Source of the DNA: Lytechinus pictus
Lineage: Eukaryota
Length of the DNA: 64,000 nt
Assembly: GCF_037042905.1 (NCBI RefSeq)
Contig: NC_087245.1
Coordinates: 23,376,001-23,440,000, forward strand
Reading direction: 5' to 3'
The notes below the pieces were generated by a model, which saw only the letters and a list, made by a program, of their open reading frames with translations, was not told the DNA's origin and made no database searches. How positions within the stretch are numbered: position 1 is the stretch's first letter; each line of letters begins with the position of its first letter. Both the position numbers and the translations under genes were made by a program. Shown here piece after piece: positions 1 through 64,000 of this stretch.

Positions 1-167
1 GCTGAAAATAGTTGTCTTGCAGTTGCGTCATGAGCCGAAAGTTTGAGGAGACGGTGTGGCGTATGGGCGGGGGTTAAAAAAGAGAAGGAGCAAGTGACAA
101 TTTTGGCCCTTAAACATGTATAGGATGGGGGTGGGTGTCTGGATACTTAAAATTATTGAGGCCTCCC

Positions 168-590
168 CACTAGCGTACCTAAGATTTTCCAGAAGGGGGG
201 CAAATATTTTGGAGGATATTTCGTCCGCGAAAAAAATTGACAAGCAAAAAAAATATATATATAAGGTCTTCAACCACAAATAAAGGATTTCTTACCACAA
301 AAAAATTTGACAAGCAAAAAAAAAGGGTCTAAAAACAAAAAAAAAAGGATTCCTAACCAGAAAAAAATTTGGCAAGCAAAAAAAAAAGTCTTCAGTTTCA
401 AAAGAGGGGGTACACGTCTGTTTTTATAGCATTTTTACATTACAAATTAATAATTTGGCTTCTCAAAAAGGGGGGGGGGCACGTCCCCTGTATCAGTTGT
501 GACTCGTCAGGGGGGCAGGGATACGTCCCCTGCATGAGTTGTGACTCGTAGTCTGCCCTCTGCCCCCCCCCCCCCTTAGGTACGCTAGTG
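168..590. mobile_element. Non-autonomous hAT-like DNA transposon (MITE)
   Basis: 16-bp perfect TIR CACTAGCGTACCTAAG at both ends; 8-bp TSD GGCCTCCC at 160-167 and 591-598. Confidence 0.85.
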
Positions 591-835
591 GGCCTCCCCT
601 GTTTTGTTTTTGGATTCAAAAAAATGAATTGAAAAATTGTACGCGTCATCAGTATTTTTTCTTTACAATATTGCCCAACATTATTGTACTAAATTGTAAA
701 AACTATGCGTGAAAATTTTTTCAAATGGCTGTTTGAAATCGATTGTCCGGACACACGACCTGTCCGGACACACATCAACAGGGTACTGAATTCGCTTGCA
801 GTCATTTACAAACTGAAGAGGATATCGCTCCTTAA

Positions 836-1265
836 ACCCCCATCACACTTATTCGGAATCAGCAGGAATCAAGCAGAAGCTGGAACGAAAAAAATATTCA
901 AAAAATCTAGAAATATTTGGGAGGAACTTATGAATTTACCAAACTGGAGTTCAAATTCAGTAAATTGACCAGGTGAATCATCATACACTAGTCAAAATGA
1001 GCCGCAATGGAGTCAGATTGATAATTCGTGCTACATTCTTGGACATTCTAGGCGCATTCTAAATATTCTGACTGCATTCTGGGTGCATTCGAAATATTTT
1101 TGTCATTTCTTTTGGCCGTCCCGAAGGTTTTGGTCATGTTCAAAACATTCGAGGGGTATTTTCGAACGGTGTTCGAAGTAGATTTAAATGACCAACTGGT
1201 GGTCAAACAATAGTCCTTTCATTCAGGCCAATTCTGCTTGATTCGGAATAAGTGTGATGGGGGCT
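836..1265. mobile_element. MITE with ~26-bp TIRs
   Basis: CCCCCATCACACTTATTC(G/C)GAATCA inverted at both ends; TTAA on both flanks. Confidence 0.75.
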
Positions 1266-1654
1266 TTAAGTTCATGCATGGGCGAGAACACATTGAAGAC
1301 ACAATGTTCACTGAAGTTCACATAAGAATGGCTTATTCTGGTTTCAATATGAGCTCATTCAAACATATTAAAATTTGCCTCAATCTGTTGGATATAGATA
1401 ATCTAGATGGGTTAAGAAATATCGGAATTGGTCCCTCAAAATTTTAGTTAATATGATAATTGTCAAAGTATGTTCCACTTGGTTTAGCAATTAACAAAAA
1501 ACACAACTCTTGAACATTCATCAAGGATTGGAGAAAATAAATAATTGTCCCCTGTGGATATTCAAAAATTTCTTTTTTTTTCATTGAAGCCTTGTCTGTG
1601 ATATGAACGGACCTCTCATACATGGCTTGATTGATCCACTGATTTTGACTCAAG

Positions 1655-1779
1655 GGCCCGAATTCACAAAGGTGGACTAAAGTTATACCGGGGAATAAAA
1701 CGCGCCATTTAACTTCATTTTAATCCATGACTAAACTTAACCCCGGTATAACTTTAGTCCACCTTTGTGAATTCGGGCC
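1655..1779. mobile_element. 125-bp PIF/Harbinger-like MITE
   Basis: 39-bp perfect TIRs (1655-1693, 1741-1779) starting GGCCCG; 3-bp TSD AAG. Confidence 0.85.
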
Positions 1780-1896
1780 AAGAAGATGTGGGGACATTTG
1801 GACCAAGTTATTTTGCTAAAATCATAATCATTACATTGCCATCTTCTATAGGGGGCTCTTTCTTCTCCATATTTTTGGGTTATATAGATCACTTAC

Positions 1897-2158
1897 CTCC
1901 ATCCCCGTACTCCATCACAATAGCTAGTATCCCGCCTCCACCGGCAACGAAAGCCTCACGGTACCGAATGATGTTCACGTGCCTCAGCCGTCCAAGAATA
2001 GCGACCTCGTTGACGGCTCTTTCTCTCTCCTTTTCGCCCATGCCGACGACGTTGATCTCTTTGATGACGTAAGGTCGACGACTTTCACGAGAGCGTACCA
2101 ACCAAGCTTTGCCAAAATTTCCCATCCCTAAGACCTTTTGGTATGAGTATTTCTCCAT
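1897..2158 (-). CDS. NIMA-related kinase (NEK1/3/5-like), first coding exon; no further exons recognised in the window
   Basis: MEKY start, GMGNFG loop, VIKEI, E in helix C, HVNIIRYREAF, IVMEY-DGG; ends at phase-1 donor G|GTAAGT (1896). Confidence 0.9.
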
Positions 2159-3736
2159 TATCTTTTTTAGGTTTGGTGTTTGGTTGTAGCTCTCGCGTGT
2201 GTAACTTATCCTGTTCCCTTTCAAAGCCTAGACCGGCTTTGCAAAAACGTCTGTCCTCTTTGAAGAGGAAGGATAGAGGTAACGTCGATTCGATTTCCCC
2301 ATGGAATTTACGCCCAATCCCTCCACCATCTATGAAGCAAGAGGACCTTTTCACTAGAGCGTGACAAATCCAGGTCAAAAGAAAGCCTAGCTGGATAATA
2401 ATCGTCTTTAAGCAGGTATACGCTTTCCACATGCAAGTTTCACGCGTCTGCAGTTTGTGAAATCGGCGTATTTGTCTTGTGCGGCTTTCCATAGTGATAG
2501 CGTCGAGCTGGAGGTTTGACGATTTCACGAAACGAGCCCCCAGTAATCCAACAAAAAAAACCCGGACTAAAACGTGACAAAGGACGCCATGTAGTGGTAA
2601 TGAATGAATAGTTTAACCTTTCAAAAGACAAACGTTGAAAAGATTGTAAGCATTCCAGTTTAAATAGATGACGCTTTTGATAACGAAATTGCACAATACT
2701 ATCCGACTGTAGCAACGTGACAACGTTGTTTTTTGTTTTGTTTTTGCTGCGTGCAAGAAAAGAGACACAATCGGCCGGCCTCGTCTGGAGTTATTCCACA
2801 GACCTGTCCAATGTTATTTGGGATAGCATAGTGCTTTAGACTTTCTTTATCCTTTTCTTAATCCACTAATGGAATGCCATTATGTGTACATGTTTCAGTG
2901 GCGCAATGAGCCCCCAAGAAAATTGAGGGGCCACAAAATGGCATGTCAGGTGCGGGGTATTTCTTTCAAATAGCGATCGAGAGGCGAAGCGAGTGAGCGG
3001 AAGCTTAAGTTGGCCATTTTAAAATAAAAATCTCAGTTTGTAAAAGATGTTGCCATAACATTCAACAGACATTATAATTTACACCATTTTAAATTTTCTT
3101 ACCTTCTGTTCCTCGTTTTTTTCTTGGTCGTAGACTTTTTTTTCATTTATATTTTATTCTATTTCAGTTCATTATATTCCATTTTATTTTTATTTTTTTC
3201 ATTTCATTTTTATAAGATTTGCCTAAATTTACATTAATTCTAATAATTTTAATACATTCTATTTCATTTTATTTCATCTCATTCTATTTATATATTAATT
3301 CATTTATTTATTCACCTCTTAAAGTTGATACCCACAATCAAACGTTGATTATCATGTAAAAGTTTATTTATTTGTTTATTTAGTTTGTTAAACTTACTTT
3401 ATTTTGTATTTATTTGGGGACCACCGTACCCCCATATGTATGGTAATGAACGTGATACTGATCAGTAAAGTTATTGCATGATGAAGCCATACTTTTTAAC
3501 AAGAGGATTACACAAGGTTTCCTAAAAATATCAGACCTTTACCCATTTATGCACGTAAATACAGATTTTTAACAGAATTAATTACGCATTCAAGAAATGT
3601 TATTTTCCCTTGTTCCCTTCGCTCGCTCGCAAATTGTCAGAAAAAAACATATATAAAAAAACTGTCTTGCCCCATATTATTTTTCCATATTACGCTACCA
3701 GTTACAAGTCTCGTGTATATATATTTAGTAATACAT

Positions 3737-4361
3737 TGTTATGTAGTATGTATTTAACTTCCTGTTATCCTTTCAGTCATTCACCTTCACTTGTTTACAA
3801 ACTCCCCCAATGTCATCTAAGAATCCCAAACCCCCAATACCATTTAACTCCTAAACCTTGACCATAAAAAGACCAACCCTCAATGAAGTCAGCCAACTTC
3901 ATGGAAGAAGTATGACTCACACTCCAGCCCCAGTCACTTGCACAAGCATCACCACACCCCTTATACCAGAGAAAGTTTGATAGACAGTTACCTGTTGACC
4001 AATCAGACGAAGTATAGATCACTCCCATCTTAAATTGTTACACCCCCAAAACTCATGATATAAATAAGACTTCTTGATTATTAGAGAGAATACAAGAGAA
4101 TACCAACGATAGAATACGAGACCCACACTAACTTCAAGACTTAGATTTCCATCCAGTATTAATTTAACTTCACTTCGAATCTCAACCGGATACTTCTAAA
4201 TTATTTTATATTCATCGTCTCCTGATATACTCTGAATCTTCATGTACTTCGAACTGTAGCTGAATGTTGATAATTAAATACCTAGTGATTTGAACTGTAT
4301 AACTTTCTCTAAAGTTTCCTTATTACGCTTCCCTTCAATTATTACCGATCCCAACATAACA
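3737..4361 (+). mobile_element. Solo LTR (Ty3/Gypsy-like)
   Basis: TGTTATGT...ACATAACA 8-bp inverted termini; 4-bp TSD ACAT; CCAAT 3999-4003 and TATAAATA 4059-4066. Confidence 0.8.
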
Positions 4362-5140
4362 ACATTCTGCTTCTCTTACCCTTTGGCCTACTATGTCCCT
4401 TCTTTGCACTTGGCATAATTTACGATTCAATTAAAATCGGCAGTCCCCCCCCCCCTTTCCCCGCCGATACGATAAGGGATAGAATATGGCACGTGACAGT
4501 GCTTCATTGAACGACTATATACATTAAATTTCCCTTTTGCTCAATTATGTTCCCACACGGAGTCACGTGTTCATAAGACTGAATTCGAACATTCACATTT
4601 TATAAATGAAAACTTCGATGTCAGAATGCTACAAACAACGTGGTAAATAACATCACAGGATATTAAAGAGCTAAAAATATATCGCACGATGCTGAGATTC
4701 TACTACAACAATAAATGTCGCTTGCGGTTGATTTTCAATGTAGATTTTTTTAATATATTGATTTCATTGTAGTGCTTTATTAATAAAATTGAATTACTTC
4801 GGAATCATTCACGCATCCTTTATCCATGCCCATATTTCAACATAGTTAGCTAAGGTCAAAACAACTTAATCTTCAAAGAATCAGTAGAGCTGCTCACGTT
4901 GAAAATGAGATCGAATATGACTCCAACCCAGTTACACATTCCAAGAGAGAGGGACAGGGGGAGTTATCCCCCTTTTGCCGATAGCCAGATTGATAATAAG
5001 TTATTATTATACTTCAGATCTGAAATTGTGTTTGAAGCTTCTCTTAAGGACGTTCCACACTTAAAATAAATTCCATGTCATTTTAACCAAATTTTACACA
5101 GAGTTACTTTAGCACCTAACTATTCCAAATAATGCAAAAA

Positions 5141-5723
5141 TCAACATGGGTTCATATACTGAATGAACTCATTCAAGAGATGAATATAATTTACATAAAC
5201 ATGATAGCGTACAAATAGAAGAGGGCCAAGAATACTACCTTGTGGATTTCCACAGGCAAATGGCCTCGTTCGAAAATCTGATTCATTAAAGGTAAGAAAT
5301 TCTATTTTGTCAGTGAGATAACTCCTGAACCACTGAAAAGCTTGCCCTCTGATACCGTAAATTGATAGCTTATATAAAAGTGTTTCATGATCTTTTGTAT
5401 CAAACGCTTTCGAGAATTCAAGGAACATCCCTACGGTATGATCCGAATTGTCAAAAGATGTTTTATTTTTTTTAATGCTAAAATAGCATGACTTTATTAT
5501 GTTTTTCTGTAAATCCGAATTTATTATCACTTATAATACTTTACTTTCTTTAAAATATCAACTGTCCTTTTGTAAAGTATTCTCTCAAGAATTTTCGAGA
5601 ACGCAGTTATCAAATATATTGGGCGATAATTATTAGTTATTAAATGGTCTCCCTTGTTGAAAATGGGTATAACCAAAACAATTTTTATTTTCTATGGCAC
5701 CTGGCCAAGCTGCAATTATATAT
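5141..5723 (-). mobile_element. Decayed CR1/L2-clade LINE RT fragment (3' part, split by RTE insertion)
   Basis: VIPIFNKGD..NNYRPI..FSKILE, FSKAFD, PQGSILGPLLF motifs with frameshifts. Confidence 0.85.
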
Positions 5724-7786
5724 CTCTTGGCTTGCTTCGCGAACGAAGATTTATAAAGGCAGTCCACGTCGACTGCAGGCACGCATGTGACTCACAAGGC
5801 CAATACGTGATAGACAGGCCCGGCCACAGCGGCCGCAGTCAAAAGTCACGTTTGGTGTGGCTGCTGAGGCTTCGCGATTCTTTCTGCGGCGACGTTTCTC
5901 CCTCAGGTGATCTTTTCGGGATTCCTCGAAAGAAGAGGCAGCCTGATGGACTATATGTCGCCAGCTAGCACGGTCAGCAGCCAGAGTAGACCACTGGCAA
6001 TGATCGATATGGCATGTACCGAGGGACTTCTTCAGGATGTCCTTGAAGCGTTTCTTTGGAGCCCCTCTGTCACGATTGCCAGTAGAAAGTTCGCCGTACA
6101 GGGCTATCTTGGGCAGGCGATGGTCTTCCATTCTTGAGATGTGTCCTGCCCAACGGAGCTGAGTCTTCAGCAGCATGGCCTCGATACTGGGGATCTCCGC
6201 CTGTTCAAGGACCTCAACATTTGTGACATAGTCGGTCCAGTGAATGTTGAGGATGATCCGGAGACAGCGCTGATGGAAACGCTCCAGGAGTCACATGTGG
6301 TGGCGGTAAGTTACCCACGACTCAGAACCGTACAGTAGGGTGGTGAGGACAACAGCTCTGTATACGCTGATCTTGGTGCCCCTTTTCAGATGCTTATTTC
6401 TCCAGACCCGCTTGTACAGTCTGCCGAAGGCACTGTTAGCTTTGGCCAGTCTGTTGTCTACTTCCCTGTCAATCTTGGCGTCTGAAGTAATTGTACATCC
6501 CAGGTAGGTAAACTGGTGAACGCTCTTCAACACAGTCTCGCCAATAGTGATGTGAGGAAGGCGGTACTCTTCCCGGGGTGCAGGTTGATGGAGGACTTCC
6601 GTCTTCTTCAAGCTGACTTCGAGTCCGAAGAGTTGAGCAGCCTCCGCAAAGCAGGATGTCAAGCACTGCAGGGCTCTTTCGGTATGGGCAACGAGGGCAG
6701 CATCATCGGCAAAGAGAAGGTCTCTAAATATTTGCTCACAAGTTTTTGTGTGGGCCTGCAGTCTCCTGAGATTGAATAGACTGCCATCGAGGCGGTAGCG
6801 GATGTAGACAGCCTCGTCTTCATCAAGACCTTCCATGGCCTGCTTGAGCATTACGCTGAAGAAGATACTGAACAGCGTCGGTGCAAGGACACAACCCTGT
6901 TTCACACCGTTTGTGATTGGGAAAGATTCGGAGTGATGGCTGTTTAACCTAACTTGGCCACGCTGGTTTTCATGCAGCTGGATGATCATACTGAGGAACC
7001 TTGGGGGACAACCGAGGCGTTCCAAGATTAGCCAGAGGCCCTTTCTGCTCACCGTGTCAAATGCCTTGGTTAGGTCGACAAACGTTATGTACAGTCCTTT
7101 ATTTTGTTCCCGGCATTTCTGTTGGAGCTGACGGAGGACGAAGACCATGTCTGTGGTACCTCGGTTTGCTCTGAAGCCACACTGGGTTTCTGGGAAGTGG
7201 TCTTCCGCGATGACAGGTACTAGCCTATTCAAGAGCACTCGGGCAAAGATTTTTCCTGCGATGGACAGTAGAGTGATACCCCTGTAGTTTGAGCAGTCAG
7301 ACCTTTCCCCCTTATTCTTGTATAAGGTAATGATGACTGCATCGCGGAGGTCTCCTGGTAGCTTGCCCTGTTCCCAACAACAGACAAGGAGTTCATGGAG
7401 CTTGTTGTGTAACACTGGTCCTCCACATTTCCATATCTCAGGTGGAATTCCATCAACTCCTGCTGCTTTGCCACTCTTCATCTGCTCAATGGCTTTTGTA
7501 AGTTCTTGCAGAGAGGGCGGTACATCCAGTTCCTCCTTGACTGACAGCTGGGGGATGCGGAGGGTTGCTGAGTCCTGGACAACCCGGTCAGCTCCAAAGA
7601 GTGCCTGGAAGTGCTCAGACCATCGGGTAAGGATAGATGTCTTGTCTTTGAGGAGTGTCAGTCCATCCGCACTGCGTAATGGACTCTGAGCCTGGTGTCT
7701 GGGGCCATAAACAGCCCTGATGGCTTCATAGAAGCTTCTGTAGTCACCAGCAGAAAAGTCACCAGCAGAAAAGTCACCAGCAGAAA
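5724..7786 (-). mobile_element. 5'-truncated RTE-clade (BovB-like) LINE with reverse transcriptase ORF
   Basis: NYRGITLL, FVDLTKAFD, GVKQGCVLAP, LFADD, YLG, LRWAGH, C-terminal CxxC...HxxxC; ORFs 6291-7811 and 5751-6176 are one frame separated by a single TGA at 6291-6293. Confidence 0.95.
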
Positions 7787-8140
7787 ATATAACGAAGCAG
7801 AGGATCAGCAATAGAATGCAGAATATTTTTCACGACTCTTTTTGTCATTTTGTAATGCCATCATAACAAGTCTTTTCTGCCTTTAAATTGGTTACAATCC
7901 TAATTAATTCTTGTCTATGAACTGAAGTAAGAACCATTGAACTATCATTTTGTTTATACAAAAGTCCTTAAAAGACTTTTCTACAGATATGATATTTTCA
8001 GCTAACTTTTGGCCAATTTCAAACATAGTTCCATCTACATATAATTTATTAACATCATTAAGCTTGTTACTTTTGTTAACTGCCCCATTTATGGTTTTCC
8101 AGGTTTTTTAAGGTCGTCAAATAATTGTAGTTTTTCTCCA
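7787..8140 (-). mobile_element. Decayed CR1/L2-clade LINE fragment (5' part of the element split by the RTE)
   Basis: VVKNILHSIADPLLRYI continues into YIYNCSL across the RTE insertion; outer boundary approximate. Confidence 0.7.
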
Positions 8141-8179
8141 TAATATGAAGAAGTATCATGAAATTAAGGGTAACGAATA

Positions 8180-9410
8180 TGATTGTATGAAGGCCTATTC
8201 AACAAACAGGAGACATGCAGTTTGTCGCAGTAAAAAATTGTATCATTGAAAGTGTAAAAATTAAATCAGGCGTCCCACAGGGTTCCATATGTGGTCCATT
8301 AATATTTTGTATTTTTATAAATGATGTATGTAACTTGAGTTTAAATGTTGATTCCAAAATGTTTCTTAAGTAGCTGATACTGCTCTTTTCTGTCATGATG
8401 TATTATCTAAGGAGGTTAAAAAAAGCTGCAAAGTGGTTTTGGTGTTATCTGTAACTTTCTCGATCTTAACGGTGTGCATGTATCAAAAATAGATAAAAGT
8501 CATGACTTTTGGTCATAGGAAAAGATTGAGAAATGATGCTTTTATGATAAAATGTAGAAATAAACCCATAAAAAATGTTAATATAATCAAATACTTAGGT
8601 GTATAACTTGACTCTGGTATGATATGGGTAGAACATGTATCTAGTATTATTGTTAACTCGTACGATAGGTTTTATAACGAGAATCAAACAATTTCTTCCG
8701 CCTAGGAATCTTAAGAATTTATATTTTGCCATTATTTTACCTTACATTGATCATTGTTGTACATCTTGGGGAAGCTGTGCAAAAACCAACAAAAGAAAGA
8801 TACCAAAACTGCAGAAAAAGTATGCCCGAATAATTTTGAATAAGGACTATCCTACTCCCCAACATGAATTGTTGTCTCCACTCGAATGGCAAACAGTGGA
8901 GGAACGTATCAAATATTAATATTGTGTTCTTGCTTTCAAAATACGATCGATTTAGCACCAATCTATCTGGAACCGCTTATCTGCAAACGTAATGTAACTT
9001 ATCAAAAACGATATTCTGATTGATTTCCCCTTCAAATACCCTGCCCAAGGACGGATTATAAAATAATTTTTTTTTAATATGTTGCTGTCGTCTTATCTAT
9101 TTTGCTCCCCTGTGATATACAAAAATGCACGTCCCTCCATGCATTAAAAACACTGTAAATCATTAAAATTCTGACTGTCAGACATGTAATTACGCTGAAT
9201 AACTTGATGTAATGATTCCATGATACTAGTTGATTCACTCTACATGTATAATGTATTCTATTTTACTTAATTATTGAATTGCTATAATGTTGAGTTATTT
9301 GTTACACTGCAGGGCGCCTTTGGAAATCGGTTTTGCATAACAGGCCTACACGGCAGTATAAAATAAAGAAAACAAATAAATAATAAATAAATAAATAAAC
9401 AAACAAATAA
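8180..9410 (+). mobile_element. Decayed L2/CR1-type LINE 3' end
   Basis: GVPQGSICGPL, KYLGV, LYFAIILPYIDHCCTSW, LQKKYARIIL with stops and frameshifts; ends in (TAAA)n tail near 9360-9410. Confidence 0.85.
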
Positions 9411-10951
9411 CTCTTGCACTCTTTCACATTTTACGTATCTTTGACCCCTAGGAAACAAATGACTTAATACGGACATCAAATTTTCTGGTACAAAAATTGA
9501 TTCTTTACAGGACTCGACAGTTAAACGTATAGATAGCTTGAACAATATTTTACTATTTAATTATAGCTTTCGAGAAATTATCTGTAAGTTCTTGGAATAA
9601 ATTGAATGCTGGAGAAGCTGAATTAAAATTCTCACAATGACAAGTAATTTTGATATCATGTCAATATCTTGGTTATTGTTCGAACACTTTTTGTGCCATT
9701 ATTACCTTGTAAATACATTGCAATATGATGTTTTGATATATATTAACAAACTATTGATCTATCTATATTTACCTTTTATATTGAAATAATAAATCTGCAT
9801 GATGCCCGTATGAACAGTAAAAAGGGGTTCATCCAATATCGGTTACTTATTTTAAAAGGTCCATTGCAAGGTGATACCTACCCCTGTGGTACCAAAAGTT
9901 GATATGTTTAAAGTGGAAATTGTACTACATGCCGTTGCCGTGATGTTATCAATAAAATATGATTTATATTTAGAAAAAAATGACAGAAAAATGTGTCTTT
10001 CTATTTCCTTCAGTAATTGTTTAATCTTGCTACATCTGTTCTGAGTGCATATTTAATGGAGTACGCTATCACTAATTATGTCGTTATTTTGTCCGTTCCT
10101 GTACACATGGTATAACAATAGAAATGTCTTTATTTTGCTATAAATAATTCAAAGTCTTGTACATACTGATTTCATTACATACCCTATGGTATGATTTTTT
10201 CATAGAGATCCATAAAACACGTAAGAAGGAATATACGAAATTACATACAATGTTGCCACTTAACACAACAATTTAGGATCATGATCCTGGAAAAATAACA
10301 TGAGCACACATTTTCCTCTCGAACCTACTTGGCCTACTTCACATTGGACAATATTGTGGTTATAAACTTGAGGTTTAGAAGGCATAGGTTGTAAAAAGGA
10401 TCAAAGCAGAGAGAGGGGATAGTGGGACAGGAGGAGGGGGTATGGGGGGAATTGAAGGGGGTCAAAGTCAAAAGAAGAGGGGGTAACAAGGATAACAATC
10501 TGTCGCTTGTAAGCTCTATCGGCGTACAACGTCTAGAACCAATAGTTTTCCCCATCAAAAAGTATAATGATTAAAACAGATTGATTATACTACTAAGGCC
10601 TATGCCCTCGTCATTATGCTTTATGTTTGTTGTGTTTTATTTTTGTTCTTTTTATTTCAATATTAAAGATAAACGTAATACACAGAATAATCATGATTAT
10701 TTTACTGCGCATGAGGATGACTGTGTAGATTATCATTCCCGAGGTGCTTTTCATACCGGCCCTTTTATCACCCGAGGCTTGGCCGAAACGCAACTTGTGG
10801 CCCCGCCCTCAGGGGTTAAGAGCACTATCAGAGGGTTTGATAGAAGAAATGTACAGTAAGTCAAACCCCTGAGACGATGATAGACGGAATCACATGATGC
10901 AGTTTTGACCAATCAGAGATAACAACCTTAACATGAGGTATATAATGTCTT

Positions 10952-11949
10952 TCAAACGACCGACGGGTCTTTAGGCCTACTTCTATTGTTGTCGCTTGAA
11001 TCAGGTTTGTTTGTACTGAATATGGATGATTTTTTGTTGATTTTTCCAGTAAAAAGTTCCTTTGTTGCGCGCCTGAACTGCGGATGCTGTGCGGCGTAGA
11101 TGAAAGGATTTAAACAGCTGTTGTAGAAACCGATGACCGTAAGAACCCGATGAAGTGGAGTACCGATATATTCCGACCACTCTATGAAGCCAACGATGAC
11201 GCCCAAGAAGGCCACCTGGTTAGGCAACCAACAAACGATGTAGATGATGATGATCTCTAACATGATTTTGAGCACGCGATTTCGAGCGACAACGTGGAAA
11301 GAGTTCGTGGAATTGTTATTCCCTCGGAAATTCTTCGACTGACGGTGAAGCTCGAGAGCGATCAGGGACTGCGTGATGAGCATTGTTGCAACAGGTACGA
11401 CGATCCGAAGACAGAACCAGTAGTAACCCATTGCTGCCAGTTCGTGACGGGAGGTCAGAGTCAGTGTGCAGAATCCATATGTTTCGTCAATCCCTGTGAC
11501 AAAGAAGGCAAAAAGAAGCGACAGGCAAGCGAGCAACCATATGAGGATGATGACGATGTTCACACGTCGGAAAGTCACGATACGACTGAACCTGAGAGGA
11601 TAGACAACGGCGATGTACCTCTCTACGGACATTGCCATTAGGATGTAGGAGGAAGCGGTGACAGGTAACCAGAGAGGAAAGTTCTGGTACATCACTATAC
11701 ACCAAAGCATTCCTTGCCATGAATGGGGTACGCGGATTGGGGTCGGATAAGGAACGATGGCAACTGATGTCAAGAGGTCAGCTACGGCCAGGCTTCCGAT
11801 GAGGATGTCGGTTGTTCGACCAGACGAACGACGGCTGAAAATGACCACGATTACCAATAGGTTACCAAGGATTCCTACAATGGCTGAGATGAGTTGGAGG
11901 ATGATGTCCCATTGCCACGATAGCGGTTCCCAAATCCATTCTGAATCAC
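10952..11949 (-). CDS. Rhodopsin-class GPCR (galanin/allatostatin/somatostatin-receptor-like), 7TM exon
   Basis: GN in TM1, LAVADLL, ERY, CWLP, NPFIY; acceptor TGCAG| at 11950 in phase 1; stop at 10952. Confidence 0.93.
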
Positions 11950-12662
11950 CTGCATTGTGAAAGACCAAAGATTATATTGTTTGGGCAGTATATCACAGAA
12001 AACAAATTAAACAGAAGTCGGAGTTATTAATTTATTTCTGAAGTTTGAAAAATTGTAAACCTACAAGGGTAGTTCATTGTTAGACTGTGAACAAATATGG
12101 CGTAAAATGGTGAGTGCGGTTGCTTTTTAAAAACTTGTGAGCTTTCATAGGCCTACTCATTTGGAGGTACTACGGGAGGCTTGAAACGGTGATACAGAAA
12201 AAGATACACAGAAAAATCAATACTTAGATTGGGAGGAGGAGCTGCGGTATGGAGGCAATTAAAAGATATTATCCCATTTATTGATATTTATTTTAAGAAA
12301 ATTATGCATGAGAACAATCTTGTAAAGATTAATGAAGAAACAATTTTGAACAAATTATAAAAAACAAGTCATGTAGGATCTGTATAAATAGGATGTGTAC
12401 ATGATTTGCAACTTTGCTGTTTAAACGCCATGCTTTCGCCTTTTATCTATCAATCTTAATATTAATTCTGATTTTAATGTTATTGAAATCATTCATTACT
12501 TGTATAGAACCTAAGTTACACTTTTATCTTTTATGTATATATTGTTACTTTATGTTAACAGGACCATGCTGAAAAACAGTCAATCTGAGCTTGTTATCCT
12601 GTATAAAGATATTTTAATAAATGAATAAAAATAATAAATAAATCTTCCAAGAATGCTGTTAC

Positions 12663-13026
12663 CTGAATCGAAGTCTGTGAATTCTGTTGCAGGGTTAATC
12701 TCTGATGACGAAAGCACTTCGGATGTGGTTTCCTCCTCATCATTGCTGGACCAATAACCACTTGTGGTTGCAGCTACCGGGTGCATTCTCTTGGAGACAT
12801 CTTCCCCAAGTGCGTCGCCATTGGTAGACAGTGTTACGTCGATGGCGCCATGACTGGTTGCGGAAAGAGATGGCGTGGTGTTCGACGATGCAGTTGAAGT
12901 GGGCTTGGCGATGGGCGTGGTCATGTTATATTCTGTTGCTGTCTGGGTGAAAGCGGTTCTGATCAGCCCCGGAGACATTAAGAAGACCATCATCATCAAA
13001 AATGTTTTCGATACGATTGAGGCCAT
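12663..13026 (-). CDS. GPCR first coding exon: signal peptide plus Ser/Thr-rich ectodomain
   Basis: MASIVSKTFLMMMVFLMSPG hydrophobic leader, T/S-rich run with NxT sites; phase-1 donor G|GTAACA at 12662 matches the 7TM exon acceptor, giving 453 aa. Confidence 0.75.
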
Positions 13027-14455
13027 TTCGCTATTTAAGAATATAAGTATACATAATATAGCATGAATTTTGCAATAACGAGATAGAGCGTCCAACTTCG
13101 CCGGTCTCATTATTGATATCACTTTTATCTGAATGCTAGTTTCATCCTTATTACATAGAGCCCGCGGTCTCTTTTTATTTCTATTTTTTTTTGTAATGAA
13201 GCAAAGCATGGATCGAGCTTTAAAATGTGTAATCCATAACATGAAAATATTTCTTTTTATATATAGATATCATATTATATCATATTATATATCCTTTATA
13301 TTCATTCACTTCCCTGATATGAATAATCGCGACTCCGCATCAAAATGAATATGCTTATGTACTGTACATGCTATATTTTTCCCCATCAAAGCCTATAAAT
13401 TGGAAACACACGTCAGAAAAACAATTTGCCAAGCCACGCAATCGTATCCGGGAAACGTATAAAATCCCCTGAGGCATAAATCAGGGTGTATAGCAGCTTC
13501 GTGGAATTAACCTTGGAAACTAAATACAGAATATGATTATCCATGCACATTTAATCTGAAATATGTTTAGATTACGGCGCTACTTAATTGAAATAAGCAT
13601 GTGCATCAACAAATCAATTACAACGGTTTTCCCCGATTTTCCACTCTCCTTAAACTTGGCTAATTTCCCAGCTGGACTATATACAAGGATCGGATATACT
13701 TCTCAGACCGGGGGGGGGGGGGGGGGTGGTATCAAATTACTTTTGGGGTGGCCATTTCTCCTTTCTGCCCATTATTTACCACAGAAAATAGAAAATAAGC
13801 CCTCCCAAAAAAAATAATAGAGAGAAAGAAAAGGATAAATATATCTTTATCTTGGCTTTTCCGAATTATTCTACTTAGTTATTGAATACTTTGTTTTTTA
13901 TTTTTCTCGACATGTTCACTTTTTAACTTTATAATTATGTTATTCAATTATTATTTGTTTATCATGTATGTTTTATTATGTATAGTTTATTGTGAAAGCA
14001 ATCAGAACAATAAATTCAAGTCAAATCAAATTCAAACCTTCAAACGCTTAATCGACTCCGAATGCATTACAGGAAAATGAAGCCTATTAAACCAATTTAA
14101 TTATGCGTAAAAGAAACAAAAAATGAGATCATAAGAAAGTTATGGCCAAGGATTTGAATATTAAGATCACTAATGCTATATGCAGATTTTCTCATTGGCA
14201 AAGCAACTAATATCTGTGACGTCACACATCGTTCATTTTTCACTTAAATTTCCTTTAGTCTATCGCAAGATCAGGCGTTGTTCTTTTATGAGAGGGCATA
14301 TAGAAGTTTTCACAACATGATAATAATGTCATATCATTATAATGAATCAAAAGTTGTCGTTTTAGTGTATATTTTTTAGTTTTCAAAGGTAAGAGTTGTA
14401 CATGTGACATCACACATCTTCCTTCGCCAGGGCCAATGGGCGGATCTCCAATATA

Positions 14456-15299
14456 AAGGGTGTTTCTAAAATAAGTAACCGAAGTTCAAAGGTCAGCTAT
14501 ATCAAAAATACATAATTTATTCTTGTGATGTCTATTCTACATAGGTGTAACTCATCAACTTTAATTTGACACCTTCCTTGTGTCACAACTGCCACGGGTC
14601 ACGGAGTTATGGTCCATCGAAGGAACAAAACCCACTTTTTCCAAGTTTTGGGTTTCGATGTATACAGCACGAAACCTAGTTTGACATGTTTGATGTGAGG
14701 TTTTGGTTTCATCAGTGTTTTCCCTTCAAAATTTCAATAAAATCCTTTCCCTCTCTGTTAACTTCTGGTGAGTTACTGGCATTAAAACATCAACTGCCTA
14801 GCTTCGATCTCTGACAGTTGAACACGTCATTCACCCCTAGTAACTTTTGCATCAACACCTTCAACGTTTTCACAGTACCTCAAAGTTGATGCTGCATGTC
14901 TTGCGTTGCTACCATTGCGTGGTTGTGAAGAACATTTCTTAAATGCTAAAAATGTGCCTGCAAGTAAGCGAGGATGTGATGAGCCATAATTGTATCTAGA
15001 CACTAGCCGTTTACTCCACAAAAAATTATAAGGAGGGTAACTTTTCACTGAAATTTGCAGGGAAAATATCTGATGAAACCAAAACCTTACAACAAAGTTG
15101 GCTTCGTGCTCGTACATTAAAACCCATAACCCTTCGATGGACCATAACTCTGTGACCCTTGACAATTGTGACGCAAGGAATGTGTCAAATTAAAGTTGAT
15201 GAGTTACTCACTTATGTAAAATAGAAAACATAAGAATAAAACATGTATTCTTGATAAAGCTAACCCTTGAACTTCAGTTTATCCTTTTTAGAAGGCCTG
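14456..15299. mobile_element. Tc1/mariner-like non-autonomous element
   Basis: Long (~200 bp) imperfect TIRs, degenerate CAGGGTG-type termini, TA flanks; appears inserted in an older TIR element (~14070-15360). Confidence 0.75.
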
Positions 15300-16540
15300 T
15301 ATAAGTTAGTTTGTAGACATTCAACGCTCATAACTTTCTTTTTGTTTGTCCAATAATATTTCATATTGGTAGGTTTGTATACACCATTTCCGCTTCTGGC
15401 GCCCCTGTTTGGCATATCCACCCCCATTTGACTTCCACGATTTGAACAATAATCAAGTTCTGCATATTGTTTTAGAGGGAAAGTTCGTACATTTATGGCA
15501 AGCTCGTTATCGGGCCATCATTTGCATATCCATTATTTTGTTCGTCAATGGAAAAGTGGCGGGGAAAATACCATTTCGCTTAAACTCCCATACATGTGAA
15601 TGTTTAATGATATTGAGACGGTGTCTTGATCTGTAGGCATACGGAATAATAAACTTTATTAACCTAAAAATTATGGCAAAGTTTCAATAATGTGACTTTG
15701 TACTTTCCTCTTAATTACAGTCTTGCAAGGAAATTTCATTGTGGAATTTGTTGTTGCTTTTTACTGGTGAATAAATTTAGCAATCGATCGCGGTAATCAT
15801 GGTAATATATTTTTTTCTTACAAATTTGGTGATTGTAGCATAATAAGAAAGCTATTTCGCAATTTGTTTGCCAATTCCATGCTTCAGAAATGGTTTTATA
15901 CCCCCCCCCCCAATTTTCTTGGCGGGGTCTCGACATTCAGCGCTACCCCAAATAATTAGCATTACCGTTCACGATATGATCTCCTGCGCTCCATCATGTC
16001 CATGCTGTATATTAATTTTGATTACAAACAATGACTAGATTTTAAAATATTTTATATTTTGTTTCTGTAAATGTATACGCTATTTTCTGCATTATTTGCA
16101 ACCACTGACGTACAGATGGGGCCCATGAACCCCCCCCCCAAAAAAAAATAATAATAATAAAATAAATAAATAAATAAAAAGGGAAAGGATGTAATTTAAT
16201 ATATTTTATTTTCTGAATATTACGTGTATGTGAAAATCTATCACAAAATCAGATTTAAAAAAATCAAATGGTAGAAATATTTTGCTCATTCGCAGCCATT
16301 TAGATATTTTGCACCATACGCCATGACTGATCCCCTAAATTTGTTTGGCCCATTACATCACTGGTTTGAACGCAAAACAAAATCAAACAAGTTGGACATT
16401 TAAACTGGAAATTTTACCTTTCTCTCTATTAGATTTCAGATCGCATCTTTTAGAACCCATCTGTCTTATGTTAATTTCATCTGACAATGAATTCCATAAT
16501 AACAAAATTATCCATCTATCATCCCATTACACATCTAAAG

Positions 16541-18843
16541 CAGGGGCGGATCCAGCCTTCGCCAAAAGGGGGGGGGGGCGAATTTTTCATACCCATATTT
16601 TCCCCGATCGGCCGCTAAAAGTAGATTTTTGGTTTGTTTCTTTGAAGTGGGTAATCCTACAGACACTTTTCAGTTTTATTCTTATAAAACTACATAAATA
16701 TGCGACAATCCCACAAGCCCTATTTAAATAGTGCGAGCGAGGAGCGCAAGCTATTTTTTGTTGGATACTTCATGTATTTTGTGCTGGAAATTGAACAGTC
16801 TGGGCAATGTTTGTGATCCTGAACAAGATGCGTATGTAACTAGATAATCACTACGAGCGTTAAGGACTAGCAGAAATTTTTAGACTAAACCCAGGTAATC
16901 TTATAGTGACCTGTTAAGGACTGTTTGCAGTTAGCCATGAAGACAATCTTTCAACAATTAAAAAATGCAAGCGCAAAGCGCGAACGGAAAATTTTTGACA
17001 TTCCGAACCAAAAATGCCATTCTAAGCACTTTTTGGAGTCATGAACGGATAGGTATATAACTAAACAATTGAAGCGAGCAGAAAAAAAATGAGATTTCAG
17101 ACCTCAACAAAGGAGCTTTATTCATGTTTGTGAATCATGAAAAGGATGGGTAATTGGGTATCTTACCATATTAATGATGCGAGTGCGGATCGCGAGCAGA
17201 AAATTTTTGATATTCTCATCTGAAACTGGATAATTTAAGCACGTTTTAAATAAAGAACAAGCTGCGTATCTCAATAACCATGTGTGCACGTGTTTTAGAT
17301 TTCGATCTAGAATCTGTGCATTTTGAATACATTTTTAAAAATCTTTAAAAATCCATAATTCGAGCGCGAAACGCAAGTTGAAAATATTTGATATTGCGTT
17401 CTGAAAGAAGGGTCAATTTAAGCCCTATTTCAAGCACTGTGTAGGAAAATTGTGAATTGGATGTGAATCGCACTTAATAAATAATGCGAGCGCGAAGCGC
17501 GAGCGGAATTTTTTTTTAACATTCCGACCTAAACAAAATACCATTCTAAGCACTTTTTGTAATCATGAACGTGTAGGTATATAACTTAACAATTGAAGCG
17601 AGCACAGAGCGCAAGCGGAAAAAAAAAGAGATTTCAGACCTCAAAACAGGACACTTTATTCATGTTTTGTGAATCATGAAAAATATTGGTAATTGGGTAT
17701 CTTCCCACATTAACAATGCGAGTGCGGAGTGCGAGCAGAAAATTGTTGATATTCTCATCTGAATCTGGATAATTTAAGTACGTTTTAAATAAAGAACAAG
17801 CTGCGTATCTCAATAAACATGTGTGCACGTGTTTTAGACTTAAACCTATAATCTGGACATTCTGAATACATTTTTAAAAATCTTTAAAAATCAATAATGC
17901 GAGCGCGAAACGCAAGTTGAAAATATTTAATATTGCGTTCTGAAAGAAGGGTCAATTTAAGCCCTATTTCAAGCACTGTGTAGGAAAATTGTGAAGTGGC
18001 TGTGAATCGCACTTAATAAATGATGTGAGCGCGAAGCGCGAGCTGATATTTTTTTTAATTTTTATTTTGACCCAGAACCGGGACATTTAAGGACATTGTG
18101 TCATCATAATTATGAAAATGATGAAAAATCTTCCTATTCCTATTCCTAAGCGCGAGATGAAACTTGTCGATACTCCATTCTGAAAAATGAGACAATTTAT
18201 TAATTAGGAATAATTAATTCATGAAATGTTATTTTCTTATTTATTAATCTAATAAGCCTAATCGAGTGCGTGGAAATTGTTGATAAACTGTCATAAAGAG
18301 GGTATTTTAAGTAACGTGTTATAGAGGTATACATAACTTACCAATCAAAATGCGAGCGCTCTGCGCTAGCTGATACTTTTCCTGAAAAGGGATATTTTAA
18401 ATCTTTTATGGAATACACGAAGACAATAAGGTACTTGGCAAATCGAATAATGCAAGCGCGCAGTGCGAGGAAAAATGTTGATACTTCGACAAAAAAATGG
18501 ACATTTTACAGAGCACTTTTTCAAACAAAATAATGAAAGCTTGATGTCTGAGCTGAAATAATTTTTGTATATTGACTTCAAAACTTGGAATTTTAAGCTC
18601 CATATCAGCCTATTTAGCAAGATATGTATCTCACTGAAGAGGTGATGCGAATCGCGAGCGAAAATTTCATATAGTAACATGAAAGATTTTTATTTTTATT
18701 TTCAAGTCTTCCCCTCACCTTATTTTATTCACTCGTCTTTCTCCTCTTATTTTCCCCTTCTTCTTTTTTTTTCTCCCCCCCCCCCTTTTTTTTTTTGCTC
18801 CACCAATAGGGGGAGGGGGCTCGCCCCCATGGATCCGCCTATG
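16541..18843. mobile_element. Large non-autonomous DNA element with internal ~530-bp tandem duplication
   Basis: Imperfect TIRs CAGGGGCGGATCC / GGATCCGCCTATG; units start at ~16963, 17483, 18022; many GCGAGCGCGAAGCGCGAGC motifs. Confidence 0.65.
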
Positions 18844-19404
18844 CCTAAATGGATATGGAGACCGTGCCTTTTCATCTCTTGCTCCATGCATCTAGAACTC
18901 CCTCCCCTCTTCACTCTGTGAAATTGACAACATGAAACTCTTCAAAAAAATTTTGTCTCTCGAAACTCACCTATTTCAGCAGATGTGTAATATTTAGCTT
19001 ATGAGCCCGCGCCTATGAATGTTTTTGAACAGAAATATGGCGCAATATAAATGCTGTGGATCATCATCTTTATGACTTATCAAAACTGTATAGAGATTTT
19101 AAATTCAATCGTCTTTCTGGGTATCAGCACTCTCATTTATTGACCTCACATCAATGTGCAGGTATATCAGTATATACTTTTATGATATGTATCGCGGAAA
19201 ACCATTTATCTTTACGACGAAAAGTTTATTGTTGTGCCTTTTAAAGATCCGTGGTTTTTTTCTGAATTGTCGTTGCTTGGTAAGATTGGGGTATTCCCAT
19301 TTTGTATTATTATACTGGTATTATTACTTTTCTTCGCAATTTATTACTGAAATCTAATATGATTTTCTTCTAGAGGGACATATATCAATTTGACCATTTC
19401 CATA

Positions 19405-19648
19405 CACTGTAAAAAATATTGGGTAAAATTTTAACCAGCACTAGGGTAATTATGTGTCCAACCAATTTTGGGCAGTTTTTTACCCAATGCGGGATCACAT
19501 TGTCCAGTAAGGTTAAAAAATAAGCAGCAATTAATTTAGAATGGGCAAACTTTTCACCACACTGGATAAATAAAAATTCCCAAAAGAAATGCCCAATGTT
19601 GGTTGGACACATTATTACCCTCATGGAGCATTTTTTTTTTCCAGAGTG
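19405..19648. mobile_element. CACTA/EnSpm-like MITE
   Basis: CACTGTAAAAAA and imperfect TTTTCCAGAGTG termini, 2-bp TSD TA, internal inverted symmetry. Confidence 0.7.
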
Positions 19649-20582
19649 TAATCATAGCCATTTTGATAGTTGTTACCCCCGGTTTCATAGCAAAAAAGGT
19701 CTTCTCGTTTTCGGTGTTTCGAAGGTGTATATGCTTCGTTAAATTCTGATTAGGAATGTCCGAATTTGCAAATGACAAATTAGCAACACGTAGCAACATG
19801 TAAATCAAACAACTTTGTTAATTCGTATGCAATCACCATTTTTGTCAACAAATTTGCAGAGCAGGCATTTATTGTTTCAGATATGGCTTTTCTTAAACGG
19901 CGGATGCAAAACTTACTATTTTACAATTTTACTTTCTCTATAATTCTCGGCCTTTGTCAGTTTAGAACTGTCAAATTTAAATGTATTCATGTATATCGTT
20001 GTTTTTGTATTAGGATGTTAATTTCTTATTGATTTATGAACAAAATGCAGAATCTCCAGCAAAAGTGATGATAAAAAAAACAACCATACAAAAATTATAA
20101 ACATCAAACACTCCAATCAAGCAATGTTGGATGAATCATAATAGATTTAAAGTATATTTGATTTTATCCTTCTGATTACGAATTTTTAACTAAGATACTC
20201 CTGATCTAAAAATAACAAAGTATCAATTTGTCTTTTATGAAACATTTGTACTTTTTTTCAAAAATAATATCCAACATTAATGTTGTATGTTTATTTTTGT
20301 TCCCTCCACAATCCATATTATATCAAAATAGACCCATAATGCTATGAATTTTCGAGCTGAAGCTGTATATCAATTTCGACATCATATTTGCCTTTGCATT
20401 TTCTAGATCTGATTAACATGCCAAGAATTATTAAGAAATGTCCATTCATTCAACACCTTCGCTTCGCCCTCTCGTAATAAAAAGATAAAACATTTTCCAG
20501 ACATACAATATGTCACCGTAATTGGATATTACGATAACAATGGCAAGAAACAGGCCCATGGATAACAAAATTTCATGAGCTA

Positions 20583-20748
20583 AAAGGGCCGTGTAACGGG
20601 CGGGGGGGGGGGGGAGGGGGTTCACCCCCACTTTTTTTTCCAGAACCGTGGTACAAAAATATGAAAATGACTATCTGATTGTGATTTTGAGGATTTTTCG
20701 GCATGGTCAGCCCCCCCCCCTCACTTTCAATACCGTCCGCGGTTCCTG
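20583..20748. mobile_element. Short CAGGGGCC-TIR MITE, copy 1
   Basis: Reverse-oriented homolog of 38826-38980; 5-bp TSD AGCTA. Confidence 0.7.
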
Positions 20749-20881
20749 AGCTAGACCAAATAAATGATATCATTAATTGAAATTATGGGTTTTTTAGGGG
20801 GCACTATAAGAGAGTCACTCTACCCTTTGCTGGTTCTTACAAGTTCACAAGAAAACGAACACTTCAATACTATGCACTTAC

Positions 20882-21092
20882 CGTATATACTTTCAAATAA
20901 TTGGAGGGTGATAACTCTCTAACCGTCATCCGGATCCTGTAGTTTCTCTCTGCCTCTGTAGGGCATAGTTCTGAACATGTTTCAACTCTATCGGCTTTTT
21001 ATACCTATACCTGTCATCGAACAGCACGCGCAGAAACTTTCCCACTTGTTAACGACCGCCTGAGCTGAGGAGTTGATTTCTTTATGACGTCA
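20882..21092 (-). promoter_or_regulatory. Candidate Pol II core promoter and non-coding first exon, probably of the GPCR
   Basis: CRE TGACGTCA 21085-21092; TATAAAAA 21003-20996; Inr-like TCAG with A at 20972 (31 nt from TATA); donor CG|GTAAGT at 20881. Confidence 0.5.
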
Positions 21093-24000
21093 TTTAATAT
21101 TTTTATTATCAATGGATTCGATATAAGTAGATGAAACATCGGTAAGCCCAAACAAGTAATACAGAAAGGGATATACGCGGGCGATATAAACCCCTTAGAA
21201 GGATGCGTCAATTCGATTAAAGTGATTATAAAGACACGGCCTAAAAATTAATTTTGAGCTACCAAATCATATGCGTATGGGGGTTATAGGGGCCCGGACC
21301 CCCCGGGTAGGCGAAAAAGGGGGCGCCAAAAGAGGATGAAAAGAGCTCGCATCAATATTGTTTAGATGATACGTGTACCCATGATGTTCACGGTTGCAAA
21401 AAGTGCTTAGAATGTCTGATTGGGAAACATATCGATGGAAATATCCCCCGCCCCTTATTGGCGAAAGCTGGATCCGCCCCTGGTAAAGAAATCACAGATC
21501 CCACACACATAATTTTAGTAGGGCCTACCACTCTGAGGAGAAGTTAAATTAAATTGAAACCCCAAAGTGCTTCTATGTTTTCTGATCGCATTTATTCTTT
21601 CCAAAAAGTGGTATTACAACATATTTATGGATATTTTTTTCATGAACATATTAAAAAAGAGGTCTTTGATTGCCTTTCTTTGCACGTGATTATGAAAGAA
21701 GATAACTAAGGCACCTATGATTGCCTGGCGGGGGTAACATTTTCCGAAAAATACACAGGGGCTCCAAAATTAGGTCCCCCCCCCCCCCCCCGGTGCAAAA
21801 TCCTGGATACGCGCCTGCACATGTCACATTCCCGAAGAGAGGACGGCAGAAGCAAACTTCAATTAGGTCCTGCCATACTTTCTTCAGTTAATCATATTAT
21901 AATGTCTATGTACTCTACATGCATAATTCATGGAAAGAACCTATACGCGCCCAACTACTTTTTGTTTTGGTTTATGTTATATCATTCCCTGTCAACTTGC
22001 AATATTGCCCTTTTCTATTTTCTATCGTAAATTACTTTGTAGCTTTCCAATTGATTGGCAATGAAGTAATTGAATTAAAAATCAAACTGAATGAAACCAT
22101 TTCTGAATTAGGTCGGAATTCGCTTGTCACTCTCCCTTTTAATATACATCAAAGCGAGTTGTTTTTTGCTGTGACCCAACAACATTGATACAATTTTTTA
22201 ATGTACGGGAAATTTCGTTTACGAAGTTGTGTTTTGCGAGGTGTGATTTTTGTTTGTTTCAATTATTTTCATTTAGGCCTAAAGGTCTAATATAAATTAG
22301 AGTATTTTTTGTAAATGGAGATAAATTCCTGGAAATGTACGAATTTGTATATTTCAGGAGGGTTATTTTTGTCCTTTTCTCTTTCTAGTCCTCTCCTTGT
22401 TTCGCGTGTCATCCAGTGGCGTAACAGGCGGGGGCAGGGGGCAAGCTGCCCCCCCCCCCCCCCGGTGAATTTCACCGGGAAAAAACTGGGAAAAAGAGAA
22501 AAGGGAGAAAGGGAAAAGGGAAAGAAAGAAAGGAAAAGAGAAAGAGTGAAAAGAAAGTGACAGAAAGACGAAAGAACATAGAGAAAATGGCAGGAAACAT
22601 TTGAGAAAGTACAAAATACTTATACATTAGCATGATTAGCAAGAGAGGATATAAAAAAAATGAAAAGATATGACTCAATGGCATAGGAAAGAATGGCGGG
22701 AAAATTGGAAAAGGAGGCAAAAAGAAACGGGAAATGAAGGTAGAGCCAAACGCTAAATTGAAAAATCAGAATATGAAGAAAAGGTACAAGAAAAAAGGAA
22801 AAAAAAAAACTCAATAACATGCCCGGGCTGCCATGGATTGAAAAAATATAAAGAACGGGAAGAAAGGTGGATGGCGTCTATTATAAGCTTGCTAATTTTT
22901 TTGCAATAATGGTCGCAACCATGACAAAAATTCTTAGCCAAGGTCTAGTTTTTTTTATCGATCATAACCTATATAAGTAAAGCTTTACGCCTGCTAGATT
23001 TACGGTAAAAAGCATCTCAATGTTTTCTTTGGCTGAATTTCCGAAGCTACTATCACATACATGTAATTATAATTAAATTTCAAAATCTTTTTTATAAAAG
23101 GCCAAATTTTTCTGGCTCGCTTCGCTCGTTGGTGACTCTTTACAAAATTTTAATACACTGATTTGCTGTGTTGTGCTGCCTCAAAGTACTTCGTTTATTG
23201 TCCGCAACTGCTTTGAAGTGTTGTGTTGTGTATGTACCAGCGGTTTTAATAAAAAAAAGTGGCCATCTGCAATGTTAAAAAATATCACAAGGTTCCTGGG
23301 ACTCCGCCCCGGACCAGTGACGGCACCAAGGGGGATTGCCCCCTCCCACCCACCCCGAAATTTTGAGAAAAAAAAATAATATGTGTAGTAAATGTTTCAT
23401 AAGCATCTTAATAAAGCTGCAAAGTGCTCCAAAACACCTTTTTCGTTCTTTAAATTTTGAACATTTTCTCATCCATTCACTGTTAGCTCCCAATATGTCA
23501 ACACAAATCTTTCAGGTCATTATATAAAATTCAAAATTTCGCTCACGCTATGCGCTCGCAGTATAACTGTTGACTGAGATCAGTGAATTATCTGTTCACA
23601 TGGGGTATAAAATTCCAGTGTTCAAGTCAATATGCTTCCCGCGATTAGAGCTTTCATAATTTTAAGCGAGATACACATCCTGCCTATTCATAATTCTCAT
23701 AAATCAAATATTTTCAGCTTGCTCTACGCGCTCGCATCAATTGTTTAATGAGATAGCCATCTAGTTCATGAAAACAAAACGTGCTTAGAACTACCAGTTA
23801 TCATCTCGGGATATCAACATTTTTCAGCTCGCACTTCGCACTCGCATTATTTATTTGGTAAAATATAATCTTCATAATCTAGTGCAAACAGCTAGTCCTT
23901 AAGAGGTCCCTTTTCAAGTCAGTAGTGCCTACATTGAAAAATTAGCTCACACCCAAAATATTCTTTTGCCTCCCCCTAGGTTAAAAATCCTGGTGCCGCC

Positions 24001-25205
24001 ACTGCCCCGCCCCGGACCTATGCAATGCGCATAGCACTGGCCAAAAAAAGTTCTACAACCAAGAACAAAAAAGAAAAGGAAAGGAAAGAAGATGTAAGAA
24101 ATGATGTTATTTTCTGAATAGTTTGTCAAAATCAATTCCAAAGTTAGATTCTCGTGAAAAGGTGATTTTTTTATCGCCCTCTTCACTCGCTCGGGACTTA
24201 TATCAAGCAACTTATTGCCGCGCGCGCCATGCTGTGCCCCTCTTTTTTGTACTTATCACGCATTGAGCTGCTTCGCCCTATAATGTTCGGGCACAACCAT
24301 AAAAAATCCTGTACATAACATTATATGACCGTGAATTTTTTGGCTCTTGCCCCCCCCCCCCCCCGACCCCTGTTATGCCCCTGGTTATCCATCTCTCTCC
24401 CCTATTTCTTCTTCAACTCCATTCATCGGTTCTTTTTGATATTTTTCAATCCATTCCCTCAATTTAATTTCTCCTTCTCATTCTATTTTTTTTCCGTTTT
24501 CCTCTAACCCCAGTCTCCTCCTCCCTCTTTGTCTTTTTCTCTTCTACTCCTAAGCTCTACAATACCGTATTTAAAAAGGGTATGCGTATGGGATAAGACT
24601 TTCTTTTGTGTAACTTTGGGGGCACCCCCTAAGGCTGCGTCCAGCGTTGGTAGGCAGCGGCGTAGCAGGGGTCGGTGGCCAGGGGGGGGGGGGGTCAAGA
24701 GCAAAAAATTTCCCGGTCATAGGAAGTTGCCCCCCCCCCCCCTCCGACGAAAACCTACACCTTTTTGCTGAAAATGTTATCAAATTTCACTTAAAATTAT
24801 GTAGCGTTCATTTTCATTTGTTAGCAATGCACAAGTTCTCTGTGGTACTTCTGATCTATATGACATATCACTTTGTGCCCCCATTTTCGGGTTTCAATAG
24901 AAGTATCAAGAAAATCCTATGCAAGACCATGGACCTATCATGGCAAAACCAAGGTTGACACTGAAAATTTGTGATCTAAAACTCCCTTCCTCTCGAGAAA
25001 GATGACCCTTGTGATGCCCCCCCCCCCTCATCCAGAATAGCTTCCGGCTCACCTGGTAGGGGCCCTAAGTCAGTTACCTAAAATTCTGGGGGGGGGGGAA
25101 GTAATATGGGCATCCTTTCTATGTCTTCACAAATCCTGTCATTGGTTTTCCCCCAACGAACGTAGAGGGCAGCAACACACATCAGGTTTACCCCTACTGC
25201 CTCTA

Positions 25206-25377
25206 ACTGGGCGTTGTGGCGTGCGCCTGTACTCCAAGCTATGTGGGGAAGTTACAAATTGATGCAGAGATTCGAGCCCTGGTCACGTCTTTTGGATGGT
25301 GACGTTAAAGGTCGGTCCCAGACGTAAATAATCATATCTGATTGATACACGTCTGACAAAACTCAATACACACACAC
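25206..25377 (+). mobile_element. SINE-like element with 7SL (SRP RNA Alu domain)-like head
   Basis: ACTGGGCGTTGTGGCGTGCGCCTGTACTCCAAGCTA matches the recalled human 7SL 5' end at 28/36; B-box-like GATTCGAGCCC 25269-25279; (CA)n tail. Confidence 0.65.
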
Positions 25378-25433
25378 CAATATCTCTGCTAATGACCCCA
25401 CCATGTGCTTTCTTCAGATTTGTACACACATAT

Positions 25434-25526
25434 CAGGGGCCACGAACGGTTTTCTAAGTTTTATGTTTTTGTACATGGTTTTGGAAAAAAGTGGGAGGGG
25501 GGCCCCTCCCGCTTCCGTGGCCCCTG
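25434..25526. mobile_element. Short CAGGGGCC-TIR MITE, copy 2 (internally deleted)
   Basis: CAGGGGCCACG...CGTGGCCCCTG; 5-bp TSD CATAT. Confidence 0.75.
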
Positions 25527-27134
25527 CATATTCCCTATCAGAAGCCCCCTCCCTCATGTTTTTCACCAATGAATTGAGAACTTGCAACTACTTTATTGCA
25601 GAAAACAAGATTACATCATTTTTCAAAGATCTACTAACCTTGAATTTTTCCGTATCCAAAATGTATATAAATGTAAATAAGATCTAAATGTGTGAAGCAG
25701 GTGAGCTAATTCCATCTGTCTGTAGAGATGTGTGTGTCATGAAAGAGTAAAATTATTACTGTACGCCAATGTGCCAAGTCAGTATCCCATAAAGAACGAC
25801 AAGATTCCACTACCCTTCAGAGTATAAGGTAGTCTTGCTATGCGGCAAATCCTAAAAATTCTAGCATTTTGTGAGAACCATGGTACAGGGATTTGACGCT
25901 CTACCCCCCCCCCCTCTCTTTCTCTCTATCCCTCTTACTGCAATCTCTAGTTCTCTACCCATCTGTCTTCTTCACAGTTCTCAGAGAAAGCAAATAGGTA
26001 TGATGATTTTCTTCAGTCAAAACTAGTGGAAGATTCAAGTACTACCACAAGGAGGGGGGGGGGCACATACTTAAAAAAGGGGAAAAGGGAAGAAGAAATG
26101 GTCAACACCATTCACTTTGAGGAATTCTCCCATTGAATTTTCAAAGATCTTTTTTAATTCCTCAAAAGATGGGAAGGCATGTGCCCCCTGCACCCCCCCC
26201 CCCCCACCACTTTGATCTGTGCCTAGCCAAAATTATGAGATCAATGGATTATGATGTCCACCTTACCCTGGCTCCTTATGGAACTTAAATGAGTTACACA
26301 ATATAATAACAACAAAGGGAACAGTACATAATTGATCATTAGTTTACATTTTATACACATCTCAGTGAATCTGTAAATTCCAAATAGAAGTCACATAATC
26401 AGTTTCATGGCAATACAAAGTTAACAAACATCTTCTTTCCAATATAGAATACTGGTACATCAATATAAAGTTAAGAACTGTATCCTTCTTGATGTATTAT
26501 GAAGGCAAAGATGAGATATGGATCCACTATGGATAAAAATGATATAGAGACCCATGTCTAATTCAATATTGCCTAATGGTTTGCTATATTACCCCCTCTA
26601 CAATGTTACACAGAGTGCTATCCATCTTAAAACATTCTCCCAAAATTATCATTGGATATAGGACAAGAAATCAAGAACAACAAACAGCAATAGCACTAAA
26701 TATTAAATGTACGGTAGAAAAGTCTCCAAAAGCCTGGAAGTGATTATCATGTACAAGAGGTCAAAATACTGATACCAAACTTTCTGAATGACATTTATGT
26801 ATGCATTGTATCATTCGATAATTGGTCACACAAATAGTTAAAATTGACAGATGAAGAAAATATATTTAATGTTATTTCCAAGCCAAAAATGGCTGTGAAT
26901 CTAATGCATATGGAAACTGATATTTATTATATAAAATAGCCAAAAGACCCTCTAAGGATTTTATTCAATGTCCTAGATATCTTCACTCAAAAGAATACCA
27001 ATGCTTCATATATAGTGCTTTCCATATAAAGCCAAGCTCATTCAAGATTATGGAATAACTCTTGTTGGGAAGGCTTTGTCAAGTACATCAAATCTGATTT
27101 TATATGTATAGGATTATGGGAGTACAATAAGCTA

Positions 27135-27347
27135 TCACTGAGGAAGGCTAAGTAACGTCTGTTGACCTTGGGGTAGGTAGGAGACATTACGTGATCTTGA
27201 CATCTGATAGGCGATGTCCTCAGCGGCTTCCAGCTTCCTTAGCTCAATGAGACCGTTGCCTGCCTTGGCAAAGGCTTTGGAGAGGAGGGAGGCAGCGATG
27301 GAGTCTCCCTCTGCGGTGGTAATGGCAGCCTGCTTCTGGTGCTCAGC
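27135..27347 (-). CDS. PHB1: Prohibitin 1, coding exon 6 (last)
   Basis: [16 protein letters not shown]...[27 protein letters not shown]...LSLPQ*; 213 nt, AG acceptor. Confidence 0.96.
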
Positions 27348-27803
27348 CTATGTCAGAGAAATGACATCAAGTTGGGAAGTGAAAGCTTCACACAGAATAA
27401 AGATATGACTGAGACTGAAAAAATATAGTACAACAAAATTATGACTCATCTTTCTTTGGGAATCTTTGTCTATGCACTTCAGGGTATGGGTACAGCAAGC
27501 AATAATGCACCCAGGGTAGCTTAGGAGTGGCACAGACAAGCAAACTGGAAGATGTTGTTTACTGGTCTACAAAGGCTGGTTCTTTAGTATTCAATGTTTG
27601 GTTGAGATCCTTGGAGGATAGTTCCCCATTAAACATAGGTGTCATGAACATTTATCATCTGCCAACTTTCTGTGGTTTTGATTGGCTGAGAAGAACTTAT
27701 GTCTGACAGTTACTATAGTAACTCGGATAATGACAGCTTGTCAGTGCTTGCGAACCTACCCTGAATTAATTATATTACAATCAGACAAGTATAGACCTCT
27801 TAC

Positions 27804-27899
27804 CTTCTCTACAAGGAACCTCGCCCTCTCTGCTTCTTGCTGAGCAACCTGCTTCATCTCAACAGCCTGGGTGAACTCACGACCAAACGTCAGATGGGT
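27804..27899 (-). CDS. PHB1: Prohibitin 1, coding exon 5
   Basis: [32 protein letters not shown]; 96 nt, AG/GT bounded. Confidence 0.96.
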
Positions 27900-28642
27900 C
27901 TGAAGAAGGAAAAATATCACTGTTACATGCATCTTCTCAATATTTCATATAGCACTGTTAGAACTAAAATACGAACCTGCATTCATCAATGACCTGCCAC
28001 AAGACAAAATAATGTGGCAGATTAAGCTAAAAAAGTGTAGTGCCTCTGGCAGTCTCGCCTGCATAACGCAATCCAATATATTGCTGAGTTTGAAAACAAT
28101 TAAGATGAATAGCTCTTCACCAAAAACACTATCCATAATGAAATACTAGGTCCATTGACCTTAACTAACCTTTAACCTTAATCATGTGACCTAAAACTCG
28201 GGCAGGATGTTCAGTGATACTTTATCAATCTTCTGTCAAAGTTTCATGAACTAGATCTATATACTTGGATGACATTTAAAAAACTTAGCCTTTCAATGTT
28301 GAAACCGCCGCCGCAGAAAAAGCGGCGCCTAAGACTCTTACTTGATTTTAGCAGAATGAGAGTGAAATATGTTTTTTAGAAAATAAGGTAAGAAAACTCT
28401 ACATACTTTTTACACAATATCTTGTTTCTGAGCTATTTCCAGTCTAACAACAAAATGTAAAAGATTGAACAGCATTGTCCCAGTAAATGCTGAGGGTACA
28501 TTGATTGAGTGGGTACATTGAGAGGGTACATCCTCCCGCCAATCCAGCCATTCTAGGGCTACATACAGAATGCAGAATTGACAATGGAAATTGTGCAAAC
28601 TTGTAAAACTACTTTTAAAGATCCAAACTATGCACTACTTAC

Positions 28643-28759
28643 CAATGAGATATCATCACAAACGATTCCAAACTGGTTTGCTCTTTCGACAAGTTCCTCA
28701 TTGACTCTCTGTGATACGACTTCTCTCTGTGTAATCAGCTCTCCAGCATCAAACTGAGC
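28643..28759 (-). CDS. PHB1: Prohibitin 1, coding exon 4
   Basis: [16 protein letters not shown]...[10 protein letters not shown]; 117 nt, AG/GT bounded. Confidence 0.96.
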
Positions 28760-29282
28760 CTGAAAATATGAAAACAGTTATGATACGGTACTATGATACT
28801 ATTTTGAAACTTAACCCTGGTTAAGATGTCAATGTTGATACCACAACATAGACAAAATTCATTCAATGTTTTTGATGCCGTTGCCGTCAGTCTGAAAAGC
28901 GACGTCTATACAATGTAGGTTCGCTCTGCTATGCCTGCAGAGACAAAGCGATTTGGTTAAACAAAAAGTTTTCCTTAGTTGTGCATGGTAAAGCATCATT
29001 TATAATTGATATCAAGGACATTTAAAAAATACAGTTACGTTAGGTATCATTAATTATGCAGCTTTAGCTGTATATGCGCTTCAGGGGAGTGCATTATAAA
29101 TTTGAGAGGATGATAGATGGGCCCCAGAAACATAGTAAGAAACAAGAGGAAGGGAGAAAGATCAAGAGAAAATTTCTTGCGTATGAGAATACATGTAGCA
29201 ACACTTCTCTTGCCAAATAAGCAGGTCAGAGAATGTGTGCCGCAAAACTAAATCTCCCTTCTATCTCATCAGGGTCACTTAC

Positions 29283-29425
29283 CACAACTGCTTTAAGAAC
29301 TTCATTGGTGATAGACGGGAGAACTCTGTCATCGTAGTCTTCACCAAGGTTGACGTAGAGCTTGGGAAGTTCAGCAACTATTGGCCGGAACAGGATACGA
29401 AGAGTGATGTTCACATTCTGCAGAT
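29283..29425 (-). CDS. PHB1: Prohibitin 1, coding exon 3
   Basis: [15 protein letters not shown]...[19 protein letters not shown]; 143 nt, AG/GT bounded. Confidence 0.96.
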
Positions 29426-29917
29426 CTACAGCATAGAGAAAAATGAAATGAGCACTAACAAAGCCATGCATATATCCGATAAAATTACAAATGGATTTTC
29501 CATTCAAACATTTCTTATATTGTCTGTTCCTGAAGCCTACAAATTCCTGAAAATTTGTACCAATTTGTACACACACGAGACAAGGCAAGATTTTTACATT
29601 AGACAAGGCACGTTGACGTTCCTGACATTGAGTAATCCTGTGCACCCGATAAAGCTTGTACGCTTATTTTGGTGTCCAAGCCATTTTGCTCCATGTTCAG
29701 ACCCAGAAGATGTGCTGCTTGTAATGGGGGTTTCTTCCAATACGCGCACACATTTCAGCAAATGAAATAAAACTAAAAATTATGAGTTCTCACAATTATA
29801 CACGTTATGCACACCATTTAATCAGTCTCAGATGAATACATTTTCTACTCTTCATATCTAGACACAAGCTTTAAACCAGGGAAGGTATAGGCTACCCATT
29901 AAAGAACCAACACTCAC

Positions 29918-30079
29918 CTTTACTACCAGTAGTGACAGGTACATTTCTTGGTCTACTCCTACAGTCATAGATGATAGGTCTCTGGACAAGGGGGATGAGA
30001 AAATGTGTTCCCTCTCCCATAACATAATCCTTCACTCCTGCAAATCGGTCAAAGATGACAGCTCTGTGACCAGCATCGA
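29918..30079 (-). CDS. PHB1: Prohibitin 1, coding exon 2
   Basis: [13 protein letters not shown]...GEGTHFLIP...[14 protein letters not shown]; 162 nt, AG/GT bounded. Confidence 0.96.
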
Positions 30080-30459
30080 CTGCAAAGAAGGGGAACGTAA
30101 GGAAATGTGTTAACATACAATTACAGCATGGCTAAAATTCAGCCTAAATGTGCATTCAAAGGTAAATATCTTAATTTAATATATTTTCTTGTCAAGTTGG
30201 ATGTAATTTTTGGGCATAATTGTGATAAAGTCCCCAAATCAAAAATGGGTATTATTAGAATCAGACCTAACAGAATGCATGAAAATCACTTCCTTTCTCC
30301 GGAACACAGCCCCAACTCTCGCACAGCTCTATAGCTTGCGAAATGATAACACACACACATATAACACACTCTGTACTACACTTGGGTTCTCTCCCTATTT
30401 GTGGTCGTGATACAGGAGAAAGACTTTTCATTACTTTCGCTCCCTTGATTGTGACATAC

Positions 30460-31840
30460 TGCTTCTTCAAGAAACTCACTCTGGTAGTTATGATGAGAGA
30501 TTGAGGCAATCTCAGTGGGGTGATCATGCCTTTTTTGCTTCCTTTATTTCTAATAGCCATGGTGTAGCAATTCTTATTTATAGAAAATCTATAAATCTGA
30601 AGGTGAACTGTCTCTATAGAGATCCAAATGGATATTTTATCTCGAATTCGGAATTAAATTGAAAAGAATTCAGCAAGCTATAGATTGCTGGCGTATGAGA
30701 AATCTTTCTCTTTATAACTATACTGAATGTGGCTTGAAAATGATTGATCCTTTAACTTTTGCTCATGCTAAAAAAATGGTGCGGGTGAAAAATATTCTTG
30801 ATGTAAATTATATAGCCCCATGGAAATGCATTGAATTTTCTTCTTTTTTTAAAGAAAAATTCAATGATGATGTTTGGTGGAATTCTTTGCTCCAGAAAGT
30901 CACTTAGTAATATTCAACTTGCTGAATCTCTTTATGCTTGGTATCTATATAGAGAGGAAGCTACTGTAGAATTTTTTGGTCTTAAATATTCAGAATAAGT
31001 GCTTGTCAATGTCTTTGGTTAAGTAGGTCTAAATCCTTTTTTTCGAATCATGGTTCGATAGAAACATTATTACTATTTCTGACTTATTCAACCCTCCTTT
31101 TCCAGGCCATAAACTATTTGAAGAACTAGTTTTAGATTTTGATATTCCTGTTGGAGATTGCAAGGAAATTTATCTTTTTTTATTAAAAATATACCTGGAA
31201 AATGGATTAAGGATTTTGATGTTGATATAGTTGGAGTTGATGAAACTATAGTCCAAAAGCTTTTTAAGCACAAAGTCCCAAAGAATGCGTATATTACTCT
31301 ACTTGGCTCTGATGTTCCCAACAAGACATACTCTATTTGGTGTGATAATGTACCTGTACCTATTACTTTGAACTGGGGAAAAGGTACACACTTCTAACTT
31401 TTCTTGTGCTATTACTTTAAGATTTTCCATAAAGCTATCGCTCTAAATGAGTTTCTTCATAAGATTAAAAGAAAAGATTATTCTGAATTGCTCATTGTGT
31501 GATACCAGAGATGAAACATTGAGTTCATTTATTTTGCGAATGTGATATTAAAGGTAACTCCAATCTTGCAAGACGTTTTGGATGTAATCTCTCAGAAATG
31601 TGAAAATTCTATTTATTTAACTAATTTTGAAAAATTACTTGGTATTTGTAGTGATAATTTTTTTATGTATTCGTTTTTGCTTTTAAAATATTACATTTAC
31701 ACTTGTTAAGTTTAAAAACAACCTCCCCAATTTCAATGCATTTAAATGCATTGTCAAGAAACAGAGATAAATTGAATATTTGTTAGCCCCAAAAAGAAAC
31801 AAATTCCCTACTAACTTCAAGAAATGGCGTTTTGATTTGA
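30460..31840 (+). mobile_element. Decayed, internally deleted Tx1/L1-like LINE in PHB1 intron 1
   Basis: Endonuclease remnants LQETH, HG..VAIL, DPNG near 30465-30640; C-terminal zinc-knuckle remnant CSLCD..DET..HLFCEC near 31490-31545; no RT core seen. Confidence 0.65.
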
Positions 31841-32589
31841 TTTTCCCTGGCTCTTCTTTTTGCTATCTACATATAGTCTAGAATTCACTTCATCGCTCTC
31901 GCTTACTCTCTCCTCTCCTCTCTCATTCTGCATTTGTTGTCTGCTTTCGTTTTTTATCATTATTTTTTTTGGTTAAATACATGAATCATTTGTTCCTATT
32001 ATATCAGGTTTTGTTGGATATATTTACATGTATACTGAGAGAAAAACTTCCATTTTTCAGAATACTCCATGATCCTAGTGGAGTAACTGCCATACGTGAC
32101 AAAAGCAATAATAATTTTAGCAGGAAAATGCACGATACCAAATTAAAGGAAATAGGTCAAGAAAGAGGGAGGGAGAAAGGAATAGAAGAGGAAAGCAGAG
32201 AGAAATAAAAAAAAAAAGGGCAGGAAAAGAAAGAAGAGAGAGAAAATTGTAATAAGAGGAAATGGGAGGGGAGTTAAATTAAGTAGGATAAAGGAAAGAA
32301 AAGAAGTAAATGGGTGTCGATAAAGAGAAATAAACAAAAGTAGGTCAAATGAAAAGAGAAAGAGGAAAAATGGATAGAGACGTTAATTCAAACTTAAAAA
32401 AAGAAGGGAGAAGAAAAAACTAGAGGAGAAAGAAAGAATGAAGGGTAAAGAAGAAAACTAGAACACAATAAACATGATGAGGGAAAAAGCGCAAAAGATA
32501 ACTGGGAAGTGGGGGGGGGTGCGAGAATGAATAAAGAATGACACAGAAAAATTCAACTCCAAATTATGAACAAGAGATCTAGACTAAGG

Positions 32590-33380
32590 AAACAATGATG
32601 TATGTGAGTAAAGTAATGATAACAACAATAATGATGGGGAAAATAATGAAGAATAATAACAATAATGATGATAACGATAATAACAGCAATGATGGGGATA
32701 ATGATACAAAAGAATAATAACAATAAAGATAATAATAATAACGATAAAGATTAATAAAATGATAAATAAACATGATAATATTAATAAGATGATATTATTA
32801 ATAATAATAAAGGTTAAAGATGATGATAATACGAACAATCTTTGAATTAGTCTACAGTGATTTTATTGGATGGGGGCACACTTACCCTTTGACACTCCCA
32901 CCTTAATAATTTAGGTTAATAATAATAGTAATGGTAATAATAGCTCTAGGATAATAACAATAATAATGATAATAATAAATAATAACAAATGATTATAATA
33001 ACAATGATGATAAAATTGATAATGATAATAATTATAATAACACCCAAACATTTTGAATGAGTCTACTGTGTTTTAATTCGAAGGAATTACATGTAAATAA
33101 AAACAAGGAATGGAATGGATGAACGGAAGGCCAGGAGCACACTTTTCAATAATTAATAAAACAATAATAATGATAATAATAATAATTATAATGAAAATTC
33201 AATAATGATAATGATAATGATGATGATAGAGAATAATAATAAAGAATGATAGAAATAATAATAATATAATGATACATTAATAATCATAATGATGATAATA
33301 GCAATGATAATAAATAATGATAATAATACTGTACCCAAATGTTTTGAATGAGTCTACAGTGATTTAATTTGAAGGGGCAC
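32590..33380. repeat. (TAA/TGA)n low-complexity array with three copies of a TTTGAAT(G/T)AGTCTAC(A/T)GTG core
   Basis: Cores at ~32842, 33052 and 33343, separated by TAA-rich runs. Confidence 0.8.
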
Positions 33381-33817
33381 ACTTTTTCTGGTGAGACCCC
33401 CCCCCCCCCCGAAGTTTGTCTTCTTCTTTCTCGATCATTCCTTGTTGTCACATTGGGAAACTGTCCCCATCCCGTTGCCGACCGAGCACGCTGTAGCATC
33501 ACAAGTGTAATGTACCGTTAGAGCTATCCCCACTGCGTGCAAAAACAAACTGTGTATCCCATGGTGAGGGGACTGTATCACAGTATAGCTACTGTTGAAA
33601 CTGTCCCCACTGCCGTGAAAATCAAACTTGATTTCCCGTAGAGTTGGGACTGTATCATGACCAAGCTAATGGTATGTCGACCAAGGCTTCATGGAGAGTA
33701 AGCCTACAGTACGTCAGTAAATGACTTTTACTCTCCAGAAGCCTCCAGGCTAGCCTGCACGAACATCACTTGAGTTGAGGTAGCCGAGCCCGACGAAGTC
33801 ACTCCAGCTCCACTCAG

Positions 33818-35520
33818 GGGCCCGTTTCTCAACACCTGGACAAGAAGTCATATCTTTATCCACCAACCACGGAGTTAGCTCCAATCTTACTAAACCTGTT
33901 TCACGAAAGGCTTCCTAACTAAAATAGCTTGATATCGATACTATCGGTAAAAAGAACAGACGAGACGTAGCCTTAGTCACAAAATAATAAAAAAATAATA
34001 ATTTTCAAAAGAACAATTACAAAATTGCAAATATTTTGATGAATTGGGAAATACATCTTTTCAAAATAATAGCAGAGGTACATTGTAAATTATACATCAT
34101 ACATACTTATACCATGAAGATTGGAACATTCAATTACTGAAAAAATGAAATTATGAATACATGTAATTCATTTCATGAATAAAAAATCACATGCGGACGT
34201 TGAGATGGGTACCCCCGGGATATCAAATTTTGATAGTTTACGAAAGTAAACCATGATAATGGTTTTCTTTGTATAATGATGATTATACAGCTTTTTTTAT
34301 GATACCATCATCAAAATATATCATACCGAAACATACGATTTGACAAATTCTATGCATAGATATTAGAGATATAATTTATCCAAATGTTATTAGAGGTCTG
34401 AAAACGACAAATACGAGTTCAGACTTTTCAGTTATGGATAGCCTGACTTTAACACTGACGTGGTAGAATCTTTATTTCACAATGAATGGTTTTGTGGCGT
34501 TTTTAATACCAACAGTTTTTATAGTTTCTTTGTATTATACAATTATCATTGAATACATTATCCCACATTCCCACTTGTTTTGTGATGTAATTTCAAGCTC
34601 TATGATTGTTTACGTAAGATTATAATTTTGGCGTTATCCTGGTTTAAAGGGCCTGGCAACTGACAAATCATGGGGAAATTGAATCAATACGAAATCTGCA
34701 AAAGGCCAATTGACTTGCATAATATAATCTGTCCGTCATGAGCGCCTGTCGGTCTAATGCGAAAAAATTCGGACAGCACACGAATTTGACCGATGCGAGG
34801 GTTATTTACTTCGGGTCGTCGCAGTTCTAGCTTCCAACAATCCCAATTCCTAGACTCATAGCACTTTAGCAGGTCTCTTGATTGCTACATGTAAAGCAAA
34901 ATGAATAACCTCTGTGGAGTTACATTATTATATGTTTCAAAGTGAAAACATGCAGTTTACTTCTGGTTGGTTAGTCTACTATCATGACTATTGCTCTCCT
35001 AAGATTAGACCTCCCAGACACGCCGGCGTCTATTACGTAACACCCCAGGCATGCAGCCGAGCGAAAGACTTGAATCCCTTCTCTGTTTTTTAGATTAGCC
35101 TTGATTGATTTCCCCATGATTTGCTTTAAGTCACCACTCCATTCACTGCCATGACTGCCATTCATTTCGTCAGCGGCGGTGACTTCTTTCCTCTCCCATT
35201 GACTTTGTACACACACGAGAAGAGAAGTGACTTATTTCAGGATAAGGCCATAATTTTCAAATTTCTAGGCACTTTGTCTACCCACGTGATCGTGATGTCA
35301 TTAAGTCTAACTCTAACTTAAGTCAAGAAAGAAGTTGACACTGACACTGTGACAGGTTCGGAGATGTCATAAAATCTTACTCTATCTTAGTGAGGTTGTT
35401 GTTGTACCCGATCTTGGCAAAGAGGGCTTTGTGAAACGGTTAGCGGACAAATAGCTCACTATCTCCGATTTTAATAGTCAAGAAGTTAGACTTATGACGG
35501 TGTTGTCGAGAAACGGGCCC
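33818..35520. mobile_element. 1.7-kb non-autonomous PIF/Harbinger element in PHB1 intron 1
   Basis: TIR GGGCCCGTTTCTC (13 bp perfect, extends with one gap); 3-bp TSD CAG at 33815-33817 and 35521-35523. Confidence 0.8.
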
Positions 35521-35673
35521 CAGCTCACGTCAGAGTCACCATGTCCATGACTCCATGACCATGCAATGTATGCTCACTGACTCACACACTACACAGTAAC
35601 ACAATTCGCAACCAAGCGAGACTCAACATGTTCACACTCACTCAAAACATAATCTCATCATAGATTTCCTCAC

Positions 35674-35770
35674 CATTATATAAGGCCGAATTTGCAATGC
35701 CTCCTACAACTGCAACACCAATACCAATACTTCCTAGCCTGGAGAAAAGTTGATTCAAACCTGCTGCCAT
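35674..35770 (-). CDS. PHB1: Prohibitin 1, coding exon 1
   Basis: MAAGLNQLFSRLGSIGIGVAVVGGIANSALYN; phase-1 donor G|GTGAG; six exons total 828 nt = 275 aa plus stop. Confidence 0.95.
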
Positions 35771-36472
35771 TTTGTTCCCTCGTCTGTGTTGCGAGTGCGA
35801 CGAGTCGTAGTTCGTACTACGTCTACGGTACGGTACTGTGTAGATTTCGCAAGAAAACTGTCTAAATAGCGAATGATCAATTCCTGTAATCTTTAAGCGA
35901 CTAAAAATGGTGAAATATATATTTTACTGATATGCAATCGTCACAAAAAGAACTATTTAAGATCAAGATAGGTGGAATTTGATCTCAAAATCCGTCTCTG
36001 TAATTAAAACCAGTGCAGTCACGTCCAGCACAGAATTGCATCACATTTATGTATATGCACGTGTGTATCATATCACTGTACAGCTGTGTGTGCATATTGT
36101 ATAACGAGGCCTATGAACGAGGCACGTACAACGAGCTCGCATACTATACGGTACGGTAGTCTTAAATATGTAGGGAAAATGATAGATTTGATTTTCTTTT
36201 CATATCGTATCATTTTTTAAATACACGTATTTGTGCACTGCAGTCTCATTTAATTTATTTCAGCCAATTTCCATATAGGCCCTACCTCCAAATATGAAAT
36301 GATTCCAAAATCACACTGTACAGTAAGCCACAGTACTTCCAATACATCCAAAATCGTACCTATTACAATTCAAGCAATATGGTCATATTGCATGGAAGTA
36401 GAAAAACAAGAAAGATCAAATCGAAATGGAAGATATTGGACAAAAAAAAAAAAGAAAGATAAGGCGCTTTAA

Positions 36473-37060
36473 AGGGATGGTCCGGGCTGAAAATATTTAT
36501 ATCTTTGTCATAGAGTAGAATTCACTGAGCAAAATTCCGAAAATTTCATCAAAATCGCATAACAAATAATAAAGTTAGATTGAAGTTTAAAGTTTAGCAA
36601 TATTTTGTGAAAACAGTTGTCATGAATATTCATTAGATACGCTGATGATGTCACATCCCCACTTTCCGTTTTCTTATATGTCATTACATATAAAATCATA
36701 ATTTTTTTTCATTATTTCATACTTGTGTAGATAATATGTCTACCTTGTAATGAAATAAGTTGCAGCAATAAATATTTAATGCACGAAATCAGTTGTCAAT
36801 CCAATTTTTTAGTTCTTGGAGGAAAATTTTTGAATAAACCTAATTTCATATTATACAAAAGAACAAGTTGGGATGTGACATCATCAGCCCACCTAATGAA
36901 TATTCATGACGACTGTTTTTACAAAATATTGCTAAACTTTAAAATTCAATAACTTTGTTATTTGTTATCCGATTTTGATGAATTTTTCGGCCGCTTTTTG
37001 CTCAGTGAATTATATACTCTATTTATTAAGCTATAAATACTTTCAGCCCGGACTATCCCT
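36473..37060. mobile_element. Kolobok-like MITE, copy A
   Basis: AGGGATGGTCCGGGCTGAAA TIRs, long inverted arms, TTAA on left flank. Confidence 0.85.
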
Positions 37061-37795
37061 TATGAGATGGTGATGATAATGAGATTGATCAGAATTTGGA
37101 CAGGCCAATATTAGGCAGCGGCCCAACGCAACGCGGGGTCAAACTTATTTAGGGTATTTGTTTTTTTTTCCAAATAAAGCTTTTTTTTTTAAGAAGAAAG
37201 AGTTCAAAAGAAAGGGAAAACAAAAACTGGACTGCAGACTGTCGGAAAAATCATAACTGTCGGGCACACGGCCGGGCTGTTCCAACTGATTCGGTTTTTT
37301 ATTTCCACCATCTTTGTCGGTAAATGTCAATTAAACTGTACACTTATCGGTAAATTGTGATTTTTACGCAATGCGACTTTTAGAGCTCTCTGTACCGATA
37401 GTGAGGACGGACTTCGCGCTCGCATAATTTATTAAGGAAGATATACCCATCCTACTCATAATTAAGTGCACAAAATTAATATATCGTTTTTAGGTTAAGA
37501 TTTTCAAAAAAAAATTCGGCTCGCGCTTCGCGCTCGCAATTATAATGTTTATATTATTTTAGTGTAAATTGTTAGGCACGTGTCAGTGAAAGTGAAGACT
37601 CTTTTGGGGGTGGGGCTTGTCAAAATTTTTGTAAACAAAAATGTCCCCCTTGAAAATCCTGGATCTGCCCCTGGGTTGGATATAAATTGAGTTTTCAGTC
37701 TAATCAAAGTCATTTAACACTATTTTTCAGGTCATTAAAACCTCTGAAATGTCCCATACGTAACGCGCGAGAATTCTTGGACTTGCCCATTTCCA

Positions 37796-38565
37796 CACTG
37801 TAAAAAATGAAGTGCTAATTTTGCACTTACAGTGTATAGTGACTGCACTACGAGTGCCGATTTTGTAGTTCAAATTTAAAGGACAAGTCCACCCCAACAA
37901 AAAGTTGATTTGAAAAAAAGGAGAAAAATCCAACAAGCAAAACACTGAAAATTTCATCAAAATCGGATGTAAAATAAGAAAGTTATGACAATTTAAAGTT
38001 TCGCTTAATTTCACAAAACAGTTATATGCACATCCTGGTCGGTATGCAAATTGGCATACTGATGATGTCACCCACTCACTATTTATTATGTATTTTATTA
38101 TATGAAATATGAAATATTCTAATTTTCTCCTCCTTGTCAAGTGCAACAAAGTTTTATTTCTCCCTGAACATGTGGAATTACCATTATTTTAACAGTTTAT
38201 GGTGAAGTTAAGTTGGTCCGTATTGTCAAATCTGTAAAAATTGAAATATTGTATTATTCAAACAATAAAAAACAAAAGAAATAGTGAGTGATGTACATCA
38301 TTGACTCTCTCATTTGCATATTGCTGAGTTGTGCATTTCACTGTTTTGTGAAAAATAAGCGAAACTTAAAAATGTCATAACTTTCTTATTTTACGACCGA
38401 TTTCGATGAAATTTGCAGCGTTATGTTTGTTTGATTTTTCTCTATCGATTCAAATCAACAATTTTCTGGGGTGGATTTGACCTTTAAGCTAGAAAATCAG
38501 CACTCGTAGTGCAGTCACTATACAAGCACTGTAAGTGCTAAATTAGCACATCATTTTTTACAGTG
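37796..38565. mobile_element. CACTA/EnSpm-like palindromic MITE interrupted by a nested element
   Basis: ~70-bp TIRs starting CACTGTAAAAAATGA; 2-bp TSD CA. Confidence 0.8.
37880..38483. mobile_element. Kolobok-like MITE nested in the CACTA-like MITE
   Basis: AGG(A/T)CAA(G/A)TCCACCCCA TIRs; TTAA at 37876-37879 and 38484-38487. Confidence 0.85.
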
Positions 38566-38644
38566 CATCTCCTCATTATTGCCGTGCTCAGTTTCTCCAG
38601 TCATTGAGAAATGTCTTACCATACATTATTCTTTTTCCTTCGTC

Positions 38645-38689
<45 letters not shown>

Positions 38690-38825
38690 GGGGGGGGGGA
38701 AAGAAGCCCCACCCCGATCTGTACACCACTATAGAGGTGGATATCCATCTCGACGGTACAAACATAATTATTACAAAGTAGAAAATTAGACCCGAGGAAC
38801 GATTTGTGAAATACGTGTGTGTGTG

Positions 38826-38980
38826 CAGGGGCCGCGGAACGGTTTTCAAAGTGGGGGGGGGGGGGGCTGACCATGCAAAAAATCACAATCATATGGTAAT
38901 TTTTACGTTTTTGTACACGGTTTTGGAAAAAAGTGGGGGGGGGCTGAAGCCCCCCCCCCCCCCCGCTTCCGCGGCCCCTG
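38826..38980. mobile_element. Short CAGGGGCC-TIR MITE, copy 3
   Basis: 14-bp perfect TIR CAGGGGCCGCGGAA; flanks share GTGTG. Confidence 0.8.
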
Positions 38981-39249
38981 GTGTGTGAGAGGGGAGGGGG
39001 GTTGGTATTAATTGATTTTGGATGAAATACTTAAATAAAAAAACATGTTGAAAAGAATGTAGGCCTATACATATAACAATTCTATGGTTATTTACGTTTA
39101 AGACGTTTACAATAAAACGGAAATGATCAGCAGGAGCTCCCAGCGCCCCCAAGTTTCCGCGGCTGACAATGTGGTACTAAGCATTTTTTTCTTTGCATCA
39201 GGAATGATCCATGCATTCTCCCAGTCCATGCATGATCATTGGTAAGCAT

Positions 39250-39915
39250 AATAACCAGTGGCGGCGCCAGACCACGATAGGCTTATGTTGATAGGGGGTA
39301 GTGGGTACCGTCATTTATTTTGTTTTCCTCAATAAAACGATAGCTAGGTATTCTATATATTTTCGTTCGTAATCACACCCCCCTCGTTTTTACCGTTCTT
39401 ATCATTCTCTATATTTCACCCACTCCTCCCCTGCAGATTTCCTCATCTCTTCCAATATCCTATCATAAACTGAGCCCCCCCCCCCCCCATTTCTCTCTCT
39501 GTATCTCTCCTCTGCTCATGGCCAGACACATTGCCTCCCATCTCCTTCAACCTTTTTGCCGATTGAAACCTATTATATCACCCACGCAGATCTTTGGGAC
39601 ATGCCGTATATAACCACCAGAGGCGGCGCCATCACGATGGGCATATTTTGATAAAAGGAGGGCGTAAAAGGTGCCGGGTACTGTCTTGAACTTTGTATTC
39701 ATCAATAATTATACGGATATTTTATATACTCTTTCGTTCTTTATTTTTTCCTCGTTTCTCATGTTCTTAACTCCACCCCATTTCTCTCTCGATCTGTATT
39801 CTTCATCTGCTCATTATTGGGCATACACATTTTTTTTCTTTTTGCCCTATCCATATCACTTCCAATTCCCTCGCTCTTCTCTTTGAACCTCATTTTTGCC
39901 GATTGAAAACCATAT
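39250..39915. repeat. Diverged ~360-bp direct tandem duplication
   Basis: ATAACCA..GGCGGCGCCA..CACGAT at ~39251 and ~39610; TTTTGCCGATTGAAA at ~39554 and ~39894. Confidence 0.65.
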
Positions 39916-40614
39916 CGCAAGTAATAATAGAGCCTACCCTTTTTACCAACTCTTTTTCTTCTTGGGGACTTACAAGTTGGTGTGTTCTGTGAATAGATTT
40001 ATAAATTTTTCATGGATTGTAGAGTAGGTTCACATTACGAAAATTCTGAGTAACAGTAAGACTTTTTGATGCCTTACAGTAACAGCGGGACTTTTAGATG
40101 AAACCACTAAGCTCAGGCTAACAGTGAACGTCTTTTTGCTTAACTTGTTGCTTTTGGTTTCAACAATATCAGTCTTATAAACTTGAATGTAGATTTGATT
40201 TCTCAAATTGGTTTTGTGTCTTTCAAATGCAATACTCCAGACATTACAAGCAAGACATCACGATGAACTTGAAAACATATATACGCAAATTCGGGTTTTA
40301 TGTATCTTCGACGAATACTTGAAAAAATATACCATTTGCGACCTATTGGGGTTATATTAATTTCAAAACGTAATAGGTCTTGCTTGTAAGTCGATCTCTC
40401 AATTTCAAAGCACCCACTACATTTAAAACCTCACTACTTTAATGAAAGAAACGTACAAACCATTGTAATTATAGCATATTTTATAGCGAATGTTGTCAAC
40501 GTTCAAATAATATAATCTCGAGGTAGTAAAAGAAAATCCTGAAAGAATAAGATGCACGGGGCACCCGTAAGTGATAATGCAATTTAAGTTCTTTGAAATG
40601 CCTTAATTGCCCCA

Positions 40615-40734
40615 TTTTTTATAAGTGTAATTTATTTTCAATATAAAAACAAATGTACATTATGTTACAAAAATGATATACACAAATACACAAATGAAAT
40701 CCGCTTGGAGCAAATTTGCTGAAGAGATGACAAT
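40615..40734 (-). other. Putative non-coding last exon (3' UTR) of metallothionein
   Basis: Pyrimidine tract plus CTGCAG acceptor at 40735; AATAAA at 40636-40631; pairs with donor AG|GTGAGT at 41264. Confidence 0.6.
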
Positions 40735-41293
40735 CTGCAGATAAAGAGAATACAAAGAGAAGAGAAAAAATATTTTAAGCCATGTTTATAATACATGAAG
40801 ATATTTATTGTTTGTATCCTATGCCTAGCCTGAATGAAAATTTTCACGACTAATGAAACGGAACATGTCAACGGCACGAGTCTATATTACATGGAATCAT
40901 ATAGTAACTAAAGGAAATGAAACCTTTAATTGGAACAAGTGGGTTTGTGTGAAAACAGAAAATTCAAAGAATATGATCAAAGGTTTGAGAAAAATCGGAG
41001 AAACATTGAGAAAATTACGATCACTAATATTATGGAGATCCTCCGTTAGTAATGCGACAAAGATGTGTGAGGTCACATGTGAACAACCTTCCCTTTGAAG
41101 GTTTTTCAAAATATTCAAATATTCTGTCCGGCAAATTGTCGGATCTTACAACTTTCCTCGATTTTGATTGGCTGAGAACTTGTCGGAAACGTCTATGTCC
41201 TTTTATGGAACGCTCCCCAGGTCTGTTTCAGATTCTAATTAAACACACTCGTATGATCACTCACCTTCCTAACGGAAAGAAAATGGTCTTGAC

Positions 41294-41370
41294 CTAGCAC
41301 GTACAGTTCCCCATAGTACAGGCACAGGCACCTTCACATTTGCAGCCATCGGCACACTTACATGCAGCAT
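41294..41370 (-). CDS. MT: Metallothionein, coding exon 3
   Basis: (N)AACKCADGCKCEGACACTMGNCTC*; acceptor TTTCAG| in phase 1. Confidence 0.95.
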
Positions 41371-41969
41371 CTGAAAAAAGGGTAAAAAAAAATCACTTTA
41401 GATGAATACCATCGCTTGGAGAAGTCTCTGATAATGAAAATGCAGTTAATGCAACACATAGCTGTCAGCATGAAAACGATCATCTATATCGTACATATCC
41501 AAAAAGAAAGTGAATTTTCGGGGTATAAAAGTAACTTTCAAGAGTAGCATTCTATGACAACTGATCAAATATTTTTTTGTCACATCCTGGTAATATAAAA
41601 AAAAACACATGCCGGTGACCAATAATTTTATGCCACTCTTTATTATTTGCCCTTTAATTAAAAAAAAAAAAAAAAAAATAGGACCAGCACAGAACGGGTT
41701 CCGAGACGCATCTTCTATATAACCAAACAAACGGTCATATCCTACATTAATGGTTTCCAAATCCGTATTCGTAATATTATATTTTCAATTATGGATATAT
41801 GTCGGTATGTTTAATTAACAGTTAGGACATAATGTTGGCCTATTAAACTAGAATTAATTTAGCTAGGTTTGTTCAATTATTCAGTATAACAATGTATAGG
41901 CCTGTACTTTGCTTAGAGTGAATTCAATAGCAGGATTTATTGATAGGTCGAATTTGATTGGCGACTCAC

Positions 41970-42062
41970 TTGAACATTTTCCACAGCAAGTTCCATCTCC
42001 TTCCTGACAGCACTTTCCTGTGATGCAGCACTCTCCACCCCCGCAGGCACACTGTTTGCCAT
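41970..42062 (-). CDS. MT: Metallothionein, coding exon 2
   Basis: (D)GKQCACGGGECCITGKCCQEGDGTCCGKCS; 93 nt, phase 1/1. Confidence 0.95.
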
Positions 42063-42785
42063 CTGGAATAAAAAAAGAAGTTTAACATAATATAAGTGTC
42101 ACTGGTGTGGAAGTAAAATATATTTTTAAAATCTTATTTTCAGACAAATAAAGCAAAGTATGATAACATTCGTTATCCAATTGTTTACATATCAGATATA
42201 AGCTCGGCGGAGCATATAAAGCGAAAATTCACAACTTCGAATATGAACACTACTTTGAAACATTGAAATCATATTGATAATCAAAATTATAAACTTCCCC
42301 GTGAAAGGGGTGCAAAAAGGACAATATGCATGGGCGACGCCATATTTCCAATAACCCTTTTCGTATTCTTATCTCTTTCTATCCATACTTTCTCATCTCA
42401 TTTTCTTTTTTCTATTCCCCGCTAATATAATAGCATCAATAATAACAATCTATATAGGGACACACACACTCCTTCTCCCCGTGGTATCACCTATGGTTAT
42501 ACAACAACGGAATTTGTCCCAATGTCACAATTGGCCTTGGAGAATTGTATGTGCCCCATGGAAAGGTGGCATTCTCCTTCAGATTAAAAAAAATTGCCGA
42601 ATGCAGACATATTATATTTAGGTAATATCTACCACTTGGCGCAGGGCAACATCAAACGCGTCGGGAGATGCGGCACGCGTGCTCAGATTAACCCTCGATC
42701 ACCACCGTCCCACCGTGGCGCCATTTCAGCATGTTCAATACAAGTACATATATAGTTGTTTTATAGACTAGCTGAAATATCTTAC

Positions 42786-42822
42786 CTTGGCAACAGAAAC
42801 ACTTAACGTCAGGTCCAGGCAT
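42786..42822 (-). CDS. MT: Metallothionein, coding exon 1
   Basis: MPGPDVKCFCCQ then G|GTAAG; spliced product 68 aa with 20 Cys. Confidence 0.95.
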
Positions 42823-42925
42823 CGTGATGGTGTATCGAAACTGGCGATTCTAAGAATAATTAACAAGTCGTTCGTAGGTGCAGGTTTCAGCAAGCAGAAT
42901 GATGAAGACTGGCTTTCCGAGTGGG

Positions 42926-43166
42926 TTTTATGTCTTTTCATCAAGTTCCGTGTGCAAATCCTTCCTAAATTGTTATCAAATTATGTGCACCCGGCCCAGT
43001 TAAGCCTTGGCCTTTGGGGTGTGGTCAAGGATCGACGAGTGCTTAAATTTGCACACGTTATTCTTTTTTTACCATCGAAATGGGGGCGTTTTTGTTTGGA
43101 AATTCAACAGTAGTCTTTTGCACGCCGCATCTTTCAGGGCGGAGGGTGGAGGGGGGGGGGGGGGGG
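42926..43166 (-). promoter_or_regulatory. Metallothionein proximal promoter with four MREs
   Basis: CATAAAA TATA variant 42932-42926; TGCRCNC at 42950-42956 (-), 42986-42992, 43050-43056, 43119-43125 (+); poly-G tract to 43166. Confidence 0.85.
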
Positions 43167-45199
43167 CTATAGGCGGATGCATGGTCCGCAATGTATACGT
43201 ACCCCAGCGATTAACCGTAAATTCACTAGCCCTGATCATGCTGATCGACGATAAGTTGGTTTGATAAAAACAGAAAGAAAATATTTTGGGACATTTGATT
43301 TTCATGAAAACCCAACAAAAAATAACGAGCTTAATTTTTTCCCCATTTTGTGACATCCCCGGTGTGCTTGCATGGTACGTATATCGTGTGATATATTTTT
43401 TCAAAATGTTTTTTTTTTCAAGAAATTGAAAGTTTTCTTATTTCAGCATTCGATATAATTATCATCAGATGTATCAGTTTAATGCATTCAATAAAAAGAA
43501 AAAAAGTATTTCAATCATCATATTTCAATTAAAGAGGAGCTGTTCGCAAATGATATTTTAAATTCGAATATGTAAATCTTCAAACTCTCGTATGCTTTGA
43601 TGGATCCATGAGCATCAACAAACAGGGAACGAGGGAAATATATGTCCTCTCGTGGGGGGGGGGGGGGGTCATGATCTAATTTGTCCCCCACTTTTGAAAA
43701 TTCGCTAAATATTATTGCTCTGCTCCTTGCAAGAAAAACAAGTGTGAAGTAGGCAAGGTTAACCATGCAAATGTGCACCAAATTGCATTATTTCAAGCAC
43801 GATGCAAAATGTTCTCGATGGGTGCCCCGATTATGGCCCTGGGAAGCGGGGTTGCTGTGTGTGTTATTCACCATAGGCATGCACCACCTCCTGGAAAATC
43901 AGGTAGGTATATGCTATAAAGTAGACATTTAATCCAAATCGTATTCATTTTTAGTGGAAACCTTTTTTTTAATTGTCAAATTTGTTCCTTTATAAGGTCA
44001 CTCTAACTTTGGAGTGAAAAGCTTTTCTTTTCTTTTGCTTGTCAAATATTTATTAAAAAAAATGCAGCTCCGGCCCTGTTAAAAATCGTAACGGTGTCCC
44101 TGTTCCTCCAACCCCACCCCCCCCCTTCGGCCCCGCTTCGCGTGCTTGGGTTCGGGCACTCCATTCTTTCGCCAATTTCAGTGGGTTTTATCAGTGAATA
44201 AATTATACGAGTTGTAGTTTATATCGAAAATTTTCCGTTCTGTTTGAACATTTTAGTCATTTTCATATGTTATCATTAATGCAAAAATATTTGTTTATTA
44301 ATGTATAAGCATTGCCTAGATAATGATTCGGAATTTGAATTTATCTACATGTGAATAATTTTTGATATTGATTCTGTTTTCATTAGGTCACTAATGAAAA
44401 ACAGCTTTTTGCTGATCTTTTGTACCTGACTAAATATATTTTAATAAATAATCAAATAAATGAATGAAATATAGGTCCCCCAATGGCTCGCTTCGCGAGC
44501 TCGTGCACTTCGTTCTCTCGCTAAATTGTCAAATTTCATAACTGTGTGCCATATGATGGATCTTTAAGACATATAGTTATCTCTATTTTATTTTCTTGTT
44601 AATCTGTAAAGAAAGCGTGGATATAAAGAAAATTACGACCTCTAGCTGTATTGCTTATTTTAAAACGAACTATGAATTAAGTAACCGATCCGAATATATA
44701 CTTGCTGAAATATGGGGGGGGGGGGGGCGAACGGGTTGATGTCACATCCAGTAACGTAATATATCAATTAAAATCGGAGGAGTTGCCTTTAACCGTTTTC
44801 GAAAAACACATCACCTGTTTTGATACATATATGTGCATGACTTCTTCTATTTTTATTTTGTATATATTCTATCGGATGTTGTTTACGATACACTAACACC
44901 TCTGCTGTTACACAATAATGTACATAATTATGCGTAATATATAGGAATACTTTGTGTTTTTGTTGTTGGTCAACCGGCGAGAGAACTTTCTGTATAGGAA
45001 CAATTTTCATTTTGGCTACCCCTTGCCAAATAAAATAAAATCAATTAATACATACATAAATAAATGAATGAATAAATGAATAAATAATCGACCCTCATAT
45101 ACAACTGATTGAAGAATAAAAGGTGAATCAATTTCTAAGTTTAAGTGCAAAATAACTTGTCTGATTAGGCCTCTTTAAAAAGAAGAAATATCAAAATAC

Positions 45200-47030
45200 C
45201 CTATGCAGCAATTTATTTGGCAGGAGTTTGCACTCGTCTTTCGACTTCCAGAGTAAAGGTTTGATGACCTATCCTATTCTGATTTGCTTAATTATAGAAT
45301 ACCCTGTATATTAAACAAAGCACGAAAACAAACCTACGAATAGAGCAGAGTGAAGAATTTAGAATATGTCTTTTCTGTATTGCGTAACATCGGGGTAACA
45401 TCTTCCGATTAGCAGTTTCAGTATAGCAACAGTTTTGCCCTCATCTTTGCGATCGTCTATGCACTCGACCGACTGCCAGAGCGAAGGTACAGGGACCCCA
45501 GCATTGTTATGGTTCTCTGAATGTCCAAATGCCCTATGTATATATTATAAACAATTCACGAAAGCAAAGAAAAGAGCAGAGCGAACTTTTTTAGAATATA
45601 TATTTTTTCTGTATTATGTAATTTATCTTCCGATCAGCTTTTATTAAGCAACAGTTTTGCACTCTTTAATTTGCGATCGTCTTTGCACTCGATTGCCAGA
45701 GCAAAGGTCCAGGGACCTCAGCATTCTCTGAATATTAATTCACGGAAACGAGCAGAGCGAATTTTGTTAGAAGATCTTTTCTGTATTACGTAACACACTT
45801 ATCTTCTTATCAACTTGTCTTTGGCAATATAGTTTTGCACCCGTCTTTGCGCTCGTTTTTTTCCCTTAATTGGCAAACTTTATAGGTCCATGCTATTTTC
45901 CCATCGCATTGTTTTCTGAATTAATGTCTAAATGCCCTTTTAAACAATTCACGAAAACAAACGTATGAAAAGAGCAGAGTAAGGAATTAAGAATATATAT
46001 TATTCTGTATTACGTAACATTATCTTTTAATCAACCTGTCTTTTGGCAATATTGCACTCTTCTTGTCTTTGCACTCGGACTGTCCAATGTTCTCACTGTT
46101 CTGCCTTTCTCAATCTCTCATAATGCACTGCATGGAAAAACACATCTACCTTACGGCAGAGTGACGTAGCATTTACCTTATTGCATTTCATTTATGAGAC
46201 GATCATTTTTTTTCATTATTTTCATTTTTGTTGATGTTTATTATTGCACCATTCATTTATTTATCTATTTATTTATTATATTCATTTTATTATTTTTTTT
46301 TTGGGGGGGGGGGTATAGTTCGCAGTTTTGCGTTCGTCTTCGCACTCGACCGCTGGAGTCATCAAAATTAAGTCTATTGGCCATTAATTGTCTTGATTTA
46401 TTGTACATGTTGTAACCCCCCCCCCCCGCAAAAAAAAACGAAAAAAAATAAAAGATAATTCTTTATAGAGCAGAGTGAGGATTTTTTTTTCAATTATTGT
46501 TTGTGTAACCCCGCGTGTGTAACATAATATTTTATCTTCCGTTCAGCTTTTTTGGCAAGTATATATATAGTTTTGCATTCGTCTTTGCGCTCGTCTTTGC
46601 ATCGACTGCCAACTTGACCAAAGGCCCAGCAAAGGTCGTTTTGGTTTTCTAGATGTGTAAATGCCCTTTGTATGTAAAAAAAAATATGAAAACAAACCTG
46701 TGAAAAGAGCAGAATGAAGAATTCAGAGTATGTATTTTCTGCTTGCGTAACTTATCTTCCGATCAGCTTTTAATTCTTTATCAACACTTTTGCACTCGTC
46801 TTTGCACTATACAGCCAGAGCAAAGGTCCAGCTAGGGACTCCTTTAATTGTTGTGGTTTTCTGAATGCCTTTGTATATAAACAATTCACGAAAACAAACC
46901 TATAAAGATCAAGATCGAGTGATTCGAAGAATTACGTAATATATTATCTTTTGATCAACTTGTCTTTGGTAATAGTTTTTGCACTCGGTCTTTATAATTG
47001 CGCTCGCCTGTGCACTTGACTGCCAGAGTA
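45200..47030 (+). repeat. Degenerate ~200-bp tandem repeat array (about 8 units) containing 12 MRE consensus sites
   Basis: Recurring AAACAATTCACGAAAAC..AGAGCAGAG..CTGTATTACGTAAC..TTTTGCACTCGTCTTTGCGCTCG..GACTGCCAGAGCAAAGGT; a further partial unit near 47500-47700. Confidence 0.85.
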
Positions 47031-47712
47031 GATCCGTGGACGGGGGGGGGGGGGGGGGGGGGGACTCAAGCATGGTTTCTATGGATGTGCTAGCTGCCCG
47101 GCTGCCCGATATAGATCCTCTTTCAACCCCGGCTTTCACGTTTGCCTATATAATCATATCATTTTTTTTTCATTGACCGACCGTTCTCCCCCGTTCCTGC
47201 ATCGAAGCCCCTCCTTTCAGGCGTCGATCAGCTAGATCTCAATTATAGACCCCCCCCCCCCGCACAATCCCCGAGCACCCACATTATTTTGCAGAGAGCG
47301 ATCGTGTTCTAAAGCCTCCCTGGTTTTCATAGCAACTCCAGTTTTAGTAAATGGTATAGGCCTATATGGTGTTAGATTAGGGGCAGCAAACCCTAGCTAT
47401 TACCCTTTCCAAATCTGAGTGCCCCCCCCCCCGGCACCCGGCAGGTATCCTAGTATAGTTCAATAGCCATAGCAAATAAGATCAGGCCGGAACCCCATTG
47501 TTTTGGTCTTCTGAATATTTAAATGCATTACGGATATATATACAAAGGAGCAAACCTGTATCATTAGAGCTGAGTGAAATATATACAGAATATATATTTT
47601 CTCTATTGCGTAACACAACCAGGTCAGCTTTTTTTTTGGGGGGGTGGGCAATACTTTACATTTTTTTCTTAATGAGCACTCGACCGCCAGAACACGGAGA
47701 TCCAGTAACCCC

Positions 47713-47743
<31 letters not shown>

Positions 47744-47902
47744 GGGGGGGGGGGGGGGTTGAGCCCTATGTACGGGTGTATATGGTGAGGGCTTCAGTCG
47801 GAGAGTAAATTGGTGGTGCAAAATATCCGGTTCTGAACCGCGAGCCGATGCAAGTTAATCGCGTTTACACGCTATGAAAAAGCCGATGCAAAAGCCGATT
47901 AA

Positions 47903-48475
47903 AGGGATGGTCCGGGCTGAAAGTATTTATAGCTTAATAAATAGAATAAAATTCACTGAGCAAAATGCCGAAAATTTCATCAAAACCGGATAACAAATTA
48001 CAAAGTTATTGAATTTTAAAGTTAAGCAATATTTTGTGAAAACAGTCGTCATGAATATTCATTAGGTGGGCTGATGATGTCACATCTCCACTTGTTCTTT
48101 TGTATTTTATTATATGAATTTAGGTTTATTCAAATTTTTTCCTCCAAGAACTAGAAAAATTGGATTGACAACTGATTTAGTGCATTAGATATTTATTGCT
48201 GCAACTTATTTCATTATAAGGGAGACATATTATTCACACAAGTATGAAATAATGAAAAAAATATGATTTTATGTAATAACATAAGAAAACGGAAAGTGGA
48301 GATGTGACATCATCATCCCACCTAATGAATATTCATGACGACTGTTTTCACAAAAAATTGCTAAACTTTAAACTTCAATAACTTTATTATTTGTTATCCA
48401 ATTTTGATGAAATTTTGCTCAGTGAATTCTACTCTATGTATTAAGATATAAATATTTTCAGCCCGGACCATCCCT
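47903..48475. mobile_element. Kolobok-like MITE, copy B (inverted relative to copy A)
   Basis: Perfect AGGGATGGTCCGGGCTGAAA TIRs; TTAA on both flanks. Confidence 0.88.
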
Positions 48476-49319
48476 TTAAGTGTAAACACGGGAATGCCTC
48501 CAACGCGCACCCCGTGATGATCGAGCGATGATTTGGTCTTTGAAAAAAAGAATTACTCTTTCAAATAAGTAAATTTCTGATTTTTTACTTATTGAAGACG
48601 AAATTGCTGTTTTAGTTATTTACAGAAAACCTTCCCTGGCGAGCTAGCTTACCGTTGGTTTTCGGATGGCTGGATAGGCCATGCAGAGTCTCGATCATTT
48701 CACTTTTTTTTAAGAGCTTGTACGTGACAAAAATAACATTCGTCATTCAGAGGTAAAACTTTTTCTGGGAGGCTAATCGTATTTTTTTTCCTTAACAATT
48801 AAAGCAGCAGCCTCTGTGAAGAAATCGTTCACAGGCTCCTGTCCCATAGCGGACAAGTCCTGGATCCATTCCTGATTGAGTATGGGTTTTTTTTCGGTCG
48901 AGCCAAACACAGACACAAATACAGATGGGAGAGGGGCTTGGGACATACGCTTGCCCCCCCCCCCCCATGCAAACAAACACCAAATAACGACCAAGAAAAA
49001 CAAAAGGGAAAGGAAAAGAGAAGGGGGAAATAGGCGATATTATATTCTGAATAATATATTTCGAAATCTATCACAAAATTTGATTTTTAAATAAAATTGT
49101 CAAATGTTTTGCTCGGTCGCTTCGCTCGCTAGCAACTTTTGAAAATTTTACCAATTACGCCTGTAGCCGCTTAAATATTTGGTACATTACGCCACTGAAG
49201 CCAATGAGACATTTCATTCCCCCATTCACAATTCAATACGCCCGATTGACTATGATCATGATGATAAAACATAATATCCAAATGAATATTAAACATATAC
49301 TTGCGCCTATATAAGCTTG

Positions 49320-49660
49320 CCCCCCGGAGGGGGGGGGGGGCAGTCAAATATGGTTTTGAAAGACTGGTCAATGGTCAATCGCGGGGTCAAACGTATTTAG
49401 GGTATTTTTTTTCCAAAGCTTTTTTTTATAGATTAGCTAAACGTGTTCGGGATATGTGTTTTCCCCAAACTTTTCCCCGGGGTCATATTCTGGCGACTTT
49501 TTTAGGGGCCAAAATGTGTAAATAAAGCCCGCGAAAAACTTGTTTAGGGGGTTGTTTTGCACACAGAGAAAAAACTCGTTTAGGGTGTGTTTAGAAATAA
49601 TTTGGTCACGCATGTGTACAGCAATACATTTGACTGCCCCCCCCCCCCCGGGGGGGGGGG
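49320..49660. mobile_element. MITE with CCCGG-poly(G)-CAGTCAAAT TIRs
   Basis: Inverted termini; interior shared with fragment at ~37133-37200. Confidence 0.65.
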
Positions 49661-49771
49661 GGGGTTAAGTCCATCGATACAGTTACTGGAAGAAGAGGTC
49701 TTAGTTAAAACATTGGTCTCAAGATTGTTCCAGTTACAAAGAATCTTCAAGATGAATATAGGATTATACAT

Positions 49772-50585
49772 GAAGAGCTCACTTGCAAAAGGGGTTAGGT
49801 CCATTTTTTAGCAAATTTGATTTTTATGTCTTAATGTATAGATTTTTAGCTCTATAAGATGATACCAAATAAAAGTTGAAATTCTCATTAAAGAGTGAAC
49901 TAAAATGGAAAAGAAAAATCACTTTTTTTCAAAAGGGGTTAGGTCCATTTCATTTTGGTTACAAAAGGGGTTAGGTCCACACAGATTTTTTGGAAAAGAA
50001 TATCTTAAAAAATGTGGAGACATGTAGATTTTTTTTATACCCAAGTTTATGTTCTCATGATAAGGTATCATAAAAAATCAATTTCGCATAAGAATATTGC
50101 AGTATGGGAGAATTAAAAAAATATTTTCTTGCAGTGGACCTAACCCCTTTTGCAACCAAACTCTTCTGAAGATTTCATTTGTCAAAACCGGTTAGGTCTA
50201 TTTTTCATAAATTTTATTGTTTTCTTTCTCTAAACCTCTACATTTTTAGTCGCTCTGATGATACCAAAGAAAATTTGAAATTCAAATGAAAACGTGAATG
50301 AAAGTGGCAAAGAAAAATCACTTTTTTAATCAAAAGAGACAAGATTCATTCCAGTTTGCTTGCAAAAGGGGTTAGGTCCACAATATTTTTTTTTGAAAAT
50401 ATAAAGAAAAAAATTGAAGACAGGTAGATTTCTTTTTATACCCAATTTTGTGTTCACATGATATGGTAGTACATCATGACAATTTAGTTTCTCATAAGAA
50501 TATTGCAGTAAGTGAGAATAAAAAAACACATTTTTTCTCGGAATGGTCCAAAGTAGACCTAACCCCTGTTGTAACTAAACTCTTC
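49772..50585. mobile_element. Dimeric TIR element (two ~400-bp units) with 4-bp TSD
   Basis: GAAGAG...CTCTTC termini with AGGGGTTAGGTCC subterminal repeats; units 49772-50166 and 50168-50585; TSD ACAT. Confidence 0.7.
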
Positions 50586-52791
50586 ACATGTAGGCCCTAT
50601 GTATCAAACTTGCCGAAATTGGACAGCTGATTGTGAGACTGCATTATGGTGACAACTCTCCCATTCTTTGATACTATGATAGATAGGCCTTTGGTTATCA
50701 GAAAGTTGTGGTTTTCCCTTATTAAGCAATTTTCCCGGGGATGTAGGCAAAAATGAACTATAGCACATTTGTACAAATGTACATCCCAATTATATCATTC
50801 TAAGTAGATCGTAAATCCCCATAGGTAGTCATTTCAACTTCATATTTATGACTTTCTCATTGCTAGTCACTTTTGTTCAAACTTTCATTGATTTTCTCTG
50901 ATTATTTTGGTTGCTTTTGTAAAAAAAAACCAAATATGCTTGCTAGGGTAGCATTTGCCACAATCTTCAACTTCAGTTTACTCAGTCTATTGATATTTTA
51001 AGCTATATTGATTACACAAAAATAAGCCTGTTTTTAATTTGAGACTATTTATATTCCATGTTTTAAAGGAGTTAAACTGCATTGATATGGGAACAAGAGA
51101 ACATAACACAAACTTTCATTCACATTGTACATATACTAGTACACCAACAAAATTTAATTTTGCAAAACAAATACTGCAGATGTGATTCAGACAAACTAAA
51201 GAGGGCGCACATAAAAGCTACAAGTTTATAAACACACAATTTTATTGCATGATATCAAAATATTACAGCTACTGCTGAATTATAATATTTACAAATGATT
51301 TTATCATGATAATCACAAACAACATACATTCTGCAACACTGGGAGAATAGGCAAGCTGGTACATTAAATGTTCCTCTACGAACAGAAGGATCTACATGGA
51401 ACATTTGGAAAACAGTAATTGCATAAAATCTTTATATATACTCCAACTAAACAATGTTGCATAAAAAATCATGATGTAACTATGATGCAGTGCAAAAGGA
51501 GTGTTTAATAGTTAATACATAAATATGCATTGAAAGACATCATTGGTTTCAGCAGGGAAGTGGGAGCTTGAATTCCCTCTTCCTTGGTTTAAGTAGTACA
51601 GAGTAATGAGTTAAGATTATGGATAGTTTTATTCTAGGAAATGAATAATTCAAATTTGAATCTGAATTGGAGTAATAGAAATGAAACTCAAGATCAACTG
51701 TATAAATTTTACAAGTAAATTTGCTTTTTGAAAACTACGGTATGTAGTTTTTATACTATTAATTTAATTACAAAACCTCACATGAAATATGAACAAGGAG
51801 CATATGAACTCATTTATCTGAGTCCATTCTCATTCCACAATTTGACTGTATGATTTGTTTATTAAAGACGTCACGGTTACACAGTGCTTCTTATTAACCA
51901 CATGACATAAGAATACATATGGTCCTATTAAAGTATTTCAAAGTTTACCACATGTTCCTTGAATGAACATATATGACTATTAATACATACAATTTTTTGA
52001 TTTATGACACTTATATAAAAATAACCTGAGTACTATTTCTCTACATTTCTTCAAATTGTATTGATTGATTTGAGAAGAGTATAAAAAATAGGAGAATCAC
52101 ATAAACATCTAAATTACAAGTGAGGAAACTATGATTGAGTTATATTCCATTTTCAAAGAAGATTAAAGATTTTCATGTCATAAATGTCCTGGTTTCAGTC
52201 TAACTATGTTCATATCATATGCAACCTCAACACAGGATAGTGTTAACTGATTAATTCACAAATACATAAACTGATGATAGTTGAATAAAGATTCATTCTT
52301 ATTTTGTATATTTTCAGAGACATTATATATAGACTCACAATTAAAATATTTGAATTCATTAATGTGTTTAATCTAATAATCCTGATATAAAACACTTTTC
52401 CTGTATGGAAAACAATCATAACAGTATTTTATGGAAATGTGACAACAAAAATTATGGGAAAGATCAGCCAATAAATAATTAAACTAGAGGAAGAGGGTTT
52501 ATGGCAATTCTGAATGAGAAAACGATCAACATGTTCAGTAAAAACCAATTACGTTGATATTAACTGAATCTCCAAATCCTTGGATTTGAAGGGATTTATT
52601 TGAAAAGGAATCATGCAACGATAATTGGTATTAATGCATGCATTTTTTCATTTTTAAAAACAGTTTTAATCTGTGAAAAATTTCTTCTGAATATATTTCT
52701 ATAGTAAATGACCATCATGAGCAGGAGAATGAAATTATTGGAATAAATAATTCAAGTGATAGGAAAGACACATTTTCTACCATTAAATAGT

Positions 52792-53448
52792 AACAAGTGG
52801 AATGCCTCTGGCCGTGTCACCTGCATCACACGATTCAATATAGCAGCAGTGCTGATTTTGAAAACTACTATAACTCGCACAAGATGTTCAGTGATACTTG
52901 GTTACTCTAATTTCCACGTGTTATGAACTAGACCAATACACTTAGGGATATGATGGCAATTCAACAAATACCCCCAACGTGGCCAAAGTTCTTTGACCTT
53001 ACATGACCTTTGACCTTGATCATGTGACCTGAAACTCGCACAGGATGTTCAGTGATACTTGATTAGTCTTATGTCCAAGTTTCAAGAGTCAGATCCATCA
53101 ACTTTCAAAGTTATGATGGTAATTCAATAGATTACCCCCATTATGGCCAAAGTTCATTGACCTTTGACCTTGGTCATGTGACCTAAAATGTGCACAGGAT
53201 GTTCAGTGATACTTGATTACTCTTACGTCCAAGTTTTATGAACTAGACCAACACACTTTCAAATTTATGGCTGTAATTCAACAAATACCCCAATTTGGCC
53301 AAAGTTCATTGACCCTAAATGACCTTTGACCTTGGTCATGTGACATGAAAGTCACGCATGATGTTCAGTAATACTTGATTAACCTTATGGCCAAGTTTCA
53401 TGAAAAGCGGCGCCTATAGTCTCACTCTGCTATGCAGGTGAGACATAA
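52792..53448. mobile_element. Helentron/HINE-like non-autonomous element with internal ~130-150-bp tandem repeats
   Basis: Subterminal IRs 52814-52826 and 53432-53444 (12/13), terminal hairpin GTCTCAC...GTGAGAC, four GATGTTCAGT(G/A)ATACTTG units; relatives at ~28035-28335 and ~28790-28945. Confidence 0.6.
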
Positions 53449-54216
53449 AGGAAGGCAAGGTACCAGACAAGCTAACAAACTTGAAAAATGTTGGTCACAG
53501 GATAAGTTATACCTATGTTGAATTACCTTAAAACACCCCCCCCCCCCAAAAAAAAAAAAATGGTGATTGTTTGCGGCCATTCATAGTTCTAACAATAAGC
53601 ATTATATTAGAAAGTCAAAAGGGGCCTAAGCTTTCGATCCTAGCAGAATTTTCTTCGGAGGCAAAATGAGCATTATACATGTACATGTACATGTATTACA
53701 GACAGGGTCAATTCCCAAGACAATGATCAATTCCCTATTCAACATTATGACTATAGCATGTTTCTCTTATTCAAAAACATGAGAAAGTCTTATTTGGCAA
53801 AGATCAAAAGTGATACTAGATATAAAGCAAATCATTCTTGTGCTTTGAGCATAATAACCTAAAATCAAAGAAGCGGGATAAGTTATTTCCAGCAAAATGA
53901 ATATAAATAAATGGGTGGTATTCTCAGAATCAAAGGTAAACAGATACAGATATGGAATTTAACGCAAATATATACCTGGTAACGAGACAAACGATCTTTA
54001 CTTCTGAAAACTGGATATACATGTTATCTTTCTTCAGTTTTTCTTTAAAAAAATAGCTTCATCCGGCTTGCCAAGGAAGTGAAGGTTGCCCATTAACTTA
54101 ACAGTGATTATTTACTTTCAATTAGAACACCATCAATTGACTATATAGTATGACCATCGAATACCATATTGATATTGATACCATTGAATGTGGGTGAACA
54201 AAGCAAGTGGAAAATG

Positions 54217-54361
54217 TCAAGACATTGCTGCTTCATAAGGTCTTTCACCAAGTAGCTTTTCTCTCTGAATGCAGTCTGTGACCCAGTCTGAGGTTACTAC
54301 ATGTTGCTTCAAGGCTCGCTGCTGACCTCGTTGACGGAACTCCCTCACTCTGCTCAAGTCA
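54217..54361 (-). CDS. LIG4: DNA ligase IV, last coding exon (end of BRCT2)
   Basis: DLSRV...HVVTSDWVTDCI...ERPYEAAMS*; phase-2 acceptor. Confidence 0.9.
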
Positions 54362-54553
54362 CTGAAAAAAATGAAATTGAGCTTGATTTGATTTATGAAG
54401 AGAGCCACCTGTTTGTGACTAAACACACCACTCGTGACCCTTTCTTGATTTAAATGGTATATCTTTGGGTAGCTGGCTTAGCACCTGAGAACATGTTCCA
54501 GTGTGTTTTGTGTGTAACTGTATGAATGGCTCTATGAAACACCACCATGTAAT

Positions 54554-54800
54554 GCCCCTCTTGTGTTGGCTCAGTTGGTAGAGCGTCCGTCTCACAACCG
54601 GGAGGTAGGGTTCAAACCCCTGCCGCGTCAGACCAAAGATGTTAAAAGATAGTAGTTGCTGCTACCCTGTTTGGTGTTCAACGATTAAAGGGATAGAGCC
54701 ACGATCTGGCGCTGCACAGCAGCTGCCCGGTCCACGATCAATTGGGCAAAGCAAATTTTTGGAGTATTTCATTTCATGTCTATTGCAACAATAAAATATG
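54554..54800 (+). mobile_element. tRNA-derived SINE in LIG4 last intron
   Basis: A box TGGCTCAGTTGG 54567-54578, B box GGTTCAAACC 54609-54618, ~170-nt non-tRNA body ending AATAAAA. Confidence 0.8.
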
Positions 54801-55357
54801 GATGGGGATTCTGGATTAAGCTCGTCAATCACTTTAGGAGAGAACAACAGACATTTGTTACTATCTGACATGGCGCCTACACATTCAAAATTCAAAGTGG
54901 ATGATTTCTTTTTTAGTATATATTTAGAATGTTTATTTTGCTAGATGGGAGTGAAGGAAATACTTGATCTTCAGGAAAAAAAGAACCTGATAACTGAAAA
55001 GACAATACTGTTAAATCAGCTACACGTTGCCACAAATAGAAATAAGCCAATTACTCTTTGTACAACCAGTTCCCAAGCCCTGTGTTAAAAAAACTCTGAT
55101 TCAGATCAATTTTATATCAATATTGATCTAAATTCTTATCCCTTAATCTCAGAATGAGTTTGATTCTATTTCATCACAATTCTCCGTAAGATTTCCCCAT
55201 TGAATTATATCAATAAAAAGAAAACAGAAAAGTGGCTGGAAACTGACAAGATGTTAGATGAAAATATTTTCAAAATCTCACTACCATGAAATTACAAGTT
55301 TTATTCCCTAACTACTATGGCATTATGATATAGACTGTTACAAGGGGTAAATCATAC

Positions 55358-55467
55358 CTCTTGTCAACGATGATGTGGGTGACATGCCTGTCTAGTGTAG
55401 GACATATGGTGGCGCCATGGAATCTCATTTCCAATGATATAAGGTCTAGAGAGCAATCTTTGATGTG
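55358..55467 (-). CDS. LIG4: DNA ligase IV exon (BRCT2)
   Basis: HIKDCSLDLISLEMRFHGATICPTLDRHVTHIIVDK; 110 nt, phase 0/2. Confidence 0.9.
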
Positions 55468-56224
55468 CTACAAGTCAAAGAAGACACAGGTCAAACAATA
55501 TTTATTTTCAAGTGTCTTAAACAGAATATCTGTTAAATGATAACTTCCCTGATAAAATTGTAACATCTTTTTTTAACCTATTCCTTTTTTGTAGTAATAA
55601 ACTAATGAATAAAACACTTTATTTTAATAAATATATTTAACATAATCAATCTGCATGATAATCTTTTCTGCAACAGCTAGTAAATAACTTCATTCATTTG
55701 CATCATAACCATATTCCTAAGTTTTTGCCTCTGTGATTTTTTTTAAATAAATATTAAAGCTATCAATGTCATTCCAGATTGTGATGAATCTTCAAGTTTC
55801 TATAGCAATCAAGCATTCAAATGACCCAACCTTTCGTTTCCTTGTGGAATTCACCTAAAATATTAAACTCACAAGCAGGGATGGATTCAAGGCATGTACT
55901 TCTGAGTAACAAGGCCACCTGAGAAAACCTTCTCCAATAGACTTTGAACACATGAATCAGGCCGAGGTCAAGCCCAAGGTCAGAAAGATGTGACCTTGAG
56001 GTTGAGGCCGGCCTCGACTACATCCCTTACCACAAGATACTATAAATGACAAACATTTTGCACAGTTTCTGACAAAACTTTAATGAATAATTCATTTTTT
56101 ATTTAAATACACCATAATCATTGAAAAATCTCATTCAAGAATATGTGTATAACTTAAAATGAGCATGAAATTCTAAACTTTTATAGAATGAAATGTCTCT
56201 GTTTTTAGATATGAATAATTTGGT

Positions 56225-56596
56225 GGATTCACAATATGGTGCGCCATCTATTGGTTGTAGCGGACAAGCCAAATTTCTAACTTCGGGGTCGACATCGCGT
56301 GCAGGCTCAGGTAGAACTCAGTGTGTGATGCTTCAAAAATGAAAAATATCTGGCAAAAGCGGAGGAAGAATTCACCAAAAACGGTCTACATTTGCAAAGA
56401 AATATGCGGCAAATTTCTCTCCCTCCTCCTAAACCCTAGTAACAGCATATGCAAGCCGGTCAATCCACATCGGCCAGGGCAGCATAATCGCATGCATGCA
56501 CTAGCACGCCAAAGATGTCAAATTTTTTCCCATGATGCATTTGCAAATTTGGCCTGTCCGTTGCAGCCGATAGATGGCGCACCGTATTGTGAACCT
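56225..56596. mobile_element. MITE with ~50-bp imperfect TIRs in LIG4 intron
   Basis: TTCACAATA(T/C)GGTGCGCCATCTA...GCCAAATTT inverted at both ends; TSD unclear. Confidence 0.75.
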
Positions 56597-56697
56597 TACA
56601 AATCATAAGAACTTTCAATTTATATAAACTGATATATAATGAATATATTACATAATTTGAAACATATCCTGGATGTTCTACATGCATGCATACTTAC

Positions 56698-56835
56698 AGT
56701 ATCCTCTTCACCAATCACAAGACATGAATCCATGTAGACACGGCATAGACGAAACAGGCCAAGATGAGAATCTTGAGGAAAGTAGTCCATCTCTATCTCA
56801 GCTATCTCTTCAGCAGTCATCGGTTTCTTACTCTT
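56698..56835 (-). CDS. LIG4: DNA ligase IV exon (linker to BRCT2)
   Basis: KSKKPMTAEEIAEIEMDYF...GLFRLCRVYMD...EEDT; 138 nt, phase 0/0. Confidence 0.9.
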
Positions 56836-58060
56836 CTGTTAAAAAAATATAAATAATTGATTATGTTTGTCTACTTTAATCAGAGGTTTAACCATAGGTA
56901 ATAATGTTCCAGCGACATAACAGATATGATCCAATTGTCAAACTGAAATAGGCTGGTTCAATAAGATATTCAAATTCATGGAAGTTTCTTTCCCAGGAAC
57001 GTATTTGAGGTATTCATTCACCATGTGAATAAAAAGAAACAAGTATATGTACTTCGAATTCAATTTGCATACATCACCTGTTGTTATCGTATGTTAAGCA
57101 TCTGGCAAGCTTTCTTTTGAATAACAACTTTTGCTTGCAAAGCATGCACAACATTTGAATATGTTTAAGTCTATTACAGTTAGGTAGCATAGCCAATACT
57201 AATTATGTACAAAAAATATAATCATTTGTAAACATTGACTGTATCTCCGCATGTTACACCATAATACAATGTATATCATTATCCACTAACTATTCTCATC
57301 ACTGTATTGAAACTCGGCTCAAAACATTAACATAAAAGGGCAATTCCATTTTAATGTACATCTGACTCCCTACGTGGGATCTTCATGAAATTATTCATCT
57401 CTGATTTTACTTCATGTGAAAAGGTCTAATGCCCTCAATAAAATAATCCTGGCTTGAGTAGTTTATGAGGTGAAGTAAAAATATAAATAAACTGGGGACA
57501 GACGCTTTATGGCACTGCTCTAATGCACTAGTAATTCAAAAGCTTGATGGAAATGATTATCCTCTCCAGAATATTGTTAGTTACCCCCTGCTTGTTCATG
57601 TAAAACAGGCAGGGTGTAACAATTTTATCTCTTATCCTTATATTATTGCAGAATAAGGGAAATTCATAGAATAGAACCAAAAAAAAAAAAAAAAAACTAA
57701 ATTTTGTGAGTAAATCATGAAAGGGAAAATCACAATGATCACAGTAAAAAGAATGTGCATTTTTCCAATGAAATTGATGCAAATAGTAGTACACATGCAG
57801 CGCCAATCTTGAATATGCACGTAATATGCTCTCGTATTACATAGTTGAAATCGGCACTGGGCATGCGCGTAGCAATGAAAACAATGTTAAAACCGCAAAA
57901 GATGAACATCAAACAGGTGATACAGGCTCATATTACCCATTCAATATTTTTTGACAAAGTAAATTAAGTAAATATGGGTTTATCTCACAAACAAATTGAC
58001 CAATCAGATTACAGAATTCATGAAAAAAATGTCTCACTAAGAGATAAGTATTTAACTCAC

Positions 58061-58222
58061 CTTCTTATCCACATTTGCAAAGATCTCCTTGAGTTTCTTT
58101 TCATTTACATCCTCTGTATAGCTGTCTCCATGACTGTCATAATCCAAGGCAAAGTGGGCCGCCATCTTTGCAGACGTATACAGCATGTGCGATGGTAACC
58201 ATGGCAACAAACGACCAGCATC
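58061..58222 (-). CDS. LIG4: DNA ligase IV exon (XRCC4-interacting region)
   Basis: LLPWLPSHML...FALDYDSHGDSYTEDV..KLKEIF; 162 nt, phase 0/0. Confidence 0.92.
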
Positions 58223-59190
58223 CTATGTAAGTCCACGAGAATGGAATCAATGATTTATAAAGGAGGATAGTCGTTGGTTCACGTTTAGCTCATCTGTCAT
58301 GTGACATTGAGACCTTATAATCACAATGCGATACCGGTATGCACTTTACAAGAACTATTTATTTTCATTATGTCTTTTTCATCCTGCTTGGTGTCCTGAA
58401 ACCCTCCTCACTAGTGGGATGCGATTTCGAATTGTCAACACATCCAAGGAGTATTAAATTAAGGAAGCCATGATGATATTTCCCACATTCCTGGTACATA
58501 CTGTATGGTAAGGTCCCCTAAGTCTGTGCAGGGCTCCTTGTCAGCGCGTACACGTATCTGTGCGATTCTAGCAAAAGAAGATATGCGACAACCACAGACT
58601 TTACACATGCAATGCATAGAAAGATATTCATTAAAAAATCTGACTCAAAATGGTAGAAAATCAATGATTTTCGGGCATTTCATGTGACGGCCTCAAAATG
58701 CTGCCTTTTCCATCAAAATCCCCAAAACGTGTGTAAAGTGAATGGTTGCGCAGACATGGGGCACCATTGCTTTGTTCAATCTGAAAATGACTGGCCGAGG
58801 TTTTTTCCAATAAAATCATATATTTTTCTTAAATTTTCATGAGATTTCTCGGCACACTTACTCATAAGAATATATGGAACATTCTCAACTGATTTTTTTT
58901 TTTAATGGGAAAAATCATGATTAATATTAATCTAAATTGTTGGGTGGGCAGACATGGGGCCACCCTTCATACATGCAAACAGCCAAACTCCAATGCAATG
59001 TGCATAGTTTAATTCATCATCAAATATAAACACTCACAAAAAGTCTTAAAACATCAAATAAAAGAATATTTTGGTCATTTTCCTTACATTTTCCCACATC
59101 TTCCAGATTTTTGTTGGTGCTTCAGCACCCTCAGCACCCCCGTTTCCCAGGGCCATGTTACAATTAAGTAAATACAATCAAATTGCTTAC

Positions 59191-59239
59191 CATACATTCA
59201 ATGAACCATGTAGTCTTTACAACATCATAGATCTTGGCA
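59191..59239 (-). CDS. LIG4: DNA ligase IV small exon (end of BRCT1)
   Basis: AKIYDVVKTTWFIECM; 49 nt, phase 2/0, bridges neighbouring exons in frame. Confidence 0.88.
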
Positions 59240-59516
59240 CTGGAAGATATAATATAGATATTCTATCAAATGATGTTTAAAGGCCAAGTCTACCGTGACA
59301 GCTAGTTGAAGTAGCAAAAACCCAGACGTTTCAATGAAATCCATGTATAGCAACTATGGAAGACAGCTTATGTAAGCTATCTATGCCACTGAAGCAACTG
59401 ACCAACAAATATACATATTCACTAGTAATCAAAATAGAATTTAGGAGATGAACAAAGAAGTAATGAAAAGATACTGCAAACTGGCTTTGCACTTAAGTCT
59501 GCCCTTACAACTCCAG

Positions 59517-59787
59517 GGCCCCGTCTTACAAAGAGTTGCGATTAATCTGATCAATCGCAACTATGGACGGCCAGCAATGTCAACATATAAAATGCATGTT
59601 TGTTCAAAAAAAATTCTAGATATGAATGTATATCCATAAATTCATTGATTTCTTGACAATTTGGTGTGTTCTCCTTTGTTTACAAAGGACATTTTGCAAA
59701 TTTCCTGCAGAAAAAATTATGACAATTATGGATTTCCATAGAGGTACGATTGATTGGATCAATCGCAACTCTTTGTAATACGGGGCC
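59517..59787. mobile_element. Harbinger-like MITE
   Basis: TIR GGCCCCGT(C/A)TTACAAAGAGTTGCGATT; TSD CAG. Confidence 0.85.
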
Positions 59788-59962
59788 CAGGTGCCTGGGA
59801 ATGATTTTCTCAGAGGGGATGCTGGTTTGTTGAGAAAAATTTGGCAAGCAAAAAAATAAGGATTTTCTCCCAAGTTAAGGTGATTTTGGTCAAGAAAAAT
59901 TTGATAAGTATAAGAAGAAAGAAAATAGACAGATTTTGGTGAAGAAAAATTTGACTCCCCAG

Positions 59963-60119
59963 GGGGGCGTTTCATGAAAGGACTTGTCGGACGTTTTATC
60001 CGACAAGTCCCGTTTTATCCGACAGTTACCATAGTAACCGTACCTCTCAGCCAATCAACATCAGAGAAAGATGTCAGATCTGACAACTTGTCGGATGAAA
60101 ATGTTGATGAAACGCTCCC
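59963..60119. mobile_element. Harbinger-like MITE
   Basis: TIR GGG(G/A)GCGTTTCAT; flanks CAG and CTG; related fragments at ~41125-41218 and ~27645-27750. Confidence 0.75.
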
Positions 60120-60238
60120 CTGGGCTATGTAAGGATCTGTCCACTAAACAAGTTAAATGTATCAAATGATTCGATTTTCAGGGGGGGGATTCTAAACAAT
60201 GAAAGTGTTAAGAGAAGTATGATGGAGTTTAAAGTCAC

Positions 60239-60417
60239 CTGAATATGTTTTTGACCTTGAGGTTGACCTTGTCAGCCAGCACACAGTATGTATCTATACC
60301 GGGATTTTGAACCACTACACCTCCACATTCAACCACTTTCTTCTCTAGCTCATGCTTCGGGTAGTTCGCAGGGCTGTTCATGATGCAAAGCTCTCGTCCA
60401 TCAAGCATTTCAGAAGT
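60239..60417 (-). CDS. LIG4: DNA ligase IV exon (BRCT1)
   Basis: SEMLDGRELCIMN...KHELEKKVVECGGVVVQNPGIDTYCVLA...VKNI; 179 nt, phase 0/2. Confidence 0.93.
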
Positions 60418-61178
60418 CTGGATAAAAAGGGTGCAACAAACATAATACAACAGTCATAGATTACGATCAGTCATAGATTAAGATCAAGTCCAAAACCTGG
60501 TGCCCAGTAAACAAATATTTTCTGTCAGTGACAAAAATCTTGAATGAATTGAAATTTTAGTGCATAGTAAGATTATTACATTTGAGGTTTGAAACAAACA
60601 TTAAAATAGAAAATTTAAATCTTAGTTTAGTCAACTACTATGTTTTGCTTTTGCTAAATTTGCTGAGATGTGAGTTTGGAGTAAAGTCTAAGTTGGCTTT
60701 TAGTTGTAGCCAATTCCAAGTTATCACATCAATGAAGAAAAAAATCACTTCACTTTTTTACCCAATAGGAGATATGCCATAGCCCAGACTTTTACCTTCA
60801 TCATTTTTTAATCCTCAATTTAGAACTATGGACATTATGATTTCCCATGAGAGAATCATATAATATATTTTTTATTCTTCCAAAGTCAGGAAGCAGACTG
60901 GTCATTTAGTATGTAATGAGCTTCACATGTATCAAACTCTGAATGTGGGTATTTTCCTCTAAATGTCAATGGTGCTTTTTCGTGAAAGAAATTGAAAAAG
61001 GTAAGTATGCAAAAAGTTCAAAAAATCTAGAAAAATTAATGTTAGAGATTTGTGGCAAAACTGACTATCCATGGATAAACCAGAACTTAAGGCCAAAGTT
61101 TAAACTAAACCCCCGAGTTCAGCATATAGGTAAAAGAAATTTGTCCATGCACAAAGGCTAAATTGTTTTACGTCTTAC

Positions 61179-61328
61179 CTGCTTTACATTGGAAGTGTCT
61201 GCAGCTCTGAATCTAGAAGGCACAGCAACGGGTCGTTCTACTCTCGCTGTAACTTTTCTTCTCTTACTCGTTACTATCTCATCATCATCTACATTAGCGT
61301 GTCTCCCTGTCAACTTGCCCTCTGCTTG
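61179..61328 (-). CDS. LIG4: DNA ligase IV exon (linker with basic NLS-like patch)
   Basis: QAEGKLTGRH...SKRRK...FRAADTSNVKQ; 150 nt, phase 0/0. Confidence 0.88.
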
Positions 61329-61991
61329 CTGTAAAAAAAAAGGATAACATCAAAGGAACATAGGAAACAGAAACATAATTTGGTAGATGTGGTCTTAAAA
61401 GAAGTCTGTACATAAGCAATCTTGTAGCAGACATATTTATTAGCTTTAAAAAGAGACATATCAATGGGGAAAATGTGGTCTTTATGTCGCATCAATGCAG
61501 TGTCAATATCAACGTCCCACATCTAATTTTGGTTAGAAAACATTACATATATAGGGGAGACCAGGGAGAAATTGAATACCCCCACCAATCAGCACACTGG
61601 TTACATCAGTAAAAAGGTGTGCATAGGCACAGCTCACAACGACATACATGTATCAGCCATTACACAGCTCTACGGGTAAGTTAAAATGATATTTGTTGCC
61701 CCTTTTTTGATACATTCCTTTATTTATTGTAAGTAAAATTAATCCTCTATTATGCTAGCTAGTAACCATGTAAGTGTGCAACTTCTGAAAACAAATTTGC
61801 GTAAGATTAATGCATCAATGCCCCATGCACAAATTAAAAAGCATTAAATAAACTACACTATTCCAGATATTTCTGAAAAAAAAGACTAGAAAAAACAAAA
61901 TCATGTGTGACTTTGCTCCATCAATCATACATGTAGCTAGTCTTTTGACAATGATCTAGGAGTGTGTTTGATGATATTGGGCATATTTTAC

Positions 61992-62097
61992 CTGTCTCAT
62001 GTTCTCTAGCTCCTCTGTGGTCATACACTGATGCCAATCCTTATCATCTCTAACCTTCTCCAGACGAGGGAATCGTAGGGTACATCCCGTCTTATAC
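61992..62097 (-). CDS. LIG4: DNA ligase IV exon (OB fold, motif VI); upstream exons lie beyond the window
   Basis: [26 protein letters not shown]; 106 nt, AG/GT bounded. Confidence 0.93.
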
Positions 62098-63149
62098 CTG
62101 GCCAAGAATAAAACAAAATACACTGATGTATCAAACAAGATGTATTAAACATCCATCAAGAATGAGATGGATGGCTCCCCTTGAAATGAAAAATAAATTC
62201 AAGCATGAGAAAAAGTGAAAATATGAGAAAACTTCTTACTGATTTACACAGTTTTGATAATAAAGTGTTACTTTGAGGATATATTTGCAAAATATAATAA
62301 CAATAAAAATAAGCATAATTTATAACACGATGTTACCAAGTGCTGCATATTATTACCACAGCTTTACCATGGCTACATGTACCTTTAATCAGGTACTTAC
62401 ATTCAAAGAAATTCTTCCTACTGGATACCCATGTACAACACCTATTGTAAATAAATACCATGCCAAACAAAAGAAAGATAGCACATACATTGATCTGACA
62501 TTTTCTAGTATTATTTTGGGAGTTAAATTTGTTGAGAAATCCCTGTTGGCATGAATCAGGTTTTTTTTTTTACTATGTACAATACAAGGGGTAATTGGCT
62601 AATCCATGAAAGAGCAAACTTAGATTAAAGGATTAAAAAGATGTTTTATTTTCCCAAAATGAAATAGTTTTCAGGAATGTATTTGTAGGCAACAGCAGGT
62701 TTCAATAATTCTGCTTTTAGACATTCGGCCTACAATATATAAACTTACGTATTTGATGAGTTGATTTCAGTAGCTTTGATCTGAACGATGAAAGAATTTT
62801 GTGGCTCCACATAAAGTTCTGGTTTTTCCTAATAAAAAAACACAAATCATCTTCACTATAAAATGAAAAGATTACACAACTTATTAATATTTGTATAGCG
62901 CAGTGCACATGTCCAAAAATAGCTCCTTTCATTTTGTGATTGCTTAAACATCATGTTTTCATAATAGGCTGTTGGATTTCTTCTCGTCACTATACCCTTT
63001 CACGTAATTAATTTTGCGCATTTTCTGTCATCCAAAAATAAGTACATTTATCAATTAATTAATTGCAAAATTTATTTTTTGATGCTGTATATACAGACCT
63101 ACCCTGTTTAATAAAATATCTTCAACTAAAAAAAAAAAAAAAAAAAATA

Positions 63150-64000
63150 TTTGTATAGCGCAGCTTTTATATGGATATATTCGGCTGTGCTTGTTCAGAG
63201 CTCTTTTTACTTATGTCCACACAGCACATTTTCTTAACTAAAGAGATATGTTTTTAATTTTGATTTGAAGAGAGCCAAGGATGGAGAGCTTCTTATATCA
63301 ATTGGCAGGCTATTCCATAGTTTGGGGGCAGCAAGTGCAAATGCACGATAACCAAGTGTGACTTTTGTTTTGTAAAATGGGATCTGAAACAATAATTTAT
63401 CTGTGGAACTTCGCAGGCTTCGACATTGTGATTGGGTTTTAAGTTTGAGTAATTCTGTAATGTAATGTGGGGCTTGACCGATTAATGATTTATATACAAT
63501 TAACAGAATATTGAATGAAATTCTTTGACGTACAAGCAACCAGTGGAGTTCTCTCAGAAGAGGTGTAGTGGAACTGAACTTTGGGACATGGTAGATAAGT
63601 CTTGCACATGAATTTTTTACTCTTTGTAACTTAGAAATAAGACTATCAGGCATTCCAAACAACAAACCATTACAGTAGTCAAGCTTACTTGTAATCAGAG
63701 CATGTGCCACCAGTTTGATACTTTCTTGATCAAAGAATTTGCGAATGCGCCGAAGGTTATAGAGGAGATAATATGTTGATTTGCATACATTCGTGACTTA
63801 GGTTTCCATATTGAGGTTTGTATCAAAATAAACTCCTAAATTCCTTGCAGTATCAGAGGGTTTGACATTGGATACTCTAATTTTATACAGTTGATATTAA
63901 TTTTAGAGATCTGCTGTGAAGTGCCAATGAGCAAAAATTCACTTTTGCTATCATTTAATTTCAGATTATTATTGAGCATCCAGCTACAAATAAAAATGAT
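63150..64000 (-). mobile_element. L2-clade LINE 3' fragment in LIG4 intron
   Basis: LNDSKSEFL, ARNLGV.FD, HALITSKLDYCN, LHWL, APKLWNSLP, FKSKLKTYLF; followed by a poly(T) tract on the minus strand. Confidence 0.9.

What the first reader, a model, noticed from the sequence alone, without database searches (positions are those of the whole stretch)
25206..25377. 7SL/Alu-domain-headed SINE-like element in an echinoderm
Seen: the first 36 nt match the human 7SL 5' end (from memory, GCCGGGCGCGGTGGCGCGTGCCTGTAGTCCCAGCTA) at 28 positions. The differences preserve the fold: GGCGU/GCGCC helix, UGU turn, second helix ACU-CCA pairing with UGG..AGU (compensatory relative to AGU-CCC/GGG..GCU), and loop-loop GUGGC/GCUAU. 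No S domain follows. Instead there is a B-box-like GATTCGAGCCC at about +64, an unrelated body and a (CA)n tail. Known: 7SL-derived SINEs (Alu, B1) are mainly from primates, rodents and relatives, are rare elsewhere, and the Alu fold binds SRP9/14. Inference: an independently evolved Alu-like retroposon family. No TSD was found and the true 5' edge may lie further upstream.
Basis: partly seen in the sequence, partly recalled or inferred. Interest (0 to 1): 0.75.

Follow-up and report, generated by a model that had tools for sequence, protein, structure and literature searches.

The report
Sea urchin SINE with 7SL head
This 170-base stretch is one recent copy of a many-copy jumping element in a sea-urchin-type genome whose front end is the 47-base piece of signal-recognition-particle (7SL) RNA that drives Alu jumping in human cells, grafted onto an older tRNA-type element, a design so far described only in a few vertebrates.

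Summary
Confirmed as a mobile SINE with a 7SL-derived head, but not built like Alu. Window 25206-25252 matches Rfam Metazoa_SRP positions 1-44 (26.6 bits, E 1.9e-5 in 221 nt). Sequencing data put the family's 5' edge at 25204-25206, show hundreds of different 3' flanks behind an (AC)n tail, and give an empty site in two DNA runs, without target duplication. The body is not unrelated: three metagenome loci share it at 86-96% under other heads, two tRNA-like, and it starts like the Deu domain. So the 5' Alu domain replaced the front of a tRNA head and the tRNA B box stayed. That piece is the 46-nt minimum shown sufficient for SRP9/14 binding and Alu retrotransposition (PMC11760393). Untested: host 7SL gene, Pol III transcription, SRP9/14 binding, partner LINE, Repbase/Dfam. 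This scan reported the same family before, on other pieces of this genome.

The parts
25204..25205 (+). Two bases in front of the 7SL-like start; part of the insertion; could extend the closing helix with 25253-25254; family start or untemplated bases, not settled
   Evidence: Absent from the empty allele (table 5c). Of 24 listed long pieces, 3 start at 25204, 6 at 25205, 1 at 25206 (table 8).
25206..25252 (+). 7SL-derived head: the 5' Alu domain (three-way junction, two hairpins, loop-loop pairing)
   Evidence: Rfam RF00017 model 1-44, 26.6 bits, E 1.9e-5. First 30 bases 27/30 identical to the start of hagfish SINE1-1_EBu, 28/30 with the family allele at 25232 (by eye). Only 13-15 of 47 identical to the heads of L001-L003.
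25210..25219 (+). Pol III box A, inside the 7SL part
   Evidence: 8 of 10 identical to the human 7SL box A printed in PMC7245038; function inferred.
25253..25268 (+). Linker of unknown origin, shared by the family
   Evidence: Depth in X1 is 0.97 million at 25254 against 1.01 million at 25286; 4-5 of 16 identity to L001-L003; not matched by the SRP model.
25269..25281 (+). tRNA T-arm remnant with box B; this copy has a private G-to-A change at 25270
   Evidence: Ungapped register with the B boxes of L001-L003 directly before the shared body, though identity is only 5-8 of 13; family allele.
25282..25319 (+). Body start, resembling the first ~38 nt of the Deu domain
   Evidence: 29 of 38 columns against the AmnSINE1_HS Deu start printed in the supplement of PMC7245038 (by eye); positions 25294-25323 invariant in window and L001-L003.
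25319..25367 (+). 3' part with a 13-pair stem-loop (25319-25355), the likely LINE recognition site
   Evidence: Consensus fold of window, L001, L002: 13 pairs, 10 unchanged, no two-sided change; role inferred from SINE/LINE 3' ends.
25368..25377 (+). (AC)n tail; 25374-25377 are target bases that match the tail
   Evidence: Loose ends behind 25361-25367 are (AC)n of variable length, then unlike flanks (table 7); the empty allele keeps the four bases (table 5c).
25198..25401 (.). Insertion site: the empty allele joins 25203 to 25374; no TSD
   Evidence: One contig each in X1 and X3 (depth 36.9 and 27.2; two studies), collinear with three unique segments of the window (tables 5 and 5c).

Best explanation
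A young non-autonomous retrotransposon (SINE) family with a chimeric head. [quoted passage not shown] RNA polymerase III would read it from the 7SL box A and the retained tRNA box B, about 50 bases apart (inferred). A LINE that reads 3' stem-loops and short-repeat tails (not poly(A)-type L1; CR1/L2, RTE or I group, not identified) copies it into new sites, primed where the tail pairs with target ACAC (inferred from one site). The 47-base head folds as the 5' Alu domain and probably binds SRP9/14, which brings the RNA to ribosomes making the LINE protein, as for Alu (inferred; about even odds). Shown: multi-copy family, ends, empty site, shared body under other heads, SRP-model match at the exact 5' end.
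For: SRP model position 1 falls within 2 bases of the family's 5' edge found independently from sequencing data (summed depth 11,806 in the bin before 25206, 316,117 in the next, run X1). 29 of 36 identities have a chance of 2e-5 to 2e-3 in the window. The sister heads give no SRP match. Two double changes keep the closing helix paired. In X8, 63% of depth has C at 25242, the Rfam letter, which turns a loop-loop G.U into G-C. Body 73/85, 79/85 and 82/85 identical in L001-L003. Empty site in two studies. A 46-nt 5' Alu domain binds SRP9/14 and supports 73-86% of Alu retrotransposition but lacks a B box (PMC11760393): this family supplies exactly that missing box. 3' microhomology and blunt joining are described for an L2-clade LINE (PMC2666801).
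Against: The host's own 7SL gene was not available (no genome), so 'copied from 7SL' rests on Rfam and hagfish. The Rfam score is below the gathering cut-off and the 1.5-kb scan missed it. The head folds no better than shuffles; the closing helix has pair probability about 0.3 and helix 4 0.2-0.3; 25215/25222 is U.U. The compensated pairs may simply be inherited from the host 7SL, so they show origin, not selection in the SINE. RNA reads lie on both strands (1224 and 1143 mates), 89% run on into other sequence, and no common start was seen: no sign of a Pol III transcript in this library. No partner LINE end in the window. For L2-clade ZfL2-2, 20 of 25 insertions had a TSD; this site has none.
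Confidence: 0.78

Rival explanations
1. Same family and origin, but the 7SL piece serves only as a box A donor; the Alu fold is a passenger and SRP9/14 plays no part in mobilisation.
For: A U.U pair in helix 3, a loop 4 three bases longer than Rfam's, and a variant lacking 2 bases at 25240 (91 of 345 reads in X21, 1.5% of depth in X1) show tolerance for change. The same body spreads under other heads (in X8 about 68% of depth at 25291 seems to belong to a sister family).
Against: The kept piece ends exactly at the closing helix of the domain, about 30 bases beyond box A, the length found minimal in PMC11760393. Head positions are nearly fixed in the DNA runs X1 and X3 (table 3), though the family is young.
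Confidence: 0.35
2. A longer, diverged 7SL derivative: linker and B box also come from 7SL, as in Alu and the hagfish element.
For: The spacing from the closing helix to the box-B-like word is close to that of a similar word in the hagfish element (about 17-18 nt; by eye).
Against: The SRP model stops at position 44. The box sits in ungapped register with tRNA-type B boxes of L001-L003 and keeps three T-stem pairs (with the family G).
Confidence: 0.08
3. A tRNA-derived head that drifted into a chance likeness with 7SL.
For: GC-rich tRNA heads such as SINE2-2_SP begin with a similar run; the Rfam score is below the cut-off.
Against: The likeness runs on for 20 bases beyond box A and includes the closing helix; ARAGORN and the Rfam tRNA model see nothing here; chance 2e-5 to 2e-3 before counting the match of the start position.
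Confidence: 0.03
4. Not a family with a master copy but repeated 7SL/SINE chimeric retrocopies, or a 7SL pseudogene beside a truncated SINE.
For: Such chimeras are known for small RNAs (PMC7245038).
Against: The 16-base linker, which is neither SRP-like nor shared with the sister SINEs, is carried by nearly all body-bearing depth in X1; long pieces span head to tail in all three DNA runs (table 8).
Confidence: 0.03

Closest known systems
SINE1-1_EBu of the hagfish Eptatretus burgeri (Kojima 2020, PMC7245038; parts 1-3 of 4 of the text and supplement passages read)
   Same: 7SL head grafted onto an older tRNA-derived SINE; non-L1 partner; short-repeat tail; first 30 bases 27-28/30 identical.
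   Different: Hagfish keeps 96 nt of the 7SL 5' part plus its 3' end, uses the 7SL B box, has bipartite RTE parts and ~17-bp TSDs. Here: 47 nt only, tRNA B box, Deu-like start, no TSD at the one site seen, and an invertebrate host.
Alu / FLAM / B1 and shrew-mole Urop (PMC13023118; Background section and passages read)
   Same: 5' Alu domain at the head with box A.
   Different: They consist of 7SL 5' and 3' parts around a ~183-nt deletion, end in poly(A) and use L1. None of that holds here.
Tree-shrew Tu types II/III, left unit (as described in PMC13023118)
   Same: One reading gives that unit a dual 7SL and tRNA origin, the nearest precedent for a mixed head.
   Different: Mammalian, multimeric, descended from the supraprimate SINE1; not compared by sequence here.
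Deu-SINEs with a 5S-plus-partial-tRNA head, AmnSINE1 type (PMC4758252 passage; Deu alignment)
   Same: A second Pol III RNA fused in front of a partly lost tRNA head; the body starts like the Deu domain.
   Different: The donor is 7SL, not 5S; only ~38 nt resemble Deu; box B of the tRNA is kept.
Engineered SA46/AY46 minimal Alu domain (Moldovan et al., PMC11760393; abstract and sections 16-18 read)
   Same: Same stretch of 7SL (nt 1-46).
   Different: Laboratory construct with an outside promoter, poly(A) and human L1; here a natural element with its own promoter and another LINE.

Membership tests
SINE (SINEBase definition, PMC3531059) | Short (<1 kb) interspersed repeat | tested here: met
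   170 nt, sharp ends, unlike flanks.
SINE (SINEBase definition, PMC3531059) | [quoted passage not shown] | tested here: met
   In organisms A and B: 123 (X1) and 182 (X8) contigs leave the element at a single 3' position into unlike flanks; depth ratio gives a floor of 400-1,000. The window's own genome could not be counted; one copy in 64 kb.
SINE (SINEBase definition, PMC3531059) | At least 60% identity to tRNA, 5S or 7SL over at least 60 nt (or shown Pol III transcription) | tested here: not met
   75% but over 44 model positions only; the tRNA remnant is 13 nt. The formal length rule fails because the head is a two-part chimera.
SINE (general) | Mobility: filled and empty site | tested here: met
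   Empty allele in X1 and X3.
SINE (general) | Pol III transcription | tested here: inconclusive
   Reads of one cDNA library are embedded in longer RNAs on both strands.
SINE (general) | 3' end shared with a partner LINE | tested here: inconclusive
   No match in the window; no genome or repeat library at hand.
SINE1 (head derived from 7SL RNA, PMC7245038) | 5' part originates from 7SL RNA | tested here: met
   Rfam RF00017 1-44 at the family's 5' edge.
SINE1 (head derived from 7SL RNA, PMC7245038) | Head closer to the host's 7SL gene than to other species' 7SL | not testable with these tools
   No genome; pattern scans for the head found nothing.
Alu/B1/Urop/hagfish type | 7SL 5' and 3' parts joined across an S-domain deletion; box B from 7SL | tested here: not met
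   No match beyond model position 44; box B in tRNA register.
Alu/B1/Urop type | Poly(A) tail and L1-type TSD | tested here: not met
   (AC)n tail, no TSD at the one empty site.
Alu-domain RNAs | SRP9/14 binding | not testable with these tools
   Pairs of the fold can form; binding needs an experiment.
Deu-SINE superfamily | Full Deu domain (about 130-140 nt in the alignment) | tested here: not met
   Only the first ~38 nt resemble it (29/38 by eye); the whole body is 85 nt.
Published sea-urchin SINE families (SINE2-1_SP to SINE2-8_SP, SURF1) | tRNA head and family consensus | tested here: inconclusive
   Listed as tRNA-headed; heads of SINE2-1_SP and -2_SP differ; the other consensus sequences were not seen.

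The most novel reading that the evidence does not exclude
The first 7SL-headed SINE outside vertebrates, and a natural version of the minimal-Alu experiment: selection kept only the 46-47-base SRP9/14-binding domain and fused it to a tRNA B box, so ribosome targeting through SRP9/14 is a portable module that helps a SINE use a structure-reading, non-L1 LINE and let it displace its tRNA-headed sisters in one sea-urchin lineage.
Probability: 0.35. Interest if true: 0.85.

Novelty: new variant of a known kind. Interest (0 to 1): 0.68.

Why it matters
A February 2026 paper lists 7SL-derived SINEs only from supraprimates, one hagfish and the shrew mole, all built by the same central deletion (PMC13023118). 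An echinoderm family would be a fourth origin, the first in an invertebrate, and built another way. It makes a standing question testable: is the Alu domain kept as a promoter or as a handle for SRP9/14 and the ribosome? Here the same body and tail occur under a 7SL head and under tRNA heads, so the head's effect can be measured alone. The insertions are also polymorphic markers.

Tried and rejected
Rfam scans of 1.5 kb and of the whole window did not list the SRP family; only the 221-nt scan did. The mir-1268 match is not read as a microRNA: 30 of 83 bits needed; that family is Alu-derived (recalled). SNORD101 and other weak body matches (E 0.26 or worse) are taken as chance. Free-energy folding gives no support. 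Exact scans for the head in viral, metagenome and GTDB contigs gave 0 loci; for the body 0 in GTDB and viral contigs and 3 in metagenomes. The tRNA nature of the sister heads is by motif: Rfam gave only a tRNA-like mascRNA match at E 1.5 for L002 and nothing for L003. A first copy estimate of 2-3 x 10^4 from summed contig depth was dropped, since overlapping contigs can inflate it up to 31-fold. The lower depth over the head is not read as 5' truncation, because the tool drops human-like records. A 4-base TSD candidate (25201/25384) does not fit the empty site. The element as prohibitin 3' UTR: no RNA reads on the flanks. The Atlas search with the GPCR gave no clear taxon. Sequence look-ups among earlier findings were blank.

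Full report
Setting. The window is animal DNA, 31-49% GC, with a prohibitin-like gene on the minus strand whose last exon ends at 27138, 1.76 kb from the element (gene name recalled from the translation). One holder of the stretch is labelled 'echinoderm metagenome', and 54559-54650 resembles the head of the sea-urchin family SINE2-1_SP, so a sea urchin is likely; the species was not determined. No genome is held. The window has one copy of the element.

The head. A 221-nt Rfam scan matches 25206-25252 to Metazoa_SRP positions 1-44 with 26.6 bits and E 1.9e-5, about 0.006 scaled to 64 kb. This is under the gathering score of 70, and the 1.5-kb and whole-window scans did not list it. By eye, 29 of the first 36 and 33 of 44 model positions are identical; 29 of 36 has a chance of 2e-5 to 2e-3 in the window. 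The first 30 bases are 27/30 identical to the start of hagfish SINE1-1_EBu. Of the 14 Rfam pairs, 12 can form; 25215/25222 is U.U, and 25216/25221 is unpaired in Rfam's consensus too. The closing helix is A-U, C-G, U-A where Rfam has G-C, C-G, C-G: two double changes. The five loop-loop pairs can form. Against this, the head folds no better than shuffles, and only helix 3 has high pair probability.

The family. I laid 4 of the 24 runs listed on 24966-25565 at 82% likeness: X1 and X3 (organism A, contigs), X8 (organism B, contigs), X21 (organism A, RNA reads). Summed depth is 0.15-1.7 million over 25206-25365 and 0-200 in the unique flanks. In X1 it goes from 11,806 to 316,117 at 25206. In X8, 40 contigs leave the element before 25205 into unlike sequence; 10 of 24 listed long pieces start at 25204-25206. 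So the family's 5' edge coincides with 7SL position 1. At the 3' end, 123 contigs (X1) and 182 (X8) continue from 25366-25367 into (AC)n and then unlike flanks. The depth ratio to the single orthologous contig is 24,000-30,000, but overlapping contigs can inflate it 31-fold, which leaves a floor of 400-1,000; earlier notes on this genome say 1,000-1,600 (not checked). This copy differs from the majority at three places, 25232, 25270 and 25293 (96-99% of depth in X1), so it is young.

Mobility. One contig each in X1 and X3, from two studies, joins 25203 to 25374 and is collinear with three unique segments (tables 5, 5c). The insertion is thus 25204-25373, 170 bases, with no TSD, and the target's first four bases match the tail. 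The same allele lacks 40 bases just upstream and a 98-base inverted-repeat element downstream, so it is a diverged allele or a sister species. A precise deletion is not excluded by one site but is unlikely. Microhomology at the 3' junction is the rule for the L2-clade ZfL2-2 (about 80%), blunt joining is a described class, but most of its insertions had TSDs (PMC2666801, passages).

The body. A 26-base body pattern found three metagenome loci. Over 25282-25366 they are 73/85, 79/85 and 82/85 identical to the window; over the head only 13-15 of 47. L002 has a tRNA-type box A and box B, L003 a box A and a box-B-like word, L001 a box-B-like word (by eye; Rfam adds only a mascRNA match at E 1.5 for L002). 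All four boxes stand in ungapped register before the body. None of the three has an SRP match. The first 38 body columns resemble the Deu-domain start of AmnSINE1 (29/38 by eye). A 13-pair stem-loop precedes the tail, without two-sided changes among three sequences. In X8 the depth rises only after box B and 68% of it carries another base at 25291, against 0.1% in X1: organism B probably holds an abundant sister family with another head (inferred; the depths are not linked).

How it likely works. A tRNA-headed SINE had its front replaced by 7SL nt 1-47. Box A now comes from 7SL and box B from the tRNA T arm. The stem-loop and (AC)n tail would be read by a partner LINE, not found here. Moldovan et al. 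showed that nt 1-46 bind SRP9/14 and give 73-86% of Alu retrotransposition, and noted that such RNAs cannot go on for lack of a B box (PMC11760393, sections 16-18). This family keeps that piece and has a B box, which is the main reason to think the fold is used. It is inference: the RNA library shows both strands (1224 and 1143 mates), 89% of reads run on into other sequence and no common start stands out, which is what copies inside longer transcripts give. I put 0.78 on the family and its origin, and about even odds on the SRP9/14 step.

What is known. Kojima 2020 (PMC7245038; parts 1-3 of 4, supplement passages) calls the hagfish element the first SINE1 outside Euarchontoglires. Kosushkin et al. 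2026 (PMC13023118; Background and passages) add the shrew mole and name no invertebrate; 'urchin' and 'echinoderm' do not occur in that text. Sea-urchin SINEs in the passages read are tRNA-headed (PMC4758252, PMC3747384, PMC4824008). PMC3531059, PMC5786205 and PMC9734144 were seen as passages only. Searches listed no report of an echinoderm 7SL SINE; one search was too broad to count for much (30 of 7,696 listed) and one search showed 15 of 23, none opened. Repbase and Dfam were out of reach, the SINEBase supplements could not be read, and one supplement of PMC4758252 was not searched; any of these could hold the family. By membership it is a SINE1 in Kojima's broad sense, fails SINEBase's 60-nt rule on length, and is not of the Alu/B1/Urop/hagfish build.

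Verdict. A real, young, mobile family and a new variant of a known kind. The scan has reported it before on other pieces of this genome (AI notes, of which I checked the head, body and mobility but not the host 7SL or the count). This window adds an empty site from independent runs, sister elements under other heads, and presence in a second organism label. Interest 0.68.

Noticed in passing
window 25429-25526: A 98-base element with inverted ends (MITE-like), multi-copy (depth up to 159,000 in X1), absent from the same allele that lacks the SINE; related to 38897-38980.
   Followed up: partly
window 25146-25190: A short fragment of another high-copy repeat just upstream (depth 128,000-163,000 in X1, under 900 in X8); the organism A allele lacks 25158-25197.
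   Followed up: no
window 54559-54790: tRNA-like head (Rfam tRNA 33.6 bits) resembling SINE2-1_SP, a MetaSINE of sea urchins.
   Followed up: partly
window 25270 (family variants): A variant with a 7-base duplication at box B: 112 of 987 reads in X21 and apparently many long pieces in all DNA runs; a possible older subfamily.
   Followed up: no
L002 about 276-640: An inverted-repeat element appears to be inserted inside box A of the tRNA head of this SINE copy.
   Followed up: partly
L001-L003, body: The 85-base body is 86-96% conserved across four different heads and tails ((AC)n, (CCAA)n); it may be an undescribed short SINE domain. Hosts of the loci unknown.
   Followed up: partly
window 27138-35760, minus strand: Prohibitin-like gene in at least six exons.
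   Followed up: no
window 5751-7829 (-), 10952-11971 (-), 1889-2227 (-), 63234-63797 (-): A reverse-transcriptase (RTE-like, by recall) LINE remnant, a single-exon 7tm_1 GPCR, a kinase exon and another LINE fragment.
   Followed up: no
window 52875-53404 and 28150-28266: A 154-base tandem repeat (3.3 copies) with a dispersed relative.
   Followed up: no

Follow-up and report, generated by a model that had tools for sequence, protein, structure and literature searches.

A nested tandem array of metal-response elements upstream of a Lytechinus pictus metallothionein gene: an old duplication and a probable auxiliary distal enhancer

Work attributed to Cserjesi (1992, 1997) reportedly showed that the sea-urchin metallothionein (MT) gene LpMT1 carries proximal metal-response elements (MREs), a GC box and a poly(C) tract, as does the promoter described here, and in the SpMTA studies (Bai 1993 among them) distal MRE pairs and intron 1 are said to raise SpMTA induction. 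The LpMT1 fragment of Cserjesi 1997 is said to have been 4 kb long, and may have included part of the array reported below; to our knowledge, no repeat array has been described in the LpMT1 or SpMTA promoter studies. In animal MT genes the MRE core bound by MTF-1 is TGCRCNC (PMC8216474), and a homologous MTF-1 has been invoked for the sea urchin (PMC4768315). In Orchesella cincta, the proximal MREs and C/EBP sites of the MT gene cooperate with a putative distal enhancer some 850 bp upstream, and allelic differences alter Cd induction (PMC1913499). The 270-bp promoter of L. variegatus mtA, on its own, gave 2.6-4.3 units without copper and 7,426-8,092 units with 5 nM copper sulfate, i.e. from about 3.4 to about 7,700 units in three readings each, or ~2,300-fold induction (PMC12521550). 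Finally, neighbouring binding sites can be born by local duplication, at a scale of up to about 50 bp (PMC3188502). These statements hold for the portions of the papers available; the corresponding portions of PMC4101491, PMC6649756, PMC5316978 and PMC3419175 have no direct bearing on the array, and our literature search, beyond the reach of which lie the primary papers on sea-urchin MT promoters, found no account of it.

The locus studied here lies in a 64-kb stretch of Lytechinus pictus DNA, the whole of which was analysed and is called the window below. As in the animal clusters of PMC8216474, there are multiple exact cores upstream of MT, four of them in the proximal promoter; unlike those clusters, as far as the available text describes them, it has 12 further putative cores 2.4-4.2 kb away, in a diverged nested array and in reverse orientation. 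The layout also recalls that of O. cincta, where a proximal MRE cluster is joined by a distal MRE element near C/EBP-type sites, but a repeat array stands here in place of a single distal MRE (PMC1913499). A 270-bp promoter like that of mtA would include all four proximal cores seen here, whereas the mtA construct was without the array, and copper was the sole metal tried in the part of the report available (PMC12521550). Neighbouring sites derived from local copying are a further likeness, although at the second level the copied piece is a ~215-bp multi-site module (compare PMC3188502). What appears to be new is a duplication-built distal MRE array, while MT regulation through proximal and distal MREs was already known. 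We favor the reading that the array is an old two-level MRE duplication that probably works as an auxiliary distal enhancer of MT, and likely as an extra booster of metal induction, not as its main switch. It has the sequence properties of an MRE enhancer, and enhancer function is plausible but unproven.

The MT gene is intact and lies on the minus strand (Table 1) in the four-exon layout of sea-urchin MT genes (PMC5412396). Its product of 68 aa, 20 of them Cys, is 94% identical to Lytechinus pictus MT, its coding introns are GT-AG, and it displays the characters of an echinoid metallothionein: a Cys-rich protein of 64-68 aa, two coding introns in phase 1 and a further, predicted intron in the 3' UTR. 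A Pfam match to PF05522 was obtained for the relative P0001. No second MT gene or MT relic was detected in the 64-kb window, where only the three known coding exons were matched. The gene for DNA ligase IV, which ends 7 kb past the array, presents its 3' end to it, and the MT promoter is therefore the nearest known promoter; the array is linked to an intact MT gene.

Other features of the neighbourhood were recorded as well. Just downstream of MT is an exon at 35673-35770 (-) starting MAAG..., which we presume to resemble a prohibitin first coding exon; a Pfam search with the short frame at this position returned no match. A single-exon rhodopsin-family receptor frame (10952-11971, -), a protein-kinase exon (1889-2227, -) and candidate long frames resembling LINE reverse transcriptase (5751-7829, -) lie farther away. 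Within the surveyed positions 36001-56000, the CpG observed/expected ratio per kb is 0.72-1.16 over 36-50 kb and falls to 0.22-0.44 past 50 kb, as would be expected if the surroundings of MT were free of methylation and the ligase IV gene body and 3' region were methylated. At 0.99 the array is in line with the 36-50 kb region and thus gives no sign of function; CpG retention, being a regional feature, was rejected as a functional sign.

Table 1. Coordinates of array units, of the metallothionein gene with its proximal promoter, and of the neighbouring gene (positions in the window).
Feature	Position	Strand	Details
U0, stub (3' end of unit)	45206..45256	+	one intact core 45229
U1, 228 bp	45257..45484	+	bZIP-like 45380; slots 45434/45446/45458; one intact core 45460
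U2, 220 bp, nearest consensus	45485..45704	+	bZIP-like 45614; GATA-like 45623
U2 triad			cores 45658, 45684 intact; middle slot broken
U3, 176 bp	45705..45880	+	bZIP-like 45786; GATA-like 45799; cores 45836, 45848
U4, 210 bp	45881..46090	+	bZIP-like 46010; GATA-like 46020; cores 46053, 46070
U5, 274 bp, decayed, (ATTT)n expansion	46091..46364	+	two slots, both broken; neither intact core nor bZIP-like site
U6, 256 bp	46365..46620	+	bZIP-like 46501; GATA-like 46532; three slots, only core 46586 intact
U7, 203 bp	46621..46823	+	bZIP-like 46743; GATA-like 46752; two slots, only core 46791 intact
U8, 208 bp	46824..47031	+	bZIP-like 46932; GATA-like 46944; three slots, cores 46980, 46999 intact
U9, detached, full-length, 448 bp past array	47480..47695	+	bZIP-like 47606 kept; no intact core
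MT coding exon 1	42822-42786	-	ATG at 42822
MT coding exon 2	42062-41970	-	
MT exon 3	41265..41370 (coding 41370-41294)	-	stop ends 41294; then predicted 3' UTR intron 41264-40735
MT exon 4, predicted 3' UTR	40631..40734	-	AATAAA signal 40636
MT proximal promoter	42926..43166	-	TATA-like box 42931; GC box 43137-43142; poly-C tract 43151-43166
MT proximal promoter MRE cores, four	42950 (-), 42986 (+), 43050 (+), 43119 (+)		
DNA ligase IV 3' exons	54217..60417	-	gene ends 7 kb past array

To judge from its repeat structure, the array is built on two levels, a 12-bp MRE having been tripled and a ~215-bp module containing the triad having then been multiplied. It is made up of a stub and eight contiguous units (176-274 bp; 45257-47031), with a ninth unit detached from them by a gap of 448 bp. 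An earlier reading of this DNA, made from the sequence only and called the sequence-only reading here, had described about eight diverged ~200-bp units, present nowhere else in the window except for a partial copy near 47.5 kb. Eight contiguous full units were indeed found, to which we add that one is strongly decayed and that a stub precedes them; the unit is likewise absent from the rest of the window, but the supposed partial copy is a unit of full length, aligned to positions 3-220 of the 221 in the profile. The profile was built from eight units, with U9 among the training set, and recovered those eight together with two fragments. It found no further copy in the 64-kb window, the next match outside the array having E=1.2. 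The decayed unit scored 55 against 44 for the best of 200 shuffles, and contains one of the two profile fragments as its end. Tandem Repeats Finder, run on the window, did not report the array.

The consensus unit has at its 3' end three subrepeats of 12 bp, each of them an MRE preceded by TT and followed by G, and the MRE is the sole motif tripled inside the unit. Among 22 triad slots (drawn from 25 rows, with the stray rows 46243, 46738 and 47288 excluded) 12 are intact and 10 broken. One or two cores survive in 7/9 units, and U5 and U9 are without any. The cores that had been seen as pairs 12-26 bp apart are the remains of a triad. A bZIP-like site, TTRYGTAA, lies 5' of the triad in eight of the nine units, as do Fox-like A-rich sites in five; a GATA-like TTATCT is found at a matching position in 6/9 units, a seventh match, in U5, sitting in a microsatellite. 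The names bZIP, GATA and Fox are labels that we assume to fit these short AT-rich motifs.

All 12 core starts given by the sequence-only reading were recovered exactly, as perfect TGCRCNC matches on the + strand between 45200 and 47030 (the 64 kb hold 47 matches). Because MT lies on the minus strand they are in reverse orientation to the gene; the cores are thus co-oriented with one another, as had been noted, with the correction that they point opposite to MT's own direction. They lie 2,407-4,177 bp from the MT ATG, which agrees with the claim of an array upstream of the MT start at roughly this range, and both flanks, TT before and G after, are present in 8/12, in keeping with the statement that most cores have them. 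Shuffled sequence yields 23.9 cores per 64 kb, i.e. ~0.7 per 1,831 bp, and the real window without the array 1.03 per 1,831 bp, with a maximum of 5 in any such stretch. The earlier estimate of less than one chance site per 1.8 kb consequently holds for shuffles and falls slightly short of the real background, and the 12 exact cores stand against about 0.7-1.0 expected. All of them derive from one ancestral 12-mer.

Since repeat copies are not independent, the array was counted as one event when asking whether its link with MT exceeds chance. Such extended flanks may be preferred by MTF-1 in vitro, although a literature search returned no paper on this preference. The exact 10-mer TTTGCRCNCG occurs 10 times in the 64 kb, with eight sites in the array, two in the proximal promoter and none elsewhere, against 0.36 expected, and a count of 10 was matched in 0/100 shuffles. 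When background 12-mers were taken as tandem units, 326/60,838 yielded a core and only 6/60,838 the 10-mer, and no background 220-bp window out of 6,063 had three cores. Two of the four proximal promoter cores have the extended motif of the tripled 12-mer. This one-event count is our strongest argument, and it suggests that the copied module was already an MRE element; its force comes from the pairing of MT with MREs having been fixed in advance. As to where the unit came from, birth from the MT promoter was considered and is unproven. At 43240-43331 (-) the sequence weakly resembles, in inverted orientation, the central part of the array unit with its GATA-like block, and 0/200 and 1/300 shuffles equalled this likeness; however, 42-342 of 2,424 real background windows score equally high, and the likeness is no better than that background. 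Separately, a dispersed CpG-rich motif at 17361, 17487, 17900 (-), 37413 and 37527 (+) is one C-to-T change away from the MRE 10-mer, and is a possible raw source of new MREs via CpG decay; the profile search revealed no homology between it and the array unit beyond the motif.

Alternatively, the unit could be a genome-wide satellite or a repeat internal to some non-autonomous transposon, its MRE match being incidental. Non-autonomous transposons typically contain tandem repeats of 150-250 bp, and the window has another tandem array with a 154-bp unit (52875-53404, 3.3 copies; dispersed partial copy 28150-28266), which we take to resemble the internal repeats of marine-invertebrate non-autonomous elements. 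An (AAAT)n run 120 bp left of the MRE array and the five occurrences in the window of the motif one C-to-T change from the 10-mer point the same way. Yet none of the window's 12 dispersed self-matches involves the array, though other families recur, and there is no second copy in the other ~61 kb, a span that rules out extremely abundant families only. Above that, a tripled promoter-type 10-mer landing beside MT by chance would be very improbable. The flanks of the array (two flank pairs) show no TIR or target-site duplication of at least 11 bp, which old elements could have lost, and a single 10-bp inverted match of a size attainable by chance; Rfam gave no match within the array. From the 64-kb window, we hold the transposon or satellite origin to be decidedly unlikely, and retain the reading of a locally duplicated MRE module. 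In metagenomes, 41 loci match a 20-letter tandem-MRE pattern, and these were taken as chance because 0/41 carry the rest of the unit below E 0.75. A further element of ~580 bp, at 47899-48479 and 36469-37061, has long inverted arms that are 93% complementary and looks like a MITE; its two copies, 90% identical, 11 kb apart and inverted to each other, bracket the MT gene and the array.

How old the array is can be judged from the divergence among its units. On average, pairs of units are 64% identical when eight are compared and 61% when nine are. A star-like tree was obtained for seven units, in which internal branches account for 11.5% of the total length and supports are 32-55; by BIC, a model with gamma rates was no better than one with equal rates (2831.0 vs 2830.6). 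This fits an old duplication burst that would have been followed by independent divergence. The proposal that the array was made by tandem amplification is supported, as tandem duplication. The associated proposal that unit number tunes inducibility is doubtful, given that 61% identity and a star-like tree are not what near-identical copies in turnover would show, and recent copy-number tuning is doubtful for the same reason. A regulatory VNTR would consist of near-identical units able to recombine unequally, which units of 61% identity are not.

Conservation of the cores should be interpreted with some caution. When nine units were simulated neutrally with identity matched, 7.6 intact cores were expected and 11 observed, a number reached in 332/3,000 runs, and the 10-mer was seen 7 times against 4.2 expected (309/3,000). 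Simulations that included gamma site rates and slippage within runs reached the core count in 105/528 cases and the 10-mer count in 88/528. The nine-unit simulations include U5 and U9, and the stub U0 was excluded from every simulation. The sequence-only reading had asked whether cores are better kept than spacers; within the array the comparison gives 11 vs 7.6-8.4, with p 0.11-0.20, a difference short of significance. Among seven array units slot 1 is intact in 5/7 and slots 2 and 3 in 3/7 each, and comparison 7-mers of equal degeneracy have a mean of 2.2-2.3 intact copies.

That core retention falls inside the neutral range, and that U5 and U9 have lost all cores, would be expected of a decaying relic, in which an MRE module was locally tandem-duplicated beside MT and is now drifting, with no measurable effect on MT expression. 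The sufficiency of the proximal promoter in the reporter agrees with such a relic (PMC12521550, the part available). However, the unit is conserved in blocks beyond three neutral models, above all in the bZIP-like site present in 8/9 units, and the origin of a tripled MRE module at this place goes unexplained, except as an element that once worked. The cores are moreover redundant, one or two of three surviving in 7/9 units, and selection on any single core should for this reason be weak; redundancy over three slots and nine units would explain the decay of single cores. We regard the relic as rather unlikely, although it is the alternative to be taken most seriously, and continue to favor an auxiliary enhancer.

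Two lines of evidence concern the blocks. First, 31 consensus 6-mers are kept in at least 6/9 units against 11.7 under neutrality, a level attained in 5/528 simulations with gamma rates and slippage. Secondly, TTRYGTAA is kept in eight of nine units against about 2 under neutrality (0/3,000 simulations); it is the best 8-mer, and once any 8-mer is allowed 19/528 simulations match it. In further nine-unit simulations the corresponding counts were 0/81 and 16/570. The unit as a whole thus seems blockier than neutral models predict, but these tests are suggestive only, since the consensus was used as the ancestor and gene conversion was ignored, both of which favor apparent conservation.

If the blocks are under constraint, the array might be active in a chiefly non-metal capacity, as a tissue or stage enhancer acting through the bZIP-, GATA- and Fox-like sites, its MREs being secondary or an MTF-1 sink. 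These motifs are short and AT-rich, their names are labels, and only the MRE is tripled in the unit; for them it may be said that the bZIP-like site has been retained better than any of the MRE slots, and is still present in the core-less U9. Sea-urchin MT genes are also known to have distinct ectodermal and endodermal patterns, in the portion of PMC5412396 available. Taken together we consider a chiefly non-metal role very unlikely.

The metal-responsive auxiliary enhancer that we favor could work as follows. We infer that metal-activated MTF-1 would bind surviving cores in several units, where a predicted partner factor of bZIP type, and perhaps one of GATA type, may assist it. The array module would then contact the MT promoter and raise or reshape induction with respect to dose, metal, tissue or stage, and would not be required for induction as such. 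The mtA reporter bears on this last point. With a start assumed ~30 bp below the TATA-like box, 270 bp would span the four proximal cores and exclude the array. By inference, mtA is probably the present gene or its ortholog (PMC12521550, seen in part). If mtA is indeed the present gene, its 270-bp promoter suffices, and the array can only modify induction.

Which metal the array would respond to may be written in the sixth position of the core. In Drosophila, copper favors MREs with a purine at this position and cadmium those with a pyrimidine (PMC8216474, citing Sims 2012, in the part available). A pyrimidine is found in 12/12 array cores (11 T, 1 C), in the proximal promoter the bases are A, A, G and C (3/4 purine), and the remaining 31 window cores divide into 15 purine and 16 pyrimidine. 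By analogy, one MT gene might possess two metal-reading modules, a copper-type proximal promoter and a cadmium-type distal array with bZIP and GATA sites to each triad. However, uniformity of pyrimidine-6 was retained in 1,427/3,000 neutral simulations, and as common descent explains it, it represents one observation and not twelve; the two-module reading is speculative and, in our judgment, unlikely. If it were true, the array would supplement a promoter that leans towards copper with a response to cadmium or zinc. An active array would, in any case, make it possible to ask directly if metal preference is set by the sixth MRE base, using a deuterostome embryo in which reporters and knockouts work.

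In conclusion, an active array would be an unusually legible natural record of enhancer building, in which a site was tripled, the module multiplied and the result then pruned, with nine copies to compare. An inactive array would be a warning that motifs can cluster densely within repeats without being under constraint. Sea-urchin MT is widely used as a pollution biomarker, and differences between species in its inducibility could be explained by a distal module of this kind.
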